A DNA stretch of 64,000 nucleotides from Nitrososphaerota archaeon (GCA_033581555.1 JAVQSZ010000004.1:32001-96000), one strand, 5' to 3'. Positions 1-64,000 are shown, counted from the stretch's first letter. The notes: a model not told the origin generated them from the sequence alone. Program-made: numbers and translations.

Positions 1-732
1 CTCTTGGACGCCCTTCACCTCGACTAGCCCGCTGCCCGCGATCGAGACGTTCAGGTCCTGCCTCACGGTCCCTATCCCCCTCTTAACGCCCCTCGTCGCC
101 CTCAGGAGCCTCCCTATGGCGAGAGCGGCCCGGTAAACCTCGTCGGGGGTCTCGAGGACCGGCGCCGTTGAGACCTCGATCAGCGGTATTCCCAGCCTCG
201 AGAGGTCGTAGACTACCGAGTCCTCCCTCGCCTCGACGATCCTCGCGGCGTCCTCCTCAAGCGTTATCGTCTGAATCGGGACCTCCTTCTCGCCTGCCCT
301 CACCGAACCGCCCGTCGCGACGACGCAGGTCCGCTGGAACCCGGTCGTGTTGGAACCGTCGATCACGATCTTCCTCATCACGTGAACTTCATCGACCGGC
401 CTGGCTCCGACCATCCTCGCGAAGGTTAAGGCGATCCTCAGCGCCTCCGGGTTCAGGCCGTGCGGGGGCTCCTCGTCCATCTCGACGAGGCAAGCGCTCC
501 CCAGGTCGGCCCTGTAGACGATCGTCCTCGCGCGGCGGGCCTCAAACCGCGCCGCGGGATCAACCTCGCCGAGCTCGCTCTGCGCCTCCCTCAGCCTCCT
601 GACGAACTCGACCCTCTCCCCGGTCTCGATCGGGTCGGTCGGGCAGCCGCAGAAGAGCTTCGTCCTGGTGTTAAGCTGCCTGTGGACCTCGAGCCCCACC
701 TTGAGCCCGATCTCCCGGTAGTCCAGGCTCAG
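1..732 (-). CDS. gatE: Glu-tRNA(Gln) amidotransferase subunit E (5' part; runs off window edge)
   Basis: Manual minus-strand translation gives LSLDYREIGLKVGLEVHRQLNTRTKLFCGCP, the GatE/GatB N-terminus. Directly follows gatD. Apparent CTG start overlaps the gatD stop. Confidence 0.93.
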   Translation of the reverse strand, partial: MSLDYREIGLKVGLEVHRQLNTRTKLFCGCPTDPIETGERVEFVRRLREAQSELGEVDPAARFEARRARTIVYRADLGSACLVEMDEEPPHGLNPEALRIALTFARMVGARPVDEVHVMRKIVIDGSNTTGFQRTCVVATGGSVRAGEKEVPIQTITLEEDAARIVEAREDSVVYDLSRLGIPLIEVSTAPVLETPDEVYRAALAIGRLLRATRGVKRGIGTVRQDLNVSIAGSGLVEVKGVQE

Positions 733-2066
733 GCCAGATCACCCCGCTCGGTCCACACGGGAAGGCTCCGCTCGCCGATTTCGCCCGCGACTGGCGTCAG
801 CATCGCCCTCCTGACCTCCGACGGGTCGTTGAACCTGTGAAGGGCCCAGCAGAGCTTGACGTACGCCACCTCGGGCAGCATGTCGCTCAACGGCGTGACG
901 CCAGCGGCCAGTAGGTCCCTGCCGTTGTCGTAGACGTTCATGTTCACCCTCCCGAACCTGCACTGGGACCCCATCCCTACGAACGCGCCCTCGCCGACGA
1001 GTCTCCTGATCGCAGGGATCCAGCTCGAGGTCACGTGCCCCAGCCCGGTCCCCTCGAGGACGAAGCCCCTGTAGCCCATCTCCCAGAGCGCCTCGAGGAC
1101 CTCCGCCCTCATCCCCGGGAAGAACTTCAACAGGACCGCCCTCTCGTCGAAGCCAGGCTCGAAGGAGTAGTCGTCGGCCGACCTCGGGTGGAGGCCCTCT
1201 GCCTTCACTACCAGCTTCCCGTCCCTCACGTATGCGACCGGCCTCGAGTTGACGCTCCTGAACGCGTCCCGGCTACTCGTGTGGAGCTTCACGACCCTCG
1301 TCCCCCGGTGGACCGCGATGACGTCGTCCGAGTGCCAGGCGTGCATCGCCACGACGACCTCCGCGAAGGGCGCCTTCCCCGCGACGAGTAGGGCCGCGAG
1401 GAGGTTGGTCGCGGCGTCGCTGGACGGCCTGTCGCTGCTCCTCTGGGCACCGACTAACACGACCGGGACGGGTGGCCTCTGGAGGGCGAAGCTGAGTGCC
1501 GCGGCCGTGTAGGCCATCGTGTCGGTCCCATGGGCCACCACGACCCCGTCGTAACCCCCCTCGATCCTCTCGTGGACTGCCCTAGCTATGAGGTCCCACT
1601 CGCGCTGGGTCATGTTCTCGCTGTAGATCGAGAGCACGACCTCGCTCTCCACGTTTGCGACCTCCGCGACCTCCCTCACCGTCGAGACCAGGTCCTCCGT
1701 CGTCATCGCGGGCCTCACCGCTCCCGTCCTGTAGTCGACCCTCGAAGCGATGGTCCCTCCGGTCCCTATGAGCGCGACCCGCGGCAAGTCCGGATTGGAG
1801 GGCGGAAGCTCGCCCCTGACGAAGGCCGGGGCCCTCCCCCTCGAGAGCCTCCTGACCGTCGTCCGGTCGTCGACAACTATCCCGACGTTGTAGCCGTTCC
1901 GGAGCTTCAGCGTGATCACCCCATCCTCCGCGTACTCCGGCCTCGAGATCAGGTACCCGACGTACCTGGTGCCGTCGGCGGTGACCACCTCCAGCTCGTC
2001 TCCGACCTCAGCTCCTAAGGACTCCAGGAGCTCGCCGAGCCTGCCCCTGTAGCCCGACGCGCCCAT
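729..2066 (-). CDS. gatD: Glu-tRNA(Gln) amidotransferase subunit D
   Basis: KLRNGYNVG, GTGGTIASRVDYRTGAV, HGTDT and GAQRSSDRPSSD motifs. Start reassigned to ATG at 2066 (MGASGY). Confidence 0.96.
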   Translation of the reverse strand: MGASGYRGRLGELLESLGAEVGDELEVVTADGTRYVGYLISRPEYAEDGVITLKLRNGYNVGIVVDDRTTVRRLSRGRAPAFVRGELPPSNPDLPRVALIGTGGTIASRVDYRTGAVRPAMTTEDLVSTVREVAEVANVESEVVLSIYSENMTQREWDLIARAVHERIEGGYDGVVVAHGTDTMAYTAAALSFALQRPPVPVVLVGAQRSSDRPSSDAATNLLAALLVAGKAPFAEVVVAMHAWHSDDVIAVHRGTRVVKLHTSSRDAFRSVNSRPVAYVRDGKLVVKAEGLHPRSADDYSFEPGFDERAVLLKFFPGMRAEVLEALWEMGYRGFVLEGTGLGHVTSSWIPAIRRLVGEGAFVGMGSQCRFGRVNMNVYDNGRDLLAAGVTPLSDMLPEVAYVKLCWALHRFNDPSEVRRAMLTPVAGEIGERSLPVWTERGDLA

Positions 2067-2129
2067 CCGCCGCGATCCCGGTCCGAGTATGACTAATAAG
2101 TTTCTGAAGAAGGGTTCTGACGAGGTCAC

Positions 2130-2546
2130 ATGCCCATAACGGTTCGTGTGAGGGACGTGATGGAGACGAACGTTCCGACGATGGAGGCGGACGCGACCGT
2201 AATGGAGGCCGTGAAGCGGATGGTCGCCGAGAACGTCTGGTCGTTCCTGGTCACGAAGAGGGGCCTCCCTGTGGGAGTGGTTACGGAGAGGGACATCCTG
2301 AGGAGGTGCATCGCGAAGGGCCACAGCCTCAACATGAAGCTGGAGGAGATCATGTCGTCGCCAATCATCACGATAGGGCCCGACGAGCCGATCGGGAAGG
2401 CTCTGCAGCTGATGGCGGAGAAGAACGTCAGGAGACTCTACGTCGTCGAGGGAGGGAAGGTGATCGGCCGGATCACCCAGACCAAGTCGATGGAGTCGCT
2501 GCTGAACGTCCTCCTCACGCTGCAGTCGCTGCCGTACCAGCTCTGA
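2130..2546 (+). CDS. CBS domain pair protein
   Basis: VRDVM...GVVTERDILRR...IMSSPIITI...NVRRLYVV pattern. Confidence 0.9.
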   Translation: MPITVRVRDVMETNVPTMEADATVMEAVKRMVAENVWSFLVTKRGLPVGVVTERDILRRCIAKGHSLNMKLEEIMSSPIITIGPDEPIGKALQLMAEKNVRRLYVVEGGKVIGRITQTKSMESLLNVLLTLQSLPYQL

Positions 2547-2558
2547 GTGCGGGCCCAG

Positions 2559-2978
2559 CTAATCCACCGGTATCCTCCTACCCGCCCCCTTCTTCCTCAT
2601 CCTCACCTCGAGTATCCCGTTGCGATAGGTGCCCTTGACCGAGTCGGTGTCGACCGGGTCCGGCAGCTCGAGGACCAGCCTGTAGCACTGGACGGTCCTC
2701 TCGTAGCCTCTGCTGACCCTCACGCCGTACCTGATAGGCGCGTAGACGCTCACGCCGAACTCGGAGACCCTCAGGTCGATCTCCTCCTTCCTGACGCCCG
2801 GCATGTCGACGCTCAGGACGTACTCCTCTTCGGTCTCCCGGAGGTCGTGGAGGGGCTGGAGGCACTGGCCGGCCCACTCGTCGTGGCGGAGCTCCGTGAG
2901 GAACTGTTCGATGTCCCTCGCGATCTCCTCCTCGATCTCCCTCACGACGTCGAAGACCGACCTCCGTCTCCTGAACAT
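2559..2978 (-). CDS. Small heat shock protein (Hsp20/alpha-crystallin)
   Basis: DMPGVRKEEIDL and TYRNGILEV motifs, with C-terminal IPV motif. Confidence 0.92.
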   Translation of the reverse strand: MFRRRRSVFDVVREIEEEIARDIEQFLTELRHDEWAGQCLQPLHDLRETEEEYVLSVDMPGVRKEEIDLRVSEFGVSVYAPIRYGVRVSRGYERTVQCYRLVLELPDPVDTDSVKGTYRNGILEVRMRKKGAGRRIPVD

Positions 2979-3056
2979 TCCCGTGAATTCGATCGGATGG
3001 CTGGAGATAACGGTGACGGGCGACCCTATATCCGGCCCTGGCCTCCCCGGCGCGGG

Positions 3057-3917
3057 ATGAGGGAGGTCGACGAGTCTTTCCTCGCGGAGGTCTTACCTCC
3101 CCGCAGGAGGAGCTCGAGGAAGGGCGAGAACGGCGTCGTCCTCTGCGTCGGCGGGAGCAGGCTCTACCACGGCGCTCCGATATTGATGGCCCTAGCGGCC
3201 TACCGGACCGGCGTCGACCTGGTCTACTTGGCTATACCCAGGGCCCACGAGGTCGCCGCGAGGTCCACGAGCCCCTCCCTGATCGTGATCCCGATGACCG
3301 ACTTCAAGCTCACGAAGCGCGTCGCGGACCAGGTCCTCAAGTGGCTCCCGAGCAGGCCCGGCTCCGCCGCGATCGGTCCCGGCCTCTCCGTCGCTAAGCC
3401 AGTCGCCCTCCAGTACCTCGTCGGCCAACTCCTCTCGATGGGCGCGTCGGTCGTGCTCGACGCTGGAGCGCTCATCCCCGAAGCCCTCGAGGTGGTCTCG
3501 GGGAAGAATGCGGTCCTCACGCCCCACGCCGGCGAGTTCAGGAGGGTCTTCGGGAGGGACCCCGGCACGACGGTCGAGGAGAGGGCGAGGTCGGCGAGGG
3601 AGGAGGCCGCGAGGCACCGCGTGACCGTGCTGCTCAAGGGCCCCGTCGACGTGGTCACCGACGGCGAGGAGGTCCTGGTGAACAGGAGGGGATCACCGAA
3701 CATGACCGTCGGCGGCACCGGGGACGTCCTGACCGGGGTCGTCGCGGGCCTCCTCGCGAAGGGCATGTCGCCTCTCGAGGCCGCGGCGGCGGGCGCCTAC
3801 GTGAACGGCGTCTGCGGCGAGATGGCGGAGCGCGAGATCGGCCACCACCTCCTGCCCACGGACCTCCTCCCTCTGATCCCGAAGGCGATGATGAGGTTCG
3901 AGAGGACTGTCGACTGA
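3057..3917 (+). CDS. nnrD: ADP-dependent NAD(P)H-hydrate dehydratase (YjeF C-terminal domain only)
   Basis: KGENG, GGSRLYHGAP, AIGPGL, LTPHAGEF and GGTGDVLTG motifs. Start reassigned to ATG at 3057. Confidence 0.9.
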   Translation: MREVDESFLAEVLPPRRRSSRKGENGVVLCVGGSRLYHGAPILMALAAYRTGVDLVYLAIPRAHEVAARSTSPSLIVIPMTDFKLTKRVADQVLKWLPSRPGSAAIGPGLSVAKPVALQYLVGQLLSMGASVVLDAGALIPEALEVVSGKNAVLTPHAGEFRRVFGRDPGTTVEERARSAREEAARHRVTVLLKGPVDVVTDGEEVLVNRRGSPNMTVGGTGDVLTGVVAGLLAKGMSPLEAAAAGAYVNGVCGEMAEREIGHHLLPTDLLPLIPKAMMRFERTVD

Positions 3918-5972
3918 TCAGCGTCTCGGCCTCAGCGACCTCAGGACCTCGCCGACGTCGTTGGTAGGTAGCCTACAGGAGAAACCCTCGCAGAGGTAGA
4001 ACGTCGGGCCGTCCCCGATGACCGACTTGTCCGAGACCGCGTCCCTGAGCAGCTCCGGCGCGGAGCCCTCCCTCACGGGCGCGAGGACCGCGTAGGGGTG
4101 GCAGCTCCTGTAGAGCCTGAGCAGCGTCTCCGCGTCCATCGGTCCCTTAGAGACTACGAATAGCTCCCTCGCTTCCTTGCTTAGCAGCGGGAGCTCCGCG
4201 ACGAAGTAGGGGAAGCTCAGCGGGTCCTCCGAGATCCTTCCGCTTAGTCTCCTGGCGATCGAGTCGGCCGCCTCGCCGTATCTCTGGGAGGCTGTCGCGT
4301 GGAAGAGCCTCGCGAGGAGCGAGAACGCAAGCGTCGTGCCGGTCGGGATCACCCCCTCGTAGTTCTCCGTGAGGTTCGAGTGGGGCCCCTGCTCGTCCTC
4401 GGGCGAGTACAGAACCGAGCCGTCCTCCCGGACGAACCTCTCGAGTAGGGCGTCGGCCATCGAGGCCGCGATCTCGAGGTACCTCTCCTCGCCCGTTAGG
4501 GACCAGACGTCGAGGGCAGCCCTCCCGACCGCGGCGTAGTCCTCCGACCTACCCTCGAGCTCCCCCCTGCTCCCGAGCCAGTACCTCCAGAGCCTCCCGC
4601 CGTCGAAGAGGAGGCGGACCAACGAGTCGAGGGTCTCCCGCGCCAGCCTCAGGTAACCCGCCTCGCCGAACGCCGCGGCGGCCAGCGCGATCCCGGAGAC
4701 CGCGAGCCCGTTCCAGGACGCGATCACCTTCTCGTCCCTCTCGGGCCTGACCCTACTGGACCTGATCTCGAAGAGCCGCCGCCTCACGTGCTCGAACGTT
4801 TCCTCTGTCCTCATCCCGAACGCAGCGGCGAGCTCGGAGGGATCTCCAGCGGCCATCAGGACGTTCCTCCCCGCCTCGAAGTTCCCAGACTCGGTGGCGC
4901 CGAAGAACCTCGCGACGGCCCTCCCCCTCTCCTCGCCGAAGGCCTCGATCAGCTCCCTGTAGGTCCAGGTGTAGTAGCGGCCCTCCTCGCCCTCGGACTC
5001 GGCGTCGAGGGACGAGCAGAAGCAGCCGGACTCGGATCTCAGCTCCCTGACCATGAACCCGACAGTCTCCCTGACGACCCTCTCGTACCTCTCGAGCCCA
5101 GTCAGGACGTAGGCCTCCGCGTAGGCCGCGGTCAGGAGGGCGTTGTCGTAGAGCATCTTCTCGAAGTGGGGGACCCTCCAGGCCCTGTCCACCGAGTACC
5201 TGTGGAAGCCTCCGCCGAGCTGATCCATTATCCCGCCCCTCGCCATCGAGTCCAGCGTCCTCACGAGGACCCGTCTCGAGAGCTGGTTGCCGGTGAGCGC
5301 GTGGTGCCTCGAGGCGACCAACAGCAACCCGACCTGCGGGAACTTGGGGGCGTTCCCGAACCCCCCGTAGTCCTCGTCGAAGAGCATCACGAGCTGGTCG
5401 AAGGCGTTCGCGAGGGCCTCGTTCGACTCACTCGGCCTTTCCCTCGGCCTCGGGAGCGAGAAGCTCTCCCTGACGAGCCTGTCGATCCTTTCGGCCTCCG
5501 CGACGACCTCGTCCCTCCTGTTCTTCCAGGCGTTGATCACCGCGAGCAGCACCTCCTTCAAACTCGGGAGTCCGTACTTAGGCTCCTTCGGGAAGTACGT
5601 CCCTCCGTAGAAGGGCTTTAGGTCCGGAGTCAGGAAGGCCGTCAGCGGCCAGCCCCCGGTCCCCGTCATCAGCTGGACCGCCCTCATGTAGTACTCGTCG
5701 ACGTGTGGGTGCTCCTCTCGGTCGACCTTGACGGGAACGAAGTGCCTGTTCAGGAGCTTCGCGGTCTCCTCGTCCTCGAAGGACTCCCTCTCCATCACCG
5801 AGCACCAGTGACAGGCGAGGTACCCGACGCTGAGGAAGATCGGCTTGTCCTCGTCCCTCGCCTTCCTGAAGGCCCCCTCGCCCCAAGGGTACCAGTCTAC
5901 CGGGTTGTGTGCATGCCTCCTGAGGTACTGGCTCTTGGCCTCTGCTAGCCTGTTCGGCCCCTTCCTCTCCAC
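3918..5972 (-). CDS. YyaL/SSP411 (DUF255) thioredoxin-domain protein
   Basis: NRLA...[29 protein letters not shown] and [11 protein letters not shown]. Start inferred at GTG 5972. Confidence 0.92.
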
Positions 5973-6202
5973 GTCCCTTCCGCCCCCTCCCCGTAGATAA
6001 CGTGTTCCGGTCGACCGAGCGCTGCTGGTGGCCGCTCTGGCGCCCGTGCTGGAGGCCCCTGAGGGCACAGAACGTCCGCTTGACGTCTCCGGAACGAGGG
6101 CCCGGTCCTCCATGAGCGTGGGCTTGTAGTTTCAACAATAAAGCGCATGGTCCGTTGTTATGACCACATCATTATTAAGCAACAATTTGTAGTACCCGCG
6201 CC

Positions 6203-7417
6203 TTGCGGGCCGAGACCGCTCGAGTCCTCAGTGCTGAGGCTCCGAGGATTTGGCCGCTGGGTGCGTTAGGCTTCGTCGCGCTCATCGACACCTCGATGAT
6301 CTCGCCGGTGATCGCGTCCCACGCGCTGCTGCTCGGCGCCGACAGGGTCTTCGCGGCCACGATAGCCGGGTCCTACTCGCTGGTCGCGATCTTCACGACG
6401 ATGGTCGCGGGCTACTTGGTCGACAGGATCGGGAGGAGGAGGCTTCTAGGCGCGGGGCTCACCGCGGACCTCATCCTGATGTTCGGGTACGCGTTCTCGA
6501 CGAGCCCGCTCCAGCTGCTCGCGGTCAGGATCGCCCACGCGGTCGCCGACGCCTTCGTCGTCCCTTCGGCTCTCGCGACGATCGGGGACCTGTTCCAGAG
6601 GGTCCTCGGCCGGTCGCTGGCGATCTACTGGACCTCCGTGGCCGTCGCTATAATTGTCGGCTCCGGGAGCGCAAGCGCCCTCGTGCTTAGGTTCGGACAC
6701 CCCGGCGTGTACCTCGTCGTCGCCGGCGCGATAGCCGCGACCCTAATCACGCTCAGGCTAGGAGGCTACTCGCATAAGGAGGAAAGTCACCGCGGCCGCG
6801 GCTCCTACGGGGCCGCGATCTCCGCGCACGTCGTGCCGATCGCCCTCGCGTCGGCGGCCATGCTCTCCATGTACCTAGTGATCGGGGGGATCATCGGCAC
6901 GGCTCCGTCGATGCTCGTGGAGAGGGCCGGCCTCGACGAGAGGGGAGCTGCCGCGATGGTCGGGATGTTCATGGCCCTCTCGACCGGAGTGGCGATACCG
7001 CTCTTCTTCGCCGCCGAGCGGGTCGCCTCCAGAATCTCGCCTTACGTGGGAGCTGCGGTAGGTCTGGTCGCGGCCTCTGCGGCGTCCTACCTCCTCGACG
7101 CGGGGGTTGCCAACAGGGCGCTCTGGTATGCGAGCGCGGTCGTGTTCGGCGTCACCCTCGGCTTCGTCTTCCTGACCTCCTCGTTCATCGCGGTCTCCCT
7201 GCCCTCTGAGATTCGCGGGACTGCCTCGGGCATCTCCCAAGGGATGGGCCTCATGGGGGTCGTCGCGGGCTCACTGATCTCGGCGGTCCTCGCAGGCCTT
7301 CACCTGCCGGTCGGGACGTTCACGGTGATGGGCCTTCCCTCCCTTGCGACGGCTGGACTAGCGGCTGCAGTCTCCGTCCGCCGAGGGCGCATCGGGAAAC
7401 CCGAAAATAGAGCCTGA
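6203..7417 (+). CDS. MFS transporter
   Basis: About 12 hydrophobic segments and MFS motif A (GYLVDRIGRR). Confidence 0.88.
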   Translation: MRAETARVLSAEAPRIWPLGALGFVALIDTSMISPVIASHALLLGADRVFAATIAGSYSLVAIFTTMVAGYLVDRIGRRRLLGAGLTADLILMFGYAFSTSPLQLLAVRIAHAVADAFVVPSALATIGDLFQRVLGRSLAIYWTSVAVAIIVGSGSASALVLRFGHPGVYLVVAGAIAATLITLRLGGYSHKEESHRGRGSYGAAISAHVVPIALASAAMLSMYLVIGGIIGTAPSMLVERAGLDERGAAAMVGMFMALSTGVAIPLFFAAERVASRISPYVGAAVGLVAASAASYLLDAGVANRALWYASAVVFGVTLGFVFLTSSFIAVSLPSEIRGTASGISQGMGLMGVVAGSLISAVLAGLHLPVGTFTVMGLPSLATAGLAAAVSVRRGRIGKPENRA

Positions 7418-7430
7418 GCCGTGTAACGCC

Positions 7431-7979
7431 GTGAGCTCTAAGGTCTCGAAGGAGCAGATCGAGGCCTTCGTCAAGACCTGGCTCGGGTACGTCGAGTCGG
7501 AGAAGGAGAGGACGGGGCTCCCGATCGTTGGGGACGAGAAGAATGGCGACCCACTCTTCGTGGACCAGAGGGAGATCAGGCTCAGGTACCTCATCCCCGT
7601 GAAGAGGATCTCCCAGTTCTTCGAGGGCCTGAAGAGGAACGAGGTCCTCTACACCGAGTGCAGGCGATGCGGGTCCAAGTTCTTCCCGCCACAGTCCGAC
7701 TGCTCAAGGTGCGGCTCCAATGAGATGGAGTGGAGGAAGGTCGAGGGCGAGGGCACGCTCCTCACCTACACGAAGATCCTGGTCAAGCCGACGAGCTTCA
7801 TGCACTACGACGACTACATCGTCGGGATCGCGAGGATGAAGGAGGGCTTCAACGTATTGGCGTGGGTGAAGGCCGGTGACGTCTCCGAGCTCAAGGTCGG
7901 GATGCCAGTGAGGCTCGAGGTCGAGAGGAGGCAGGAGGACAACTACCTCACGTACGTGCTGGTCCCAGTGAGATCTTGA
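7431..7979 (+). CDS. DUF35-type Zn-ribbon/OB-fold protein with N-terminal extension
   Basis: CRRCG...FFPPQSDCSRCG followed by EGTLLTYT OB-fold. Confidence 0.85.
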   Translation: MSSKVSKEQIEAFVKTWLGYVESEKERTGLPIVGDEKNGDPLFVDQREIRLRYLIPVKRISQFFEGLKRNEVLYTECRRCGSKFFPPQSDCSRCGSNEMEWRKVEGEGTLLTYTKILVKPTSFMHYDDYIVGIARMKEGFNVLAWVKAGDVSELKVGMPVRLEVERRQEDNYLTYVLVPVRS

Positions 7980-8776
7980 CGCTCGGCCTCACGCTGAGTG
8001 AGCTCAGGGCGCTTGTCGAGGAGGCGAAGGGGGTCCTCTCGGCTGAGCCCGCGGTCCTGAGGGTCGACGTCGGCAAGGTCCTCGTGATCGGGGACCTGCA
8101 CGGCGACCTCGAGTCCCTGGAGTCGTCGCTGGAGCTGGTGGACCGGTACGATGTGCTGATCTTCCTCGGGGACTTCGTCGACAGGGGTCCCCACCAACTC
8201 GAGGTCCTCGCGGAGCTGATGAGGGCGAAGGTCGAGTTCAGGGACAGGGTCCTATTGATCAGGGGGAACCACGAGACCGCCCAGATGAACTACGCCTACG
8301 GGTTCTACCACGTCGTCGCGAGGAGGTTCGGGGCCGGAGCCTACGGGCTGGTCGCGGAGCTCTTCTCAGAGCTCCCGATCTTCGCGGTCGTCAACGGCGA
8401 GACGATGGCGGTCCACGGCGGCATACCGAGGGGCGTGCGCTCGGTCGGGGAGCTGATGGGCGTAAGGAAGCAGGGCGAAGACCTCGAGGACGACGTAGTG
8501 GTCCAGATGCTCTGGAACGACCCCGACGAGTCGATCGAGGACTTCGGGCCGAGCTGGAGGGGTCCAGGGATCTACACCTACGGCAGACGGGCTGTCGCGA
8601 GCTTCCTCTCGGCCTCCGGGCTGAAGAGGATCGTGAGGGCCCACGAGCCCGACCCGGACGGCCTCCGGTACAGCTTTGGCGGGTCCGTGATCACGGTCTT
8701 CTCCTGCAGGCACTACGGGATCTCACCGGCGGCCCTCGAGCTGGGCCCCGACGGGCCGAGGAGGGTGCAGCTCTAG
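7976..8776 (+). CDS. PPP-family Ser/Thr protein phosphatase (metallophosphoesterase)
   Basis: GDLHG, GDFVDRG, RGNHE, HGG, LWNDP and RAHE motifs. Confidence 0.92.
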   Translation: MTLGLTLSELRALVEEAKGVLSAEPAVLRVDVGKVLVIGDLHGDLESLESSLELVDRYDVLIFLGDFVDRGPHQLEVLAELMRAKVEFRDRVLLIRGNHETAQMNYAYGFYHVVARRFGAGAYGLVAELFSELPIFAVVNGETMAVHGGIPRGVRSVGELMGVRKQGEDLEDDVVVQMLWNDPDESIEDFGPSWRGPGIYTYGRRAVASFLSASGLKRIVRAHEPDPDGLRYSFGGSVITVFSCRHYGISPAALELGPDGPRRVQL

Positions 8777-8778
8777 TA

Positions 8779-9657
8779 TTGAGGCCGTGGGAGGTCCTAG
8801 ACCCGAGGGCCCTCGCGGACTCGCTCTCCACAGGGGTGAGATTCAGGAGGGCCTTCGCGGTCTTCGGGATCGCAGCCGCGATGATCGCGACCTCCGGCGT
8901 CGTCAACACGGTCCTCCTAACCGAGTGGGTATACCCGTTCGCCTCGTTCAGGGAGATCGCCCTGCCCTTTACCTCCGCGAGGGACGTCGCCTTCGCCTCT
9001 GTCGGATACCTCGTGATCGGGACGGTCGTCGTCATGTTCACGCTAGCCGCGGTCTCCTTCGCCTCCGGCAGGAGGGGCTTCTCGGCGGAGCTGGTCTCGG
9101 TGGTCCTGCACGCCTCGGCCTTCGTCGCGGTGGCCTCCGCGCTGGTCCTCGCCTACGGGCTCGTCGCGGAGCAGAGGACCTTCTACGTCGTCGGCGTCGA
9201 GGTCGAGGGCTTCAAGGCAGAGAACGTCTCCTACGCCGGTAAGCTCATTGGGAGCGGGGACGAAGTGAGGGGCGTTGCCGAGGTCGCGAGGGCGAAGAGG
9301 CTCGAGATGCGCGTCGAGCCGAACGACGTCGGGTCCCTCAAGGACGGGAACTATAGGGAACGGGTGGTGCTGAGGGGGCTGGCCGTCAGGGCCAACCGGA
9401 CCGTATCGGAGGTCGGCGACGTCGTGGTGAGCTCGATCACGTACGACCTAATGTCCTATGAGTCCCTTGAGTCCGTGGATATCGTCCCGAGGGTCCAGAG
9501 GGAGCCGATCTCCGCGGCGATATCCGTGGGCGGCTGGGTCTCGATGGTCGTACATTCCTGTTGGACGCTCAAGATCAGGATGAGAGCGGGTAAGCGTTGG
9601 GCCGCAGGCGCCGCGGTCGCGGTCACGGTCGTCTTGCTGGTCCTTGGGATCTTGTGA
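8779..9657 (+). CDS. Hypothetical membrane protein
   Basis: Several TM segments flanking a soluble loop; starts 2 nt after the phosphatase stop. Confidence 0.6.
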   Translation: MRPWEVLDPRALADSLSTGVRFRRAFAVFGIAAAMIATSGVVNTVLLTEWVYPFASFREIALPFTSARDVAFASVGYLVIGTVVVMFTLAAVSFASGRRGFSAELVSVVLHASAFVAVASALVLAYGLVAEQRTFYVVGVEVEGFKAENVSYAGKLIGSGDEVRGVAEVARAKRLEMRVEPNDVGSLKDGNYRERVVLRGLAVRANRTVSEVGDVVVSSITYDLMSYESLESVDIVPRVQREPISAAISVGGWVSMVVHSCWTLKIRMRAGKRWAAGAAVAVTVVLLVLGIL

Positions 9658-10369
9658 CCCTCCCGGACCTGTCTATTTCCCCGGCCCTTATTCTCGTGCT
9701 GGAGACAGGGTTGCCGTCCTCCGCGAGGACGATGGGGCCGACCTCAACGGCTATCGGAGGCCTGCTCGAGGAGGTCCGCTCCGCCGCGATCCTGAGGCAG
9801 TTCTGGAGGGTGAACGGACTCCCCACGACGACGTCGAAGCTCTCGTCGGTCACGGGCGGCCCCAGCGGGTCGTCGAGCTCGCCGATCTCGCACCTCCCGG
9901 CCCAGCCGTGCCTCCTCACCGCCTCCTCCAGCTCCCTCCTCCGGTCCTCGTAGCTCGTGATCCCCCTCTTCCCCATCCTCGTCGCGAAGCCATCCGTGAC
10001 CAGCCCCACGAAGACCCTTTCGGCTTCCCTGAAGGCCGCGTTGAGGAGCGCGAGGTGCCCGACGTGGAGCCTGTCGAAAGTCCCTCCGATGCCGGCCTTC
10101 CTGTACCTCGGCCTGACGTGCCTGCTCAACCTGATCTCGTCGAGGACCTCGTCCCACCAGAGCCTCGAGCACCTGAGCAGCACGAGCCCCACACCCCTCG
10201 GCAAGCCGAGCGCCCTAGAGAGCGCCTCGTGGTCGACCCTTGGGTCTGCAGTTACGACCTCCGCGGCGAGGGCCCTGAGCTCGCTATAGTTCGGCATCGA
10301 CCTCACCGCCTCGAAGAGCATCGAGTAGAGGAGCTCAGCCGACGCTGACCTGCTCCAGTCCTTGGGCAA
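9623..10369 (-). CDS. coaD: Phosphopantetheine adenylyltransferase (archaeal/eukaryote type) with N-terminal extension
   Basis: GGTFDRLHVGH, DPLGP and VSSTRIRAGEID motifs. Confidence 0.85.
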   Translation of the reverse strand: MPKDWSRSASAELLYSMLFEAVRSMPNYSELRALAAEVVTADPRVDHEALSRALGLPRGVGLVLLRCSRLWWDEVLDEIRLSRHVRPRYRKAGIGGTFDRLHVGHLALLNAAFREAERVFVGLVTDGFATRMGKRGITSYEDRRRELEEAVRRHGWAGRCEIGELDDPLGPPVTDESFDVVVGSPFTLQNCLRIAAERTSSSRPPIAVEVGPIVLAEDGNPVSSTRIRAGEIDRSGRVTRSQGPARRP

Positions 10370-10457
10370 CCCGGTTCACCCCGATCTCCGCTCACGTGAA
10401 AAATCCTCCTTCTTGAGGGCGTTAGGCATTTTACCGGAGTCCCAGACTGTGAGGTGG

Positions 10458-11342
10458 ATGAAGGACCAGCGCGAGATGACCTTCCTCGAGCACCTGATCG
10501 AGCTGAGGAACAGAGTGAAGGTAGTCATCGTCTCGTTCGTGGTCGCCCTGGTCTTCTGGCTCGCGTTCCCGAAGGACCTGCTGTCCCTCAACCCGAACCC
10601 CGAGGGTTTCTTGACCGGCCAGTACGTCCCAGTCATCAACGTCGTGCTCGAGAGGACGCTCCAGCTCGCGGAGGGCAGGGTTAAGATCATCGCGGGTACC
10701 CTCACGTCGCCGCTGGAGGTCTACTTCGTCGCGTCGGCGCTGATGGCCCTCATCACAGTCTCCCCTGTTATAGCGTATGAGTTCTACATGTACGTCGACC
10801 CCGCCCTCTACCCCCATGAGAGGAGACTCGTCTGGGGCTTCATGGCCGCCTTCATAGGGCTCTTCTCCTTCGGGGCGACCTTCTGCTACTTCGTCGTGAT
10901 GCCGCTGGTGATCAGGTTCATGCACATCTTCGCCGAGATCGTGGGCGCCGAGTTCGTCGTCACAGCGGTCGACTACTACTTCATGGTCTTCGCGACCGTG
11001 GCGCTGATGGGCTTCCTCTTCACGATCCCCGCGGTCTTCGTCCTCCTGGTCAGGCTGGGGATCGTGAGCTCCTCGATCGTGACGAAGAACAGGCTCTACG
11101 TCTACGGGCTCCTCTACATCGCGATCGCGCTCATCACGCCGGACGGATGGCTGGTCGCGAACACCGTCCTCTTCCTCCCGATGGTGGTGCTGACGGAGAC
11201 CGCAGTCCTGATCGCTAAGAGGTTCGAGAGGAGGAGGGAGGAGGAGGCGAGGGGGCCGCCGATGAGGAACTGCAAGTTCTGTGGGTACAGGATGCCCGAG
11301 GACGAGGTCTTCTGCCCGGCGTGTGGCAGGGCTCAGGAGTGA
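10458..11342 (+). CDS. tatC: Twin-arginine translocase subunit TatC with C-terminal Zn ribbon
   Basis: EMTFLEHLIELR, PALYPHER and ALITPDG. Start at ATG 10458 after GAGGTG. Confidence 0.92.
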   Translation: MKDQREMTFLEHLIELRNRVKVVIVSFVVALVFWLAFPKDLLSLNPNPEGFLTGQYVPVINVVLERTLQLAEGRVKIIAGTLTSPLEVYFVASALMALITVSPVIAYEFYMYVDPALYPHERRLVWGFMAAFIGLFSFGATFCYFVVMPLVIRFMHIFAEIVGAEFVVTAVDYYFMVFATVALMGFLFTIPAVFVLLVRLGIVSSSIVTKNRLYVYGLLYIAIALITPDGWLVANTVLFLPMVVLTETAVLIAKRFERRREEEARGPPMRNCKFCGYRMPEDEVFCPACGRAQE

Positions 11343-11665
11343 GGCGTCGGGGCGCGGAGCCTCTCCTTCACCTTCCTGATCGAGCCGGATGCCGTGACGA
11401 CGTCCAGCGCGACGGGCACTCCGTTGACCTCCGAGACGCTCGAGGCCGCTAGGATTACCCTCCAAACCGAGCTAAGGGAGCACCTGAGGACTAGTTCGCC
11501 CTTGGACTCGTCGAACCAAACCAGCTTCAGGTTTGCCCTGGCCGACTCGATCTGTCCGTAGAGCATCTCGAGGGCGGTATGGACCGTCCCGTGAACGGCT
11601 GCCGGGCTCGGCCGGCCGCCCCTCGACCTCACCCTAACCCCCAGGTACCTCCTCTTCGCCCTCAA
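11333..11665 (-). CDS. RNase P protein Pop5/Rpp14
   Basis: KRRYL...LYG...LRC...SGSIRK pattern; adjacent to Rpp30. Confidence 0.88.
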   Translation of the reverse strand: MRAKRRYLGVRVRSRGGRPSPAAVHGTVHTALEMLYGQIESARANLKLVWFDESKGELVLRCSLSSVWRVILAASSVSEVNGVPVALDVVTASGSIRKVKERLRAPTPHS

Positions 11666-12323
11666 CCGTCCACACCCCCCTCGGGTCCGAGAGCCCCGAG
11701 AGCCTCCTCGCGTTCTCGACGACGATCGACTCCGGAATCCTCGAGACCGAGTCCAGCGCTAGCTCTGGCTTGAAACCGGTCCCGGTCAACAGCGAGGCCA
11801 ACTGTACCGGCCTCCTCATCCCGATACCGTCGGAGGCCCCCGACGTCACGACCACCTTTACCCTCCCCCTCTCGATCCACCTCGAGGACCTGAGGAGCCA
11901 GGAGGCGAAGGAGCGCGGGTCCCTCAGGAACTCCGAGAACCTCAGCTCGACCGCGTTCTTGGCAACCTCAGCGACGTGCCTGTCGATCGGGATCATCTGC
12001 TCCGTCGGCGCCACGACGAGGTCCACTCTCGAGTCCCTCAGCGCGGCCATCAACACCTCCCTGCTCGGAGCCCTGACCGCGACGACGTGGTGCCTCCACC
12101 TGGCACTCCTCAGCATTCGGTAGAGCTCGTCGACGGACCTCGGGTGAACGGTGACCCTGCTGTAGACCTCGACTCCCCGGGCGATCCCCCCGAGCTCCTC
12201 GATCTCCGAACCCGTGACCTCGACTGCGACGCCCCTGAACCCTAGGGACGCAGCTGTCTCGACGAGCGACTCGGCCCCGGAGGCGGAGCCGGCAACAAGC
12301 CCGACGTCGTAGTACCTCCTCAA
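11634..12323 (-). CDS. RNase P protein Rpp30
   Basis: YYD start, ALRDSRVDL, VVVTSGA and MRRP motifs. TTG start at 12323 overlaps the upstream stop. Confidence 0.82.
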   Translation of the reverse strand: MRRYYDVGLVAGSASGAESLVETAASLGFRGVAVEVTGSEIEELGGIARGVEVYSRVTVHPRSVDELYRMLRSARWRHHVVAVRAPSREVLMAALRDSRVDLVVAPTEQMIPIDRHVAEVAKNAVELRFSEFLRDPRSFASWLLRSSRWIERGRVKVVVTSGASDGIGMRRPVQLASLLTGTGFKPELALDSVSRIPESIVVENARRLSGLSDPRGVWTVEGEEEVPGG

Positions 12324-12691
12324 GCCCTCTGCCTCCGGACCTCTACCTTGATCGCGTCCCGCTCCGAGAGGACCAGCTCTCCCAGGTAGGCCGCCTGCTT
12401 GTCGAGCCTGACGTGGATTACCTCCTGCGACCCGAGGACCTCGGTCCTCTCCGCGACGTAGTGCTCGGGCAGGTATGAGAGGAGCCTCTCCGCCACCGCC
12501 TCCGCCCCCTCGCCCCTCAGCTCGACCTCGACGACCGAGAGTGGCTCCCCGAAGATCCCGGTCGTCCTCGTCCATCGCGCGGCGCCGCTCACGTCGACGC
12601 CTAGCGCGTTCGACATCGCCCTCAGGACTTTCTCCTCAGACTCGGTCGCGGAGCAGATCGCCCTCGCCGTGACCGATGTGACCCTGCGCAA
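12320..12691 (-). CDS. DUF54 predicted RNA-binding protein
   Basis: ATESEEKVLRA, GIFGEP and RLDKQAAYLG; usual neighbour of RNase P genes. Confidence 0.85.
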   Translation of the reverse strand: MRRVTSVTARAICSATESEEKVLRAMSNALGVDVSGAARWTRTTGIFGEPLSVVEVELRGEGAEAVAERLLSYLPEHYVAERTEVLGSQEVIHVRLDKQAAYLGELVLSERDAIKVEVRRQRA

Positions 12692-12692
12692 C

Positions 12693-13226
12693 TCAGTACC
12701 ACCTGTCCTTCAGACCGATAAGGTAGGCTCCGGCGTTGGTCCCTACGTGTAAGGCCGCGGTAACCAACATCAGCAGCGCGACCGTCAGCGGGTCTGCCCA
12801 GCTCGGATGGCCGAAGGCCGCCCAAGAGACGATGAGGGCCGCGACGAGAAACCCAAGTTGGTCGAGGGCCGGGACCGACGCTCCCCTCTCGATCCCCGCG
12901 CGCCTCTTCGCGAACGAGCCCAGGACGTCACCGAACATCGCGCCCGCAGAGAGCAGAACGGGTTCGGCCGCGTGCCTGAACGTGCCTGGCGAGAGCAGCA
13001 GGACCGCGAGTCCGGCAGCGCTGCCCGCGGCGATCCCGGTCACGAGGCCCTCGACCGTCTTCCCGTCGCCCAGCAGCCTCCTGCCGTCGAGGAAGGTCCT
13101 CCCGAAGTCGAGCGGGTGGGTCGAGCCGACCAGCCTGACCGCCACGACGGGCGCGCCGTTCGCGACGTAGGCGGGGAAGACGTAGACCAGCGCGGCCAGT
13201 AGCCTCCAGACGATCCCTTCCTCCAT
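12693..13226 (-). CDS. carS: CDP-archaeol synthase
   Basis: PAYVANGAPV, PLDFG...DGRRLLGDGKT, GDVLGSFAKRR, LDQL and HVGTN motifs. Confidence 0.94.
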   Translation of the reverse strand: MEEGIVWRLLAALVYVFPAYVANGAPVVAVRLVGSTHPLDFGRTFLDGRRLLGDGKTVEGLVTGIAAGSAAGLAVLLLSPGTFRHAAEPVLLSAGAMFGDVLGSFAKRRAGIERGASVPALDQLGFLVAALIVSWAAFGHPSWADPLTVALLMLVTAALHVGTNAGAYLIGLKDRWY

Positions 13227-13289
13227 CCGGCCTGCGATCGGGCCGACCTGCTAATGGGTTCTATGCCGAAGCCCCGAGGGACATTGGGC

Positions 13290-13754
13290 TCAGAACCCCG
13301 CCTCGCCGACGTCGCCTTCAGGCCCCATGTCGAAGCCCTGGTCCCCCGCGAGCATGAACCCGAGGCTCTGGAGCATCATCAGGTCGAGCAGGTGGAGGCT
13401 GACCAGCAGCGGGACGAGCGCCTGGTACTGCGTCAGGAGCTCCCGCACTCCCTCCTCGTCGCCCTCTTCGGCCCTCCTCCTGATCTCCTCCGCGACCCTC
13501 TCCAACTCCCTCCTCGCCTCCTCTGCCTCTCGCATGCCTCTCTCGGTGAGCGAGTAGACGGTCCTCCTCCTGAGGAAGCCCTTCGCCTCCTGCGAGGAGA
13601 CCAGCCCCGAGGCCTCGAGCGAGATCAGCGCCGACTCAACGTCGGACCTCTGGAGGCCCGTCCTGTTAGCGACCTCCGCGGCCGTGAGCGGGCCGTCGGT
13701 GAGCGCCACGAGCACCAGGTTCCTCCGGACCCTCCAGTCCTCCTGTGCCGACAT
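13290..13754 (-). CDS. Winged helix-turn-helix protein
   Basis: GPLTAAEVA...LEASGLV...YSLTERG; acidic Gly-rich tail. Confidence 0.75.
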   Translation of the reverse strand: MSAQEDWRVRRNLVLVALTDGPLTAAEVANRTGLQRSDVESALISLEASGLVSSQEAKGFLRRRTVYSLTERGMREAEEARRELERVAEEIRRRAEEGDEEGVRELLTQYQALVPLLVSLHLLDLMMLQSLGFMLAGDQGFDMGPEGDVGEAGF

Positions 13755-13852
13755 CGGTGTGACGGGCCGTCCGGACCTTATTTAACTGACTCGAAGGCCC
13801 CCGAACCGAGTCTCGGGAGACGCTTAAATCCGGCTGGGGGCGGAGAGACCCG

Positions 13853-14995
13853 ATGAGGGTAACGGTCTCGGTCATCAAGGCGGACGTCGGGAGCGTCGCG
13901 GGCCACCACAAGCCCCACGCGGAGATGCTCTCCTACGCCGAGAGGAAGATGCGGGAGGCCGAGGAGACAGGCCTGATCCTCTCGGGCTACGTGACCCACG
14001 CCGGGGACGACATCGTCCTAGTGATGACCCACGCCCGGGGCGAGAACGACCCAGAGGTCCACGGTCTGGCGTGGAGGACCTTCAAGGAGATCACGGAGAG
14101 GGTCGCGAGGCCGCTCAAGCTCTACGCAGCCGGCCAGGACCTTCTGAGCGACGCCTTCAGCGGGAACGTGAGGGGACTGGGGCCCGGGGTCGCCGAGATC
14201 GAGTTCGAGGAGAGGCCCTCCGAGCCGATCGTCGTCTTCGCAGCCGACAAGACCGAGCCCGGCGCGTGGAACGTCCCGCTCTACAGGATCTTCGCGTCCC
14301 CCGACAACACCGCGGGCCTCGTCATCGACCCGAAGCTCCACGCGGGCTTCAAGTTCGAGGTCCTAGACCTGATTGAGTCCGAGTCGGTCGTCCTCAAGGC
14401 GCCCGAAGAGCTCTACGACCTGGTCGCGCTCCTCGGCACTCCGGGCAGATACGCGGTCTCGAGGGTCTTCAGGGCGATCGACGACGAGCCGGCCGCGGCC
14501 GCGAGCACGACGAGGCTCAGCCTAATCGCGGGGAGGTACGTCGGGAAGGACGACCCGGTCCTCGTGGTCAGGGCCCAGGCGGGATTCCCAGCGGTCGGTG
14601 AGATCCTGAGCGCCTTCGCGGTCCCACCGATCGTCAGCGGTTGGATGAGGGGCTCCCACAGGGGTCCCCTGATGCCGGTCTCCTTCAGGAAGGGCCACAA
14701 CGTCGTGACCTTCTTCGACGGGCCTCCGAGGGTGATCGCGATGGGCTGGCAGGTCTCGAACGGCAGGCTGGTCGGCGTCGAGGGCAAGGAGCCCGCTGAC
14801 CTCTTCGACGACCCGTTCTTCGACCACAGCAGAAGGGTCGCGGCCGAGATGGCGATCTACCTCAGGACGATGGGCGAGTTCGAGCCGGCGAGGCTCGGGC
14901 ACGAGGAGATGGAATACACGACGCTCCCCCAGGTCCTCGAGAGGTTGAGGCCGAGGTTCAGGAAGGTCGAGGAGGGCGTTCGCGTGAAGCGCTAA
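13853..14995 (+). CDS. fbp: Fructose-1,6-bisphosphate aldolase/phosphatase (class V)
   Basis: SVIKADVGS, YAAGQDLL, DKTEPGAWN, YVGKDDP, GWMRGSH and MEYTT motifs. Confidence 0.97.
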   Translation: MRVTVSVIKADVGSVAGHHKPHAEMLSYAERKMREAEETGLILSGYVTHAGDDIVLVMTHARGENDPEVHGLAWRTFKEITERVARPLKLYAAGQDLLSDAFSGNVRGLGPGVAEIEFEERPSEPIVVFAADKTEPGAWNVPLYRIFASPDNTAGLVIDPKLHAGFKFEVLDLIESESVVLKAPEELYDLVALLGTPGRYAVSRVFRAIDDEPAAAASTTRLSLIAGRYVGKDDPVLVVRAQAGFPAVGEILSAFAVPPIVSGWMRGSHRGPLMPVSFRKGHNVVTFFDGPPRVIAMGWQVSNGRLVGVEGKEPADLFDDPFFDHSRRVAAEMAIYLRTMGEFEPARLGHEEMEYTTLPQVLERLRPRFRKVEEGVRVKR

Positions 14996-15038
14996 GGGCC
15001 GGAACAGGTTTATCCGCGTCCGCTCCTCTTCCGCCCCG

Positions 15039-15884
15039 ATGGACAGGGTCCTGGATTTCCACGTCCACCTGCCGACCGCCTCCTTCGTTTCGACGCTCAG
15101 GCCCTTCGTCGAGTCGATCAACGCCTACTTCAGGACCAACCTCGTCCAGAAGGACGTCGGCGACGCGATAGAGGAGCTCAGGGGCCAAGGGGTGACTAAG
15201 GCGGTCCTCCTCCCGATCGATGCGTACAGGCTGACCGGGGTCCGGGGCGACACGAACGAGTTGATGGCGCGGATCCAGGACGAGCACCGCGACTTCTTCG
15301 TCTGCTTCGCGACCGTCGACCCCCACGGTCCCAAGGCGGCGGAGGAACTCGAGGACGCCCTGACGAGGCTCGGGCTGAGGGGACTGAAGCTCCATCCTCA
15401 GCTCCAGGACGTGAGACCGAACGACCCGAAGCTCTACCCGGTCTACGCGGTCGCGGAGAGACACGGCGTCCCAGTCCTGGTCCACACGGGGACATCGGGG
15501 ATAGGTGCGGGGATGCCGGGCGGAGGCTCGATGAGGCTCGACTACGGCAGGCCGATCCACCTCGACGAGGTCGCTGCGGTCTTCCCTAAGCTCGACCTGA
15601 TACTCGCCCACTTCGGGTGGCCCTGGCACGAGGAGGCCCTCGCGATCGCGCTCCACAAGAGGAACGTCTACATCGACCTCTCCGGGTGGCTGCCGAAGTA
15701 CATCCCCCAGACCGTGATGAGGTACGTAGACACGCTCCTGAGGAATAAGGCACTCTTCGGGAGCGACTACCCGATGCTCAGCCCCGCGAGGTGTCTCGAG
15801 CAGTTCAGGGCGAGCGGCCTCCGCCCCGAGACCCTGGAGAGGGTCCTCTATGCCAACGGGGCCGAACTCCTCAAGCTGACTTGA
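15039..15884 (+). CDS. Amidohydrolase family 2 protein
   Basis: DFHVH, GLKLHP, VHTG, LAHFGWPW, YIDLSG and FGSDYP. Confidence 0.9.
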   Translation: MDRVLDFHVHLPTASFVSTLRPFVESINAYFRTNLVQKDVGDAIEELRGQGVTKAVLLPIDAYRLTGVRGDTNELMARIQDEHRDFFVCFATVDPHGPKAAEELEDALTRLGLRGLKLHPQLQDVRPNDPKLYPVYAVAERHGVPVLVHTGTSGIGAGMPGGGSMRLDYGRPIHLDEVAAVFPKLDLILAHFGWPWHEEALAIALHKRNVYIDLSGWLPKYIPQTVMRYVDTLLRNKALFGSDYPMLSPARCLEQFRASGLRPETLERVLYANGAELLKLT

Positions 15885-15900
15885 CAGCTCGCGAGCAGGG

Positions 15901-16797
15901 TTAGGAGGAGCTGGAGCCCCCGAAGTAGACGAAGAAGTCCTCGTCCTCGACTAGCAGCTTCATCTCGTCGAAGTCCACCTTCTCTCCCCTCTCAAGCCTC
16001 TCGAGGACCTCCTTCTTCTTCCTCTCCTTGACCGTCGAGACCCTCCTCTTCCAGAGCTCCTCCTTCTCGGCCCTCAGCGTCCTCCTGAGGTCGTAGATCT
16101 TCGAGGCCAGGAGAATCGTCTCTGCCTCGTACCTGTCCCAGGTGTTCTTCAGCTGGAGGTATTTCTGCTTGGCCTCCTCGTGCTTGGCCTTGAGCTCGTC
16201 GTATTTCGCGTTCAGGACCTTCAGCTCGTTGTTGATCGCGGAGAGTCTGCCGTTGAGGTTGTCAAGCTCGCCCCTCTTCGCGTCCAGCTCCCTCTTCTTC
16301 TGCTCGACCTCCGGGTAAAGCCTGAGGAGCTCCTCGTTGATCTTGAGGGCCTTCTCGTACTCGTTCAGCATAGCCTCGAGCCTTGAAGCCTCCTCGAAGA
16401 GCCTCCTCTCCTCCTCCCTCCTGACCCTGTGGGCCGCGAGGTAGAGGTCGATCTCGTCGAGCCTCCTCCTGATCCTCTCGACGTCGATCCTCTTCATCAC
16501 GCCCTTGATCTCGCCGCGCTTGCTCCTGATCTCGAAGACCATGTTGAGCAGCTCCTCCCTCAACCTCCTGACCTCCGACCTCAGGTTCCTGACCGAGTCG
16601 AGCAGTGAGAGCTTCTCTGCCTTGAGGTTCGCGATCTGCTCCCTTATCCTCCCCATCTCCTCCCAGATCGCGTTCTTGGCCCTGTACTGCTTGAGGGCCT
16701 CCTCCTTCACCTCGCCGACCTTCTCCTGGAGCTCCTTGAGCCTCTCGCGGACCTCGTAGAGCTGCTCCTCAGCAGCGTTGTGCTCCGCGTAGCTCAT
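15901..16797 (-). CDS. Archaeal long coiled-coil protein
   Basis: E/K/R/L heptads throughout; C-terminal LERGEKVDFDEM motif. Confidence 0.75.
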   Translation of the reverse strand: MSYAEHNAAEEQLYEVRERLKELQEKVGEVKEEALKQYRAKNAIWEEMGRIREQIANLKAEKLSLLDSVRNLRSEVRRLREELLNMVFEIRSKRGEIKGVMKRIDVERIRRRLDEIDLYLAAHRVRREEERRLFEEASRLEAMLNEYEKALKINEELLRLYPEVEQKKRELDAKRGELDNLNGRLSAINNELKVLNAKYDELKAKHEEAKQKYLQLKNTWDRYEAETILLASKIYDLRRTLRAEKEELWKRRVSTVKERKKKEVLERLERGEKVDFDEMKLLVEDEDFFVYFGGSSSS

Positions 16798-17555
16798 CTC
16801 AGTTCATCCTCCCCTTCACCGAAGGTCCTAGTTATAGCCATATGCAGGACCGGGAACCCGTCCATCGTCTTCGAGGAGACGATCACGTGCGGGATGAAGG
16901 CCCTGATCTCGCTGACGGCCTTCGCGACCTCCCTCGCCATCAACAGGGTCACCCCGCCGCTCCTCCTGTCGAGGTCGACCTCGTAGGCCTCTTGGGAGCT
17001 CAACCACCTCGAGATCCTGGCCAGGACCCTCCTCGGGACTACGTCGGACTTCGTGACCGCCATCACCATCGGCATCGCGAACCTCAGGTAGACCGAGGCT
17101 GCGAGGAACATCGAGGACGCGAAGGTCCTCGGGGTGTGGGAGAGGATCGGGTCGAGGAGGTAGAGGATCGCTCCCCTCTCGAGGGTGAGGGCCTTTGCCA
17201 CGATCAGCCCCTCCCTCCTGAACGCGAAGATCTCCATCTGGCCGGGGGTGTCGACGATTAAGTAATCGACGTGGAGGCCCTGGACCTCCTCGACCAAGGC
17301 CTCGACGTTCCTCGCGACCTCCCTCACGGAGTAGATCAGGGCCGAGTTCGGCCCCACGCCCCTCATGGCCATTATCCTCTCGTAGTCCACCATCTCCCTC
17401 ACGTCAACGTCGGGCTCGTAGGGCAGCGTGATCGCCGCGGGGTCGAGGTTCACGGTCGCCACCGACTGCTCGTTTTCCCTCAGCCAGTCAACCAGCGCTG
17501 AGGTCAGCGTCGACTTGCCAGAGGACGCCGTGCCCACGACGAATATGGTCCTCAA
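16794..17555 (-). CDS. GPN-loop GTPase
   Basis: GTASSGKST, NLDPA, GVGPN and DTPGQME. Start inferred at TTG 17555. Confidence 0.92.
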   Translation of the reverse strand: MRTIFVVGTASSGKSTLTSALVDWLRENEQSVATVNLDPAAITLPYEPDVDVREMVDYERIMAMRGVGPNSALIYSVREVARNVEALVEEVQGLHVDYLIVDTPGQMEIFAFRREGLIVAKALTLERGAILYLLDPILSHTPRTFASSMFLAASVYLRFAMPMVMAVTKSDVVPRRVLARISRWLSSQEAYEVDLDRRSGGVTLLMAREVAKAVSEIRAFIPHVIVSSKTMDGFPVLHMAITRTFGEGEDELR

Positions 17556-17664
17556 GAGCCGCGCAGCTCCGCGTTCCGCCAAGGATTTAACCATGAAGTC
17601 CTAGTCGGGCCGCGGTCTGCATCAGGTCGGACCTCGGTCGCCGCAGAGCGGCAGGGGTGATTGG

Positions 17665-18168
17665 TCACCTCCTGAACTGCAGCAGTATCCCGGCAGCGAC
17701 AGTCGCGCCGGCGAGCAGAAGGGCCACGAGGTGACCGGCGCCGAGGCCCGTTAGCCCGGTATAGAGCATGTACCCGCCGATCGCCGATGAGGTCACGACA
17801 AGGAGGACCTCGTGGAAGAAGAACCCGACCAGGAACCCGATCAGGGCCATGAGGAGGGCCAAGGCGAGGCCTGAGCCGAGCGACGACGCGATGACGTATC
17901 CGAAGAGCGCGAGGACGAGCCCAGCGCCCACCCTGAGGAGCAAAAGGCCCACGAACCCCAGCCCCGCGAAGGCGATGACCGTGACGACGTCGAGGAGGAA
18001 CGGCGAGAGCCTCCCCGCGAGGACCTCCCTCAACAAAAGGGCCCCCAGCGCGCCGGCCGCGATGAAGGCTGCTAGCTTCAGGACCCTCTTCCCCAGGAAA
18101 GCCAGGAGGAGCCCCAGCCCTATCAGGATCAGGTTGAGGGCGGTGCCCGGCACAGGGACCGACACCAC
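17665..18168 (-). CDS. Gly-rich multi-pass membrane protein (DUF4203-like)
   Basis: Six hydrophobic Gly-rich helices; ends GILLQFRR. Confidence 0.65.
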   Translation of the reverse strand: MVSVPVPGTALNLILIGLGLLLAFLGKRVLKLAAFIAAGALGALLLREVLAGRLSPFLLDVVTVIAFAGLGFVGLLLLRVGAGLVLALFGYVIASSLGSGLALALLMALIGFLVGFFFHEVLLVVTSSAIGGYMLYTGLTGLGAGHLVALLLAGATVAAGILLQFRR

Positions 18169-18175
18169 GGGTCCC

Positions 18176-18361
18176 TCACCGGACCACCCTCAGGAGCCGG
18201 AGGCCGTTCAGCAGGAGCATGACTCCGAGCGCGGCAACCAACACCCCGATGAGCTCCACTATCAGCCTCCAGCTGACCGCGAGCCCTATCACCAGCAGTA
18301 TCAGGCCCGCGACCACGTAGAGCACGCCGGTCGTCTCCCCGCTCGCGGTCATGGTGATCAC
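18176..18361 (-). CDS. Small two-TM membrane protein
   Basis: Two hydrophobic helices; fills the gap directly after rps15. Confidence 0.6.
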   Translation of the reverse strand: MITMTASGETTGVLYVVAGLILLVIGLAVSWRLIVELIGVLVAALGVMLLLNGLRLLRVVR

Positions 18362-18808
18362 CTACGCGTAGGTGTAGAGCGTCCTGAACTGGAAGTCCTT
18401 TGGGAGCCTCCCGATCCTCTTGTAGTACTTCACGAGCCTGTGTATCTTCGCCTCGACCAGCTGGAGCCTGTGCCTGTTGTACCTGTCGGACCTGTTGTTC
18501 TGGAGGTGGACGTGCATCCTCCTCGCCCTCTCGATGAGGTTCATCAGGTCCTCGGGGATCTCCTGGCCGAGCCCGCGCTCTCTGAGTATCTGGGTGACGC
18601 TCTTCCCCGTGATTGCCCTAACGAGCGGTATCCCGTGCTGGTCCCGCAGTACCGTCCCGATCAAGCTCGGCGACATGCCCTGCCTCGCGTAGCTCACGAC
18701 CAGCTCCTCGACCTCCTCCGGCGTGGCCGTCACCCATGAGGGTGGAGACTTCGAGATCGGGCGCTTCGAGCCGGACTTGCCCCGCTTTCTCGCGTGCATC
18801 CGCGCCAT
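18362..18808 (-). CDS. rps15: 30S ribosomal protein S15 (uS15/S13e)
   Basis: MARMHARKRGKSGSKRP, IGTVLRDQHG, IPEDL and IHRLVKYYK. Confidence 0.98.
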   Translation of the reverse strand: MARMHARKRGKSGSKRPISKSPPSWVTATPEEVEELVVSYARQGMSPSLIGTVLRDQHGIPLVRAITGKSVTQILRERGLGQEIPEDLMNLIERARRMHVHLQNNRSDRYNRHRLQLVEAKIHRLVKYYKRIGRLPKDFQFRTLYTYA

Positions 18809-18909
18809 TTCCGTCCCATCGATCGGAGCTCGCTCTAAAAATAAACCGTACGTGGCTCCTCGGCCCGATGGCGGGGTGATCCGTTAAAGTTGATAGAGCG
18901 ACGAGTCAA

Positions 18910-19341
18910 GTGCTCGAGCGAATGATCAGGCTGAAGAGGGCCCACGTCGAGGAGATGAGGTCCCACCTGGCTTCGGTCTACCCGGAGGAGGGCTGCGGCC
19001 TCCTGGTGGGGAGGGTGGTGAACGGAGTGAGGGAGGTGGAGAGGCTGGTACCGATGAGGAACGTCTACAACGGCTCGAGGAGGAACAGGTACTCGATAGA
19101 CCCGCTGGAGTACGTGAAGGTCGAGAGGGAGGCGGCCGAGAGGGGCGAGGTCGTCCTCGGGGTCTACCACAGCCACCCGGACTACCCCGCAGTCCCGAGC
19201 AGCCACGACCTGGAGCACGCGGTCCCGGAGTTCACGTACGTCATCGTCTCGATCTCGGGGAGGGACGTCAAGGGGATCTCCGCGTGGAGGCTCGACGAAG
19301 TCCTGAGGAGGTTCGAGGTCGAGGACATGTCGATCGAGTAG
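18910..19341 (+). CDS. JAMM/MPN+ (M67) metalloprotease
   Basis: YPEEGCGLL and YHSHPDYPAVPSSHD (HxHx7Sx2D). Confidence 0.92.
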   Translation: MLERMIRLKRAHVEEMRSHLASVYPEEGCGLLVGRVVNGVREVERLVPMRNVYNGSRRNRYSIDPLEYVKVEREAAERGEVVLGVYHSHPDYPAVPSSHDLEHAVPEFTYVIVSISGRDVKGISAWRLDEVLRRFEVEDMSIE

Positions 19342-19346
19342 GTTCC

Positions 19347-20552
19347 CTACGCCATGCACCACCTCTCCGAGGGCCTGAAGACGTGGAGCTCCTGGAAGTC
19401 GCTCGACAGGAAGACCGCGCCCAGCTTCAGGTGCCTCACCGCGTCCCTGTAGCTCGTCAGGATCCGGACCGCGTTCTTAGACTTGACGAAGCCCATGAGC
19501 ATCGCGAGGCTGAGGACCCGTGACCTCTCGTCGAGGACGTATGACAACAGACCTACGCCAGCCCTCCTGAGGTCGGGGCCGGTATCGAGCTCGTCGGGAG
19601 CGAGGAGGGCCGCGTCGACGCCGTGCCTCTCCGCGTCCAGTACCGCCTCCTCGAAGTAGGGCTCAGGGTCGTCGATGAAGGAGTCCGAGACGACGGTCGA
19701 ATACCTCACCCAGCTCTTCACTAGCTGCCTGACGGAGCTCTCCCTGAAGGCGTTCGAGGTCCTCATCTCCCTGGCCCTCTTCCTCTCCTCCCTGCTCCTC
19801 GAGGCCATCGTCTCAGGCCTCTCCAGGAAGACCGCCTCGGCCCCGACCTCCTCGATCGCCCTCCCGATCTCCTCCCCGGGCTCGATCCCCATCAGCAGGA
19901 CGTGAGTCGGTCTCACCGCCCTGATCAGCTCGGACTTGTGGTGGATCGCGTCGTCTCCGTCGACCCAACCGTCCACGTCGATCAGGACCCTCTCGGCGCC
20001 CGCGAGGTCCTGCAGGACCCTCCTCGCGACCGCGATCGACCTTCCGACGCAGAGCGAGGGCGAGGTGAACCCGAAGGCGTAGACGGCCTCGGCCCTGAGG
20101 CTGTAAAGCGCGTGGGTGCTGGACCCCGCCTTAGCGTACCCGATCGTCGTGGGTGGGCAGATCTCGCCCTGGCCGACGTCTAGGTCGACGAAGTGGACCT
20201 CTCCCCTCGAGACAGAGCCGTTCAACAGCGTCAACAGGACCGAGGTCTTCCCCGAGTCGATCCTCCCCAGTGCCATCGCCTTGAAACTCCCGCCGAGCGA
20301 TCCGGCGAGCCTCCTCCACGACTCCGGGATCGGGTCGAAGTCCAGCTCCTCGTATGAGCTCCCGGTCCCGAGGCTCAGCACCACGGTCGAGTCCTCGAGC
20401 GCTGTGATGGGGACCGTCTTCCAGGGCTTCACCACGACGCTCTCCCCTCTCCTCGGCTTGTGACCGAAGACCTCGACGGCTCCCGACTCAAGCGAGGCCG
20501 ACGCCGGGCCCTTCAGCAGCACGGCCTTCCCCTTCTTCAGCTCTAGCCTCAT
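19347..20552 (-). CDS. Clp1/Grc3-family polynucleotide 5'-kinase
   Basis: KGPAS N-domain, GRIDSGKTS P-loop, DLDVGQ...PPTTIG and DVDGW. Confidence 0.88.
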   Translation of the reverse strand: MRLELKKGKAVLLKGPASASLESGAVEVFGHKPRRGESVVVKPWKTVPITALEDSTVVLSLGTGSSYEELDFDPIPESWRRLAGSLGGSFKAMALGRIDSGKTSVLLTLLNGSVSRGEVHFVDLDVGQGEICPPTTIGYAKAGSSTHALYSLRAEAVYAFGFTSPSLCVGRSIAVARRVLQDLAGAERVLIDVDGWVDGDDAIHHKSELIRAVRPTHVLLMGIEPGEEIGRAIEEVGAEAVFLERPETMASRSREERKRAREMRTSNAFRESSVRQLVKSWVRYSTVVSDSFIDDPEPYFEEAVLDAERHGVDAALLAPDELDTGPDLRRAGVGLLSYVLDERSRVLSLAMLMGFVKSKNAVRILTSYRDAVRHLKLGAVFLSSDFQELHVFRPSERWCMA

Positions 20553-20652
20553 GCACCGAGTGAGCATCCTCAGCCGGGAAAAAAGTTGAGGGGGTCGGAA
20601 AGAGCCCAGCCGTCCGCCAAACCTTATTACAGGCGCGGGGCGAATTCAGCCG

Positions 20653-21444
20653 ATGAGCTGGGGCCTCCAGAACAGGCTCTCCAGGATCATCAAGCCCTCC
20701 ACGAAGAGGACCGTTATGCTAGCTGTAGACCACGGCTACTTCCTCGGACCGATCAGGGGCCTTGAGAACCCCAGGAGGACGATAACGCCACTCCTGCCTT
20801 ACGCCGACGCGATCATGCTGACTAGGGGTGTCCTGAGGACCAGCGTCGACCCGACCGTCGACGTCCCGATCGTGCTGAGGGTCTCCGGGGGCAACACGAT
20901 CGCGGGCCCTGCGCTGGGCGACGAGGAGATCGTGACCTCGATTGAGGACGCGGTGAGGCTGAACGCCTCGGCCCTGGCCTTCTCGATCTACGTCGGCACC
21001 CAGTACGAGCACCAGACGCTGAAGGCCCTCGCTCAGCTCGTAGACCTCGGGGAGACCTACGGCATACCGGTCCTCGCTGTCACCGCGGTCGGCAGGGAGC
21101 TCGAGAAGCGCGAGACCAAGTACATAGCCCTCGCCTGCAGGGTCGCCGCAGAGCTCGGAGCCCACTTCATCAAGACCTACTACACGCCGGAGTTCGAGAG
21201 GGTCGTCGAATCGGCCCCGGTGCCCTTGGTGGTCGCCGGCGGGCCCAAGATGGAGACGGAGCTCGACGCGTTGAAGCTCGCCTACGACGCGGTCCAGGCT
21301 GGGGCCGCGGGCGTCGACTTCGGCAGGAACGTCTTCCAGTCCTCTAACCCCGTCGGGATGATCAAGGCTCTCAGAAGGATCGTCCATGAGAACTGGAATA
21401 CGAAGGAGGCGGCCCAAGAGCTGGGCCAGTTGGCCGTCAGGTGA
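20653..21444 (+). CDS. lsrF: LsrF-like DhnA-family class I aldolase/thiolase
   Basis: MSWGLQNRLSRII, MLAVDHGYFLGP, AVTAVG, AAELGA..IKTYY, AGGPK and GRNVFQ. Confidence 0.8.
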   Translation: MSWGLQNRLSRIIKPSTKRTVMLAVDHGYFLGPIRGLENPRRTITPLLPYADAIMLTRGVLRTSVDPTVDVPIVLRVSGGNTIAGPALGDEEIVTSIEDAVRLNASALAFSIYVGTQYEHQTLKALAQLVDLGETYGIPVLAVTAVGRELEKRETKYIALACRVAAELGAHFIKTYYTPEFERVVESAPVPLVVAGGPKMETELDALKLAYDAVQAGAAGVDFGRNVFQSSNPVGMIKALRRIVHENWNTKEAAQELGQLAVR

Positions 21445-21948
21445 TCAGGTCCGGCCTGAGCCCTTCTCGTCGCTCACCAGGACCAGTCCCTCCGAAGTCA
21501 CGAGCCTCAGCAACTCATCGTATTTCAGCTCGATCTCGACGACCGAGCCGTCGGGGTCAGAGAGGTCGATGACCTCCCTCCTCTTCCAGACGTAACCGCC
21601 GCCCTTCAGGTTGAGCCTGCTGAAGATCCCCACTAGGCTCAGCGGTATCCTCCTGGACCTGAAGGGGAGCAGGTACTCGACGAAGCAGAACCTGTGGGCC
21701 CTGTCGTGGACGTCGCCGTAGAACGTGTTGAAGTAGACGTAGAGCGGATCGGACCTGTAGTACGTCTCCCAAGTCGTGTACCTCGAGTAGTACGGGACCC
21801 ATCCCTCGTCACGGAGCTCCATGTCCTCGAGGGAGACCGGCCTCTTCCAGCTTGAGACCAGGAAGCCCCTTTCCTCCAGCTTCGGGATCACAGCTCCCCT
21901 CAGTATCCCCTGCCGGAGCAGCTCGATCCTCTCCCTCTGCGTCGTCAT
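21445..21948 (-). CDS. Hypothetical protein
   Basis: ORF fills the gap; aromatic-rich; no motif recognised; start uncertain. Confidence 0.6.
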   Translation of the reverse strand: MTTQRERIELLRQGILRGAVIPKLEERGFLVSSWKRPVSLEDMELRDEGWVPYYSRYTTWETYYRSDPLYVYFNTFYGDVHDRAHRFCFVEYLLPFRSRRIPLSLVGIFSRLNLKGGGYVWKRREVIDLSDPDGSVVEIELKYDELLRLVTSEGLVLVSDEKGSGRT

Positions 21949-22024
21949 CGCGTTACCGACCTTGGTTTCTTCCGTCCGGAGCGGCCGCACTTTATATTAA
22001 GTTGTCTCGGAACCGCGCGGCGGG

Positions 22025-22987
22025 ATGAAGTGCAGGGCGAGGGCGTTCACGATGCAGGCCCTCGTGAAGTACCACGGTATGAGGGACTGGAACCTGAGGA
22101 TACCTTACCACGACAGCGTCTCCGTGAACACGGACGTCGCCTACGTCGACGCGGAGGTCGAGTTCGGCGACTTCGGTTCGGACTCGGTCGTCATGAACGG
22201 CGAGGTCGCGAGGGGCAGGTCGCTGGAGAGGGTGATCAGCGTGATAGAAAGAGTCAGGTCGCTCGCGGGGATCGAGGAGAGAGTGAGGGTCGTGACGGAG
22301 AACCACCCGAAGGTCAGGGCCAAGGGGATGGGATACTCTGCGGCCGCGGGGGCATCGATCGCTAAGGCTGCTCTTTACGCCGTAGGGCTCAGGGACTTGG
22401 CGGAGGACTCGAGGTTCCTCTCGAGGGTTGCGAGGCTCCTGGCGGGCTCAGCCTGCAGGTCAGCGGTCGGGAGGTTCGCGAGGTGGTACGCCGGGACGTC
22501 CGACGAGGACAGCTACGCCGAGACCTTCGCCGACGAGAGGGACCTGGACCTGAAGTTCGTGATAGTCCCGCTCCACGCGGACATCACGACGGAGGACGCC
22601 CACAGGGAGGCCGAGACTTCGCCCTTCTTCAGGGAGAGGATCAGGACCGCGAACGAGAGGTGCGACGCGGTCGTCAAGGCGATCAAGGACGGCGACTTCG
22701 ACGCGTTCGGGAGGCTGGTCGAGAGGGACAGCCTCGAGCTCCACGCGGTCACGATGACTGGAGACTCGGGGCTCATTCCGGTCACGCCCGACTCGCTCAG
22801 GGTGATCTCGGTCGTGAAGTCCCTCAGGGCCGCAAGAATACCGGCCTACTACTCGATGCAGACTGGCCCAACGGTCTACGTCAACACGCTGCCAGAGCAC
22901 GTCGAGGAGGTCGAGCTGGAGCTCAGGAGCGCGGGGTACTTCACGCTAGTCTCGGGAGTCGGCGGGGGAGCGACGGTCATAAGATAG
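22025..22987 (+). CDS. mvaD: GHMP-family mevalonate-pathway decarboxylase, haloarchaeal phosphomevalonate decarboxylase type
   Basis: QALVKYHGMRD..LRIPYHDSVSV, GSACRS, DSLELHAVTM and YYSMQTGPTVYVNT. Confidence 0.85.
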   Translation: MKCRARAFTMQALVKYHGMRDWNLRIPYHDSVSVNTDVAYVDAEVEFGDFGSDSVVMNGEVARGRSLERVISVIERVRSLAGIEERVRVVTENHPKVRAKGMGYSAAAGASIAKAALYAVGLRDLAEDSRFLSRVARLLAGSACRSAVGRFARWYAGTSDEDSYAETFADERDLDLKFVIVPLHADITTEDAHREAETSPFFRERIRTANERCDAVVKAIKDGDFDAFGRLVERDSLELHAVTMTGDSGLIPVTPDSLRVISVVKSLRAARIPAYYSMQTGPTVYVNTLPEHVEEVELELRSAGYFTLVSGVGGGATVIR

Positions 22988-23011
22988 GCCCTTGAGGGCG
23001 TAAAGGGCGAA

Positions 23012-23908
23012 ATGGTCTTGAAGGTCGGGCTCTGCGTCCCCAACTTCGGCAACAACCTCAGCAAGGAGCTCGTCGTGGCGTCCGCGGTCGAGGCCGAGCG
23101 GCTAGGTTACGACTCGGTCTGGGTGACCGACCACATCGCCATCGGCGCGGCGCATCCCTACCCCTACGGGAGGACCTATGAGGCCGTGACGACCCTCGCC
23201 TATCTGGCCGCGAAGACCGAGTCGGTCAAGCTCGGGACGTCGGTGGTCGTGGCCCCTCTCAGGAACGCGGTCCTGATCGCGAAGCAGATGGCCACACTCG
23301 ACGTCCTCTCGGGAGGGAGGGTCATCGTGGGTTTGGGAGCAGGATGGGAGCCGACGGAGTTCAGGGCCCTGGGCTCGGACTTCAGGAGGAGGGGAAGACT
23401 GCTGGACGAGCAGGTCAGGCTGATCAAGGCCCTTTGGTCAGGGAAGGCCCCGGACTTCGTCGGCGAGTTCCACAGGGTCTCGGGCGTGCTCTTCAGCCCC
23501 TCCCCGACCACAGCAGGAGGGCCGCCGATTTGGATGGGTGGGAACTCCGAGAGGGCAGTCAGGAGGGCCCTTGAGCTCGCAGACGGCTGGCACTTCACCG
23601 GGATGCCCCTCGACGAGTTCGCGGATCGAATGAGGCTGGTCAGGTCCCGACCGAGGGAGGGCTTCGTCGTCTCGGGCAGGATCACCGTGAGGCTCGACCC
23701 GAGGGCGAGGGGCGAAGAGGTTCGGGCCGGGTCAGGGGAGAGGAGGTACGTCCTTGGCGGCGACGCAGGTAGGGTCGCGGAGGACCTCTCGAGGTACTTC
23801 GACCTGGGACTTCAGTACCCGGTAGTCTACCTCGGCGACCTGAAGCTGGAGGAGCTCAGGGCTAAGATGAGGATGTTCATCAGGGACGTCGCGCCCTCCT
23901 TACCCTAG
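23012..23908 (+). CDS. LLM-class (luciferase-like) oxidoreductase, probably F420-dependent
   Basis: GYDSVWVTDH, LAYLAAKT, TLDVLSGGR, GLGAGW..EF, PPIWMGG and ADGW. Confidence 0.88.
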   Translation: MVLKVGLCVPNFGNNLSKELVVASAVEAERLGYDSVWVTDHIAIGAAHPYPYGRTYEAVTTLAYLAAKTESVKLGTSVVVAPLRNAVLIAKQMATLDVLSGGRVIVGLGAGWEPTEFRALGSDFRRRGRLLDEQVRLIKALWSGKAPDFVGEFHRVSGVLFSPSPTTAGGPPIWMGGNSERAVRRALELADGWHFTGMPLDEFADRMRLVRSRPREGFVVSGRITVRLDPRARGEEVRAGSGERRYVLGGDAGRVAEDLSRYFDLGLQYPVVYLGDLKLEELRAKMRMFIRDVAPSLP

Positions 23909-24198
23909 ACATCGGGGCAGAGGCAGGGCTTCGACCCGCACCGCGGGCACCTGTCGGCGTACTTCGACGTGAAGGCCCTCTCGAGGTCCACGTCCAGGAC
24001 GTTAGCGAGGCTCGCGAGCCATGCCAGCACGTCCGCCAGCTCCTCCTCGACCCCCTTACGACCGTCCTTGACGACTGCGTCCGCCACCTCGCCGACCTCC
24101 GAGACCAGCCAGAGCAGCGTCCTCTCTGCGCCCCTCCTCGCGTCCCTCTGGCCGTAGAGCTCCCTCATCATCCTCTGGATCTCCGAGACCGTCGGCAC
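23905..24198 (-). CDS. MazG-like nucleotide pyrophosphohydrolase
   Basis: WLVSEVGEVA and EELADVLAWLASLAN; C-terminal CPRC..PCxC. Confidence 0.88.
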   Translation of the reverse strand: MPTVSEIQRMMRELYGQRDARRGAERTLLWLVSEVGEVADAVVKDGRKGVEEELADVLAWLASLANVLDVDLERAFTSKYADRCPRCGSKPCLCPDV

Positions 24199-24235
24199 GT
24201 GGCTGAGTCCCTTCGGCCCGGTAAAAATCTGACAG

Positions 24236-24568
24236 CTAGCCCTCGACCCTCCTGAAGAAGCAGGTCCTGTTCCCGGTGTGGCAGGCCGGTCCCCTGGGCC
24301 TAACTAGGTAGAGGAGGGTATCGCCGTCGCAGTCGACCATCACGTCCACGACTTCCATCACGTTCCCCGACTCCTCGCCCTTCATCCAGAGCCTGTCCCT
24401 CGACCTGCTCCAGAAGAACGCCTTTCCCTCCCTCAGCGTCGCCTCGAGGGCCTCCCTGTTCGCGAAGGCGACCATCAGGACCTCCTTCGTCACGACGTCC
24501 TGGACGACGACCGGCACTAACCCGTTCGACTTCGTGAAGTCGAGTTCGTCGGGCCCCACGGAGCTCAA
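24236..24568 (-). CDS. hisI: Phosphoribosyl-AMP cyclohydrolase
   Basis: GLVPVVVQD, WSRSR..LWMKGEESGN, DCDGD and ACHTG..TCF. TTG start after GGAGGTGA. Confidence 0.95.
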   Translation of the reverse strand: MSSVGPDELDFTKSNGLVPVVVQDVVTKEVLMVAFANREALEATLREGKAFFWSRSRDRLWMKGEESGNVMEVVDVMVDCDGDTLLYLVRPRGPACHTGNRTCFFRRVEG

Positions 24569-25332
24569 AGCCTCACCTCCACGCCCCTTGAACTTAGGTA
24601 CTCCTTCACCTGCCTGACCGTCAGCTTCCCGAAGTGGAAGACCGAGGCCGCGAGCACTGCGTCGGCCCCTCCCTCCGCGATCGCCGCGTGGAAGTCCTCG
24701 AGGGTCCCCGCGCCCCCGCTGGCTATCACCGGGACGTTCACCGAGCCGGTTATCCTGCGTAGCAGCTCGACGTCGTATCCCTGCTGCCTCCCGTCTTTGT
24801 CTATCGACGTGATCAGCAGCTCGCCGGCCCCCAGCTCCGCGGCCCTCGCGGCCCAATCCTCCGCGGTTAGGCCCGTTGGCCTCGTCCCCGAGTGGGTGTA
24901 GACCCTGTAGACGACCCTGTCCCCGGAGCGCTCCCTCGCCGCGTCGATCGCGACCACGACGCACTGGTCGCCGTACCTCCTCGAGAGCCTGGGGATCAGC
25001 TCAGGCCTCTCGACGGCCATCGTGTTGATCGAGACCTTATCGGCGCCGTTCCTCAGCAGCGCCTCCGCGTCCTCAGGGCTCCGGATCCCTCCCCCGACCG
25101 TGAAGGGTATATCGATCTCCTCAGCGACCCTCCTCACCACTTCGACCGTTGCGGCCCTCCCCTCGACCGAGGCCGAGACGTCGAGGAAGACCAGCTCGTC
25201 GGCCCCCTCCTGGACGTACCTCGCGGCCAGCTCGACCGGGTCTCCCGCGTCCCTCAGCCCCCTGAACGAGACCCCCTTCACGACCCTGCCCTTGTCCACG
25301 TCGAGGCATGGGATCACCCTCTTGGCGACCAT
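24565..25332 (-). CDS. hisF: Imidazole glycerol phosphate synthase cyclase subunit
   Basis: KRVIPCLDV, VVKG, GADELVFLD, TVGGGI, GADKVSIN and TSIDKDG. Confidence 0.97.
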   Translation of the reverse strand: MVAKRVIPCLDVDKGRVVKGVSFRGLRDAGDPVELAARYVQEGADELVFLDVSASVEGRAATVEVVRRVAEEIDIPFTVGGGIRSPEDAEALLRNGADKVSINTMAVERPELIPRLSRRYGDQCVVVAIDAARERSGDRVVYRVYTHSGTRPTGLTAEDWAARAAELGAGELLITSIDKDGRQQGYDVELLRRITGSVNVPVIASGGAGTLEDFHAAIAEGGADAVLAASVFHFGKLTVRQVKEYLSSRGVEVRL

Positions 25333-25433
25333 CAGTGCGCCACCCCCTCTCCTCTCATTTAACTCGAGCGCCGAGTCGGCGGCAACGCGATGGACTTATC
25401 AACGCGGGGAGCCCTCAAGCCGGCGGAAACCGA

Positions 25434-26387
25434 ATGGACGCGAGGGTCGAGGAAGTCGAGGCGGTCATCGAGAGGCTGAGGGCTGAGTTCGAGCGGCACA
25501 TGCGCGAGAAGCTCAGGTCCGAGCCGAGCGGCCAGCTAATATGGGAGGTCGTCGAGGGAGGGAAGAGGCTGAGGCCCGCGTTCCTCCTCATGGTCTTCGA
25601 CTGCCTGGACGGCAAGGACCGGGAGATGGCCCTCGATGTCGCGTACGCCCTCGAGCTAGCCCACAACGCGTCCCTCGTTCACGACGACATCATCGACCTC
25701 GACTTCTTCAGGAGGGGGAAGCCTTCGCTCTGGAGGAGGATAGGGATCGGGAGGGCCGTGATCGAGGGCCACAGGATCATCAACGTCGCGTTCTCCACCG
25801 CACTCGAGAAGGGACAGGAGATCGCGAGGATCTTCCTCGAGGCCTGGGACAGGGCTTCTCTCGGCGTGCTGGAGGAGATAGTCGCGACCAGGCCGCCCTC
25901 CGAGATCTTTTACCAGAGGGTCATCGAGCATAAGACTGGAAGTCTCTTCGCGGCCGCGGCCGAGTCGGCCGCCGTGTGCGCCGGCGTCGGTGGGACGCTA
26001 AGGGAGGCGATCAAGCGGTACGGGCTGCTCGTCGGGACCGCGTACCAAATCGCGGACGACATCGTCGAGATGAAAAGGAGGCCACTAGGGCTCAGCCTGA
26101 TGCTCGCGCTGACCAGACTCGAGGACGCGTTCGTGAAGTTCGCGCTGGCCCTGAGGACCAGGTCCCTAAGGGCGCTCCTGAGCTTCGCGAAAGTCCGCGG
26201 GAAGGACGTCAGCTTCTTCACCTCGATGCTGGAGGAGAAGCTGGAGGAGATCGACAAGCTCGTAGACTCGCTCCCCTTAGACCCCGACAGGAGGGTCCTC
26301 CTCAAGTCCTTCCCCAGGTACTGCGTCAGGGAGATGCTTAAGGAGGGCAGGGTCGATGTCGGCACGGTGCGAGGCCTGCGGGGCTGA
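25434..26387 (+). CDS. trans-polyprenyl diphosphate synthase
   Basis: GGKRLRP, ASLVHDDIID..RRG, KTGSLF and YQIADD. Confidence 0.9.
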   Translation: MDARVEEVEAVIERLRAEFERHMREKLRSEPSGQLIWEVVEGGKRLRPAFLLMVFDCLDGKDREMALDVAYALELAHNASLVHDDIIDLDFFRRGKPSLWRRIGIGRAVIEGHRIINVAFSTALEKGQEIARIFLEAWDRASLGVLEEIVATRPPSEIFYQRVIEHKTGSLFAAAAESAAVCAGVGGTLREAIKRYGLLVGTAYQIADDIVEMKRRPLGLSLMLALTRLEDAFVKFALALRTRSLRALLSFAKVRGKDVSFFTSMLEEKLEEIDKLVDSLPLDPDRRVLLKSFPRYCVREMLKEGRVDVGTVRGLRG

Positions 26388-26481
26388 GCTCAAGCGGATC
26401 AACGTCCTGAAGGGCAGGGTCCTGTGCGACCGCTGCTATGAGGCCGAGTCTGGTCTCGAAGGAGGGGTTTGCGTCCACTGA
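26356..26481 (+). CDS. 41-aa Cys-rich (CxxC...CxxC) microprotein
   Basis: Manual translation MSARCEACGAELKRINVLKGRVLCDRCYEAESGLEGGVCVH*. GGAGGG upstream; below the ORF-track cutoff. Confidence 0.7.
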   Translation: MSARCEACGAELKRINVLKGRVLCDRCYEAESGLEGGVCVH

Positions 26482-26490
26482 GGTGAGGCC

Positions 26491-28077
26491 TTGGACGCCG
26501 TTGAGATACTGACCGCGGTCGGCGCCTCCTGGCTGAGGATACTCGCGGCCCTCGCCCTCTCGGTCCTCGCGGCAGTCCCGTTGGGCATCGCGTCGGCCCT
26601 CAACAGGAGGGTCGAGTGGCTGGTCATACCGGTGCTCGACGTCCTCCAGAGCGTTCCGATCCTGGGCTTCTTCCCGATCGCGGTCATCTCGCTCGCAAGG
26701 GTCTCGCCGGCCCTCGGGCCAGAGCTCGCCTCAGTCTTCCTGATCTTCACCTGCACCTTCTGGAACTTCGCGTTCGGGGTCTACGAGTCCGTCAGGAGCA
26801 TCCCTGTTGAGCTGAGGGAAGGCATCAGGCTCTGGAACCTCCCCTTCCTCGAGAGGCTGACGAAGGTTTACCTCCCGGCCGCTGCGCCGAGAGTTCTCTC
26901 GAACCTCCAGCCCTCTACGGCGAACGCCTGGTTCTTCCTCTCAGCCAGCGAGGTGATGGTCCTCGGGAGGGAGGAGCTTCGGGTCCACGGGGTCGGCTAC
27001 CTCGTCGAGAAGTACGCGGCGGCCGGCGACGCGGCCTCACTCGCGGTCCTGCTCTCGCTGACGCTGTTCACGATCGGTCTCGTCCAGTTCGCGGTCTACG
27101 GCCCGATCGTCTCAAGGGCCGTGGAGGGCGATTTCGAGCATGAGGTGAGGCTCGCGCCCCCGAGGGCCCTCGTGACCGGGATATCCGCGATCGCGTCAGG
27201 GTTCAGGACGTTCGGCGACGCAGGCCTGGGCAGGATAGCCCGCATGAGGCAGATCAGGGTGCCGCTGCAGGTCTTCCACGTCGTCCAGTCCCGCGTCCGG
27301 ATCGGTCCATGGGTCGCGGCCGTCGCGGCGCTCGTCCTCGGCGCGGCTTCGGTCTCACTCGCGGCCGAGTACGGGCCCGACCTCTATGAGTCCCTCCGCG
27401 TCGGGGTCTCTCGGCTCTCGGGCGTCGACTGGTTCGGGGTCTCCACGGCCCTCGCCTTCTCCACGGCACGCGTGCTGGCGGTCCTCGCGATCGGGGCCGC
27501 ATGGTCGATCCCGGTCGCGTACCTCTTGGCCGTCAGGGAGGAACTCAGGAGGGTGCTCCTTCCGGTCGTGCAGGTGATCGCCTCATTCCCGGCTCCGCTC
27601 CTCTTCCCGGTCCTCGCTCCGGCGCTCGCCTCGCTGGGGCCTTTCGGGTTGGAGGGCGCTGCGATACTGATGATGCTGATCGGGTCCCAGTACTACGTCT
27701 TCTATTCCGTCCTCTCGGGCTTCATGAGGGTCGACAGGTCCTACGGCGAGCTCTCGAGCCTCTACGGCCTCGGGTTCGGGTACTCCCTCGCGACGATCTA
27801 CCTGCCTTACGCGCTCCCCTCGCTGATCACCGGAGCTATCACGACCGCGGGTGGGGCCTGGAACGCGACCGTGGTTGCCGAGGCGGTCGAGGTCGGCGGC
27901 GTGGTCTACGAGACTCCCCTGCCAGGTTTGGGGAAGGTGATCGCGGGCGCGGCCCTCTCCGGGGACGTGTTCTCCCTCTCGGTCTACGTCGGCGTGATGA
28001 CCCTCTTCATCGTCGCCCTTAACAGGACGCTTTGGAGGAGGCTTTACGACTGGTCCGTGGGGCTGGTGGCCGGGTGA
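26491..28077 (+). CDS. ABC transporter permease with duplicated TM domain (NitT/TauT-like)
   Basis: LDVLQSVPILGFFP, QVIASFPAP and GAITTAGGAWNA; GAGGTGA SD upstream. Confidence 0.88.
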   Translation: MDAVEILTAVGASWLRILAALALSVLAAVPLGIASALNRRVEWLVIPVLDVLQSVPILGFFPIAVISLARVSPALGPELASVFLIFTCTFWNFAFGVYESVRSIPVELREGIRLWNLPFLERLTKVYLPAAAPRVLSNLQPSTANAWFFLSASEVMVLGREELRVHGVGYLVEKYAAAGDAASLAVLLSLTLFTIGLVQFAVYGPIVSRAVEGDFEHEVRLAPPRALVTGISAIASGFRTFGDAGLGRIARMRQIRVPLQVFHVVQSRVRIGPWVAAVAALVLGAASVSLAAEYGPDLYESLRVGVSRLSGVDWFGVSTALAFSTARVLAVLAIGAAWSIPVAYLLAVREELRRVLLPVVQVIASFPAPLLFPVLAPALASLGPFGLEGAAILMMLIGSQYYVFYSVLSGFMRVDRSYGELSSLYGLGFGYSLATIYLPYALPSLITGAITTAGGAWNATVVAEAVEVGGVVYETPLPGLGKVIAGAALSGDVFSLSVYVGVMTLFIVALNRTLWRRLYDWSVGLVAG

Positions 28078-28078
28078 C

Positions 28079-28687
28079 TCATTCCACCACGAACCTACCC
28101 CACATCCCGAGCGTGATGTGGCCCGGCACATCGCAGACGTAGAAGTAAGTCCCCGGCCTCTCGGCCATGAAGTAGACCGTGACGCTCTGTCCCGGCGCGA
28201 GGGGGTTTGATGGTGTCCCAGCTTGGGCACCGGGGATTGCCGGTGACGCTCTCGGGTCCTCCATCAGTTCGTTGACGACCGCGAGGACGTGGACCGCGTT
28301 ACCGATGTTCACAAGGGTCAGCTTCACCAGCGAGCCCCTCTTCACCTTGATCTCGGGGCCGGGCGTCGTTATCGAGTCCCTCCTCAACCCGAACCCGAAG
28401 TCGCCTGCGTAGACCACGAGCTCGACGTCTGGCTCCCGCGCCGGCGCCTGCTGCTGAGGTTGGGGCCGCTGAGAATGTCCCCACATCCAGCCCATGCACG
28501 GGCAGACACCCATCATGCGGCCCATCCAGCCCCGGGCGTGCGGTGTCGGCTGCTGAGAAACTGTCGGCGCGCCCCACGCCTGAGAAGCCGGCCGCTGAAC
28601 AGCCGGTGCGATCACGGTTAAGACGATAGCCGCTGATAGGACGACCACAGACATAGCCGCGAGGACTAGGACCACCGATCCCCTCAT
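28079..28687 (-). CDS. Membrane-anchored blue copper protein (sulfocyanin/rusticyanin-like)
   Basis: N-terminal TM, PGPEIKV, an upstream His (NAVH) and type-1 Cu loop YVCDVPGHITLGMWG. Confidence 0.88.
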   Translation of the reverse strand: MRGSVVLVLAAMSVVVLSAAIVLTVIAPAVQRPASQAWGAPTVSQQPTPHARGWMGRMMGVCPCMGWMWGHSQRPQPQQQAPAREPDVELVVYAGDFGFGLRRDSITTPGPEIKVKRGSLVKLTLVNIGNAVHVLAVVNELMEDPRASPAIPGAQAGTPSNPLAPGQSVTVYFMAERPGTYFYVCDVPGHITLGMWGRFVVE

Positions 28688-28729
28688 GCCCGCTCACCAC
28701 GTGATGTCCTCGACCGGGTGTTAGGGTTT

Positions 28730-28750
28730 CGGTGAAACGGTCCGAAACGT
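28730..28750 (-). promoter_or_regulatory. Candidate operator GTTTC-N5-GTTTC upstream of the cupredoxin gene
   Basis: Minus strand reads GTTTCggaccGTTTCACCG. CCGTTTCACCG also occurs at 28908-28918 on the plus strand. Confidence 0.5.
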
Positions 28751-28781
28751 CTCGTCTCTCAGGGACCTCGACGTCGACCTT

Positions 28782-28904
28782 ATGTCCTCAGGACAGGAGT
28801 TGTGACTCCATGTCGACGGCCAGACCTACAACGGTGACCTGAGGGGGCTGGTGGACTCGAGACGGATCGTGACAGACGTCGTTCCGCCCTTCGCGGTCTC
28901 CTGA
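28782..28904 (+). pseudogene. Possible gene remnant with an internal TGA
   Basis: Frame reads MSSGQEL*LHVDGQTYNGDLRGLVDSRRIVTDVVPPFAVS*; protein-like but family not recognised. Confidence 0.3.
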
Positions 28905-28907
28905 GCT

Positions 28908-28925
28908 CCGTTTCACCGCGTTTCA
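28908..28925 (+). promoter_or_regulatory. Candidate operator GTTTC-N5-GTTTC upstream of the Met-rich membrane protein gene
   Basis: ccGTTTCaccgcGTTTC immediately before a candidate BRE/TATA (aaggaatcctcttatc). Confidence 0.5.
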
Positions 28926-28973
28926 AGGAATCCTCTTATCTTTGACCCTCTCCAGGAGAGAAGTGGTGCGAGC

Positions 28974-29345
28974 GTGACGTCGGTCCAGAGGCCCGCAGCG
29001 GCCTTCGCCCTCTCCCTCGCGGCCGGAGTCCTCATGGTCGTCGGAGGTGTGATTGGGCTCGCGTTGTGGGCCTGGTGGAACTGGGCGCCCATGTGGGGCT
29101 GGATGATGCCGATGTGGGGGATGATGGGATCGCTGTGGCTGGTCTTCTCCTCGACAGGCCTCGCGTCGGGCGCGGTGGTCCTCTCTGCCGCCCTCTTGCT
29201 GTACAGCCGTCCAGAGCAGGCACAAGTCTGGGGAACAGTCATTCTAGTCTCATCCGTCGTCAGCCTCTTGAGCATGGGAGGCTTCGTGATCGGCGCGGTC
29301 CTCGGCATCGCAGGCGGGCTGTTGGCGCTAGTCCCGAGGGTCTGA
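28974..29345 (+). CDS. Small membrane protein with Trp/Met/Gly-rich loop
   Basis: WWNWAPMWGWMMPMWGMMG loop; C-terminal GGFVIGAVLGIAGG helix. Confidence 0.75.
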   Translation: MTSVQRPAAAFALSLAAGVLMVVGGVIGLALWAWWNWAPMWGWMMPMWGMMGSLWLVFSSTGLASGAVVLSAALLLYSRPEQAQVWGTVILVSSVVSLLSMGGFVIGAVLGIAGGLLALVPRV

Positions 29346-29388
29346 GGGCGTTGGAGAGGTCCTGAAAGCGTCGCACGGGTCGAAGCGC

Positions 29389-29646
29389 TCACTCTCTTCG
29401 CGTGAACGCCTCGATCTCCCCCAGTGACTTCTCCATCGCGGAGATCCACCTCAGGAAGGAGTTCGCAGCGGCCCTCATCGCGACCGTGTCATCGGACTCG
29501 ATCTCGAGCCTCAGAGCTTCCCCGGAGCACCCGACGTCAGCGGCGGACCTGCCTCCGGGGAGAGGGCCGACCTCCGGCCGAAGGGCCTCGCAGAGGATCC
29601 GGGCGTGAGGGCTCCTCAGCGTGACGGAGAACCTACAGGGGTGCAT
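29389..29646 (-). CDS. pcc1: KEOPS complex subunit Pcc1
   Basis: EALRPE and LEIESDDTVAMRAAANSFLRWI; downstream of L37Ae. Confidence 0.88.
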   Translation of the reverse strand: MHPCRFSVTLRSPHARILCEALRPEVGPLPGGRSAADVGCSGEALRLEIESDDTVAMRAAANSFLRWISAMEKSLGEIEAFTRRE

Positions 29647-29649
29647 CGC

Positions 29650-29865
29650 TCAGGTCGGACTCGGGGCCCAAGCTCCCCCGGCGAACTTATGACCGCACTT
29701 TCGGCACTGCCAGATCCCGACCGCGACTCTCCTGACCGCGACCCTGCCGCACCTCTCGCACTTGTAAGTGGCGTACTGGGTCTTCTCCAGTTCCTCCACC
29801 CTCTTCCTCAACCTGGCTCCGTACCTCGCACCGAACCTCTTCGTCGTCCCCTCTCCCGCCCTCAT
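29650..29865 (-). CDS. rpl37ae: 50S ribosomal protein L37Ae (eL43)
   Basis: RFGARYG..LRK, CERC..VRRVAVGIWQCRKC..FAGGAW. Confidence 0.97.
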   Translation of the reverse strand: MRAGEGTTKRFGARYGARLRKRVEELEKTQYATYKCERCGRVAVRRVAVGIWQCRKCGHKFAGGAWAPSPT

Positions 29866-29942
29866 GCCCCAAAACGCCTCGGGCCGTTATTTCTAGCTGT
29901 TCGGCGGTCTCAGGTTTATCTCGCCGGGCAGACCACTACGGT

Positions 29943-29999
29943 CGCGATGATGACGGACTCTCCTGTGAGCCGGTGAACGGCCATGGGGTAACTGAGCGC
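29943..29999 (+). ncRNA. Box C/D guide sRNA (candidate)
   Basis: C box ATGATGA 29947-53, 11-nt spacer, D' GTGA 29965-68, C'-like GTGAACG 29973-79, 12-nt spacer, D box CTGA 29992-95, GCG/CGC flanks; intergenic. Confidence 0.72.
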
Positions 30000-30027
30000 C
30001 TTTCTCCACCAATCCGCGCAGAGAGCC

Positions 30028-30411
30028 TCACTGACCTTGGCCGCAGATGTCACAGTTCTCCACGTCAAGCTCGGGCTCGAGGTACTTGTGGAGCTCGCAG
30101 AGCGTCCTGTCCTGTCTGATCCTGTCCATGGCCTCTTGGATCGCCTTGACGACTCTGTGAGGGTCTTGGCTGTCGAACGCGACCGAGGCTATCTCGTCGG
30201 CGTACCTCTCGAGGGCCTGGATCTTCGGGCCCGCGTAGTACGCCCTTCCCCTCACCGCCCTAAGGTAGTTGCTCACAGAGGCCTGGGTTATCCCGAGGAG
30301 GTGGGCGGTCCGCTCCTGCGTCAGCCCGTACTCGAGGACCAACCTCTTCACCACCAGGGCCCTCAGCGTCGGCAGAAGCCACCTCGCCTCGATCTCGCTC
30401 GGGAGCAGCAT
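30028..30411 (-). CDS. HTH transcriptional regulator (COG2522-like)
   Basis: LPSEIE..LLPTLRA, GLTQ..AHLLGITQASVSNYL and C-terminal CELH...CDIC. Confidence 0.85.
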   Translation of the reverse strand: MLLPSEIEARWLLPTLRALVVKRLVLEYGLTQERTAHLLGITQASVSNYLRAVRGRAYYAGPKIQALERYADEIASVAFDSQDPHRVVKAIQEAMDRIRQDRTLCELHKYLEPELDVENCDICGQGQ

Positions 30412-30476
30412 GATTTTCCTCGGTTAACGGTGTTATACCCGTATATTTTAGTGTCGTCTCGCTCCGTTCATGCTGC

Positions 30477-31298
30477 TTAGAGCCTCACGAGCTCTAATTC
30501 GAGCTCCTCCGCGATCGCCGCCACCGCCTGACGGTGCTGACCTGGAGTTCCCTTCCAGTCGAGCAGGAGGTACCTGCAACCATCGAGGACGCTTACCGCG
30601 GCCTCGCCCAGCAGGTCGATCCCCTCGGGCATGCAGTACTTCGGGAGGACGTGCGTGACGTCGTAGAGGCGGTCGGCCATTACCCTCGTGAAGGCCGGCG
30701 CGTAGTGTCCTCCCCCCACGCCTATCGAGCCCCTGCTCGATGGCGAACTGGACCCGACCACCTTCACGCAGGCCTCCGCGACCGCCTCCGCCGCCGCAGG
30801 GTCCCTCCGGGCGTCCTCGGGCCCCCCGAACTCCACGTAGATCAGCGGTACCGGCGAGTACGGACCGTGGTGTGTGACCTCCAGACCCACCCACCAGCCC
30901 TCAAGCCTCGTGTCGGACCTCGCCTCCTCGGTTAGCGCGTCGAATGCGATCCTCGTCGCCCCCGCGTGCGTCGCCGAGATCCTCCTGGGCAGGCCGCCGT
31001 AGGCAGCCTCCGACGTCCAGTTGCCGGTCGAGTGCACGGTCAGCGCTTTGACGCCGTGCTCGGAACGGTGCGTCGACGCCACGACCAACAGTTCTGACCT
31101 GAGAGAGGCGAGCTCCTCGACCCTTGCGTGGAGGTGGGAGCCTTTGAGGACGTAGGCCCTGAGGCCCCCTCTCAACAGGACCTCGCGCCCCTCGCTCTCG
31201 ACGGACTCGAAGCCCAGCACCTGAACCAGATACTCCCGTACCATCATCGAGGACTCGTCTGCACTCGAGAGGACGATCGATGCCCTCAATCCGCCCAC
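30477..31298 (-). CDS. dtdA: D-aminoacyl-tRNA deacylase (archaeal DTD2)
   Basis: ASTHRS, LTVHSTGN, EVTHHGP, YVEFG, GGGHYAP, PKY and DWKG. Confidence 0.93.
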   Translation of the reverse strand: MGGLRASIVLSSADESSMMVREYLVQVLGFESVESEGREVLLRGGLRAYVLKGSHLHARVEELASLRSELLVVASTHRSEHGVKALTVHSTGNWTSEAAYGGLPRRISATHAGATRIAFDALTEEARSDTRLEGWWVGLEVTHHGPYSPVPLIYVEFGGPEDARRDPAAAEAVAEACVKVVGSSSPSSRGSIGVGGGHYAPAFTRVMADRLYDVTHVLPKYCMPEGIDLLGEAAVSVLDGCRYLLLDWKGTPGQHRQAVAAIAEELELELVRL

Positions 31299-31368
31299 GG
31301 CGTCTGAGCGCCCAGTATTTACCTGAAGTCCGTAAATACGTATATCGACCCGAGGGTCACCGACTCAG

Positions 31369-32826
31369 CTACAGCCTGATCCCGAAGAGCGTCTGCAACA
31401 GGACAGCGACCAGGAAGTAGCCGTAGAAGAAAGTCCCGGCCGCGAGGAGCAGCGTGGTCACCGGACCCCCGCGTATCTCCTTCGGCAGGAACTTGTAGTT
31501 CACGATTATCTGAAGCGGGAACGCGATGGTCAGCGCGAAGAGGCCGAGGTTCGCTCCAAGCGCCACCAGCTCGAAGGGTTGTGCCCACCTCAGGGCGACT
31601 GCACCGACCATCAACGCCATCGAGACTCCGAAGATCAGATAGAGCACGGTGTAGTAGAGCCTCCTGATGTCGTGCCCGAAGAGCCTCCTTACCTTCTCGC
31701 TCGCCGTCCAGAAGTTGTCGGCGATCACCCGGCTGACGGAGTCCATCAGGCCCCACTGCGTGTCGAAGAGGATCCAGAAGCCCCCAAGGAGCACAATCAC
31801 CCACGCTAGCTCCCCGGCCACCGCCTTGAGGGCCTCGGCCTGAGCGGCGGCCACCGCGAACCCGGTCGGAGTCAGGCCCTTCGGCACCAAGAGGGTGTAG
31901 GCCATCGTCGTCGTGACGTAGACGGTGACGAAGGACACGAGGCTGAATACGATCCAGGAATCCACCCTCAAGACGTTGAGCCATCCCTTCCATCTCCGGA
32001 GGTTCTCGGGGGTGATGGTGAAGGGCATGTCGTCCGTCGATATCTTCATGTTCCTCCCCCCGATGATCGCGGGGATGTATCCGGCCCTCGCTCCCATCCC
32101 CCAGCCCTTGTCTCTCGCGTAGCTGCTCATCATCAGGTTGAAACCGAACCCGGCCGGTATGTACGCGATCGCCGCAGCGAGGACGAACCAGTCCACGTTC
32201 CTCGGCAGGTTGACGGTGAAGATGCCCTTACCCACCTCGATCCATGCCGAGGTCGGCGCGGCGATCACCACCGCGGCTGAGATCGTCACGAGCATCAGGA
32301 TCACAATGGGCCAGCTCAACAGCTCGAGCGTTCTCTCGATCTTCCTCCCCACGTGCAGCACACCGAGCCCCACGACCATCGCTATCACACCCCAGGTGAG
32401 CACTAGGCTCGAGTGCGCTGGGCCCGGGATGGTCCCCAGCTGCAGCGCCACAGCTGCCGTCGCCGACGAGATCGCCCAGGCAGGCCACATGACGGGTATG
32501 AACAGCAGGACGGCCCACACCCAGGCCCACGCGAGACCTCCAGGCCAAAGCCTCTGGTAGAACTTATGGACCGGCTGTCCGCAGTAGACGACGGTCTTCA
32601 TCGATTCGACCGCGAGCACCGCTTGGAGGACGCAGGAGAAAGCCGCAGCCCACATCAGGTATGGCCCGAACCTCACGACCGCTGCCGGGAAGAGGATCCA
32701 CTCGCCAGCGCCGATTGCCAGCGACGTCATGATCACACCGGGTCCTACAGCCCTAAGGTAAGACCACAGACCGGGCCTCGGCGGCTCGGGAAGCTCGATG
32801 ACCTCCGATGGCTTTGCGGCCGTCAA
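31369..32826 (-). CDS. Nramp-superfamily (YcsG-like) transporter
   Basis: VGPGVIMTSLAIGAGEWILFP, SYARDKGWGMG and about 11 TMs. Confidence 0.82.
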   Translation of the reverse strand: MTAAKPSEVIELPEPPRPGLWSYLRAVGPGVIMTSLAIGAGEWILFPAAVVRFGPYLMWAAAFSCVLQAVLAVESMKTVVYCGQPVHKFYQRLWPGGLAWAWVWAVLLFIPVMWPAWAISSATAAVALQLGTIPGPAHSSLVLTWGVIAMVVGLGVLHVGRKIERTLELLSWPIVILMLVTISAAVVIAAPTSAWIEVGKGIFTVNLPRNVDWFVLAAAIAYIPAGFGFNLMMSSYARDKGWGMGARAGYIPAIIGGRNMKISTDDMPFTITPENLRRWKGWLNVLRVDSWIVFSLVSFVTVYVTTTMAYTLLVPKGLTPTGFAVAAAQAEALKAVAGELAWVIVLLGGFWILFDTQWGLMDSVSRVIADNFWTASEKVRRLFGHDIRRLYYTVLYLIFGVSMALMVGAVALRWAQPFELVALGANLGLFALTIAFPLQIIVNYKFLPKEIRGGPVTTLLLAAGTFFYGYFLVAVLLQTLFGIRL

Positions 32827-32859
32827 GGCGATCAGGCGAATGAGAGCGCAATAATATAA

Positions 32860-33200
32860 CTATGAACGAAGAGGGACGTCGAAGTCGGGGCGACGCGAGG
32901 AGACGGTCCTCTCGCGTCTCAGTCTGTCAACCTTGTTTGCCGCCCAGAGTATGGAGACCGTGAAACTCGGGCTCAGCCCCAAAACTCCGACCTCTCGGAT
33001 CTCCGCCCGGCGTGCGCAGAGTCGGTCGTGAGCTCCACTCGCCCACACCAATCCCCTCGATCGCTACCACCAGCTTCACCCACTGCTTGTCGTTCCTCGG
33101 AAGCTCATCCACGATGTCCGGCATCAGCGCGTCGGCAGACCGTCCAGTTCGGGGGCTCGCCCTACGCCCGGATCGAAGGCTATAGACCGTTCTCGGGGAC
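32860..33200 (-). pseudogene. Probable decayed gene fragment(s)
   Basis: Short protein-like segments in changing frames (DIVDELPRNDKQWVKLVVA; AEIREVGVLGLSPSFTVSILWAANKVD). Confidence 0.35.
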
Positions 33201-33681
33201 CGCCCGCCTTCCCTAAGGCGATGAGTTCCGCCCCCTCCCCCACTGAAAAAAAAAACAGCACTCCGCTAAACCCGTAGTTATTCCAATGGTTTTGACGGAG
33301 ACCGCCGGGCTCGGTCGATTGAGGTCCATTCTAACCATTCAGGTCGAGCCGGTGCCTGGAAATAACTGCGGATGCGGCCCTTAATCTCTCTTTAAGTTTG
33401 ATATTCTTAAAACATCTATAATATTTACCGCGTCGACGTTCTTTCACCAAACAGATATCTTCACCCAAAACGACGCTACTTACATAGTCTTGACCGGTCC
33501 ACCGCCGTATCGGAGGCATTTTAATTAAAAAGTAAGATTACGAGCTCAAACTCTATATATAATGTGACGATGAAACACTACTACAAAACGAGCTCCAACC
33601 AACGGTTCGCACGTGGCGTAAACTCAGTAATTGAATTAAGGCTTTTTACCCGCGGCCCCATTAACGGTCAACGGGAGAGGC

Positions 33682-34394
33682 ATGGCATTTGACTTGAAGC
33701 GGGAGATGCTGAGGCTTCTCGACGAGGACGAGGAGTTCCGGTACGCGGTCGCAGGCCGGATAGGCTTGCTCGAAATACTGAAGCGGCTGGACAAGCTGGA
33801 AGAGGGGCAGCGAAACCTTCTAGAAACCGTCGCTAGGCTCTGGGAGAACCAGAACAAGCTTTGGGAGGAGGTGCGAAGCCTACGAGAAGGCCAGAACAAG
33901 CTCTGGGAGGAGGTTCGAAACCTACGAGAAGACCAGAGAAAACTATGGGAGACCAGAACAGACTATGGGAGGAGGTTCGGGACATCAGGATAAGCCTAAA
34001 CCGGGTTTCGGTCACCCTTGAGAGGCTTACGATAAGCGTCGAAGAGGGGGCGCTCAGCTTCATCAAACACAGGCTGAAGAACGAGCTTGGCATCGACGTA
34101 GAGCTCGACAGGGTTTTCATAGACTCGAAGGAGGTCAACATCTACGGCGCCGTGGACGACCTCTGCGTGGTCGGTGAGGCAGCTGTCAGACTAGGTACAG
34201 CTCTCGTTGACGAAGTCGTGGACAAACTGAATTTGATGAGGGCGAAGAGACCCGACCTGCTGAGGAAGAGGGTTGTCAAGGTGATTTACACAGATTACGC
34301 GACCCCGGATGCTTTGAAGCGTGCTGCTGAAAACAACGTCTGGGTCCTCAAATGGAGCGGCGACCTAACACCGCTCAAAATCGAGCAAGCCTAA
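33682..34394 (+). pseudogene. Heptad-repeat coiled-coil protein with PD-(D/E)XK-like C-terminus (paREP/DUF3782-like), frameshifted
   Basis: LLDEDEEFRYAVAG N-terminus and QNKLWEEV repeats. 1-nt loss near 33951-33953, then EVNIYG..VVGEA domain in the other frame. Confidence 0.8.
33849..33980 (+). repeat. Intragenic 42/21-bp tandem repeats
   Basis: CCAGA(A/G) units start at 33849, 33891, 33933 and 33953 (spacings 42, 42, 20). Confidence 0.85.
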
Positions 34395-34536
34395 GGCCTA
34401 TCTCGAACACTCGACGCGTCGGTCGACGATGTGAATTCGTAGTTCTACTGTCCATATTCCCCGCTTTCAATTCCCTGATATAAATAATCAGGTATTGCTT
34501 GCAACAAAAAATAATTAGGGCTTCATCAACGATAAA

Positions 34537-34760
34537 ATGATGACTGAAACTAAGAGGGTGATAAGTAAACAAGGTTATATCGCGTTAGGAATTGTCAGTG
34601 CTGTGGTTTCATTATTTTTGTTTCCGCCATTTTCCGGCGGTATTTCAATACTTTGTGGCATACAGCTCTTCAAAAAATATGACGAAGGGTTGGGTTTGGC
34701 AATAATAATATATGTCTTACCATAGGAGCTATCCTAGGAATGATTACATGGAGCACTTAA
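34537..34760 (+). pseudogene. Small AT-rich membrane protein gene, apparently frameshifted
   Basis: ...GLGLAIII continues in another frame as CLTIGAILGMITWST*; the shift falls in the ATAATAATATAT run. Confidence 0.55.
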
Positions 34761-34977
34761 AATGGACTCCTCATAGCTTCAACTACTGGCTGTCGCGGCA
34801 CATCCGCCCGACCAGCTCCTCACCCGCTCAGCAGCAACCCACGGAACCGGCGCACCATCAGCACTCTCAGCGACCTCAAACCCCAACGCGATAAGTCTCT
34901 TTCACCGGACCAGGAATAGGCGCCAGCCAATCCAAACCAGCTGGGAGCACTTCGAAGTTTCACCGTATGTTTTGTGT

Positions 34978-34991
34978 GAAAACCCTTAAAT
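34978..34991 (+). promoter_or_regulatory. BRE/TATA promoter of tes (probably leaderless)
   Basis: GAAAACCCTTAAA about 26 nt before ATG 35017. Similar spacing is seen before fbp and mvaD. Confidence 0.6.
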
Positions 34992-35016
34992 CACGTTCGG
35001 GGCCCGATCGGCCGAG

Positions 35017-36654
35017 ATGGCGGTCACGATCGAGGAGGTCAGGCAAGAGCTGAAGCGGAAGGTCGTGACGACGACCAGGAGCGTCTGCCCGGAGTGCAAC
35101 AGGATCCTGCCGGCCGAGGTCTTCGAGGAGGACAACAGGATCTACATCCGGAAGGTCTGCCCGGTCCACGGCGAGTTCGACGAGCTCTACTTCGGGGACG
35201 CCAAGATGTACTACAAGTTCGCGAAGTGGCTGAAGGACGGCAAGGGGACGGGGAACCCCGACGTCGAGATGCCGAGGTGCGCCTGTCCCGCGAACTGCGG
35301 CCTCTGCAGCAGCCACCTGAGCCACACCGGCCTCGCGAACCTCGTGATCACGAACCGCTGTGATCTCCACTGCTGGTACTGCTTCTTCTACGCCGAGAAG
35401 GCCGGCTACATCTACGAGCCGACCCTCGAGCAGATCAGGGAGATGGCCCTGAACTTGAGGGCCGAGAGGCCCGTCCCGGGCAACTCGATCCAGATCACGG
35501 GTGGCGAGCCTACCCTCAGGGACGACCTCCCAGAGATCGTGAGGATACTGAAGCAGGTCGGCGTGGACCACATCCAGCTCAACACCAACGGCATAAGGCT
35601 CAGCAAGGACTTCGAGTACTTCAAGAGGCTGAAGGAGGCCGGGATCAGCAACCTCTACCTCAGCTTCGACGGCGTCACGCCAAGGACTAACCCGAAGAAC
35701 CACTGGGAGGTGCCAGGCGTCCTCGAGAACGCGAGGAAGCTCGGGATCGGAGTCGTACTGGTGCCCACGGTGATCAAGAGCGTCAACGACCAGGAGCTAG
35801 GCGACATCGTGCGATTCGGGTTCGCGAACATCGACGTCGTCAGGGCGGTCAACTTCCAACCCGTCAGCCTCACGGGCAGGATGCCGAAGAAGGAGCGTGA
35901 GAAGTACAGGATCACGATCCCCGACTGCATCGCGAGGATCGAGGATCAGACAAACGGCGAGATCCCGAGGGATGCATGGTTCCCCGTTCCAGCCTGCACA
36001 CCTCTCACAGGCTTCTTGGAGGCCCTGACGAGAAGGGCCCACTACGAGCTGAGCATTCACTTCGTCTGTGGCGCCGGCACCTACGTCTTCAAGGACGGCG
36101 ACCGGATGGTCCCGCTGACCGCCTTCGTCGACGTCGAGGGCCTGATCAAGTACCTCCAGGACAAGGCGGAGGAGATCGAGGCCGGCCGTAACAGGGCCTG
36201 GGTCGGGCTGAAGGTCCTCTGGAACATCGGGAAGTTCATCAACGAGAGGAGGCAGCCGGCGGGCATGAACCTCAAGAGGATGCTCTTCGACATCTTGGTC
36301 AAGCACGACTACAAGAGCGTCGGCGACTGGCACAGGAGGTCTCTCTTCCTAGGGATGATGCACTTCCAGGACAAGTACAATCACGACGAGGAGCGGCTCA
36401 GGCGGTGCGACATTCACTACCTCACTCCCGACAACAGGATCATCCCGTTCTGCGCCTTCAACGTCATCCCGGAGTGGTACAGGGACAGGATCCAGTCGGT
36501 CTATGGCGTCTCGATCGAGGAGTGGGAGAGGAGGACGGGAAGGAAGCTCTCGGACGACTTCTACAAGAGGAAGCTCCCGGTGAAGCAGGCCGCGGTGCCA
36601 ATGGCCTCGACGAAGACCGCCGGCTTCGGCGGACTGGTCCAGGAGACTGCCTGA
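35017..36654 (+). CDS. tes: Tetraether lipid synthase (GDGT/macrocyclic archaeol synthase, radical SAM)
   Basis: N-terminal SVCPEC...KVCPVHG, CPANCGLCSSH, radical SAM NRCDLHCWYCF, VNFQPVS and C-terminal RCDIHY...IPFCAFN. Confidence 0.93.
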   Translation: MAVTIEEVRQELKRKVVTTTRSVCPECNRILPAEVFEEDNRIYIRKVCPVHGEFDELYFGDAKMYYKFAKWLKDGKGTGNPDVEMPRCACPANCGLCSSHLSHTGLANLVITNRCDLHCWYCFFYAEKAGYIYEPTLEQIREMALNLRAERPVPGNSIQITGGEPTLRDDLPEIVRILKQVGVDHIQLNTNGIRLSKDFEYFKRLKEAGISNLYLSFDGVTPRTNPKNHWEVPGVLENARKLGIGVVLVPTVIKSVNDQELGDIVRFGFANIDVVRAVNFQPVSLTGRMPKKEREKYRITIPDCIARIEDQTNGEIPRDAWFPVPACTPLTGFLEALTRRAHYELSIHFVCGAGTYVFKDGDRMVPLTAFVDVEGLIKYLQDKAEEIEAGRNRAWVGLKVLWNIGKFINERRQPAGMNLKRMLFDILVKHDYKSVGDWHRRSLFLGMMHFQDKYNHDEERLRRCDIHYLTPDNRIIPFCAFNVIPEWYRDRIQSVYGVSIEEWERRTGRKLSDDFYKRKLPVKQAAVPMASTKTAGFGGLVQETA

Positions 36655-36839
36655 GTTCAGAACCGGTATTTCTCAGCCGCTTTAACGCATCCTCTGACCC
36701 TTCTGCGTAGCCTATAAAGACCCTTGTCACCCCAGTTGACGCGGACGTAGATAACGATCACCGTGTAAGCGAGCGTGGTAAGGCATGCGTGACCGCGCCA
36801 AAAAGATCGAGGGGTGCCATAAGCGGGTTTCGCGCTTTT

Positions 36840-38216
36840 TCAGCGTACGCTGGAGTATAGAACATGACCCGGGTCGAGAGCGTCCTTTATCTTAGAGAGG
36901 ATGGTCAGCGCCGGTCCCGGATCACTTTCAAGCCATCTCCTCCTCAACTGTCCGACGCCGTGGTGATGGCTTATCGTCGCACCGACCTCCAGCGCCGTTT
37001 CGAAAGCCGTCTCCACAATCTTCCAGTATAAGTCTGGATCCTTCTCGTACACGACGGTGAAGTATAGTGCGCCTCCGTTCGCGTAAAAGTGCGAGGCGTG
37101 AGCCAGGACTCCAGCGACTCCGGGAAGCTTACTGATCCTGCTCCGAATCGCCTCGTGGAGACCCGGGAGCTTGGACCACGTAGACGCGACGTCTATGGTC
37201 TCGAACCACAAGCCCATAGAGTCCAGGAGCTTAATTTCATTCAGGTAGTCGAACCTAGACTTGAGCCATGAGTCGTAGGGCCCGTCGCCCACGAAGTAGC
37301 CGCCCAGTTCCTCGACCCTCTTTCTGACCTTCTCCCACGTGGCCGTCACGAGCTCATGTTCGTAACCCTCGTAACCCAAAAGCAGCACCGATTTACTCGA
37401 ACCGAACCTCATTGCCGATTCGGCCTCGTCGGACAACCGGGCCAACGATGGCTTCATCCCCCTGATCATCAGCTCCTTCACGATCTTCAGGCCTCCGCTG
37501 AAGCTCGGCGTCTCAAAGGCTGCCTTGACCGAGTGCTTGGGCACCGGGAGCACCCTCAGCGTTGCCTTGGTGATCACGCCGAAGGCACCCTCGGATCCGA
37601 CGAAGAGGTGAACGAGGTTAGGGCCCATGGACGACCGAGGAGTTAGCACGTTCCTGGTCCACAGGATGTCCCCAGTGGGCGTCACGACCTCGAGGTTCAG
37701 GACCAGGTCCTCGACGTTGCCGTAACCCGTGCTGTACTGGCCTGAGCTCATCGACGCTATGCAACCGCCCACGGAAGCCAGGTGGAAAGACTGGGGCACG
37801 TGCCTCAGGGTGTACCCCCGTCCCATGAGCCAGTCTTCGAGGTCGCAGAGCAGGACGCCCGCCTCGGCCGTGACCGTTAGGTCCTCCTCGCTGAAGTCGA
37901 TCACCCTGTTCATCCTGCTCAAGCTCAGCACCACGCAGTCGTCCGAAGGGGCGGAGGCCCCCGTGACGCTCGAGCCGCCTCCGTGCACGACGACGCGGAC
38001 TCGGTGCTCGTTGGCCTTCCTGAGCACGTAAGAGACCTCCTCGGCGCTCTCGACGAATATCACGGCCCTAGGTTTGAACTTCCACGAGCCCAGCTTCTCC
38101 AGCAGCATCGCCAGAGGCCACCAGTCCCTCGAGTACTTGCTGGTCACCTCCGCGTCAGTTCTGACGTCGTCGCCCAAGGACCAGCTCACGTCCCTGATGA
38201 ACTCCTCTAGGCCCAT
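36840..38216 (-). CDS. FAD-linked oxidoreductase, alkyl-dihydroxyacetonephosphate synthase-like
   Basis: HGGGSSVTG, HVPQSF..ASVGG, GQYSTGYGNVED, PRSSMGP, GSEGAFGVIT, SHFY..G..LYF and SHHHGVG. Confidence 0.85.
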   Translation of the reverse strand: MGLEEFIRDVSWSLGDDVRTDAEVTSKYSRDWWPLAMLLEKLGSWKFKPRAVIFVESAEEVSYVLRKANEHRVRVVVHGGGSSVTGASAPSDDCVVLSLSRMNRVIDFSEEDLTVTAEAGVLLCDLEDWLMGRGYTLRHVPQSFHLASVGGCIASMSSGQYSTGYGNVEDLVLNLEVVTPTGDILWTRNVLTPRSSMGPNLVHLFVGSEGAFGVITKATLRVLPVPKHSVKAAFETPSFSGGLKIVKELMIRGMKPSLARLSDEAESAMRFGSSKSVLLLGYEGYEHELVTATWEKVRKRVEELGGYFVGDGPYDSWLKSRFDYLNEIKLLDSMGLWFETIDVASTWSKLPGLHEAIRSRISKLPGVAGVLAHASHFYANGGALYFTVVYEKDPDLYWKIVETAFETALEVGATISHHHGVGQLRRRWLESDPGPALTILSKIKDALDPGHVLYSSVR

Positions 38217-39598
38217 CTCAATGCCCTCCTCCAGGCGTCCACGTCGACTACGACCTCCAGTTCGCCGGGCTCGACGACCAGGTCGACGTCGACCCTCTCC
38301 TCCAGGTCCCGCATGGATATCCTGCCGTCGTACAGCGCCAGCAGCATGGCCACGCCTCTGCTCGAGGCGTCCGCTCCCCTCACCCTCTCGATCCTGCGGC
38401 CGCACGCCGTCGAGAGCAGCTTGAGGTAGCAGGTGCTGTTGCTGAGGCCACCGTCGACCCGTATCACGCTTCGTCTCCCAGCAACCTCCTCGACGGCTTC
38501 TACGATACTGTGAGCAGCCAGTACGAGGCCCTCCAAAACCCCTCTGACCAAGTCGCTCCTAGTGTGTGCCAGCGATAGTCCGTAGAGCAGTCCCGTGCAT
38601 CCCCTCCTCCTGGGGAACCTGGTCTCGGTAAGCGATGGCACGAAAACCGCCGAGTGCTTAGCCTCCGTGACAGCCTTGTCGAGAGCCTCCACTTCGTCGA
38701 GAAGACCGATCCTGCAGAGCCACTCCACCGTCGATCCACCTGCAGAAGTGTATCCCTCGATGGCGTAGGCCCTGCGACCGCCGATGTTGTAGACCACCAG
38801 CGGTATGAGCTCGCCACGCGGAATCGTGAAGTCGGATACCGACGCATCCACGAACGTCCCGGTGCCGCAGGTGATCTTCAGGCAGTCTCTCCCAAGACAC
38901 GAAGAGCCTATGATCGCGGACTGCTGGTCGGCTATCAGGGCAGCGAAGTCGACTCCGTCCATCGACCCGATGTGGCTGCAGTTGTCCACGATTTCGGGGC
39001 TCACCGACTCAGGTATGCCCAGCAGGTTGTAGACGATCTCGAGCCTCTTCGCCGTCTTGGGGTGAATGAGGCCTGTAAGGGCCTCGTTGGAGAGATCGTT
39101 GACGTACCTGTTCGAGGCGACGTAGGCGACGTAAGAGCTCAGCGTTCCGACGAACGCCTCCCCCTTCGAGACCATCTCCCTGAGCGCGGAGTCGTTCTCA
39201 AGGAGCCACTTGATCCTGACCGCGGGGCTGTCCGGCCGTATCACCTTTCCCAGCACGGGGACGAGCCTGAGCGCCCTGTATACCGGCCGTGAGGTTATCG
39301 CCCTGCCTCTGGCGTCGAGCCACGTGATCACGTCGGTCAGGGGCCGTCCGCCCTTGTCCCACGCCAGCACCGAGCCTCTGTAGGTGGTTATGCCGGCCAG
39401 CCTGACGCCGAGTTCCTTAAGCCTCCTCGCGAACCCCAGGAACGTCTCCCTTATCGCGGTCGCGCTCTGCTCGACGTGACCCTCAGCGGTCCTCCGGAGG
39501 GGCACGCTAACCCCCTCCTTGAGGACGCAGTTCAGCTCATCGTCGTAGACGCTCAGCTTGATGCTGCTGCTCCCTACGTCGACGACGCCGTACTTCAT
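38207..39598 (-). CDS. FGGY-family kinase (glycerol kinase/GK5-like)
   Basis: VDVGSSSIK, ITWLDAR, IADQQSA, KITCGTGTF and IRVDGGLS. Confidence 0.87.
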   Translation of the reverse strand: MKYGVVDVGSSSIKLSVYDDELNCVLKEGVSVPLRRTAEGHVEQSATAIRETFLGFARRLKELGVRLAGITTYRGSVLAWDKGGRPLTDVITWLDARGRAITSRPVYRALRLVPVLGKVIRPDSPAVRIKWLLENDSALREMVSKGEAFVGTLSSYVAYVASNRYVNDLSNEALTGLIHPKTAKRLEIVYNLLGIPESVSPEIVDNCSHIGSMDGVDFAALIADQQSAIIGSSCLGRDCLKITCGTGTFVDASVSDFTIPRGELIPLVVYNIGGRRAYAIEGYTSAGGSTVEWLCRIGLLDEVEALDKAVTEAKHSAVFVPSLTETRFPRRRGCTGLLYGLSLAHTRSDLVRGVLEGLVLAAHSIVEAVEEVAGRRSVIRVDGGLSNSTCYLKLLSTACGRRIERVRGADASSRGVAMLLALYDGRISMRDLEERVDVDLVVEPGELEVVVDVDAWRRALRWA

Positions 39599-40545
39599 CC
39601 CGCGAATACCTCCACGCGCTCGACGTCGCCAGTAACGTCGATCACCGCGTAACCCTCTCTCAGCTCGTACGTCTTTCCCTCGATCAGAGCTCTGGATCCC
39701 CTGTGACCTATCACGAGGAACCTCCTGAGGCATTCGCAGACGGTATGGGGGAAGACTCTCAGGTTCCCCCTCGCGATCACCTTCACGGTCTTCCCGCACT
39801 CGCAGGACATCCTGTCCGCCATCATCTCAGAGGCCTTCACCAGGACCTTCGGGTCGTAGACGTCAATTGCCGCGTGTCCTGCCGCGGGGAACTCCGGGAA
39901 CGGGTTCCAGGGTTCGAACATCGCTATCACGAGCGTGTCGACATCGAGGGCCTCTCCGTTGACGTACACGGACGAAAGTCTGCCGCGCCCCCTGACCCGC
40001 TCGACCCTGCCCCTCAGAACCGAGACGTCGTCGGGGACCATCGACTCGAGGTCGTCTCCTGATGGGCCGGAGGGGTCCACTATGACGACCCTTCTGGTGC
40101 GCTCCAGAAGCTTCACGGCGAGCAGCGCGCTGTACCTGTTTAGGCCGTATAGGACCACGTGTCTGCCCGGCAAGAGCCCCTCCATGAGGAGGTCTAAGAC
40201 CGCGTGGTAGGGGTACACGCCGGAGGGCCTGTCTCCGAGGATTCCTAGCTCGAGGGGCGTAAGGACTCTGAAGCCTGTGGCCACCACGCAGCCCTTCAGG
40301 CCTTCGACCCCGTCGCTCGAGACGGCCACCAGTTCGGATCCGACCCTCACGGCGGTCTTCTCGGTTTCCACCTTGACCTCCCGCGAGAGCTCGTCCACGA
40401 CGCTCATGGCCTCGGGGTCGATCACGGAGATGCCGCCCAGCTGGCGCCTCGTCTCGATGACCCTCGCGTCGATCCCCCTGTCGAGCAGATGTTTGGAGAG
40501 CGAGAGCCCGGCCAGCCCAGCCCCTATGACCGTTCTACCAGCCAT
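39595..40545 (-). CDS. FAD/NAD(P)-binding oxidoreductase (GlpA partner subunit type)
   Basis: GAGLAG, VVATG and GILGDRPSGV; overlaps glpA. Confidence 0.75.
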   Translation of the reverse strand: MAGRTVIGAGLAGLSLSKHLLDRGIDARVIETRRQLGGISVIDPEAMSVVDELSREVKVETEKTAVRVGSELVAVSSDGVEGLKGCVVATGFRVLTPLELGILGDRPSGVYPYHAVLDLLMEGLLPGRHVVLYGLNRYSALLAVKLLERTRRVVIVDPSGPSGDDLESMVPDDVSVLRGRVERVRGRGRLSSVYVNGEALDVDTLVIAMFEPWNPFPEFPAAGHAAIDVYDPKVLVKASEMMADRMSCECGKTVKVIARGNLRVFPHTVCECLRRFLVIGHRGSRALIEGKTYELREGYAVIDVTGDVERVEVFAG

Positions 40546-41936
40546 GAGCCCTCACCCCCCTTGACGAAGACTTCGGGTCTCAGACCAGTAAACCTGAACA
40601 CCTCGACTATCGCCCTGCCCAAGCAGTGCTGACCCTGACAGGACCCCATGCCTAGTCTTGTCCTGAACATGACGCCATCGAGCGTCTTAGAGCCTGCCCT
40701 GATCGCGTCCTCGATGTCAGCCGAGCTGACGGCCATGCAGGGACAGACGACGGTGCCTCTCGGGCCCTTGACCGCGAGCGGGTCGATCTGAAGGAGCTCC
40801 CGGGTCCTATGCGCGAAGTCGGGATTCCTGAGGCCGCTCTTCGGCTTGAGATCCAATCCGGCCCTCTTGAGCATGTCCAGCACTGTCACGGCGATGGCCG
40901 GTGCTGCCGTGAGCCCCGGCGACTCCACGCCCACCAGGTTCACGACCCTGAAGGTCTTCGGGGAATAGGCGATGACGAAGTCGCCGCGGACGTGTGAGGG
41001 CCTCACGCCGGCGTACGCCTTGAGGGGTCTGCCCTTGGTCCTGACGAGCCCGCCGAACCTCGCCACGAGCACCTCGACGTCCTCAGGATAGACTCCCTTG
41101 TCGTCCCTCGAGCCCCCTCTGACCAGGTTAGGGCCCCAGATGGTGTTGCCCCAGACCGTTGGGATTATGCCGCCGCCCTTGGTCTCACCTCCGCGGACCA
41201 GCTGGAGGGGCGCAACGACGCTCCTCACTTGAAGCCCGTCGAAGACCAGCATCGCCCCCCTCTTCGCGACTAGGGACTCCTTCGCTCCGCTGAGGTTCGC
41301 TATCCTGTCGGACTCTAAACCGGCAGCGTTGACGAGGAACTTCGACTTTATTGGACCTCGGTTGGTCCATAAGACAATATAATTCGGCTCGACTTCTATT
41401 CCTTCGACTTTGGTGTTGAAACGGAACTTCACACCACGAAACCTCGAGACGTCGTGCAGCTTGTACACTAGATCGAAGGAATCGATGACGCCGTAGCCAG
41501 CTATCCTGATAGCCGCATAACCAATCACGTTGGGCTCCATGGCCCTCAGCTCCGTACAGTTCACAACCGATACGTCGAAACCCTTGGTTCCGTAGTAGAG
41601 CCTCAGGACCGCGTAGACGAGCGGCAAGAGGAGGAGCTGCCCTAACGAGCGAGCTACCAGAAGCGCCGGAAGGCGCCAGAGTTTCACCTTCAGATCCGCG
41701 GCCACCGCGTCGTACATCCTGTTGCCCCGCAGAGCTAGCGCGCTCTTCACGGACTTAAGGGGTAGCTGGACGACGTGCAAAACGCCCGCGTGTCCCTTTG
41801 AAACACCGAAACCCGGCTCTGCCTCGCTCTCTACCACTACGACATCGACCTCGTATTTCGATAACTCATAAGCAACGAAAAGCCCCACAACGCCGGCGCC
41901 GATTATCGCGACGTCGTGAGCCCTGTTACCCTCCAT
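40524..41936 (-). CDS. glpA: FAD-dependent glycerol-3-phosphate dehydrogenase-like protein with BFD-type [2Fe-2S] tail
   Basis: IIGAGVVG, VNAAGL, YAGVRP, GVESPGLTAAPA, VCPC and RTRLGMGSCQGQHC. Confidence 0.78.
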   Translation of the reverse strand: MEGNRAHDVAIIGAGVVGLFVAYELSKYEVDVVVVESEAEPGFGVSKGHAGVLHVVQLPLKSVKSALALRGNRMYDAVAADLKVKLWRLPALLVARSLGQLLLLPLVYAVLRLYYGTKGFDVSVVNCTELRAMEPNVIGYAAIRIAGYGVIDSFDLVYKLHDVSRFRGVKFRFNTKVEGIEVEPNYIVLWTNRGPIKSKFLVNAAGLESDRIANLSGAKESLVAKRGAMLVFDGLQVRSVVAPLQLVRGGETKGGGIIPTVWGNTIWGPNLVRGGSRDDKGVYPEDVEVLVARFGGLVRTKGRPLKAYAGVRPSHVRGDFVIAYSPKTFRVVNLVGVESPGLTAAPAIAVTVLDMLKRAGLDLKPKSGLRNPDFAHRTRELLQIDPLAVKGPRGTVVCPCMAVSSADIEDAIRAGSKTLDGVMFRTRLGMGSCQGQHCLGRAIVEVFRFTGLRPEVFVKGGEGSWLVERS

Positions 41937-43647
41937 GAGACTCCTTCCCCCGACGGAGCCGATAGTTCAACCACCTTGAAGCGAAGAAGGCCACGCTTGC
42001 GACCACCATCAGAGGCGCGCCGAAGAACCCAGTGAAGGCCGATCTCATTAGCGAGTTGAAGAAGAACAGAGCGTCGTTCATGTCAGGGGACGGGAACCTG
42101 AAGCTGGCGCCGTAATCGACGTAGAACGGCAACGCGTAAGCTAAGCTGACCAGTATTGCGGCCAGTGCCGTGAAAACAGAGATCACGAGAGCCCTGAACA
42201 AGTCCCTCCTCGAAGGCACGAACTCTACTACCCCGATGATGGCGCCCGCGACCAGCCCTCCGACGATTGCGCTCGTCTGAATTCTGCTGATCAGCCATCC
42301 GAACGACTCTATGTCTGAGAGGCTGAAGGGGCCATTGTTCAGCGCGTAGGAAGCCCAGAAAGACAGCTCATACGCCAGCAGTCCGATGATCAGCGAAATC
42401 AAGTGCCTCCGCAAGCCTCTGACCACGGTCACTTTGACCGCGAGTCCTGTCACAACGACGGCGAAGGAAGTCGCCGCGGCGGCCAGGGCTAACCTGAGGT
42501 TTCCGCCTCCCTTCCTCAGGTCCTTGGTCATCGAGTCGTAACGGCTTACGGGATCCGTTGTGGGATCCGTCCTGAGTCCGGTCGCCTCGCTTAACGCTCC
42601 GACCACCCTCAGCCCCTGATCGATCGATGCTCTGAGGTAACGCTCAACGGTATCACCCGGAAGTGCAAAGCCTCCACCCAACACGACGCCTATGGAGTTC
42701 GCGGGAATCTTCCATCCCATCACCATCGATACTGTGGGAGCGACGTCGTTGTGCGTGAACGCATCGTCATAGACGCCGGGCTTCACGACGGGTCCTAAGA
42801 ACAACAGGAAGACCCTCCTGACTTCGCGCTCTGGTCCTCCGTGATGTGCTCCTCTCTTGAACCCGTGATCGGTTAAAATGACTATCAATGTGTCATCGCT
42901 TAAGCCGTCCCTTTTCAAAGAATTCAGGAAGTTCATGGTCAATTGGACTATGTTCACTACGGTCGCGTTGTACTCCTCTCCTGGAAACCCAGCTTTGTGT
43001 CCCATAATGTCTACGTCATTTACCCCAACCCACAGGAAGACCTTATGGCCCATGTTTGCGTGCCTCTTGAGGAGCTCGAGGCCTTTGCTCAATGAAAGGG
43101 CGCCGTGCCCTCCACCGTCGCCGACGCTCACGCACTCGTCGATGAGGTGCGAGAACAGGGTTCTGAAGGAGTCGTCGCCGCTGCAGAGTATCCTGTACCC
43201 AGATTCCTTGGCGACTTTGACGAGACTGTCTACCTTGAGGGTCCTCTTGAAGTCATTCGAGGACGCCTCGTTCAGTTCTGGAGGGGTCCCGGTAAGTATG
43301 GATGCCCTGGCGGGCAAGGAGTAGGAGGGCATGTTAGACAGGCCGTTCGGGTAAAACGCGCCGAGTGAAAGGAGCGATGCTATGTGGTCGTGCTTGCGGC
43401 TCAGGTCGGTCAAGACTCTCACGTCTAGGCCGTCGAGCAGAACGAAGACGACGTGCTTCGCTGCGGCCTCTCCCGAGACCTCTACGCGATCGACTTCGGT
43501 CAGCGCGTCCAGGTACGGGTTCCTGTAATCGATCCAGCCGTTGTAGGCGCTAAGGGCCGTGGAGGCCGCAGCATAGGAGAGGGCCGGAACGAGGATGAGG
43601 GCGATCGCGAGGGACGCGTAGAATAGCTTCACAACGCACTCACACAT
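41926..43647 (-). CDS. Alkaline-phosphatase-superfamily membrane enzyme (PIG-N/G/O- or NPP-like)
   Basis: VLLDGL, PSYSLPAR..ILTG, DIMGH, LTDHG and HHGG; N-terminal anchor plus multi-TM C-terminus. Confidence 0.8.
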   Translation of the reverse strand: MCECVVKLFYASLAIALILVPALSYAAASTALSAYNGWIDYRNPYLDALTEVDRVEVSGEAAAKHVVFVLLDGLDVRVLTDLSRKHDHIASLLSLGAFYPNGLSNMPSYSLPARASILTGTPPELNEASSNDFKRTLKVDSLVKVAKESGYRILCSGDDSFRTLFSHLIDECVSVGDGGGHGALSLSKGLELLKRHANMGHKVFLWVGVNDVDIMGHKAGFPGEEYNATVVNIVQLTMNFLNSLKRDGLSDDTLIVILTDHGFKRGAHHGGPEREVRRVFLLFLGPVVKPGVYDDAFTHNDVAPTVSMVMGWKIPANSIGVVLGGGFALPGDTVERYLRASIDQGLRVVGALSEATGLRTDPTTDPVSRYDSMTKDLRKGGGNLRLALAAAATSFAVVVTGLAVKVTVVRGLRRHLISLIIGLLAYELSFWASYALNNGPFSLSDIESFGWLISRIQTSAIVGGLVAGAIIGVVEFVPSRRDLFRALVISVFTALAAILVSLAYALPFYVDYGASFRFPSPDMNDALFFFNSLMRSAFTGFFGAPLMVVASVAFFASRWLNYRLRRGKESHGG

Positions 43648-43668
43648 GCAATTCGGGCTGAACGCGAT

Positions 43669-45495
43669 TTAAGGGTTGCAGCCATCTTCGTCGTGAATCG
43701 GAACAGACCGACTGGACTTGTTGAGTAGCGCTTCTTGGGCTGCGGTAATTGGTGGGGCGCTCTTCGACGCAGTGAGCTCACGGGTGAACGCACGGGTCAT
43801 TCGCGCGCTCTCGGACCGGTAACGGGTCCCACGTTCACGGTCGAGTCCTAGTACGTAATTTCGCAGCAAGTAAGTCATGACGCCCGCCACCAGCGCGGTG
43901 ATCAGGTTGCCGACCGCATGGAACTGACCATATGCTACTCCCAGGAGCAGGTACCACGCGATCAGGGGCCCGAGGAAGATCCTCTCTCCGAACTCGATCA
44001 GGAGCATCAAGAACGTGGTGAGGCCCGCGACCAGCAGGAGGGCCCTGACAGGCCTCCGCCTCACGAACGGTATCCACGGCCAGAGCGTGAGGATCGGTGC
44101 GAGTAGGACCACTGTCCCGAACCTGTTGTAGAGGAGCGAGGCGACGGCTGCGACCGAGAGTGCGACCATCACGGGGAACGGGTGCGCACGTCCCCTCTGA
44201 CGGAACATGACTGCGGCCGCGACCGGAGGAGCGAGGAAGAGGGCGAAGACCAACGGGTCCGGCGAGTAAAGGTATGGATGCCGCGGCGGAGGAGGGTAGG
44301 TGTCGTACCTCGGTATCAGGCCGAGGGCCGGCGAGACCGATACGAGCGAGAAGGAGACGACGAAGGCGGCCGCGTAGACGCCGAGCTCGAGGAACGCGCC
44401 CTTGACCTCCCTCCTCCTCTCCCAGAGCGATGCCGCGTGGACGATGACCGGTATCGCGAGGACCGAGGGAGCGACGTACGTCACCGGACCAGGCACGTAA
44501 CGGCCGTCCAGCGCGAGGTAATCGTCGTCGTATGGAGGTACGCGGTCGGCCTCGTCGAGGCTCTTGACCAGTGCGTAGACGTAGCGGCCGTAGGCCTCGA
44601 AGGAACTGACCCTCATGTTCTCCATCGTGTCCTTGGGAGTGTGGTAGACCTCCCTCGCGAGCTCGGGAGCGTCGCCCCTGGTCGATACCTCGATCGCGGG
44701 GATTCCCTTAGCGATGATGGGCCCCTGATCCGTGAAGGAGATGTCGACCGCCCTATAGACGTACTCCCACAGGCCGCTCGGGTCCTCGACGCGGACTCCC
44801 AAGCGATCGCCCACGTCCCTGCAGAGCCTCCTGAGCCATAGCGGAGCGTACCCGGAGAATTGGCCCATCGACTCGAGGTAGATCGACGTCAAGTTGCCGA
44901 CCGTGAGGTCCTCGGCGACCACCACAGCTCTGATCGGCGGGCCCTCGTACCGCTCGACGAAGTGCCTCGCTCCCTGCATCCCCCACTCCTCCGAGTCGAC
45001 GAAGGCGAAGACGATCTCGCGCCTGTTGGGGACTTCCCTCAACGACCGCGCCAGCTCGAGAAGGACTCCGACGTGACCGGCCGTGTCGCTCGCTGCCTGG
45101 TAGCTCGTGGGGGCCATGTCGTAGTTGACCAGGACGACGACCGCATCGGGGACGCTTCCTTTGAGCGACGCGTAGACGTTCCTCCCGTTCCTGGGCCGCT
45201 CGAGGACCACCTCGAACTCCTGGACCTTTACCTCGTAGCCCATCTCGCGTAGCCGGTCGCTGATCCAGAGGAACGCCCGGAAGGCGTCCTCGCTCCCTGT
45301 AGTCCTATATGGGAAGCGGGACGCTAGCTCGGCGGCGTACTCGTAGGCTTTGGTCGCGTTGAACCTGATCTCCTGGACGACCGGCTCGATCTCCGGCACG
45401 ACCGGCTCCGAGACGAGGTGGAGCAGCAGGAAGGCAGCGACGCATGACACGTAGACCGCGGCCAGAACCCTATTGTCTCTCAACGTCGACGCCAA
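43669..45495 (-). CDS. M28-fold membrane protein with multi-TM C-terminus
   Basis: NVYA, VNYD (usual His replaced by Asn), ASDTAG, DSEEWGMQGA, TDQ and YHTPKD. Confidence 0.82.
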   Translation of the reverse strand: MASTLRDNRVLAAVYVSCVAAFLLLHLVSEPVVPEIEPVVQEIRFNATKAYEYAAELASRFPYRTTGSEDAFRAFLWISDRLREMGYEVKVQEFEVVLERPRNGRNVYASLKGSVPDAVVVLVNYDMAPTSYQAASDTAGHVGVLLELARSLREVPNRREIVFAFVDSEEWGMQGARHFVERYEGPPIRAVVVAEDLTVGNLTSIYLESMGQFSGYAPLWLRRLCRDVGDRLGVRVEDPSGLWEYVYRAVDISFTDQGPIIAKGIPAIEVSTRGDAPELAREVYHTPKDTMENMRVSSFEAYGRYVYALVKSLDEADRVPPYDDDYLALDGRYVPGPVTYVAPSVLAIPVIVHAASLWERRREVKGAFLELGVYAAAFVVSFSLVSVSPALGLIPRYDTYPPPPRHPYLYSPDPLVFALFLAPPVAAAVMFRQRGRAHPFPVMVALSVAAVASLLYNRFGTVVLLAPILTLWPWIPFVRRRPVRALLLVAGLTTFLMLLIEFGERIFLGPLIAWYLLLGVAYGQFHAVGNLITALVAGVMTYLLRNYVLGLDRERGTRYRSESARMTRAFTRELTASKSAPPITAAQEALLNKSSRSVPIHDEDGCNP

Positions 45496-46549
45496 GCCCC
45501 TTCAGTCCCTCCAGGAAAGACGCGGGGTCGATGACCGCCTCGGGCGGGAGCACACCCCTCTCCGACACCTCGCCCCTCAGGATCGAGTGAGCGCCGAGGG
45601 CGGCGGGCGCAGCCGTCAGCTTCCTCATCCTGTTCACGGAGCAGTAGCTAACCCGCCTCTCGCCCCTCACGGCCTCGACCCTGACGCCGCTGAGCCCGAC
45701 CCCTCCGACCCTGAAGACGCCCTCGATTCTGTGGATCGCCCTCGAGAGCTGCTCGAGCCTCTCCTCGGTCGAGGTCAGCCGCATTCCGACTAGCGTCCTG
45801 AGCAGACCGTTCTGCCACGCCGGGACTAGGCCCCCTCTCACGGTCACGTTCCTAGAGACCCTGAGGTGACTTGGTATCGTGAGCGGCTCTGGGTGGCCCA
45901 CGTAGTACAGCTTCAGCTTCCCGATGAAGGGGAACTCGAAGACGGCCGGAGACGATCCTGCCCTCACCTTGGTCAGCCTGCCCTCGAGGTACATCGGGAC
46001 CTCGCCCGTGACGGTGTGGAGGAGGTGCATCACGACCGCGAGCCCCTTCGAGTCGGCGGCCGACCCGAACCAACCTATGTTCACCTCGTCGACCTCTCCT
46101 CCTAGCTCCTCGCAGCACCTCTTCGCAATGACATTAGAGAGCCCTGGCGTCCACCCGAGACCGGTTACGAAGGTGACGTCCTTCTCGATGGCTCGCCGGT
46201 GCAGGCCGAGGATCCTCTCGGTGGCGTCGTGGTCGTCGCAGACGTCGACCGCGTCGATCCCCAGCTCGATCAGGGCTGAGGCCACGACGTGCCCGTACTT
46301 GAAGAACGGCCCCACGGCGCTCACGACGACCTCATACCCTCTCGCTGCGGTCATGTCCTCCCTCGAGGTGACGTCGACCTTGACGGCCCCAACGTCGCCC
46401 AAGTCTTTCAGGGACCGTGCGACCTCGAGCGCTCGCTGGACGTTCACGTCGCCTATGTCGACCTCCTCTCCGAGCTTCACCAGCTCCTCGACTATTCCGC
46501 CCCCGATGTCGCCGGCTCCGCCGAGCACCAGGACGCGCCTGGACCTCAT
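45470..46549 (-). CDS. Saccharopine dehydrogenase-like oxidoreductase
   Basis: LGGAGDIG, AVGPFF, DVCDD, GLGWTPGLSN, GHPEP and GVLPPE. Confidence 0.85.
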   Translation of the reverse strand: MRSRRVLVLGGAGDIGGGIVEELVKLGEEVDIGDVNVQRALEVARSLKDLGDVGAVKVDVTSREDMTAARGYEVVVSAVGPFFKYGHVVASALIELGIDAVDVCDDHDATERILGLHRRAIEKDVTFVTGLGWTPGLSNVIAKRCCEELGGEVDEVNIGWFGSAADSKGLAVVMHLLHTVTGEVPMYLEGRLTKVRAGSSPAVFEFPFIGKLKLYYVGHPEPLTIPSHLRVSRNVTVRGGLVPAWQNGLLRTLVGMRLTSTEERLEQLSRAIHRIEGVFRVGGVGLSGVRVEAVRGERRVSYCSVNRMRKLTAAPAALGAHSILRGEVSERGVLPPEAVIDPASFLEGLKGLGVDVERQ

Positions 46550-47643
46550 AGCGATGCGCTGCTTAGGGCCTTCGGGAGCTTAGTCGTGTTCTCGTAACCC
46601 GTCGATCCCAGAACCACGTCGTCCTCCAGCCTCACTCCGAATTTCCCGGGCAAGTATATTCCGGGCTCGATCGTAAATATCATTCCAGACACCAGCGGAG
46701 ATTTGTCGCCCTCGACTATGTACGGCGCCTCGTGGACCTCGACCCCGAGCCCGTGGCCGGTGCGGTGTATGAAGAACGAAGCGTAACCCTCATGCGCAAT
46801 GACCGACCTCGCGGCCCTGTCGACCTCCTCAGCAGAAACTCCAACGGCTATCGCGTCCAAGGCCCGCTGCTGCGCCTCCAACACGACGCTGAAGACGCGC
46901 TCCTGCTCCGGGTCTGGTCTATCTAGCACAAAGGTCCTAGTGAAGTCGGCGTAGTAGCCCCTGTAACAGACCGAGGCGTCGAAGACTATCGCGTCGCCCT
47001 CACGGATCCTCCTCGACGTGGGCTCGAGGTGTGGGTTCGCGCCGTTCGGTCCGGACTGGATCAGGCAGTAAACGCTCTCGGCTCCCAAGTCGTAGCAACG
47101 ACGGAGGAACGTGGTCATCGCGTCCCTCTCAGTCATCCCGGGCCTGAACTCCGCCATCGTCTCGAGCATCGCCTCCTCCAAGACGCGGGCGGCCATCACG
47201 TGTCTGACGACCTCATCGGGGTCCTTCGGAAGCCTCATGCTGACGATAACGTGGTCGACTATGTCGAACTTCAGTCCCGGAGCCCTTTGCACGAGGTTCC
47301 TGTAAAGCCACACCGGCGTCCTCGACTCCACGCCGATCACCCCCGAGAGTCCGGAGAGCAGTCTCTCCACGAAGCCCCAGGGTCCCGTCCCGTCGCCGTA
47401 GGGGAGGACCTCACAGTAGCGTCCTATCGCCTCCTCGACCCTGTCCCTGTCGAGCTGTGGGACGACCATAACCGGCTCCCGGTCGAACCCGGCAAGGAGG
47501 AACGCGGGCCTCTCGAAGACCTCCAGCGTGAAGTCGAGGAGGTACCTCATGTTTGGGCCGGGCACGACTATCGCACCATCGAAACCGGACGCCCTGCAGA
47601 GCTCGAGGAACCTCTTCAGCCTCGAATCGACGCGGACCGGCAC
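46546..47643 (-). CDS. pepQ: Xaa-Pro peptidase (M24)
   Basis: PH, GYYADFTRT, HRTGHGLGVEVHEAP, TIEPGIY and GVRLEDD. Confidence 0.9.
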   Translation of the reverse strand: MPVRVDSRLKRFLELCRASGFDGAIVVPGPNMRYLLDFTLEVFERPAFLLAGFDREPVMVVPQLDRDRVEEAIGRYCEVLPYGDGTGPWGFVERLLSGLSGVIGVESRTPVWLYRNLVQRAPGLKFDIVDHVIVSMRLPKDPDEVVRHVMAARVLEEAMLETMAEFRPGMTERDAMTTFLRRCYDLGAESVYCLIQSGPNGANPHLEPTSRRIREGDAIVFDASVCYRGYYADFTRTFVLDRPDPEQERVFSVVLEAQQRALDAIAVGVSAEEVDRAARSVIAHEGYASFFIHRTGHGLGVEVHEAPYIVEGDKSPLVSGMIFTIEPGIYLPGKFGVRLEDDVVLGSTGYENTTKLPKALSSASL

Positions 47644-47782
47644 GCTCCGAATATGCGCCGGTGGGACTTAAGGTGAGAGGTCTCGCCGTCGATCAGGGCG
47701 CAACGCGATGCTCCTCTGACCCTCAGCGGATGCTGGGAGGAGCCGGAAAGCCAAAATACTGAACGTCATCGCTCAGCGGAGG

Positions 47783-48751
47783 ATGGGCGCGGATCCGCTC
47801 CTCACGGTGAAGGGCCTAAAGACCTACTTCTACACCTCGATGGGCGTCGTGAAGGCCGTCGACGGCGTCAGCCTGAGGGTGGGGAGGGGGTCCGCTGTCG
47901 GGATAATCGGGGAGTCGGGCTCGGGGAAGACGATGACCGGACTCTCGATCCTCAGGCTCGTGCCATATCCCGGCCGCATAGTCGCGGGTGAGGTCCTCTT
48001 GGACGGGGTAGACTTGCTCAAGCTCAGCGAGGAGGAGATGAGGAGGATAAGGGGGAAGAGGATCTCGATCGTCTTCCAGGACGCGCTCACCAGCCTGAAC
48101 CCCGTGTTGACGGTCGGCGAGCAGCTGGCCGAGCCCCTGATGACCCACCTCGGCCTCAGTAGGAAGGAGGCCTATGAGCGTGCCACGGAGATACTCAAAA
48201 GGGTCGGGATACCGGACGCGAGCAGGAGGCTCACCAACTACCCTCATCAGTTCAGCGGCGGCATGAGGCAGCGCGTCCTGATAGGCATGGCGATCTCTTG
48301 CAACCCGGAGCTCCTGATCGCGGACGAGCCCACGACGGCCCTCGACGTGACCACTCAGAAGCAGATCATGGACCTATTCAGGGAGCTGATGGAGAGGATG
48401 AAGATGACGCTTCTGCTGATCACTCACGACATAGGCGTGGCCGCAGAGGTGTGCGACTACATCTACGTGATGTACGCGGGCCAGATCGTCGAGGGCGGAC
48501 CGACTGAACAGATCATCTCGGACCCTAAGCATCCGTACACGAGAGGGCTGATAGAGTCGATCCCGAGGGGCTTCAAGACGGAGGCGAGGGCCAAGCCGAT
48601 CAGTGGGACGGTGCCCTCGCTCCTCAACCTACCTACCGGGTGCAGGTTCCATCCCCGCTGTCCTCTCGCGATGGAGAAGTGCAGGAGGGAGGAGCCCGAT
48701 CTCATAGAGCTCGGGGACGGAAGGAGCGTGAGGTGTCTGCTGTATGAGTGA
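47783..48751 (+). CDS. oppD: Oligopeptide ABC transporter ATPase (OppD/DppD)
   Basis: GESGSGKT, YPHQFSGGMRQR, IADEPTTALD and GCRFHPRC. Confidence 0.93.
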   Translation: MGADPLLTVKGLKTYFYTSMGVVKAVDGVSLRVGRGSAVGIIGESGSGKTMTGLSILRLVPYPGRIVAGEVLLDGVDLLKLSEEEMRRIRGKRISIVFQDALTSLNPVLTVGEQLAEPLMTHLGLSRKEAYERATEILKRVGIPDASRRLTNYPHQFSGGMRQRVLIGMAISCNPELLIADEPTTALDVTTQKQIMDLFRELMERMKMTLLLITHDIGVAAEVCDYIYVMYAGQIVEGGPTEQIISDPKHPYTRGLIESIPRGFKTEARAKPISGTVPSLLNLPTGCRFHPRCPLAMEKCRREEPDLIELGDGRSVRCLLYE

Positions 48752-49709
48752 CGGCGAGCTCCTGATCCGGCTTGAGGACGTGAGGAAGTACTTCCCTGTC
48801 TACAGGGGGATCCTGAGGAGGAAGGTCGGGGAGGTCAAGGCCGTCGACGGCGTCTCGCTCGGTGTGAGGGCAGGGGAGGTCTTCTCCGTCGTCGGGGAGT
48901 CGGGGAGCGGGAAGACCACCCTCGGGAGGATCGCCTGCGGCCTCATCGAACCGGACAGCGGCTCGGTCTACCTCAGGGACACCCCCCTGAGCGAGCTGAA
49001 CGGCCGGAACGCGGCCCATGTCAGGAGGCGGCTCCAGATAATCTTCCAAGACCCGGACTCATCCCTTAACCCCAGGATGACCGTCGAGGCGACCCTCCGA
49101 GAGGCGCTGAGGGCCGCGGGGAAGGCCGGCACCCGCGCCGAGGCCCTAGAGCTCCTTCACATGGTGGGAATGAGGGCCGAGCACCTAGTCCGGTACCCGC
49201 ACGAGCTGAGCGGCGGCCAGAAGCAGAGGGTCTGCATTGCAAGGGCGCTTGCGGTCGACCCGGTCTTCATCGTCGCCGACGAGCCCGTATCCTCCCTCGA
49301 CGTCTCGATCAGGACGTCCATCCTGAACCTGATGCTGGACCTCCAGAGGAGTCTGAACCTCACTTACCTCTTCATCTCGCACGACATGGCGGTGACGAAG
49401 TACGTGGCCGACAGCGTCGCGGTGATGTACTTGGGGAAGATCTGCGAGATGGCACCGGCAAGCGCGTTCTTCAGCAACCCACTCCACCCCTACTCGAGGG
49501 CGCTGCTCTCATCGGTCCCGCAGTTCTACAACCTATGGTCCGGGGAGCACGTGAAGCTCACGGGAGACCCTCCGTCCGCTATGAGCCCGCCTCAGGGGTG
49601 CAGGTTCCACACGCGTTGCCCCTACGCGTTCGAGAGGTGCAGGGTAGAGGAGCCGAAGCTGATCGAGGCCGCTCCGGGTCACTTCGTCGCGTGTCACCTT
49701 TACGGCTAG
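48744..49709 (+). CDS. oppF: Oligopeptide ABC transporter ATPase (OppF/DppF)
   Basis: GESGSGKTT, YPHELSGGQKQR, DEPVSSLDVS and VACHLY. Confidence 0.93.
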   Translation: MSDGELLIRLEDVRKYFPVYRGILRRKVGEVKAVDGVSLGVRAGEVFSVVGESGSGKTTLGRIACGLIEPDSGSVYLRDTPLSELNGRNAAHVRRRLQIIFQDPDSSLNPRMTVEATLREALRAAGKAGTRAEALELLHMVGMRAEHLVRYPHELSGGQKQRVCIARALAVDPVFIVADEPVSSLDVSIRTSILNLMLDLQRSLNLTYLFISHDMAVTKYVADSVAVMYLGKICEMAPASAFFSNPLHPYSRALLSSVPQFYNLWSGEHVKLTGDPPSAMSPPQGCRFHTRCPYAFERCRVEEPKLIEAAPGHFVACHLYG

Positions 49710-50605
49710 AGGAGCCTCATCCTAGGGTCGAGGGCGTCTCGGAGTCCGTCACCTATTAGGTTGAAGGAGAGGACGGTCAGGAAGATCGCGAGGCCCGGAG
49801 CCAACACGAGGTGCTGCTGCGAGAAGATGTAGAGGTAGTACTCCCCGAGCATCTGGCCCCACTCCGGCGTCGGCGGCTGTACCCCCACACCTAGGAACCC
49901 GAGTCCCGCAGCAACCAGTATCGCGGTCCCCATGTATAGCGTGGCCTGAACGATCACCGGCGAGAGCGCGTTGGGGAGGACGTGCCTGAACATGATCACG
50001 TAGCTGGGTAGCTGAAGGGCCCTCGCCGCCTCGACGTAGTGCATCTCCCTTATCGTCAGGACCGAGGCCCTCACGAGCCTCGTGAAGACCGGGATCGCTG
50101 TCACGCCGACCGAGATGATCACGTTCTGAAGTCCGACCCCGAGCATCGCGACCAGTGATAAGGCCAAGAGGAAGGTCGGGAAGGAGAGCAGGACGTCGGT
50201 GACCCTCTGGACCACCATGTCAACCCACCTCGAGAAGTACCCGGAGAGTAGTCCGAGGACGACCCCGATCGCCGCCCCGAAGGAGACTGCCGCGAGCCCC
50301 ACTAGAAGGGACATCCTGCTCCCGTAAAGGATCCTTGAGAGGACGTCCCTCCCCAACTGATCCGTCCCAAGCGGGTGCTGCGGGCTCGGAGGCCTCAACG
50401 CGTTAGCGAGGTCCTGCTTGATCGGGTCGTGTGGGTAGTAGTCGGCGAGCAGGGCGCTAGCGACGAACCCCATGAGTATCATCAGTCCCGCGACTGCGGC
50501 CCTGTTCCTCCTATACCTCCTCCAGAACTCCCCGAGGAGAGCGAACCTCGTCCTCTCCTCGACGCCCTCGAGCTCCCTGAGCAGCTCGGCCTCCTGGCTA
50601 GTCAT
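49706..50605 (-). CDS. oppC: Oligopeptide ABC permease (OppC/DppC)
   Basis: HPLGTDQLGRD, YVEAARA, HVLPN and GDGLRDALDPR. Confidence 0.93.
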   Translation of the reverse strand: MTSQEAELLRELEGVEERTRFALLGEFWRRYRRNRAAVAGLMILMGFVASALLADYYPHDPIKQDLANALRPPSPQHPLGTDQLGRDVLSRILYGSRMSLLVGLAAVSFGAAIGVVLGLLSGYFSRWVDMVVQRVTDVLLSFPTFLLALSLVAMLGVGLQNVIISVGVTAIPVFTRLVRASVLTIREMHYVEAARALQLPSYVIMFRHVLPNALSPVIVQATLYMGTAILVAAGLGFLGVGVQPPTPEWGQMLGEYYLYIFSQQHLVLAPGLAIFLTVLSFNLIGDGLRDALDPRMRLL

Positions 50606-51527
50606 ATCTGATCCGCGGGTCTATGTAGGAATAAATTATGTCTACGATTATGTTGATCACTATGAAGATCGTCGCGGTCATCAGGACAACGCCCTGAATC
50701 ACCGGGTAGTCCCTCGCCATCAGCGACTCGTAGAGCAGCCTTCCGATGCCCGGCCACGCGAAGACCGTCTCTGTCAGGACTGCTCCCCCGAGCAGGTTCC
50801 CGAACTGGAGGCCCACTACGGTGACGACAGGGATCAGCGCGTTCCTGAGGGCGTGCTTGTAGACCACCGTCCTCTCCTCGAGCCCCTTCGACCTAGCTGT
50901 CCGGACGTAGTCCTGGCTCATCGCCTCGATCATGCTAGACCTGGTCATCCTGACTATGAGCGCGGAGGAGAAGAGCGCGAGCGTCAGGGCCGGAAGGACA
51001 ACGCTCTCGGGCCTCTCGGCCCCCGCAGCGGGAAGGAGGCGGAGGTTCACCGCGAAGACCAGGATGAGTATGATCCCGAGCCAGTAGACGGGCATCGAGA
51101 CACCGAAGAGCGAGGCAGTCGTTATTGCGTAGTCCGCCTTAGTGTAACGGTGCCTGGCAGAGAAGACGCCGACCAGAACCCCTATGATTATCGCGATGGC
51201 CATCGCGGCGAGCGTGAGAGCGAATGTGTAGGGAAGGCGCGACGCTATCTCCACGATGACCGGGTTCCCCGTCCTCGCGGAGGTCCCCAGATCGCCTCTG
51301 ATCAGGTTTGAGAGGAAGATGAAGTACTGCTCGTGTATGGGTTTGTCGAGCCCCAGGAACACCCGGATCCTCTGAACCTCCTCCTCGCTCGCTAGTAGAC
51401 CTGCGATCACCCTCGCGGGATCGCCGGGAAGGAGCCTGACCATTAGGAAGACTATGAGCGAGACGCCGAAAAAAGTGGGGATCGAAATCAGGACTCTCCT
51501 AACGACGTAGTTGAGGAGTCCACCCAC
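50598..51527 (-). CDS. oppB: Oligopeptide ABC permease (OppB/DppB)
   Basis: PGDPA, GDLGTS, YVRTARSKG, HALRNA, ETVFAWPGIG and DPRIR. Confidence 0.93.
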   Translation of the reverse strand: MGGLLNYVVRRVLISIPTFFGVSLIVFLMVRLLPGDPARVIAGLLASEEEVQRIRVFLGLDKPIHEQYFIFLSNLIRGDLGTSARTGNPVIVEIASRLPYTFALTLAAMAIAIIIGVLVGVFSARHRYTKADYAITTASLFGVSMPVYWLGIILILVFAVNLRLLPAAGAERPESVVLPALTLALFSSALIVRMTRSSMIEAMSQDYVRTARSKGLEERTVVYKHALRNALIPVVTVVGLQFGNLLGGAVLTETVFAWPGIGRLLYESLMARDYPVIQGVVLMTATIFIVINIIVDIIYSYIDPRIRYD

Positions 51528-51534
51528 TTTCGGA

Positions 51535-53133
51535 TCACGCCGGCTCAGCGTTCACTATGACGAACTTCTCGTTCGGCAGGTAGGACACCCCTTTGATCTT
51601 CGCTGAGTAAGCAATGGGGAAGGTCTGCGACCAGAGGAATATGAGCGGAGCGTCGTCCCAGACGATCTTAGCTATCTCGCAGAGGACCTTCGCCCTCTCA
51701 GCGGGTTCGGTGATCCCCCTTTGCCGCTCGAACAGCTCATCGACCCGCGGGTTCTTGTAATACGAGGTGGCTAAGCCAGCCGGCGGCCAGTACTTCGACC
51801 AGAATATCAGGAACATGTAGTCACCGTCAAGGTATGGCGGCGCCCACCCGAGGAAGTGGAGGTGATGGGTGACCTTGTCCGGGGGCCTGTTGATCGTCGC
51901 GATGTACGTCGGCCAGTCCATGGTCCGCATCTCGACATCGAAGCCGACCTCCCTCAGGTATCCGGCTATCGCCTGAGACGCAACCGCGTCGTTGATGTAC
52001 CTGCCGGTCGGATAGAGGAAGAGGATCTTCGTGCCCGGCATAACTCCCGCTTGTCTGAGCAGTTCCCGCGCCTTAGCGGGGTCATAGGGGTATTGTCCTA
52101 CGGGACAGTAACCGAAGAGGCTCTTGTGCATCGGGGCATCGACAGGGTCGACGACACCGAACATCACGTTCTTGATGATTGCCTCCTTATCGATCGCGTA
52201 GTTCAGGGCCTGACGCACCCGCTTGTCGTTGAAGGGTTCTACCTGGTTGTTGATCGACACGAACATCAGTCGGTCGCTTGGTGCGAGCAGCACTCTGAAG
52301 TTCGGGTTGGCCTTCAATCTCTCTATCTCCGCAACAGGTGGGAGCATTATCACGTCTACTTCCCCTGCCAACAGCAGAGAAAGTCTAGTTGCTGCGTCAG
52401 GGACTATTCTGAAGACGATTTGGTCGTAATAGGGCTTCTTCCCCCAGTAATCGGGAGCCCTCTTGAGGACCAGCCTGTCACCTCGCACGTACTCGCTTAT
52501 GACGTAGGGTCCCGTTCCTATCGGTCTGGTGACGTGCGTGTAGTTGTTCCCTGCCGTCTCGACAGTCTTGGGCGAGATGATCGCTGACGTCGTGAAGGTT
52601 AAGGCGTTTATCAGCGGTGCGAAGGGGTGTTTCAGGACGAGCCTGACGGTGTAATCGTCGACGACCTCAACGCGCTCGATGGCTATGTAGGGGGCCCTAA
52701 CCGGTACCCTGACCTTTGGGTCGAGGACCCTGTCCAGAGAGAACTTGACCGCTTGAGCGTTGAGGGGTGTGCCGTCGTGGAACTTGACGCCGGTCCTCAG
52801 CTTGATGATCACAGTCTTGCCGCCGTCCTCGTACCTGTACTCGGTCGCGAGGTTCGGCAAGACTTCTCCCTTCTCGTTTATCGTGAAGAGCGTCTCCACG
52901 ACGTGGTCGAGCATGTTGGCGACGGTCGTCGTGGTCTGGCCAGCTGGGTCGAACGTGTCGAGGTCGATGCTCACGGCCATCCTCAGGACCTTGGGAGCCG
53001 GGGGCTGCGCTGGCTGGAGGAGGAAGAACCCGGCGACCAGAGCGGCTACAACGACTACCGCGCCCAGAATCAAGAGGTATCGACTCATTCCCATCTGACC
53101 TCTCCTCGGACTCACGGGTCCCCCCTTATTCAA
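51535..53133 (-). CDS. oppA: Peptide ABC substrate-binding protein (family 5), TM-anchored
   Basis: LRTGVKFHDGTP, PIGTGPY, VRQALNYAID and YDPAKARELL. Start may be ~13 codons downstream. Confidence 0.92.
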   Translation of the reverse strand: MNKGGPVSPRRGQMGMSRYLLILGAVVVVAALVAGFFLLQPAQPPAPKVLRMAVSIDLDTFDPAGQTTTTVANMLDHVVETLFTINEKGEVLPNLATEYRYEDGGKTVIIKLRTGVKFHDGTPLNAQAVKFSLDRVLDPKVRVPVRAPYIAIERVEVVDDYTVRLVLKHPFAPLINALTFTTSAIISPKTVETAGNNYTHVTRPIGTGPYVISEYVRGDRLVLKRAPDYWGKKPYYDQIVFRIVPDAATRLSLLLAGEVDVIMLPPVAEIERLKANPNFRVLLAPSDRLMFVSINNQVEPFNDKRVRQALNYAIDKEAIIKNVMFGVVDPVDAPMHKSLFGYCPVGQYPYDPAKARELLRQAGVMPGTKILFLYPTGRYINDAVASQAIAGYLREVGFDVEMRTMDWPTYIATINRPPDKVTHHLHFLGWAPPYLDGDYMFLIFWSKYWPPAGLATSYYKNPRVDELFERQRGITEPAERAKVLCEIAKIVWDDAPLIFLWSQTFPIAYSAKIKGVSYLPNEKFVIVNAEPA

Positions 53134-53226
53134 TAATCATAAAAGGTTTTTGGTTTTTGGGGGAAACCATTTATGAGTCGCCAAAATTGAAAATGTCGAT
53201 ATTCTGCTTCGGTAGAAGTTTGAGCG

Positions 53227-54279
53227 ATGAACCCACCCGTGATCGACCTGCACGAGGACATCTCGCTCTATTACATGCTCGCGGGGCACGGCCTGAGGTT
53301 CGGTCCCGCGGACTTCGACGCCGACTTGCCGGGAAGGCACGGCGACATTCCGAAGTACAGGAGGGCGAACGTGCGGCTCGTCTTCGCGGCGATCGCGTTC
53401 GTGGTGCCGACGGTCAGCGGGTACAGGTCTGCGCAGCTGACGGACGGCTATGGGATGAGGTTCGGGACCTACAGGGTCAGGGCTCCCCTCTCCGTCGCGC
53501 TTGAGCACGTCAGGGTCTACTACAGCCTCCTCTCGAGGCACGGCCGCGACCTGGGACTCGTCAGGCGGCCGGAGGACGCGAAGGAGGTCGAAAGGGGCGA
53601 CGGGAGGACTTGGTTCCTGATGGCCCTCGAGGGCGCCGAGCCGCTGGAGGACGTCGAGGACCTCGACCTCTTCTACGCGTTGGGGCTTAGGTCCCTCCAG
53701 CTGACCTGGAACTTCGACAACAAGTACGCGGCGTCGTGCATGTCGAAGAGAGATTACGGCCTGACGGGCGACGGTGCCGAGCTGGTAAGGAGGTGCAACG
53801 AGTTGGGGGTCATCTTGGACCTCGCTCACGCGAGCAGGAGAACTGCGTTGGAGGTCCTCGAGACATCGGAGTTCCCGGCCGTGATAAGCCACGCGAACGC
53901 CTCTGCTGTTCACCAGCACAGGAGGAACGTAGACGACGAGGTCCTCGAGAAGCTGAGGAGCAACGGAGGAGTCATCGGGGTCACCCTAATAGGACCCACG
54001 ATTGGGGCGGAAGCGGACTTCAGGAGGCTCGCGGACCACGTGATGCACGTACGCAGGAGGATCGGGATCGACCACGTCGCGCTCGGCACGGACTACTTCG
54101 GGCTGCTGAACATGCGGGAGCCGGATGGCCTCGAGGACGTTACCAAGCTCGAGAACCTCTGGAGAGAGCTGCGATCGAGGGGCCTGAGCGAGGAGGAGGT
54201 CGAGAAGGTCGCCTTCCGGAACGCCCTCAGGGTGATCAAAGCCAACGCGGAGAGGTGGGCCGACCTCTTCGGGCGCTGA
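53227..54279 (+). CDS. Membrane dipeptidase (M19) family protein
   Basis: DLHED, LEGAEP, LTWN, DLAH, SHAN, RNVDD and LGTDY. Confidence 0.9.
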   Translation: MNPPVIDLHEDISLYYMLAGHGLRFGPADFDADLPGRHGDIPKYRRANVRLVFAAIAFVVPTVSGYRSAQLTDGYGMRFGTYRVRAPLSVALEHVRVYYSLLSRHGRDLGLVRRPEDAKEVERGDGRTWFLMALEGAEPLEDVEDLDLFYALGLRSLQLTWNFDNKYAASCMSKRDYGLTGDGAELVRRCNELGVILDLAHASRRTALEVLETSEFPAVISHANASAVHQHRRNVDDEVLEKLRSNGGVIGVTLIGPTIGAEADFRRLADHVMHVRRRIGIDHVALGTDYFGLLNMREPDGLEDVTKLENLWRELRSRGLSEEEVEKVAFRNALRVIKANAERWADLFGR

Positions 54280-54335
54280 TCTGAGGGCCGCCCCGCGTCG
54301 TCATCGGGTCCAACGGCATCTGGCTCGCGAGGGGC

Positions 54336-56111
54336 TCACTTCACCGTGACGCTCTTCGCGAGGTTCCTCGGTCTGTCGATCTCTGCGCCCCTCTCCAGTG
54401 CCAGGTAATAGGCCAGAAGCTGGAGCGGGAGGGCTTCGAGGAGGACGGCCGCGAACTTGGACTCCGTGCGGGGGAGCCTGAGGAAGTAGTCGTAGGACCT
54501 GTGGTGAACGTCGGAGATCCCGATCACCTTCGCTCCTCTTGCCCTCACCTCCATGCAGTTGGCGAGGGTGTCGTGGTAGGTCTCGTCCATGGGATTAAGA
54601 ACGACGACCGGTGTGCCCTTCTCGATCAGGGCGAGGGTTCCGTGCTTCAGCTCTCCGGCAGCGAGGCCCTCCGCGTGGACGTAGGCGAGCTCCTTCACCT
54701 TCAGGGCTCCCTCGAGTGCCAAGGGGTAGTGGATCCCCCTCCCGATCACGTAGAGGTCCTTCGCGTCCCTCAGCTCCTTAGCGATCTCCGAGATCGACTG
54801 CTCCAGTTCCAATACCTCCTCGACTGCCTCCGAGACCCTCCCCGGGTCGAAGGGCATCGGTGATCCGGAGAGCCTCAGCGCGATCCTCAGCATGGTCGCG
54901 ACCTGAGACGTGAAGCTCTTCGTCGCAGCGACTCCGACCTCTGGGCCGGCCAAGATGTTGAGGTGGAGGTCCGAGAGCCTCTCGAGGCTCGAGCCGGGCA
55001 TGTTGACGATCCCGATGATCTTAGCGCCCCTCGACTTCGCGTCCCTGACTGCCTCAAGGACGTCCGCGGTCTCGCCGCTCTGGCTCACCGCCACCACAGC
55101 GCAGTCCCCGTTGACCCACCTCGCGTGGGGGGAGTACTCGCTCGCCAGCACCGGGTGGACCTCGATCCCCGAGATCTCGGCGAAGATGTACTTCGCGACG
55201 AGGCAAGCGTGGTAACTTGTCCCCGCCGCTACCAACAGGACCCTCCTGGCGGACCTGATCGCCTCTGCGACCTCGTCGATCGGCCCCAGGTCGGCGGTCA
55301 GGGTCCTCAGGAGGGTGGTCCGCTGGTCGTGGATCTCCTTCAGCGTGTGGTGGACGTAGCCCCGCTTCTCGATGTCGGCGACCTCGATCGCTACCTTGAC
55401 GGGCTTCAGCTCGAGGGGTTCTCCGGAGATCAGCCAGGCCTCGACCCTTCCGGGCTCGATGACCGCGCAGGACTCGTTCTCGAGGAAGACCGCGTCGTCT
55501 GTGAACTCAAGGAAGCTGAGCACGTCGCTGGACGGGATGCAGGCGTCCCTCCTGTAACCGACGACCAGCGGAGGGCCGACGCGGGCCGCGAGGATCTTGT
55601 CACCCAACTGGGCGGCTATCGCGATGAACGCGAAGCTGCCCCGAAGTGACCTTACGACCCTCGTGAGGCTCTCCTTCGGGTCCGCGCCAGGCTTGCCCAG
55701 CTCCTCCTCGAGCAGGTGTGCGATCACCTCGGTGTCGGTCTCGCTGGCGAAGACGTGGCCCCTGGACTCGAGCTCGGACCTGAGGGCTTCGTGGTTCTCG
55801 ACGATCCCGTTGTGGACCACGGCGACTCGGCCGTCGCAAGAGAGGTGAGGGTGAGCGTTCCTATCGGAGACGCCACCGTGGGTCGCCCACCTCGTGTGCC
55901 CTACGCCGACGCTAGACCTGGGCGCCCCGATCTCCCCGATGGCTCCGATCAGCCCGTCGACACTCCCGGCCCTCTTCGCGACCCATATCCGGTCTCCCTG
56001 TAGGAGGGCCACCCCTGCCGAGTCGTACCCCCTGTACTCGAGCCTCTTGAGGCCCCTCAGGATCACCTCAAGGGCTTCACCCCTCCCGGTGAACCCGATG
56101 ATCCCGCACAA
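54336..56111 (-). CDS. glmS: Glutamine--fructose-6-phosphate transaminase
   Basis: MCGIIG, LEYRGYDSAG, GHTRWATHG, SQSGETAD and PRNLAKSVTV. Confidence 0.97.
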   Translation of the reverse strand: MCGIIGFTGRGEALEVILRGLKRLEYRGYDSAGVALLQGDRIWVAKRAGSVDGLIGAIGEIGAPRSSVGVGHTRWATHGGVSDRNAHPHLSCDGRVAVVHNGIVENHEALRSELESRGHVFASETDTEVIAHLLEEELGKPGADPKESLTRVVRSLRGSFAFIAIAAQLGDKILAARVGPPLVVGYRRDACIPSSDVLSFLEFTDDAVFLENESCAVIEPGRVEAWLISGEPLELKPVKVAIEVADIEKRGYVHHTLKEIHDQRTTLLRTLTADLGPIDEVAEAIRSARRVLLVAAGTSYHACLVAKYIFAEISGIEVHPVLASEYSPHARWVNGDCAVVAVSQSGETADVLEAVRDAKSRGAKIIGIVNMPGSSLERLSDLHLNILAGPEVGVAATKSFTSQVATMLRIALRLSGSPMPFDPGRVSEAVEEVLELEQSISEIAKELRDAKDLYVIGRGIHYPLALEGALKVKELAYVHAEGLAAGELKHGTLALIEKGTPVVVLNPMDETYHDTLANCMEVRARGAKVIGISDVHHRSYDYFLRLPRTESKFAAVLLEALPLQLLAYYLALERGAEIDRPRNLAKSVTVK

Positions 56112-56262
56112 GCCTCGACTACCTGACCTCGTCTCGTCCCGTCCTCGATTTAAGCTGTGAGAACCTCTAACCCGCTCGAATCGAGGTTCTATCGTTAGAA
56201 CGGTGCGTGAACCCGAGGCCGGCGCGGCTCACCTATATCACGGGCTCCGGGCGAGGATCGCC

Positions 56263-57183
56263 GTGGGAAGGGTCCTAGTGGCCTGCAGGCTCGACGGGGC
56301 CGGAGTCGAGATGATGAGGGATGCCGGACTCGAGGTCGTCTACAGGGAGGACATCACGCAAGAGGAGTTCGACAAGGTCTACTCCGACTACGACGCGGTG
56401 ATCGTGAGGAGCAACGTCATGGTCAGGCCGGTCAAGGGGAGGGGGAACCTCAAGGTGGTCGTGAGGGCAGGGGTCGGGCTCGACAACGTCGACGTCGCAG
56501 GGTTCTCGGGGCTGGGGGTCAAGGTGCTCAACACCCCCGAGGCCGTCACGAGGGCGGTTGCCGAGCTGACGATTGGGCTGATGCTCTGCCTCGCGAGGGA
56601 CATCGTGAGGCTCGCCTCGGACCTGAAGGAGGGGAAGTGGTCGAAGGCGCGGGCTCACGGGATCGAGCTCTCCGGGAAGACGGTCGGGGTCGTCGGGTGC
56701 GGGAGGATAGGAAGAGAGGTCGCGAGGATCGCGAGGGCCTTCGGGATGAGGATCCTGGTGAACGACGTCATTGAGGTCCCGAGGTCCTTCCTCGAGGAGG
56801 TGGGGGCCAGGCAGGTCGACCTCGAGACGCTCCTGAGGGAGTCGGACTTCGTGACCGTCCACGTCCCCCTCGACCCGAGCACGAAGGGGCTCATCGGCGA
56901 GAAGGAGCTGAGGTCGATGAAGCGGACCGCCTTCCTGATCAACACCTCGAGGGGCGGGGTGGTCGACGAGGGTGCGCTGAAGAGGGCCCTCAACGAGGGG
57001 TGGATCGCGGGTGCAGCGCTCGACGTCTTCTCGAAGGAGCCTCCGGAGGACCTCGAGCTCCTCCGGCACCCGAGGCTGATCCCTACCCCGCACGTCGGCG
57101 CGCAGACATCGGAGGCCCAGAGGGCCGCCGGGATCGAGGCCGCGAAGCTAGTGATCTCGGAGCTCGGTACGCGGCGAATGTAG
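56263..57183 (+). CDS. serA: D-3-phosphoglycerate/D-2-hydroxyacid dehydrogenase
   Basis: RAGVGLDNVD, AVAEL, GCGRIG, INTSRG, AALDVF..EP and PHVGAQT; no ACT domain. Confidence 0.78.
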   Translation: MGRVLVACRLDGAGVEMMRDAGLEVVYREDITQEEFDKVYSDYDAVIVRSNVMVRPVKGRGNLKVVVRAGVGLDNVDVAGFSGLGVKVLNTPEAVTRAVAELTIGLMLCLARDIVRLASDLKEGKWSKARAHGIELSGKTVGVVGCGRIGREVARIARAFGMRILVNDVIEVPRSFLEEVGARQVDLETLLRESDFVTVHVPLDPSTKGLIGEKELRSMKRTAFLINTSRGGVVDEGALKRALNEGWIAGAALDVFSKEPPEDLELLRHPRLIPTPHVGAQTSEAQRAAGIEAAKLVISELGTRRM

Positions 57184-57232
57184 CGGATACGCGGGCGAAA
57201 GGACAATTATAGGGCGGGACCGACTCCGTGAC

Positions 57233-58651
57233 GTGAGGCGAGGGAGAGAGCTGGCTCTGGTCGGGCTATTGGTGGTCGCGTTGGCGCTGAGCCTCGACTC
57301 CGTTCAGGCCTCGAACTTCATCAGCTCGGTCCACGACGACAGGTTAACCGTAACGCTCACTTACCCTGCGGAGGTCAAGAGGGGCTCCTGCTTCCAGGTC
57401 AGGGTCGAAGCATTCGCCCACGAGCCGCTCTCCAAGCTGAACCTTACTGTCAGGCTCGAGCTGCGCTCTGGTGCGACGGTCATCGTCCTCCTTTCGGCGC
57501 CGGTAGTTACGCTCTGGTCGGGCTCTCCAGGTCCGGTGATGAACACCCACGTAGGGGCCTGCGTGACCACCTCGCACCCAATCGGTGTTATAGTGGCGAG
57601 GCTCTACTTCGAGTACCTTCACTCCGGGACCGAGTTCAACCTGACGAACCTCTTCCAGATGTCGTTCGTGAGGGACCAGACCTATGAGGAGTTAGCGGCC
57701 CTCCTGAGTTCGGCGGCCTCCGAGGTGAACAGCCTCCGCAACGCTCTGAACGAGGCGATGAGGACGATCGGGTCGCTCACGGAGGAGGTAAGGAGGCTCA
57801 GGTCGGAGCTGGAGAGGAGCAGGACCGAAGTCGCTGCGCTCCTGAGGGAGAAGTCAGAGCTCGAGAGCAGGCTCCAATCCCTGAACGCCCTCTACGAGAG
57901 GCTGAGGAGGGACTACGAGTCCCTCCAGTCGAGCCACGAGAGGCTCCTAAGGGAGCATGCGGCGCTCCAGAGCGCGGAGGCTTCCCTGAGGAGGTCCTAC
58001 GAGGAGCTCGTGAAAGCCCACCGCGACCTTCAGAGGGACTTCGCGTCCCTTCAGGAGGCCTACGCGAGGCTCCGGGAGGAGCACTCTACACTGAGGGCGC
58101 TCCATGAGGACCTAAGGGCCAGACACGAGAGGCTGAGCGCGGCCTACGAGGAGTCGGTGAGGACCGCGGGCTCTTTGAGCGGGGCCCTCGAGGAGAAGGC
58201 GAGGCAGGTCGAGGTCTTGACGGCAATGCTCGACGGAGCCCTCAGGGAGAGGGCGATCTTCAGCAACATCGTGATAGGGCAAGCGCTGGGGCTCGGAGGA
58301 CTTGGAGCCCTGTACCTGCTCGAACGCAGGAGGAGGGCCGGTAAGGGCGCTACGGGACAGACCTCGACGGCTAGCAACGGCGCCTCAGGTCCCCCGTCCC
58401 CCGAGAACGGTAACGGCGACAGCGAGTCCCTCGTCCAAAGAGTGATATCGGGCAGGAGGATAACGATACCGAAGTCGATCGCGGAGAGGCTAGGGATCAA
58501 GGTCGGAGACCTCGTCGAGCTCTCGCTCGCTAACGGACACGTTTCCATCAAGCCGATCTCCCAAGCTACGCAGACTAAGCAGCAGCCCGAGACATCAGAG
58601 CAGCAACGGCAGTCGTCAGATCGTCAACCCGAGGGCACCAAGAGCAAGTAA
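57233..58651 (+). CDS. Exported coiled-coil membrane protein with C-terminal AbrB/SpoVT-type domain
   Basis: Signal peptide, beta-rich domain, ~190-aa heptads, one TM, then GRRITIPKSIAERLGIKVGDLVEL. Confidence 0.8.
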   Translation: MRRGRELALVGLLVVALALSLDSVQASNFISSVHDDRLTVTLTYPAEVKRGSCFQVRVEAFAHEPLSKLNLTVRLELRSGATVIVLLSAPVVTLWSGSPGPVMNTHVGACVTTSHPIGVIVARLYFEYLHSGTEFNLTNLFQMSFVRDQTYEELAALLSSAASEVNSLRNALNEAMRTIGSLTEEVRRLRSELERSRTEVAALLREKSELESRLQSLNALYERLRRDYESLQSSHERLLREHAALQSAEASLRRSYEELVKAHRDLQRDFASLQEAYARLREEHSTLRALHEDLRARHERLSAAYEESVRTAGSLSGALEEKARQVEVLTAMLDGALRERAIFSNIVIGQALGLGGLGALYLLERRRRAGKGATGQTSTASNGASGPPSPENGNGDSESLVQRVISGRRITIPKSIAERLGIKVGDLVELSLANGHVSIKPISQATQTKQQPETSEQQRQSSDRQPEGTKSK

Positions 58652-58731
58652 GCGGTGAGGCCTCTGGGCCCGATCGGAGACTGGAGGGGAGGCAGTCGGT
58701 TTGTGGTTAGGGTTAATGCTTGAGGCCCGGG

Positions 58732-59676
58732 TCAGGCCTTCGTCTCGACGAGCAGCCGGTCGACCTCCTCCTGGGCCTGCCTGACCTTCTCGACGCTCCT
58801 CTCGAGCTCCGCCCTCTCGTCTGGGTCGAGGTCGATCTCAATTACCTTCTTGACCCCCTCGCTCCCCAGGACCGCGGGCACGACCGAGCAGACCCCGCTG
58901 AACCCGTACTCCCCCTGGAGGTAGTAGGAGACTGGGACGACGAGGTCCCTGTCCCTGACGATCGCCTCGACCATCACCGCAGCTCCCGCACCCGGCGCGT
59001 GGCTCGCGGACCAGCCCTTCAGCGAGATGACCTTCGCCCCCATCCCCCTCGTCTCCCTCACGATCTCCTCGACCTTCTCCCTGCTCAGGAGGTCGGTCAA
59101 CCTCCTCCCGCCGATCGAGGTCTTCTTCGGCAGGAGGACCATCGAGTCGCCGTGCTCGCCGAGGATCGGCGCCTCGATCGAGTTCCAGGAGACACCGAGG
59201 GCCTTCGCGATCAGGGTCTTGTACCTCCCGACGTCGAGGAGGCCGCTGAACCCCATCACCCTGTTCCTCTCAAAGCCCGTGTGCCTAAGGGCGACGTAGG
59301 TCATGACGTCGAGCGGGTTCGTGACCACGATCACCTTGGACTTCGGCGCGTGCTCCCTGATCTTGAGCGATACGTCCCTGATTATCCCTGAGTTCTTCGT
59401 GAGGAGGTCCATCCTGGTCATGTCGGCCCTCCTGATGAAGCCGGCCGTCACCACCACGACCTCCGAGCCCTCTATGTCCCTATAGTCGTTGGTCCCAGTG
59501 TACTCGACGTCGAGCCCGAGGATCGCAGCCATGTGGTTCAGGTCGAGCGCCTCTCCCTGGGGAAGGCCCTGGACTATGTCTACCAGCACGACGTCCCCGA
59601 GGGACTTGAGACCGATGTGGAGCGCGGCCGAGGTCCCCACCCTACCACTACCGATCACGGAGATCTTGGGCCTCAA
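58732..59676 (-). CDS. mdh: Malate dehydrogenase (LDH-like)
   Basis: IGSGRVG, GEALD, TAG..R..MTRMDL, VTNPLD, GEHGDSM. Confidence 0.92.
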   Translation of the reverse strand: MRPKISVIGSGRVGTSAALHIGLKSLGDVVLVDIVQGLPQGEALDLNHMAAILGLDVEYTGTNDYRDIEGSEVVVVTAGFIRRADMTRMDLLTKNSGIIRDVSLKIREHAPKSKVIVVTNPLDVMTYVALRHTGFERNRVMGFSGLLDVGRYKTLIAKALGVSWNSIEAPILGEHGDSMVLLPKKTSIGGRRLTDLLSREKVEEIVRETRGMGAKVISLKGWSASHAPGAGAAVMVEAIVRDRDLVVPVSYYLQGEYGFSGVCSVVPAVLGSEGVKKVIEIDLDPDERAELERSVEKVRQAQEEVDRLLVETKA

Positions 59677-59722
59677 TTGGCCTCGATACGTCCGGTGGTG
59701 TGCCGCTAGAAATAGGTGAGCG

Positions 59723-61057
59723 TCAGGCGGTCGGCCTCGTGAACCGCACGTCCCTAACCAGGAGGTAGGGGGCCCTTACCGGCGTCTCGACCTCCCACCA
59801 CTTTATCGGGAACTTCTCCGAGGAGACCTCCTCGACGTTCCTGAGGAGACGGAGGAAGTTGTCGGAGAGCCTGAGTCCCTTCACCGCGTGCTCGATCGTC
59901 CCTCCCCTGACCAGGAAGAGGCCGTCCCTGGTGATGGTCGAGAAGTCGCCCCTGCTGATGTCCTGGTAGCGGAGGTACCAGTCGTTGGTCACGAAGATCC
60001 CCCTGTCGAGCTTCGAGAGGAGCTTGCTGAAGGGCGAAGTCCCTCCCTCGACGACCAGGTTGAACGGCTGGGGAACGATCAGCCCCGCGTTCCCCGTCGA
60101 GGAGGTCTCGAACTTCCTCGCGGTCGCGCTGTTGTGGAGGTAGCTCCTGAGGACGCCGGCGTCGACGATGACGGTCCTCCTCGTAGGGAGGCCCTCCTCG
60201 TCAAAGGGCTCGGCGCCGTAGGCGCTGGGGACCGTCGGGTCGTCGACCAGTGTGAGCGCCCTCGACGAGACCTCCTTCCCGAGGAGCCCCGCGAGGAAAG
60301 ACATCCCGCTATCGACGTAGAATGCGGAGGCGACCGACCCGACCTCTTCGAGGAGATTCGCGGAAGTCATCGGGCCTATCACCGCGTCGTAGTTCCCCTC
60401 CGGCACATCCTTCGGGTCCTTCGCGGCCTTCGCGACCTCTCCCGCCTCCCTCCCCACCTGCTCAGGGTCGAACTCGGAGAGGTTCCCGGTCCCTACGGCG
60501 AACTGGCCGCTCGACTCGCCGTCCAGGAACGCCCTGACAGAGAGCTCGATCGTGTCCTTGTGGGCCTCGGCCTCGACGCCCCCTGTCGTGACGAGGCTCC
60601 TGTGGGTCCTGGTGAGGACGAGGGAGCCCGCGACCCTGCTCGCACCGGCGCTCAGCGCCGCGTTAACCGCTGCCTCAACCGAGTCGACCAGCTTCTCCCT
60701 CCCGATCCCCTTCAGTCTCATGTCGAGCAGCCTCGGGTCGTAAGTGAAGGGGCCCGAGGGCAGGGGCGCGTAGAGGTCTGAGGGCGGCGTGCTCCTCGCG
60801 AGCCTCAGCGCGTCCCTCACGAGCGACTTCAGACCGGAGGCAGTCACGTCGGTCGTCCCGGTCACAGCCCTCTGGGGCCCGAAGGACACGTAGAGCGAGA
60901 CGCTCTCCTCCTCGAACCTCTTCGAGACCGTTACCTCGTTGTTCGCGAACCTGATCATGTAGGTCGTCGTGGTGAAGGACTCCACCGCGCAGTCGGTCGC
61001 GCCCTCCGCCTTCACGGCCTTGATCAAGGCCTTCGCCCTCCTCGAGCTCAGGACCAA
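59723..61057 (-). CDS. TldD/PmbA family protein (PmbA/TldE-like)
   Basis: IRFANN, FDEEG, YLHN, STGNAG and GDFST. Confidence 0.9.
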   Translation of the reverse strand: MVLSSRRAKALIKAVKAEGATDCAVESFTTTTYMIRFANNEVTVSKRFEEESVSLYVSFGPQRAVTGTTDVTASGLKSLVRDALRLARSTPPSDLYAPLPSGPFTYDPRLLDMRLKGIGREKLVDSVEAAVNAALSAGASRVAGSLVLTRTHRSLVTTGGVEAEAHKDTIELSVRAFLDGESSGQFAVGTGNLSEFDPEQVGREAGEVAKAAKDPKDVPEGNYDAVIGPMTSANLLEEVGSVASAFYVDSGMSFLAGLLGKEVSSRALTLVDDPTVPSAYGAEPFDEEGLPTRRTVIVDAGVLRSYLHNSATARKFETSSTGNAGLIVPQPFNLVVEGGTSPFSKLLSKLDRGIFVTNDWYLRYQDISRGDFSTITRDGLFLVRGGTIEHAVKGLRLSDNFLRLLRNVEEVSSEKFPIKWWEVETPVRAPYLLVRDVRFTRPTA

Positions 61058-61148
61058 GCCCCCTCGAGGGTCCTCGCGGCCAGGAGGTAAAAAGCCGATC
61101 GGGAGGCTACAGGTTCATAGGAGCGGGAGGCCGGGTTAGGGCAGGAGG

Positions 61149-62675
61149 ATGCTCTTCGCGGTCAGGTATCCGGTCGCGTCGAGGAGGGGCGTTTACCGGG
61201 AGAGGCTGGAGGTCGTCAGGTCGAGGGACGGCGCGCTCAGCACGTCCTCCGAGGAGGGCCTCAGGAGGGTGGTCGTGGACGTCGCGACGCTCACGGCTGA
61301 CGTGAGGAGGTCCGCGTACGGAGAGGTGCTCGCTGCGAGGCTCCTGACGCCGTTTGAGGCGGAGGGCGACCTCAGGGCGCTCCGGTCGCTGCTCAATGCG
61401 TACGTCAGGAGGTCGGTGGAGGACTCGCTGGTGGACATCCAGAGGGACTACGGGAGGGCCGCCGAGGAGTTGCTGATCGACCCGAGCCACTTCGTCCTGA
61501 GGAAGGTCAGGGGGCTAGTCGCGCTCTACCCGCCGCTCTGGAGGGTCCTCTGGTGGGCCTCGAGGTCCTCGACGAACATGGAACTGCTGAGGAGGGTGGC
61601 GGAGAACTTCAGGCCGGTGCTCGAGGAGCTAGTGAGAGAGGGCAGGCTTATCGCGGACGAATCTACGGGCCTTTACAGGATCGCGAGGGGAACCGGAAGG
61701 GAGGAGGTCGGCGCGTCGAGGGGGGCTGGGTTGGTGAGGAGGCTCGAGTCGCTCTTGATCCCCGGAAGGCTCGGCGTCGGTCTCCCGAGGCTCGTCTTCG
61801 AGGAGGCCATCGAGGGCGGATGGGAGGCGACGCTCCCGCCGGACCCGGAGGAGGCGCTCTCGATCAGGACCGAGACCGGGCTTCAGCCGCTCGCCTTTGA
61901 GGGCGATGTCGCGGAGTTCGTCAAGAGGCTCTGCGGAGGCGGCGTCGACTCCGTCAGGGTCCAGAGAGCCGGCTGGCTCTTCAACTCGACCTACCTCGTC
62001 GAGGTCGAGCAGGGCGGCGACGTGAGGAGGCTCTTCGTGAAGAGGTACCTCGCGTGGACCGACGTCAAGTGGGTCGCAGCGAAGCTCTGGTCATTTCCGC
62101 TCAGGAACTTCCACCTCTCGCCGACCGTGAGGCTCAGCAACGAGCTCTTCTTCATCTCGTACCTGAGGGAGAGGGGATTGAGGACGCCGCACGTCTACGG
62201 CGTGAGCTGGAGGAAGAGGGTCCTCCTCGAGGGTGCGATACAGGGGAGGTCGTTGAGGGAGCTCTGGACCTCCGACGGCGTTGAGGATGACTCGCTCGGG
62301 GAGGCGACGGTCAATTCCGGTGAGGCCGTTGCGAGGGCCCACTCGATGGGCGTGACGCTCGGCGACTGCAAGCCCGACAACGTGATCGTCGACCAGAGGG
62401 GACAGGTCTGGCTGGTGGACCTCGAGCAAGCGTCGCTGGGCGGTGACAAGGCCTGGGACGTGGCCGAGTTCGTCCTCTTCACCGCGAGGTACCTGGACCT
62501 GAGGAGGATCAGGGAGTTCGCGAGGCTCTTCGGGGAGGGCTACCTGAGGCACGGCAACCCCAGGGACGTCGAGAGGGCCCTGGACCCGAAGTACGTCCTG
62601 GTGATGGTCCCGGTCTCGCCGGTCTGGACTCAGGTCGCTGCGCTCGAGGGGCTAAGGAGCGCCCTCCGCACGTGA
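61149..62675 (+). CDS. Atypical kinase (Bud32/RIO/Kdo-like C-domain) with uncharacterised N-domain
   Basis: LFVKRY, NE helix, LGDCKPDN, WLVDLEQA and KAWDVAEF. Confidence 0.75.
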   Translation: MLFAVRYPVASRRGVYRERLEVVRSRDGALSTSSEEGLRRVVVDVATLTADVRRSAYGEVLAARLLTPFEAEGDLRALRSLLNAYVRRSVEDSLVDIQRDYGRAAEELLIDPSHFVLRKVRGLVALYPPLWRVLWWASRSSTNMELLRRVAENFRPVLEELVREGRLIADESTGLYRIARGTGREEVGASRGAGLVRRLESLLIPGRLGVGLPRLVFEEAIEGGWEATLPPDPEEALSIRTETGLQPLAFEGDVAEFVKRLCGGGVDSVRVQRAGWLFNSTYLVEVEQGGDVRRLFVKRYLAWTDVKWVAAKLWSFPLRNFHLSPTVRLSNELFFISYLRERGLRTPHVYGVSWRKRVLLEGAIQGRSLRELWTSDGVEDDSLGEATVNSGEAVARAHSMGVTLGDCKPDNVIVDQRGQVWLVDLEQASLGGDKAWDVAEFVLFTARYLDLRRIREFARLFGEGYLRHGNPRDVERALDPKYVLVMVPVSPVWTQVAALEGLRSALRT

Positions 62676-62762
62676 GGCCTCCGCGATCTTTGACCTTTAG
62701 ATGCCCGGTGCGTCCACCGCTTCAACGGCTTTATCTATCAGCCCGGGGAGGCTTCGGCCGGA

Positions 62763-62930
62763 ATGGGGCTCAGGGACTTCGTCAGGTCGACGGTCGTCCT
62801 CTTCAGGGTCTCGAGGAAGCCCTCGAGGGAGGAGTACTTCGTCTTAGCGAGGATCGTCCTGATCGGGGTCGCGCTGCTCGGCCTGATCTCGATGGTCATC
62901 AGGTTCGTCTTCCTCGCGGTCCTGGGGTGA
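62763..62930 (+). CDS. secE: Protein translocase subunit SecE/Sec61-gamma
   Basis: Manual translation MGLRDFVRSTVVLFRVSRKPSREEYFVLARIVLIGVALLGLISMVIRFVFLAVLG*; directly upstream of spt5. Confidence 0.92.
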   Translation: MGLRDFVRSTVVLFRVSRKPSREEYFVLARIVLIGVALLGLISMVIRFVFLAVLG

Positions 62931-62936
62931 GGGGGC

Positions 62937-63374
62937 TTGGGTAAGCTCTACGCGGTCAGGACGACGGTCGGGCAGGAGAGGAACGTCGCCCAGCTGATCT
63001 GGGGGAGGATCGAGCCCGGGTCGAGGGACGTCCACGCGATCGTCACTCTCCCCAACCTGAAGGGCTTCGTCTTCGTCGAGGGCGCGGAGAGGGACAGGGT
63101 CGCGGTCCTGGTGAGGGAGCTGAGGCACGTGAAGTCGCGAGGGATCGTCCAGATATCGCACGAGGAGGTCCTCAGGCACATGGTCGAGAGACCGCTGATC
63201 GAGACGATATCGGAGGGGATGACTGTCGAGGTCGTCGCTGGTCCCTTCAAGGGGTTCACGGGCAAGGTCACCAGGGTCGACAGGATCAGGAAGGAGGTAA
63301 CGCTCGAGCTCCTCGAGAGCAGCTACCCGTTCCCGATCTCGATACCCGTTAACCAGGTCAAGCCCGCCCAGTAG
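62937..63374 (+). CDS. spt5: Transcription elongation factor Spt5 (NusG)
   Basis: YAVRTTVGQE, KGFVFVE and KOW motif VEVVAGPFKG. Confidence 0.96.
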   Translation: MGKLYAVRTTVGQERNVAQLIWGRIEPGSRDVHAIVTLPNLKGFVFVEGAERDRVAVLVRELRHVKSRGIVQISHEEVLRHMVERPLIETISEGMTVEVVAGPFKGFTGKVTRVDRIRKEVTLELLESSYPFPISIPVNQVKPAQ

Positions 63375-63385
63375 GTAGGTCCGCG

Positions 63386-63883
63386 ATGGGCTTCAGGGAT
63401 CTCCTCTCGGAGGTCTCCCTGAACGGCCGCAAGGTCGTCCAGTTCGGCTTCGCCGGGGTCGCGGCCCAGAGCGACGTGGTCAGGGCGATCGGGAGCGATG
63501 GGGAGCTGCTGGTACTAGTGAACAGCGAGAGGCTCAGGTCGAAGGCCGAGGCTTCCCTCCACGGGACCGGGCTGAAGCACAGGGTCGTTTACTCTCCGGT
63601 GATCGAGCACAACCCGGAGCTCGCGCCTTCGAGCTTCGACGCAGCCCTCTTCTTGAACGCGCTGGTCTCTGTGAGGGGGAAGAGGGAGCTGGTCAACGAG
63701 GCCTACAGGCTGCTCGGGCCGGGGTCGGGCGCGGTCGTTTACGAGTGCTACTGGCCGACGGCCTTCGGGCTCAGACGGACGTTGAGGAGGGTGCTGACGG
63801 AGAGGCCGGTCTTCAGGGTGAAGAAGATGAGTGTGGGGCTCGACACGCTGACCGCGGTCCTCGAGAAGGCGAGAGGGCCTTGA
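63386..63883 (+). CDS. Class I SAM-methyltransferase-like protein (degenerate motif I)
   Basis: SSFDAALF and EAYRLLGPG; motif I reads QFGFAG. Confidence 0.55.
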   Translation: MGFRDLLSEVSLNGRKVVQFGFAGVAAQSDVVRAIGSDGELLVLVNSERLRSKAEASLHGTGLKHRVVYSPVIEHNPELAPSSFDAALFLNALVSVRGKRELVNEAYRLLGPGSGAVVYECYWPTAFGLRRTLRRVLTERPVFRVKKMSVGLDTLTAVLEKARGP

Positions 63884-64000
63884 CGCAGCTTGAGCTCCTC
63901 CTGTTGGGGTTCGCGCTCCTGCTGGCAGGGGCCTTCCTGCTCCTCCTCGCGCTTATCGGTCAGGCCAGAGCGCCCCGCGAAGGCGGGTCTGAGGGGTTCG
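63880..64000 (+). CDS. Small membrane protein, possibly DUF131 (truncated by window end)
   Basis: TTG overlaps the upstream stop; MTQLELLLLGFALLLAGAFLLLLALIG...EGGSEGF. Confidence 0.55.
   Translation, partial: MTQLELLLLGFALLLAGAFLLLLALIGQARAPREGGSEGF

Follow-up and report, generated by a model that had tools for sequence, protein, structure and literature searches.

A conserved archaeal gene cassette that joins a short AGPS-like flavoenzyme to a divergent FGGY kinase and a GlpA/FngA-like dehydrogenase: a possible route for glycerol ether lipid breakdown

Gene organisation of the locus

The window, a 64,000-nucleotide stretch of DNA from a hot-spring Nitrososphaerota archaeon, contains eight tightly packed minus-strand genes that run from position 47643 down to 36840, with junctions that are either overlaps of 4–26 nt or a gap of 21 nt. 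The run begins with pepQ (46546..47643), which encodes an Xaa-Pro dipeptidase-like M24 peptidase (Peptidase_M24 and Creatinase_N), followed by genes for a saccharopine-dehydrogenase-like NAD(P) protein (45470..46549), with weak matches to Sacchrp_dh_NADP and Sacchrp_dh_C, and an M28 membrane peptidase (43669..45495; Peptidase_M28). The next gene (41926..43647) encodes a membrane-anchored esterase of the alkaline-phosphatase (AP) superfamily (573 aa), with partial Phosphodiest and Sulfatase matches in Pfam. The four remaining genes encode a GlpA/FngA-like FAD dehydrogenase (40524..41936; 470 aa) that combines a DAO domain with a C-terminal BFD [2Fe-2S] domain (Fer2_BFD); a small two-Rossmann flavoprotein partner (39595..40545; 316 aa) resembling a shortened FngB/NOX/PDH1-alpha-like subunit; a divergent, glycerol-kinase-like FGGY kinase (38207..39598; 463 aa; FGGY_N and FGGY_C); and, as the final gene of the cassette, a short AGPS-like flavoenzyme (36840..38216; 458 aa; FAD_binding_4 and FAD-oxidase_C).

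On the plus strand, the tetraether lipid synthase gene tes (35017..36654) converges tail-to-tail with the flavoenzyme gene, from which it is separated by 185 bp. Its product scores 713.7 bits against NF045702, above the cut-off of 450. Every domain call in the eight-gene run was upheld by Pfam and NCBIfam, and these, together with the ORF layout and sequence, bear out the overlapping or nearly abutting run facing tes that was described in the first-pass annotation. The AP-superfamily and M28 proteins, described there as membrane proteins, each have one N-terminal hydrophobic segment, with four C-terminal segments in the former and six in the latter (seven in all). At the other end of the run, pepQ is divergent from Opp/Dpp-type ABC ATPase genes at 47783–49709.

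The AGPS-like flavoenzyme

In a PDB sequence search, the closest solved relatives of the window flavoenzyme were AGPS from Dictyostelium (2uuu; E 1.9e-47) and guinea pig (4bby; E 5.4e-46), and the match to LctD was weaker (E 6.4e-34). A Foldseek search with its AF2 model (pLDDT 91.8) also ranked guinea-pig AGPS 4bby first, with a TMq of 0.90. The features of alkyl-DHAP synthase that had been noticed in this last gene are present as the motifs SHHHGVG and GGALYF, and residues R260, Y385 and H417–419 align with AGPS R419, Y578 and H615–617. The latter numbers are those of the guinea-pig enzyme, in agreement with the PDB titles 'Arg419His' and 'Tyr578Phe'. Guinea-pig R419 is equivalent to Dictyostelium R352 and Y578 to Y508, and residues 615–617 form the HHH loop. 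Catalytic roles for Dictyostelium R352 and Y508 are described in PMC3509576. Among the cassette AGPS-like proteins, 30/30 keep the catalytic Arg, 29/30 the Tyr and 30/30 the HHH; these residues occur in all 37 long bacterial AGPS proteins, as against none of 18 GlcD-like paralogues.

The proposed phylogenetic comparison of the flavoprotein with AGPS and GlcD/LDH places it with AGPS. A branch of 100% support splits 43 AGPS-like rows from 8 GlcD-like rows, and the window enzyme and long bacterial AGPS form a single clade with the GlcD-like proteins outside. The motif SHHHG occupies the GEHG site of the 10 GEHG-bearing GlcD-like paralogues, and GEHG is absent from the cassette flavoenzymes. Identity as GlcD or D-lactate dehydrogenase was rejected on the basis of this separate, fully supported clade and a TIGR00387 score of 161.9 bits (cut-off 567.9).

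One feature of AGPS lacks a counterpart in the window enzyme, and a second has no clear one. PMC3509576 describes an AGPS-specific N-terminal domain with a gate-keeping helix, and this is absent from the alignment, which begins at Dictyostelium chain residue 93; long bacterial AGPS proteins also carry roughly 70–100 additional N-terminal residues that the window flavoenzyme is missing. Dictyostelium R447, reported in the same text to be important for catalysis, pairs with Asn326 beside a gap in the pairwise alignment, and cassette proteins have E, D, S, N or G in this column. The invariant and nearby residue R321 might stand in for it.

The FGGY kinase, the dehydrogenase and its partner

The window kinase scores 187.3 bits against the GlpK family TIGR01311, for which the cut-off is 590.35. 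As given in PMC3245297, the GlpK signature comprises R83, E84, Y135, D245 and F270; the window kinase reads R-G-L-D-F in place of R-E-Y-D-F, and so keeps three of the five residues. Across all 26 cassette kinases, the E84 position holds Ala or Gly and the Y135 position Ala, Val, Leu, Ser or Pro; a kinase fused to an AGPS-like domain (P0146) has Ala and Gln, respectively. Of six genomes checked, G041, G042 and G044 encode a canonical GlpK in addition to the cassette kinase, and none was found in G043, G045 or the window's own genome, G000. The signature indicates that the cassette kinase is not a plain GlpK and that its substrate pocket is altered.

The GlpA-like protein matches PF01266 (DAO; 4e-44) and PF04324 (BFD; 2.1e-10), and contains a conserved hydrophobic segment at residues 89–107. 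Its top NCBIfam family is type 2 G3P oxidase (GlpO), at 139 bits and below the cut-off of 460; for the GlpA family TIGR03377 the score is 82 bits, where the cut-off is 553, and the best PDB match is Mycoplasma GlpO (4x9m). PMC13689815 defines FngA homologues by the InterPro domains DAO and BFD-like [2Fe-2S], and the GlpA-like protein has this domain pair, although its scores are not at equivalog level. In its flavoprotein partner, Pfam detects the N-terminal Rossmann motif only, and the second dinucleotide motif is degenerate; the AF2 model (pLDDT 91.5) has a fold like those of thioredoxin reductase, NADH oxidase and the proline dehydrogenase alpha chain of P. horikoshii. The partner gene occurs in 18 of 43 short-type loci. 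Ammonia-oxidiser versions of the GlpA-like protein are without the BFD domain, and the partner is also missing there.

Conservation of the cassette

Neighbouring genes were scored within 8 kb of the AGPS-like gene in 43 short-type loci (L013–L055, of which L014 and L015 are near-identical) and 37 further loci (L056–L092). An FGGY gene was found in 33/43 short-type and 0/37 further loci, and a DAO-type GlpA-like gene in 34/43 and 1/37, the sole further locus (L064) being a short Acidilobaceae form. None of 36 long bacterial AGPS loci has the operon of a kinase and a G3PDH-like gene. The core occurs in Thermoproteota, Korarchaeia, Caldarchaeales and ammonia oxidisers; bacterial and Thermofilum variants include full FngB and DUF1667 (FngC) genes, and in Archaeoglobales the AGPS-like gene is accompanied by a CCG protein and FGGY, and the neighbourhood showed no DAO-type gene. 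A GlcF/GlpC-like Fe–S gene or domain directly follows the AGPS-like gene in 17/43 short-type loci (eight 4Fe-4S proteins, four Archaeoglobales CCG proteins and five bacterial fusions). The core functions are at times fused, as AGPS-like+FGGY_N (P0146 and P0147), DAO+AGPS-like (P0141, P0142 and P0144) and a GlpD-type AGPS-like+DAO+DAO_C protein (P0143), and SHHHG is present in each.

The surveyed loci thus confirm the anticipated synteny of kinase, GlpA-like and AGPS-like genes. The final four or five genes of the run are found again at many other loci, and their arrangement exceeds chance. The conserved unit is four genes: the GlpA/FngA-like dehydrogenase, the small flavoprotein partner, the divergent FGGY kinase and the short AGPS-like flavoenzyme. 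The AP-superfamily esterase is an accessory gene that heads the cassette in some lineages; it accompanies it in 6/43 loci, adjoining it in L013–L016 and lying nearby in L028 and L031.

The first-pass annotation had treated all eight genes as one operon, and this did not hold, as pepQ and the saccharopine-dehydrogenase-like and M28 genes join the cassette only in L013, a locus from the same genus; a saccharopine-dehydrogenase-like match in L032 lies approximately 9 kb away. These three genes and tes are neighbours outside the unit, and for them the arrangement does not exceed chance. In three loci (L013, L033 and L037) tes adjoins the cassette or lies close to it, and it is directly beside the AGPS-like gene in two of the 34 genomes carrying both (G000 and G002), or one of 17 genera. 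The adjacency is lineage-specific, in line with the earlier caution that proximity to tes may be chance. A literature search found no publication on this cassette. The gene set, in which an AGPS relative is combined with a kinase of the glycerol type and a dehydrogenase of the glycerol-phosphate type, is widely conserved yet unstudied.

Lipid-related gene context

In bacterial loci, which are headed by a GntR/UTRA regulator gene, a YegS/Rv2252/BmrU-family lipid kinase replaces FGGY in all four whose sequence reaches that far, with TIGR00147 scores of 154–164 bits against a cut-off of 118.65. The FngA-like protein also occurs with a fused BON domain. Genes near the cassette encode SCP2 lipid-transfer proteins (seven loci), phosphoesterases of the PLC/AcpA (phospholipase-C) family (five), Zn-alcohol dehydrogenase (four), alpha/beta hydrolase (three) and acyl-CoA dehydrogenase (three, or six within about 10 kb). 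Most of these genes are confined to a minority of loci, and SCP2, alcohol dehydrogenase and acyl-CoA dehydrogenase genes were not seen beside the window's own cassette. Taken with the altered kinase signature and the coexisting canonical GlpK, the bacterial lipid-kinase substitute and the recurrent esterase, SCP2, BON, alcohol dehydrogenase and acyl-CoA dehydrogenase neighbours suggest that the substrate is lipid-bound glycerol. The ether-lipid reading first given to the locus is supported in its gene co-conservation, AGPS kinship and lipid-linked context, and fails as a single functional operon of all eight genes.

A possible route for ether lipid breakdown

Judged from these sequence features, the cassette probably serves to degrade or remodel glycerol ether lipids independently of oxygen. 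The best reading, to which we assign a probability of about 0.45, is that O-alkylglycerols are degraded without oxygen through phosphorylation, oxidation to alkyl-DHAP and ether cleavage by AGPS-type chemistry. The substrates and reactions that follow are proposals built on the observed co-conservation, fusions, conserved residues and lipid-related context. An outer-face phosphoesterase would remove the phospho-head group, and the altered FGGY kinase would phosphorylate the free primary hydroxyl of a monoalkylglycerol. The GlpA-like flavoprotein would then oxidise C2 to give alkyl-DHAP, with electrons passing through its [2Fe-2S] domain to the flavoprotein partner. The AGPS-like enzyme would run the AGPS mechanism toward cleavage: enolisation by Tyr would be followed by a covalent flavin N5 adduct and then by loss of the C1 group, yielding an alcohol and, once water adds, DHAP. 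DHAP could enter central metabolism, and the alcohol could be oxidised.

Several observations speak against ether degradation. The AGPS N-terminal gate-keeping domain is missing and Dictyostelium R447 is aligned to Asn, and the source of monoalkylglycerol, as opposed to archaeal diethers, is left unexplained. The Fe–S genes or domains behind the AGPS-like gene would suit a net redox role and are unneeded by AGPS chemistry. The GlpD-type fusion with DAO_C fits soluble G3P equally well, and the presence of the core in autotrophic ammonia oxidisers is hard to reconcile with scavenging as its sole role.

Alternative functions

The best-surviving alternative, although unlikely, is a variant of glycerol/G3P oxidation in which FGGY acts as a glycerol kinase, the GlpA-like protein and its partner form an FngAB-type G3P dehydrogenase, and the phosphoesterase frees glycerol from glycerophosphodiesters. 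The AGPS-like protein would be a second redox dehydrogenase or electron-transfer subunit acting with GlcF/GlpC-like Fe–S proteins in the manner of GlcD–GlcF, as the 17 loci with adjoining 4Fe-4S/CCG proteins or domains and the DAO-free Archaeoglobales set might imply. The nearest named families are GlpK, GlpO/GlpA and FngA, G000 has no other GlpK-like gene, and the DAO_C fusion exists. However, the scores fall far under the GlpK, GlpA and GlpO cut-offs, every cassette kinase departs from the GlpK signature at two of its five residues, and half of the genomes checked have a canonical GlpK besides. Such a role also leaves the lipid kinase, BON and SCP2 context unaccounted for. The cassette flavoenzymes strictly conserve the Arg, Tyr and HHH specific to AGPS and are without the GEHG motif of GlcD-like proteins.

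A cassette for the catabolism of a polyol or substituted glycerol that is not a lipid, for example a C4 polyol or glycerol-containing solute, appears less probable again. The AGPS-like enzyme would here act on a keto-phosphate, for example by enolisation. The route that pairs erythritol kinase with a GlpD-like dehydrogenase provides an analogy, and the kinase pocket is altered; however, it is small or hydrophobic residues, not polar ones, that take the E84 and Y135 positions. According to PMC13689815, many FngA homologues are found with sugar kinases, and polyols are proposed as their substrates, but the cassette has no conserved sugar transporter or aldolase next to it, its bacterial FGGY substitute is a lipid kinase, and SCP2, BON and PLC-family neighbours are unexpected for a soluble polyol.

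Least probable, if by little, is a biosynthetic cassette that converts monoacylglycerol or lysophosphatidate to acyl-DHAP, the known AGPS substrate according to PMC3509576, for canonical acyl-for-alkyl exchange leading to G3P-type ether lipids (G1P-type after stereospecific reduction) or isoprenoid alcohol salvage: the AGPS catalytic residues are retained, a lipid kinase and dehydrogenase could provide acyl-DHAP and tes lies adjacent or near in three loci, but the tes adjacency is limited to one genus, the AGPS-specific N-terminal domain is absent, the cassette includes no conserved acyl-activating enzyme or reductase, the GntR/UTRA regulator and the alcohol and acyl-CoA dehydrogenases suggest catabolism, and the cassette is patchy (34/401 genomes) and therefore not a core lipid pathway.

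Comparison with known systems

The AGPS/ADPS enzymes of eukaryotes and myxobacteria (alkyl-dihydroxyacetonephosphate synthase, EC 2.5.1.26) share the VAO-type two-domain fold with the window enzyme, which at 458 aa is shorter than the solved AGPS chains (584–658 aa), lacks the AGPS-only N-terminal domain and has no Arg aligned to R447. The operon context of a kinase and a G3PDH-like gene belongs to the cassette form rather than to long bacterial AGPS, and AGPS acts in synthesis, whereas cleavage is the direction proposed for the cassette enzyme. Like GlpK–GlpD/GlpABC, the cassette places a DAO-family flavoprotein after an FGGY kinase, and its BFD [2Fe-2S] domain is as in GlpA. It differs in the divergent kinase, in an extra AGPS-like enzyme and in the absence of GlpB and GlpC from the window.

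FngABC of Pyrococcus furiosus is described in PMC13689815 as a ferredoxin- and NAD-dependent G3P oxidoreductase. The cassette shares its DAO and BFD FngA architecture and a pyridine-nucleotide-disulfide-oxidoreductase-like subunit, although the 316-aa window partner is shorter than the FngB-like proteins of about 420 aa in surveyed loci, and Pfam revealed no DUF1667 (FngC) gene in the window's cassette.

Animal alkylglycerol monooxygenase cleaves the ether bond of 1-O-alkylglycerols by attacking the alkyl alpha-carbon, and needs oxygen and a pterin. It would be a functional analogue of the cassette, reaching the same end, if the proposed route is true. By comparison, the cassette route would be oxygen-free and would activate the glycerol side through phosphorylation and oxidation.

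A conserved four-gene cassette

Eight minus-strand genes run from 47643 to 36840, as the first-pass annotation had described, with neighbours overlapping by 4–26 nt or lying 21 nt apart. The convergence of the last gene with tes (35017–36654, plus strand), the tetraether lipid synthase gene, is also confirmed, and tes is genuine (713.7 bits against a cut-off of 450). Domain searches assign the first gene to an M24 Xaa-Pro-dipeptidase-like protein (pepQ), the third to an M28 peptidase with seven hydrophobic segments, the fifth to a GlpA-like flavoprotein (DAO + BFD[2Fe-2S]), the seventh (38207–39598) to an FGGY kinase and the last (36840–38216) to a FAD_binding_4/FAD-oxidase_C protein resembling alkyl-DHAP synthase (AGPS). 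The second gene encodes a saccharopine-dehydrogenase-like protein by a weak domain match, the fourth an alkaline-phosphatase (AP)-superfamily protein with one N-terminal and four C-terminal hydrophobic segments, and the sixth a 316-aa partner protein with an N-terminal Rossmann motif.

The proposal that all eight genes form one glycerol-ether-lipid unit does not survive comparison across genomes. The synteny survey covered one genome per species with an 11-row alignment as query and returned 80 loci, in which stop-to-stop ORFs were called and searched with the window proteins. The genes for pepQ, the saccharopine-dehydrogenase-like protein and the M28 peptidase join the cassette only in a locus from the same genus. 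Divergent from pepQ lie two ABC ATPase genes of Opp/Dpp type (ABC_tran + oligo_HPY; 47783–49709); together with the M28 peptidase, they suggest a role in peptide use, outside the cassette, for the run's first three genes. The AP-superfamily gene accompanies the cassette in six loci with a short AGPS-like enzyme.

The association of kinase, GlpA-like and AGPS-like genes, by contrast, is widely kept. Among 43 short-type loci, which include two near-identical ones (L014 and L015), an FGGY gene lies within 8 kb in 33, a DAO-type GlpA-like gene is present in 34 and the small partner in 18; at least three loci without these genes (L031, L050 and L051) reach a contig end near the AGPS-like gene. The complete order of GlpA-like, partner, FGGY and AGPS-like genes occurs in Desulfurococcaceae- and Acidilobaceae-like MAGs, Vulcanisaeta, Thermofilaceae, a Korarchaeia member, Geocrenenecus and Pyrobaculum. 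Ammonia-oxidiser loci carry GlpA-like, FGGY and AGPS-like genes; the partner is absent and the GlpA-like protein has no BFD domain, a joint absence that fits the partner as acceptor for the [2Fe-2S] cluster. Fusions of AGPS-like with FGGY_N (two), DAO with AGPS-like (three) and AGPS-like with DAO and DAO_C (one) all retain SHHHG. Near the long bacterial AGPS genes, neither FGGY nor GlpA-like genes were found (0/36 loci).

In two Vulcanisaeta JCM drafts (L025 and L029, ~6200–11400), the GlpA-like and FGGY genes are split into several ORFs, as are the partner and AGPS-like genes of L029, through either draft-sequencing frameshifts or cassette decay; the canonical GlpK of these strains also appears split or cut at contig ends. 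Three Acidilobaceae loci (L034, L035 and L064) hold a second, long-branched short AGPS-like type; the gene right after it encodes a 361-aa DAO protein lacking BFD, FGGY is absent nearby, and L034 has a weak match to a 4Fe-4S protein upstream. In one genus, three genomes (G178, G212 and G247) have two cassette-type AGPS-like genes each, ~3 kb apart in G247. Database proteins P0121–P0140 (900–1020 aa; source labels including three Deltaproteobacteria and one Polyangia) contain two FAD_binding_4 stretches and one SHHHG motif, and appear to consist of VAO modules, in tandem or fused, that are akin to the AGPS-like family.

The last gene is closer to AGPS than to GlcD

The closest solved sequences to the 458-aa enzyme are AGPS of Dictyostelium (1.9e-47) and guinea pig (5.4e-46), with LctD behind at 6.4e-34. 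Its structure model (pLDDT 91.8) best matches the guinea-pig AGPS fold (TMq 0.90), with D-lactate dehydrogenases at ~0.84. In pairwise alignment, R260 corresponds to AGPS R419/R352, Y385 to Y578/Y508 and H417–419 to the HHH loop; R419 and Y578 are the guinea-pig numbers, in line with PDB entry titles. In an alignment of 98 sequences, the cassette proteins carry the Arg, Tyr and HHH in 30/30, 29/30 and 30/30 cases, the long bacterial AGPS-type proteins in 37/37 and the GlcD-like paralogues in 0/18; ten of these paralogues have GEHG in place of HHH. Roles for R352 and Y508 of the Dictyostelium enzyme are described in PMC3509576.

Phylogeny bears out the placement with AGPS rather than GlcD. A maximum-likelihood tree of 51 chosen rows of the 98, the 47 omitted being for the most part close copies of retained loci and additional long bacterial sequences, split 43 AGPS-like rows from eight GlcD-like rows with 100% branch support. 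In this quick LG+G4 search, which used an outgroup root and contained no eukaryotic sequences, the long bacterial AGPS, those of Myxococcota included, fall among the short forms as a single clade on a long branch.

R194, R321 and H373 seemed to distinguish short from long AGPS but were discounted, since eukaryotic chains carry the 'short-type' residue at two of these. The database representative given as 100% identical to the enzyme (P0001) has Gly for Trp at residue 12 relative to the window translation. Complex prediction for the GlpA-like and AGPS-like proteins (score 0.00, mark 0.32) weighs neither way.

Kinase and dehydrogenase

The FGGY kinase scores 187 bits against the GlpK model (cut-off 590). 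The published GlpK signature (PMC3245297; PMC2680290) comprises R83, E84, Y135, D245 and F270. All 26 cassette kinases retain the Arg, Asp and Phe; E84 is replaced by Ala (22) or Gly (4), and Y135 by Ala (17), Val (4), Leu (2), Ser (2) or Pro (1). Ala and Gln occupy these positions in the fused protein P0146, and in Archaeoglobales kinases Glu is the only signature residue changed. Canonical GlpK is encoded elsewhere in the genome in Vulcanisaeta (two genomes) and Infirmifilum (662, 506+144 and 425+211 bits); none was found in the window's genome (G000), G043 or G045. The replaced residues and the coexisting canonical GlpK identify the cassette kinase as a distinct paralogue, with a pocket predicted from sequence to be wider and less polar.

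The GlpA-like protein falls far below the GlpA and GlpO cut-offs. Its partner is modelled (pLDDT 91.5) as a two-dinucleotide-domain flavoprotein in which the second nucleotide motif is degenerate, and partners from nine loci match the full-length FngB-like protein of locus L042 weakly (E 3e-6 to 5e-10). A metal site at two CxC pairs of the window partner was considered and dropped, the pairs not being kept in 16 relatives.

A plain glycerol/G3P system, with the AGPS-like protein as a redox subunit, would suit a genome in which the cassette kinase is the sole GlpK-like gene found, as in G000; set against the altered kinase signature and the canonical GlpK of other cassette-bearing genomes, it is unlikely. 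Fe-S proteins bear on the same question. After the AGPS-like gene comes a GlcF/GlpC-like Fe-S protein or domain in 17/43 loci, and no DAO-type gene was seen near the AGPS-like genes of Archaeoglobales. Such proteins would fit net electron flow in an AGPS-like enzyme; alternatively, they may be a GlpC-type partner of the dehydrogenase.

A predicted route for ether cleavage

In the preferred reading, a mono-substituted glycerol would be phosphorylated and then oxidised at C2 to a 1-substituted DHAP, from which AGPS-type enolisation and a flavin N5 adduct would expel the C1 substituent. Were that substituent an alkyl group, the outcome would be oxygen-independent ether cleavage to DHAP and an alcohol. 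Among chemistries that draw on all the conserved parts this route is the simplest, with predicted substrates throughout, and we give it a probability of about 0.45.

Gene neighbourhoods supply lipid-related signs. SCP2 lipid-transfer genes flank the cassette in seven loci, four above the Pfam cut-off; two Pyrobaculum genes fall below it and were recognised by a phmmer match to the L014 protein. PLC/AcpA-family phosphoesterases are encoded immediately upstream of the GlpA-like gene in Vulcanisaeta, a position occupied in the window by the unrelated AP-superfamily esterase, and nearby in two other lineages. A Zn-alcohol dehydrogenase lies near the cassette in four loci, an acyl-CoA dehydrogenase with an ADC-like gene within ~10 kb in six, and an alpha/beta hydrolase in three (two Archaeoglobales and L051, from an uncultured archaeon). 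In Chitinophagales, Solirubrobacterales, Methylocystaceae and Acidobacteriota MAGs, the four bacterial loci with enough sequence (4/4) share the order GntR/UTRA regulator, AGPS-like, [4Fe-4S/CCG]-BON-DAO-BFD fusion, FngB, DUF1667 and YegS/Rv2252/BmrU-family kinase. This lipid kinase takes the place of FGGY in these loci (TIGR00147, 154.5 and 163.7 bits, cut-off 118.65). Mycobacteria presumably have a glpD1/flavoprotein/Rv2252 cluster; a literature search for it brought up papers with titles on isoniazid response and resuscitation from dormancy.

The alcohol and acyl-CoA dehydrogenases, SCP2, lipid kinase and head-group esterases all agree with alkyl-ether cleavage. No accessory lipid-context gene is universal, and the window has the AP-superfamily esterase only. 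A non-lipid polyol as substrate is quite improbable beside these genes. Ether-lipid synthesis via acyl-DHAP, for which the retained AGPS residues could be cited, is the least probable alternative.

Distribution and relation to tes

The source assembly (1.43 Mb, 72 contigs, ~90% complete, G+C ~64%) has a Candidatus Caldarchaeales MAG as its nearest named relative. The stretch is present in seven hot-spring metagenome runs from four studies, with no RNA run among those listed. An orthologue above 35% identity occurs in 2/41 close relatives, and the cassette in 5/76 genomes of the class and 34/401 genomes (17/158 genera) of the phylum. In the 51-row tree, the window copy clusters with Desulfurococcaceae and Acidilobaceae copies and not with other Caldarchaeales, which points to lateral transfer.

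Each of the 34 phylum genomes with a cassette-type gene carries tes as well. Adjacency of the two is confined to G000 and G002, of one genus, and in the remaining 16 genomes with both on one contig tes lies at least 111 kb from the AGPS-like gene. The earlier caution that their proximity could be chance was thus well placed. In a separate collection, tes lies upstream by 0.7 kb and 3 kb in two ammonia-oxidiser loci (L033 and L037). The adjacency reads as lineage-specific and probably due to chance; a weak link is the less likely case.

In G163:C27 and G188:C52, tes matches start at model position 102 within 803- and 1021-aa open frames, which may represent an intein-containing Tes form or a fusion. 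Just upstream of tes in the window, 31369–34394 has a G+C of 0.556–0.579, against ~0.64 elsewhere; its ORFs (485 aa, minus; 177 aa, plus) have no Pfam match, the region has no tRNA or Rfam match, and its DNA may be of foreign origin or evolving fast. A search of 28–52 kb in the window likewise gave no tRNA or Rfam family.

Implications and comparison with known systems

A literature search found no paper linking AGPS, archaea and glycerol kinase, and one for AGPS tunnel residues gave no result. One study mentions Agps matches in archaeal MAGs in passing (PMC11868695), and a preprint tracing how plasmalogen synthesis arose reports no evidence for this pathway in Archaea (10.1101/2025.10.10.681575). 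The passages found in a survey of archaeal G3P dehydrogenases do not mention an AGPS-like neighbour (PMC11962113). Prokaryotic 'AGPS' matches are of two kinds with differing gene contexts, so not all should be taken as capacity for ether-lipid synthesis.

Anaerobic breakage of the very stable glycerol ether bond matters to how lipids turn over in hot springs, sediments and soils, and affects the interpretation of ether-lipid biomarkers. The cassette offers three ordinary, expressible enzymes and concrete substrates for testing. Tentatively, the short AGPS-like enzymes, with kinase and dehydrogenase, might constitute the first oxygen-independent glycerol-ether cleavage pathway, AGPS chemistry reversed on alkyl-DHAP, which gene transfer would have carried between thermophilic archaea, ammonia oxidisers and several phyla of bacteria. 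On this view, the myxobacterial and eukaryotic ether-lipid synthase might have branched off later from the catabolic family and acquired an N-terminal gating domain. Should the tree hold, it would suggest the origin of that synthase.

The window GlpA-like protein shares its domain architecture with FngA, of the Pyrococcus furiosus G3P oxidoreductase FngABC (PMC13689815), and with GlpA; GlpA-like proteins have a conserved hydrophobic stretch where Mycoplasma GlpO has a polar helix. The partner fold resembles thioredoxin reductase, NADH oxidase and the P. horikoshii proline dehydrogenase alpha chain. In pairwise alignment, R447 of Dictyostelium AGPS falls on an Asn beside a gap, and the N-terminal AGPS-only domain with its gate-keeping helix is missing from the window enzyme.
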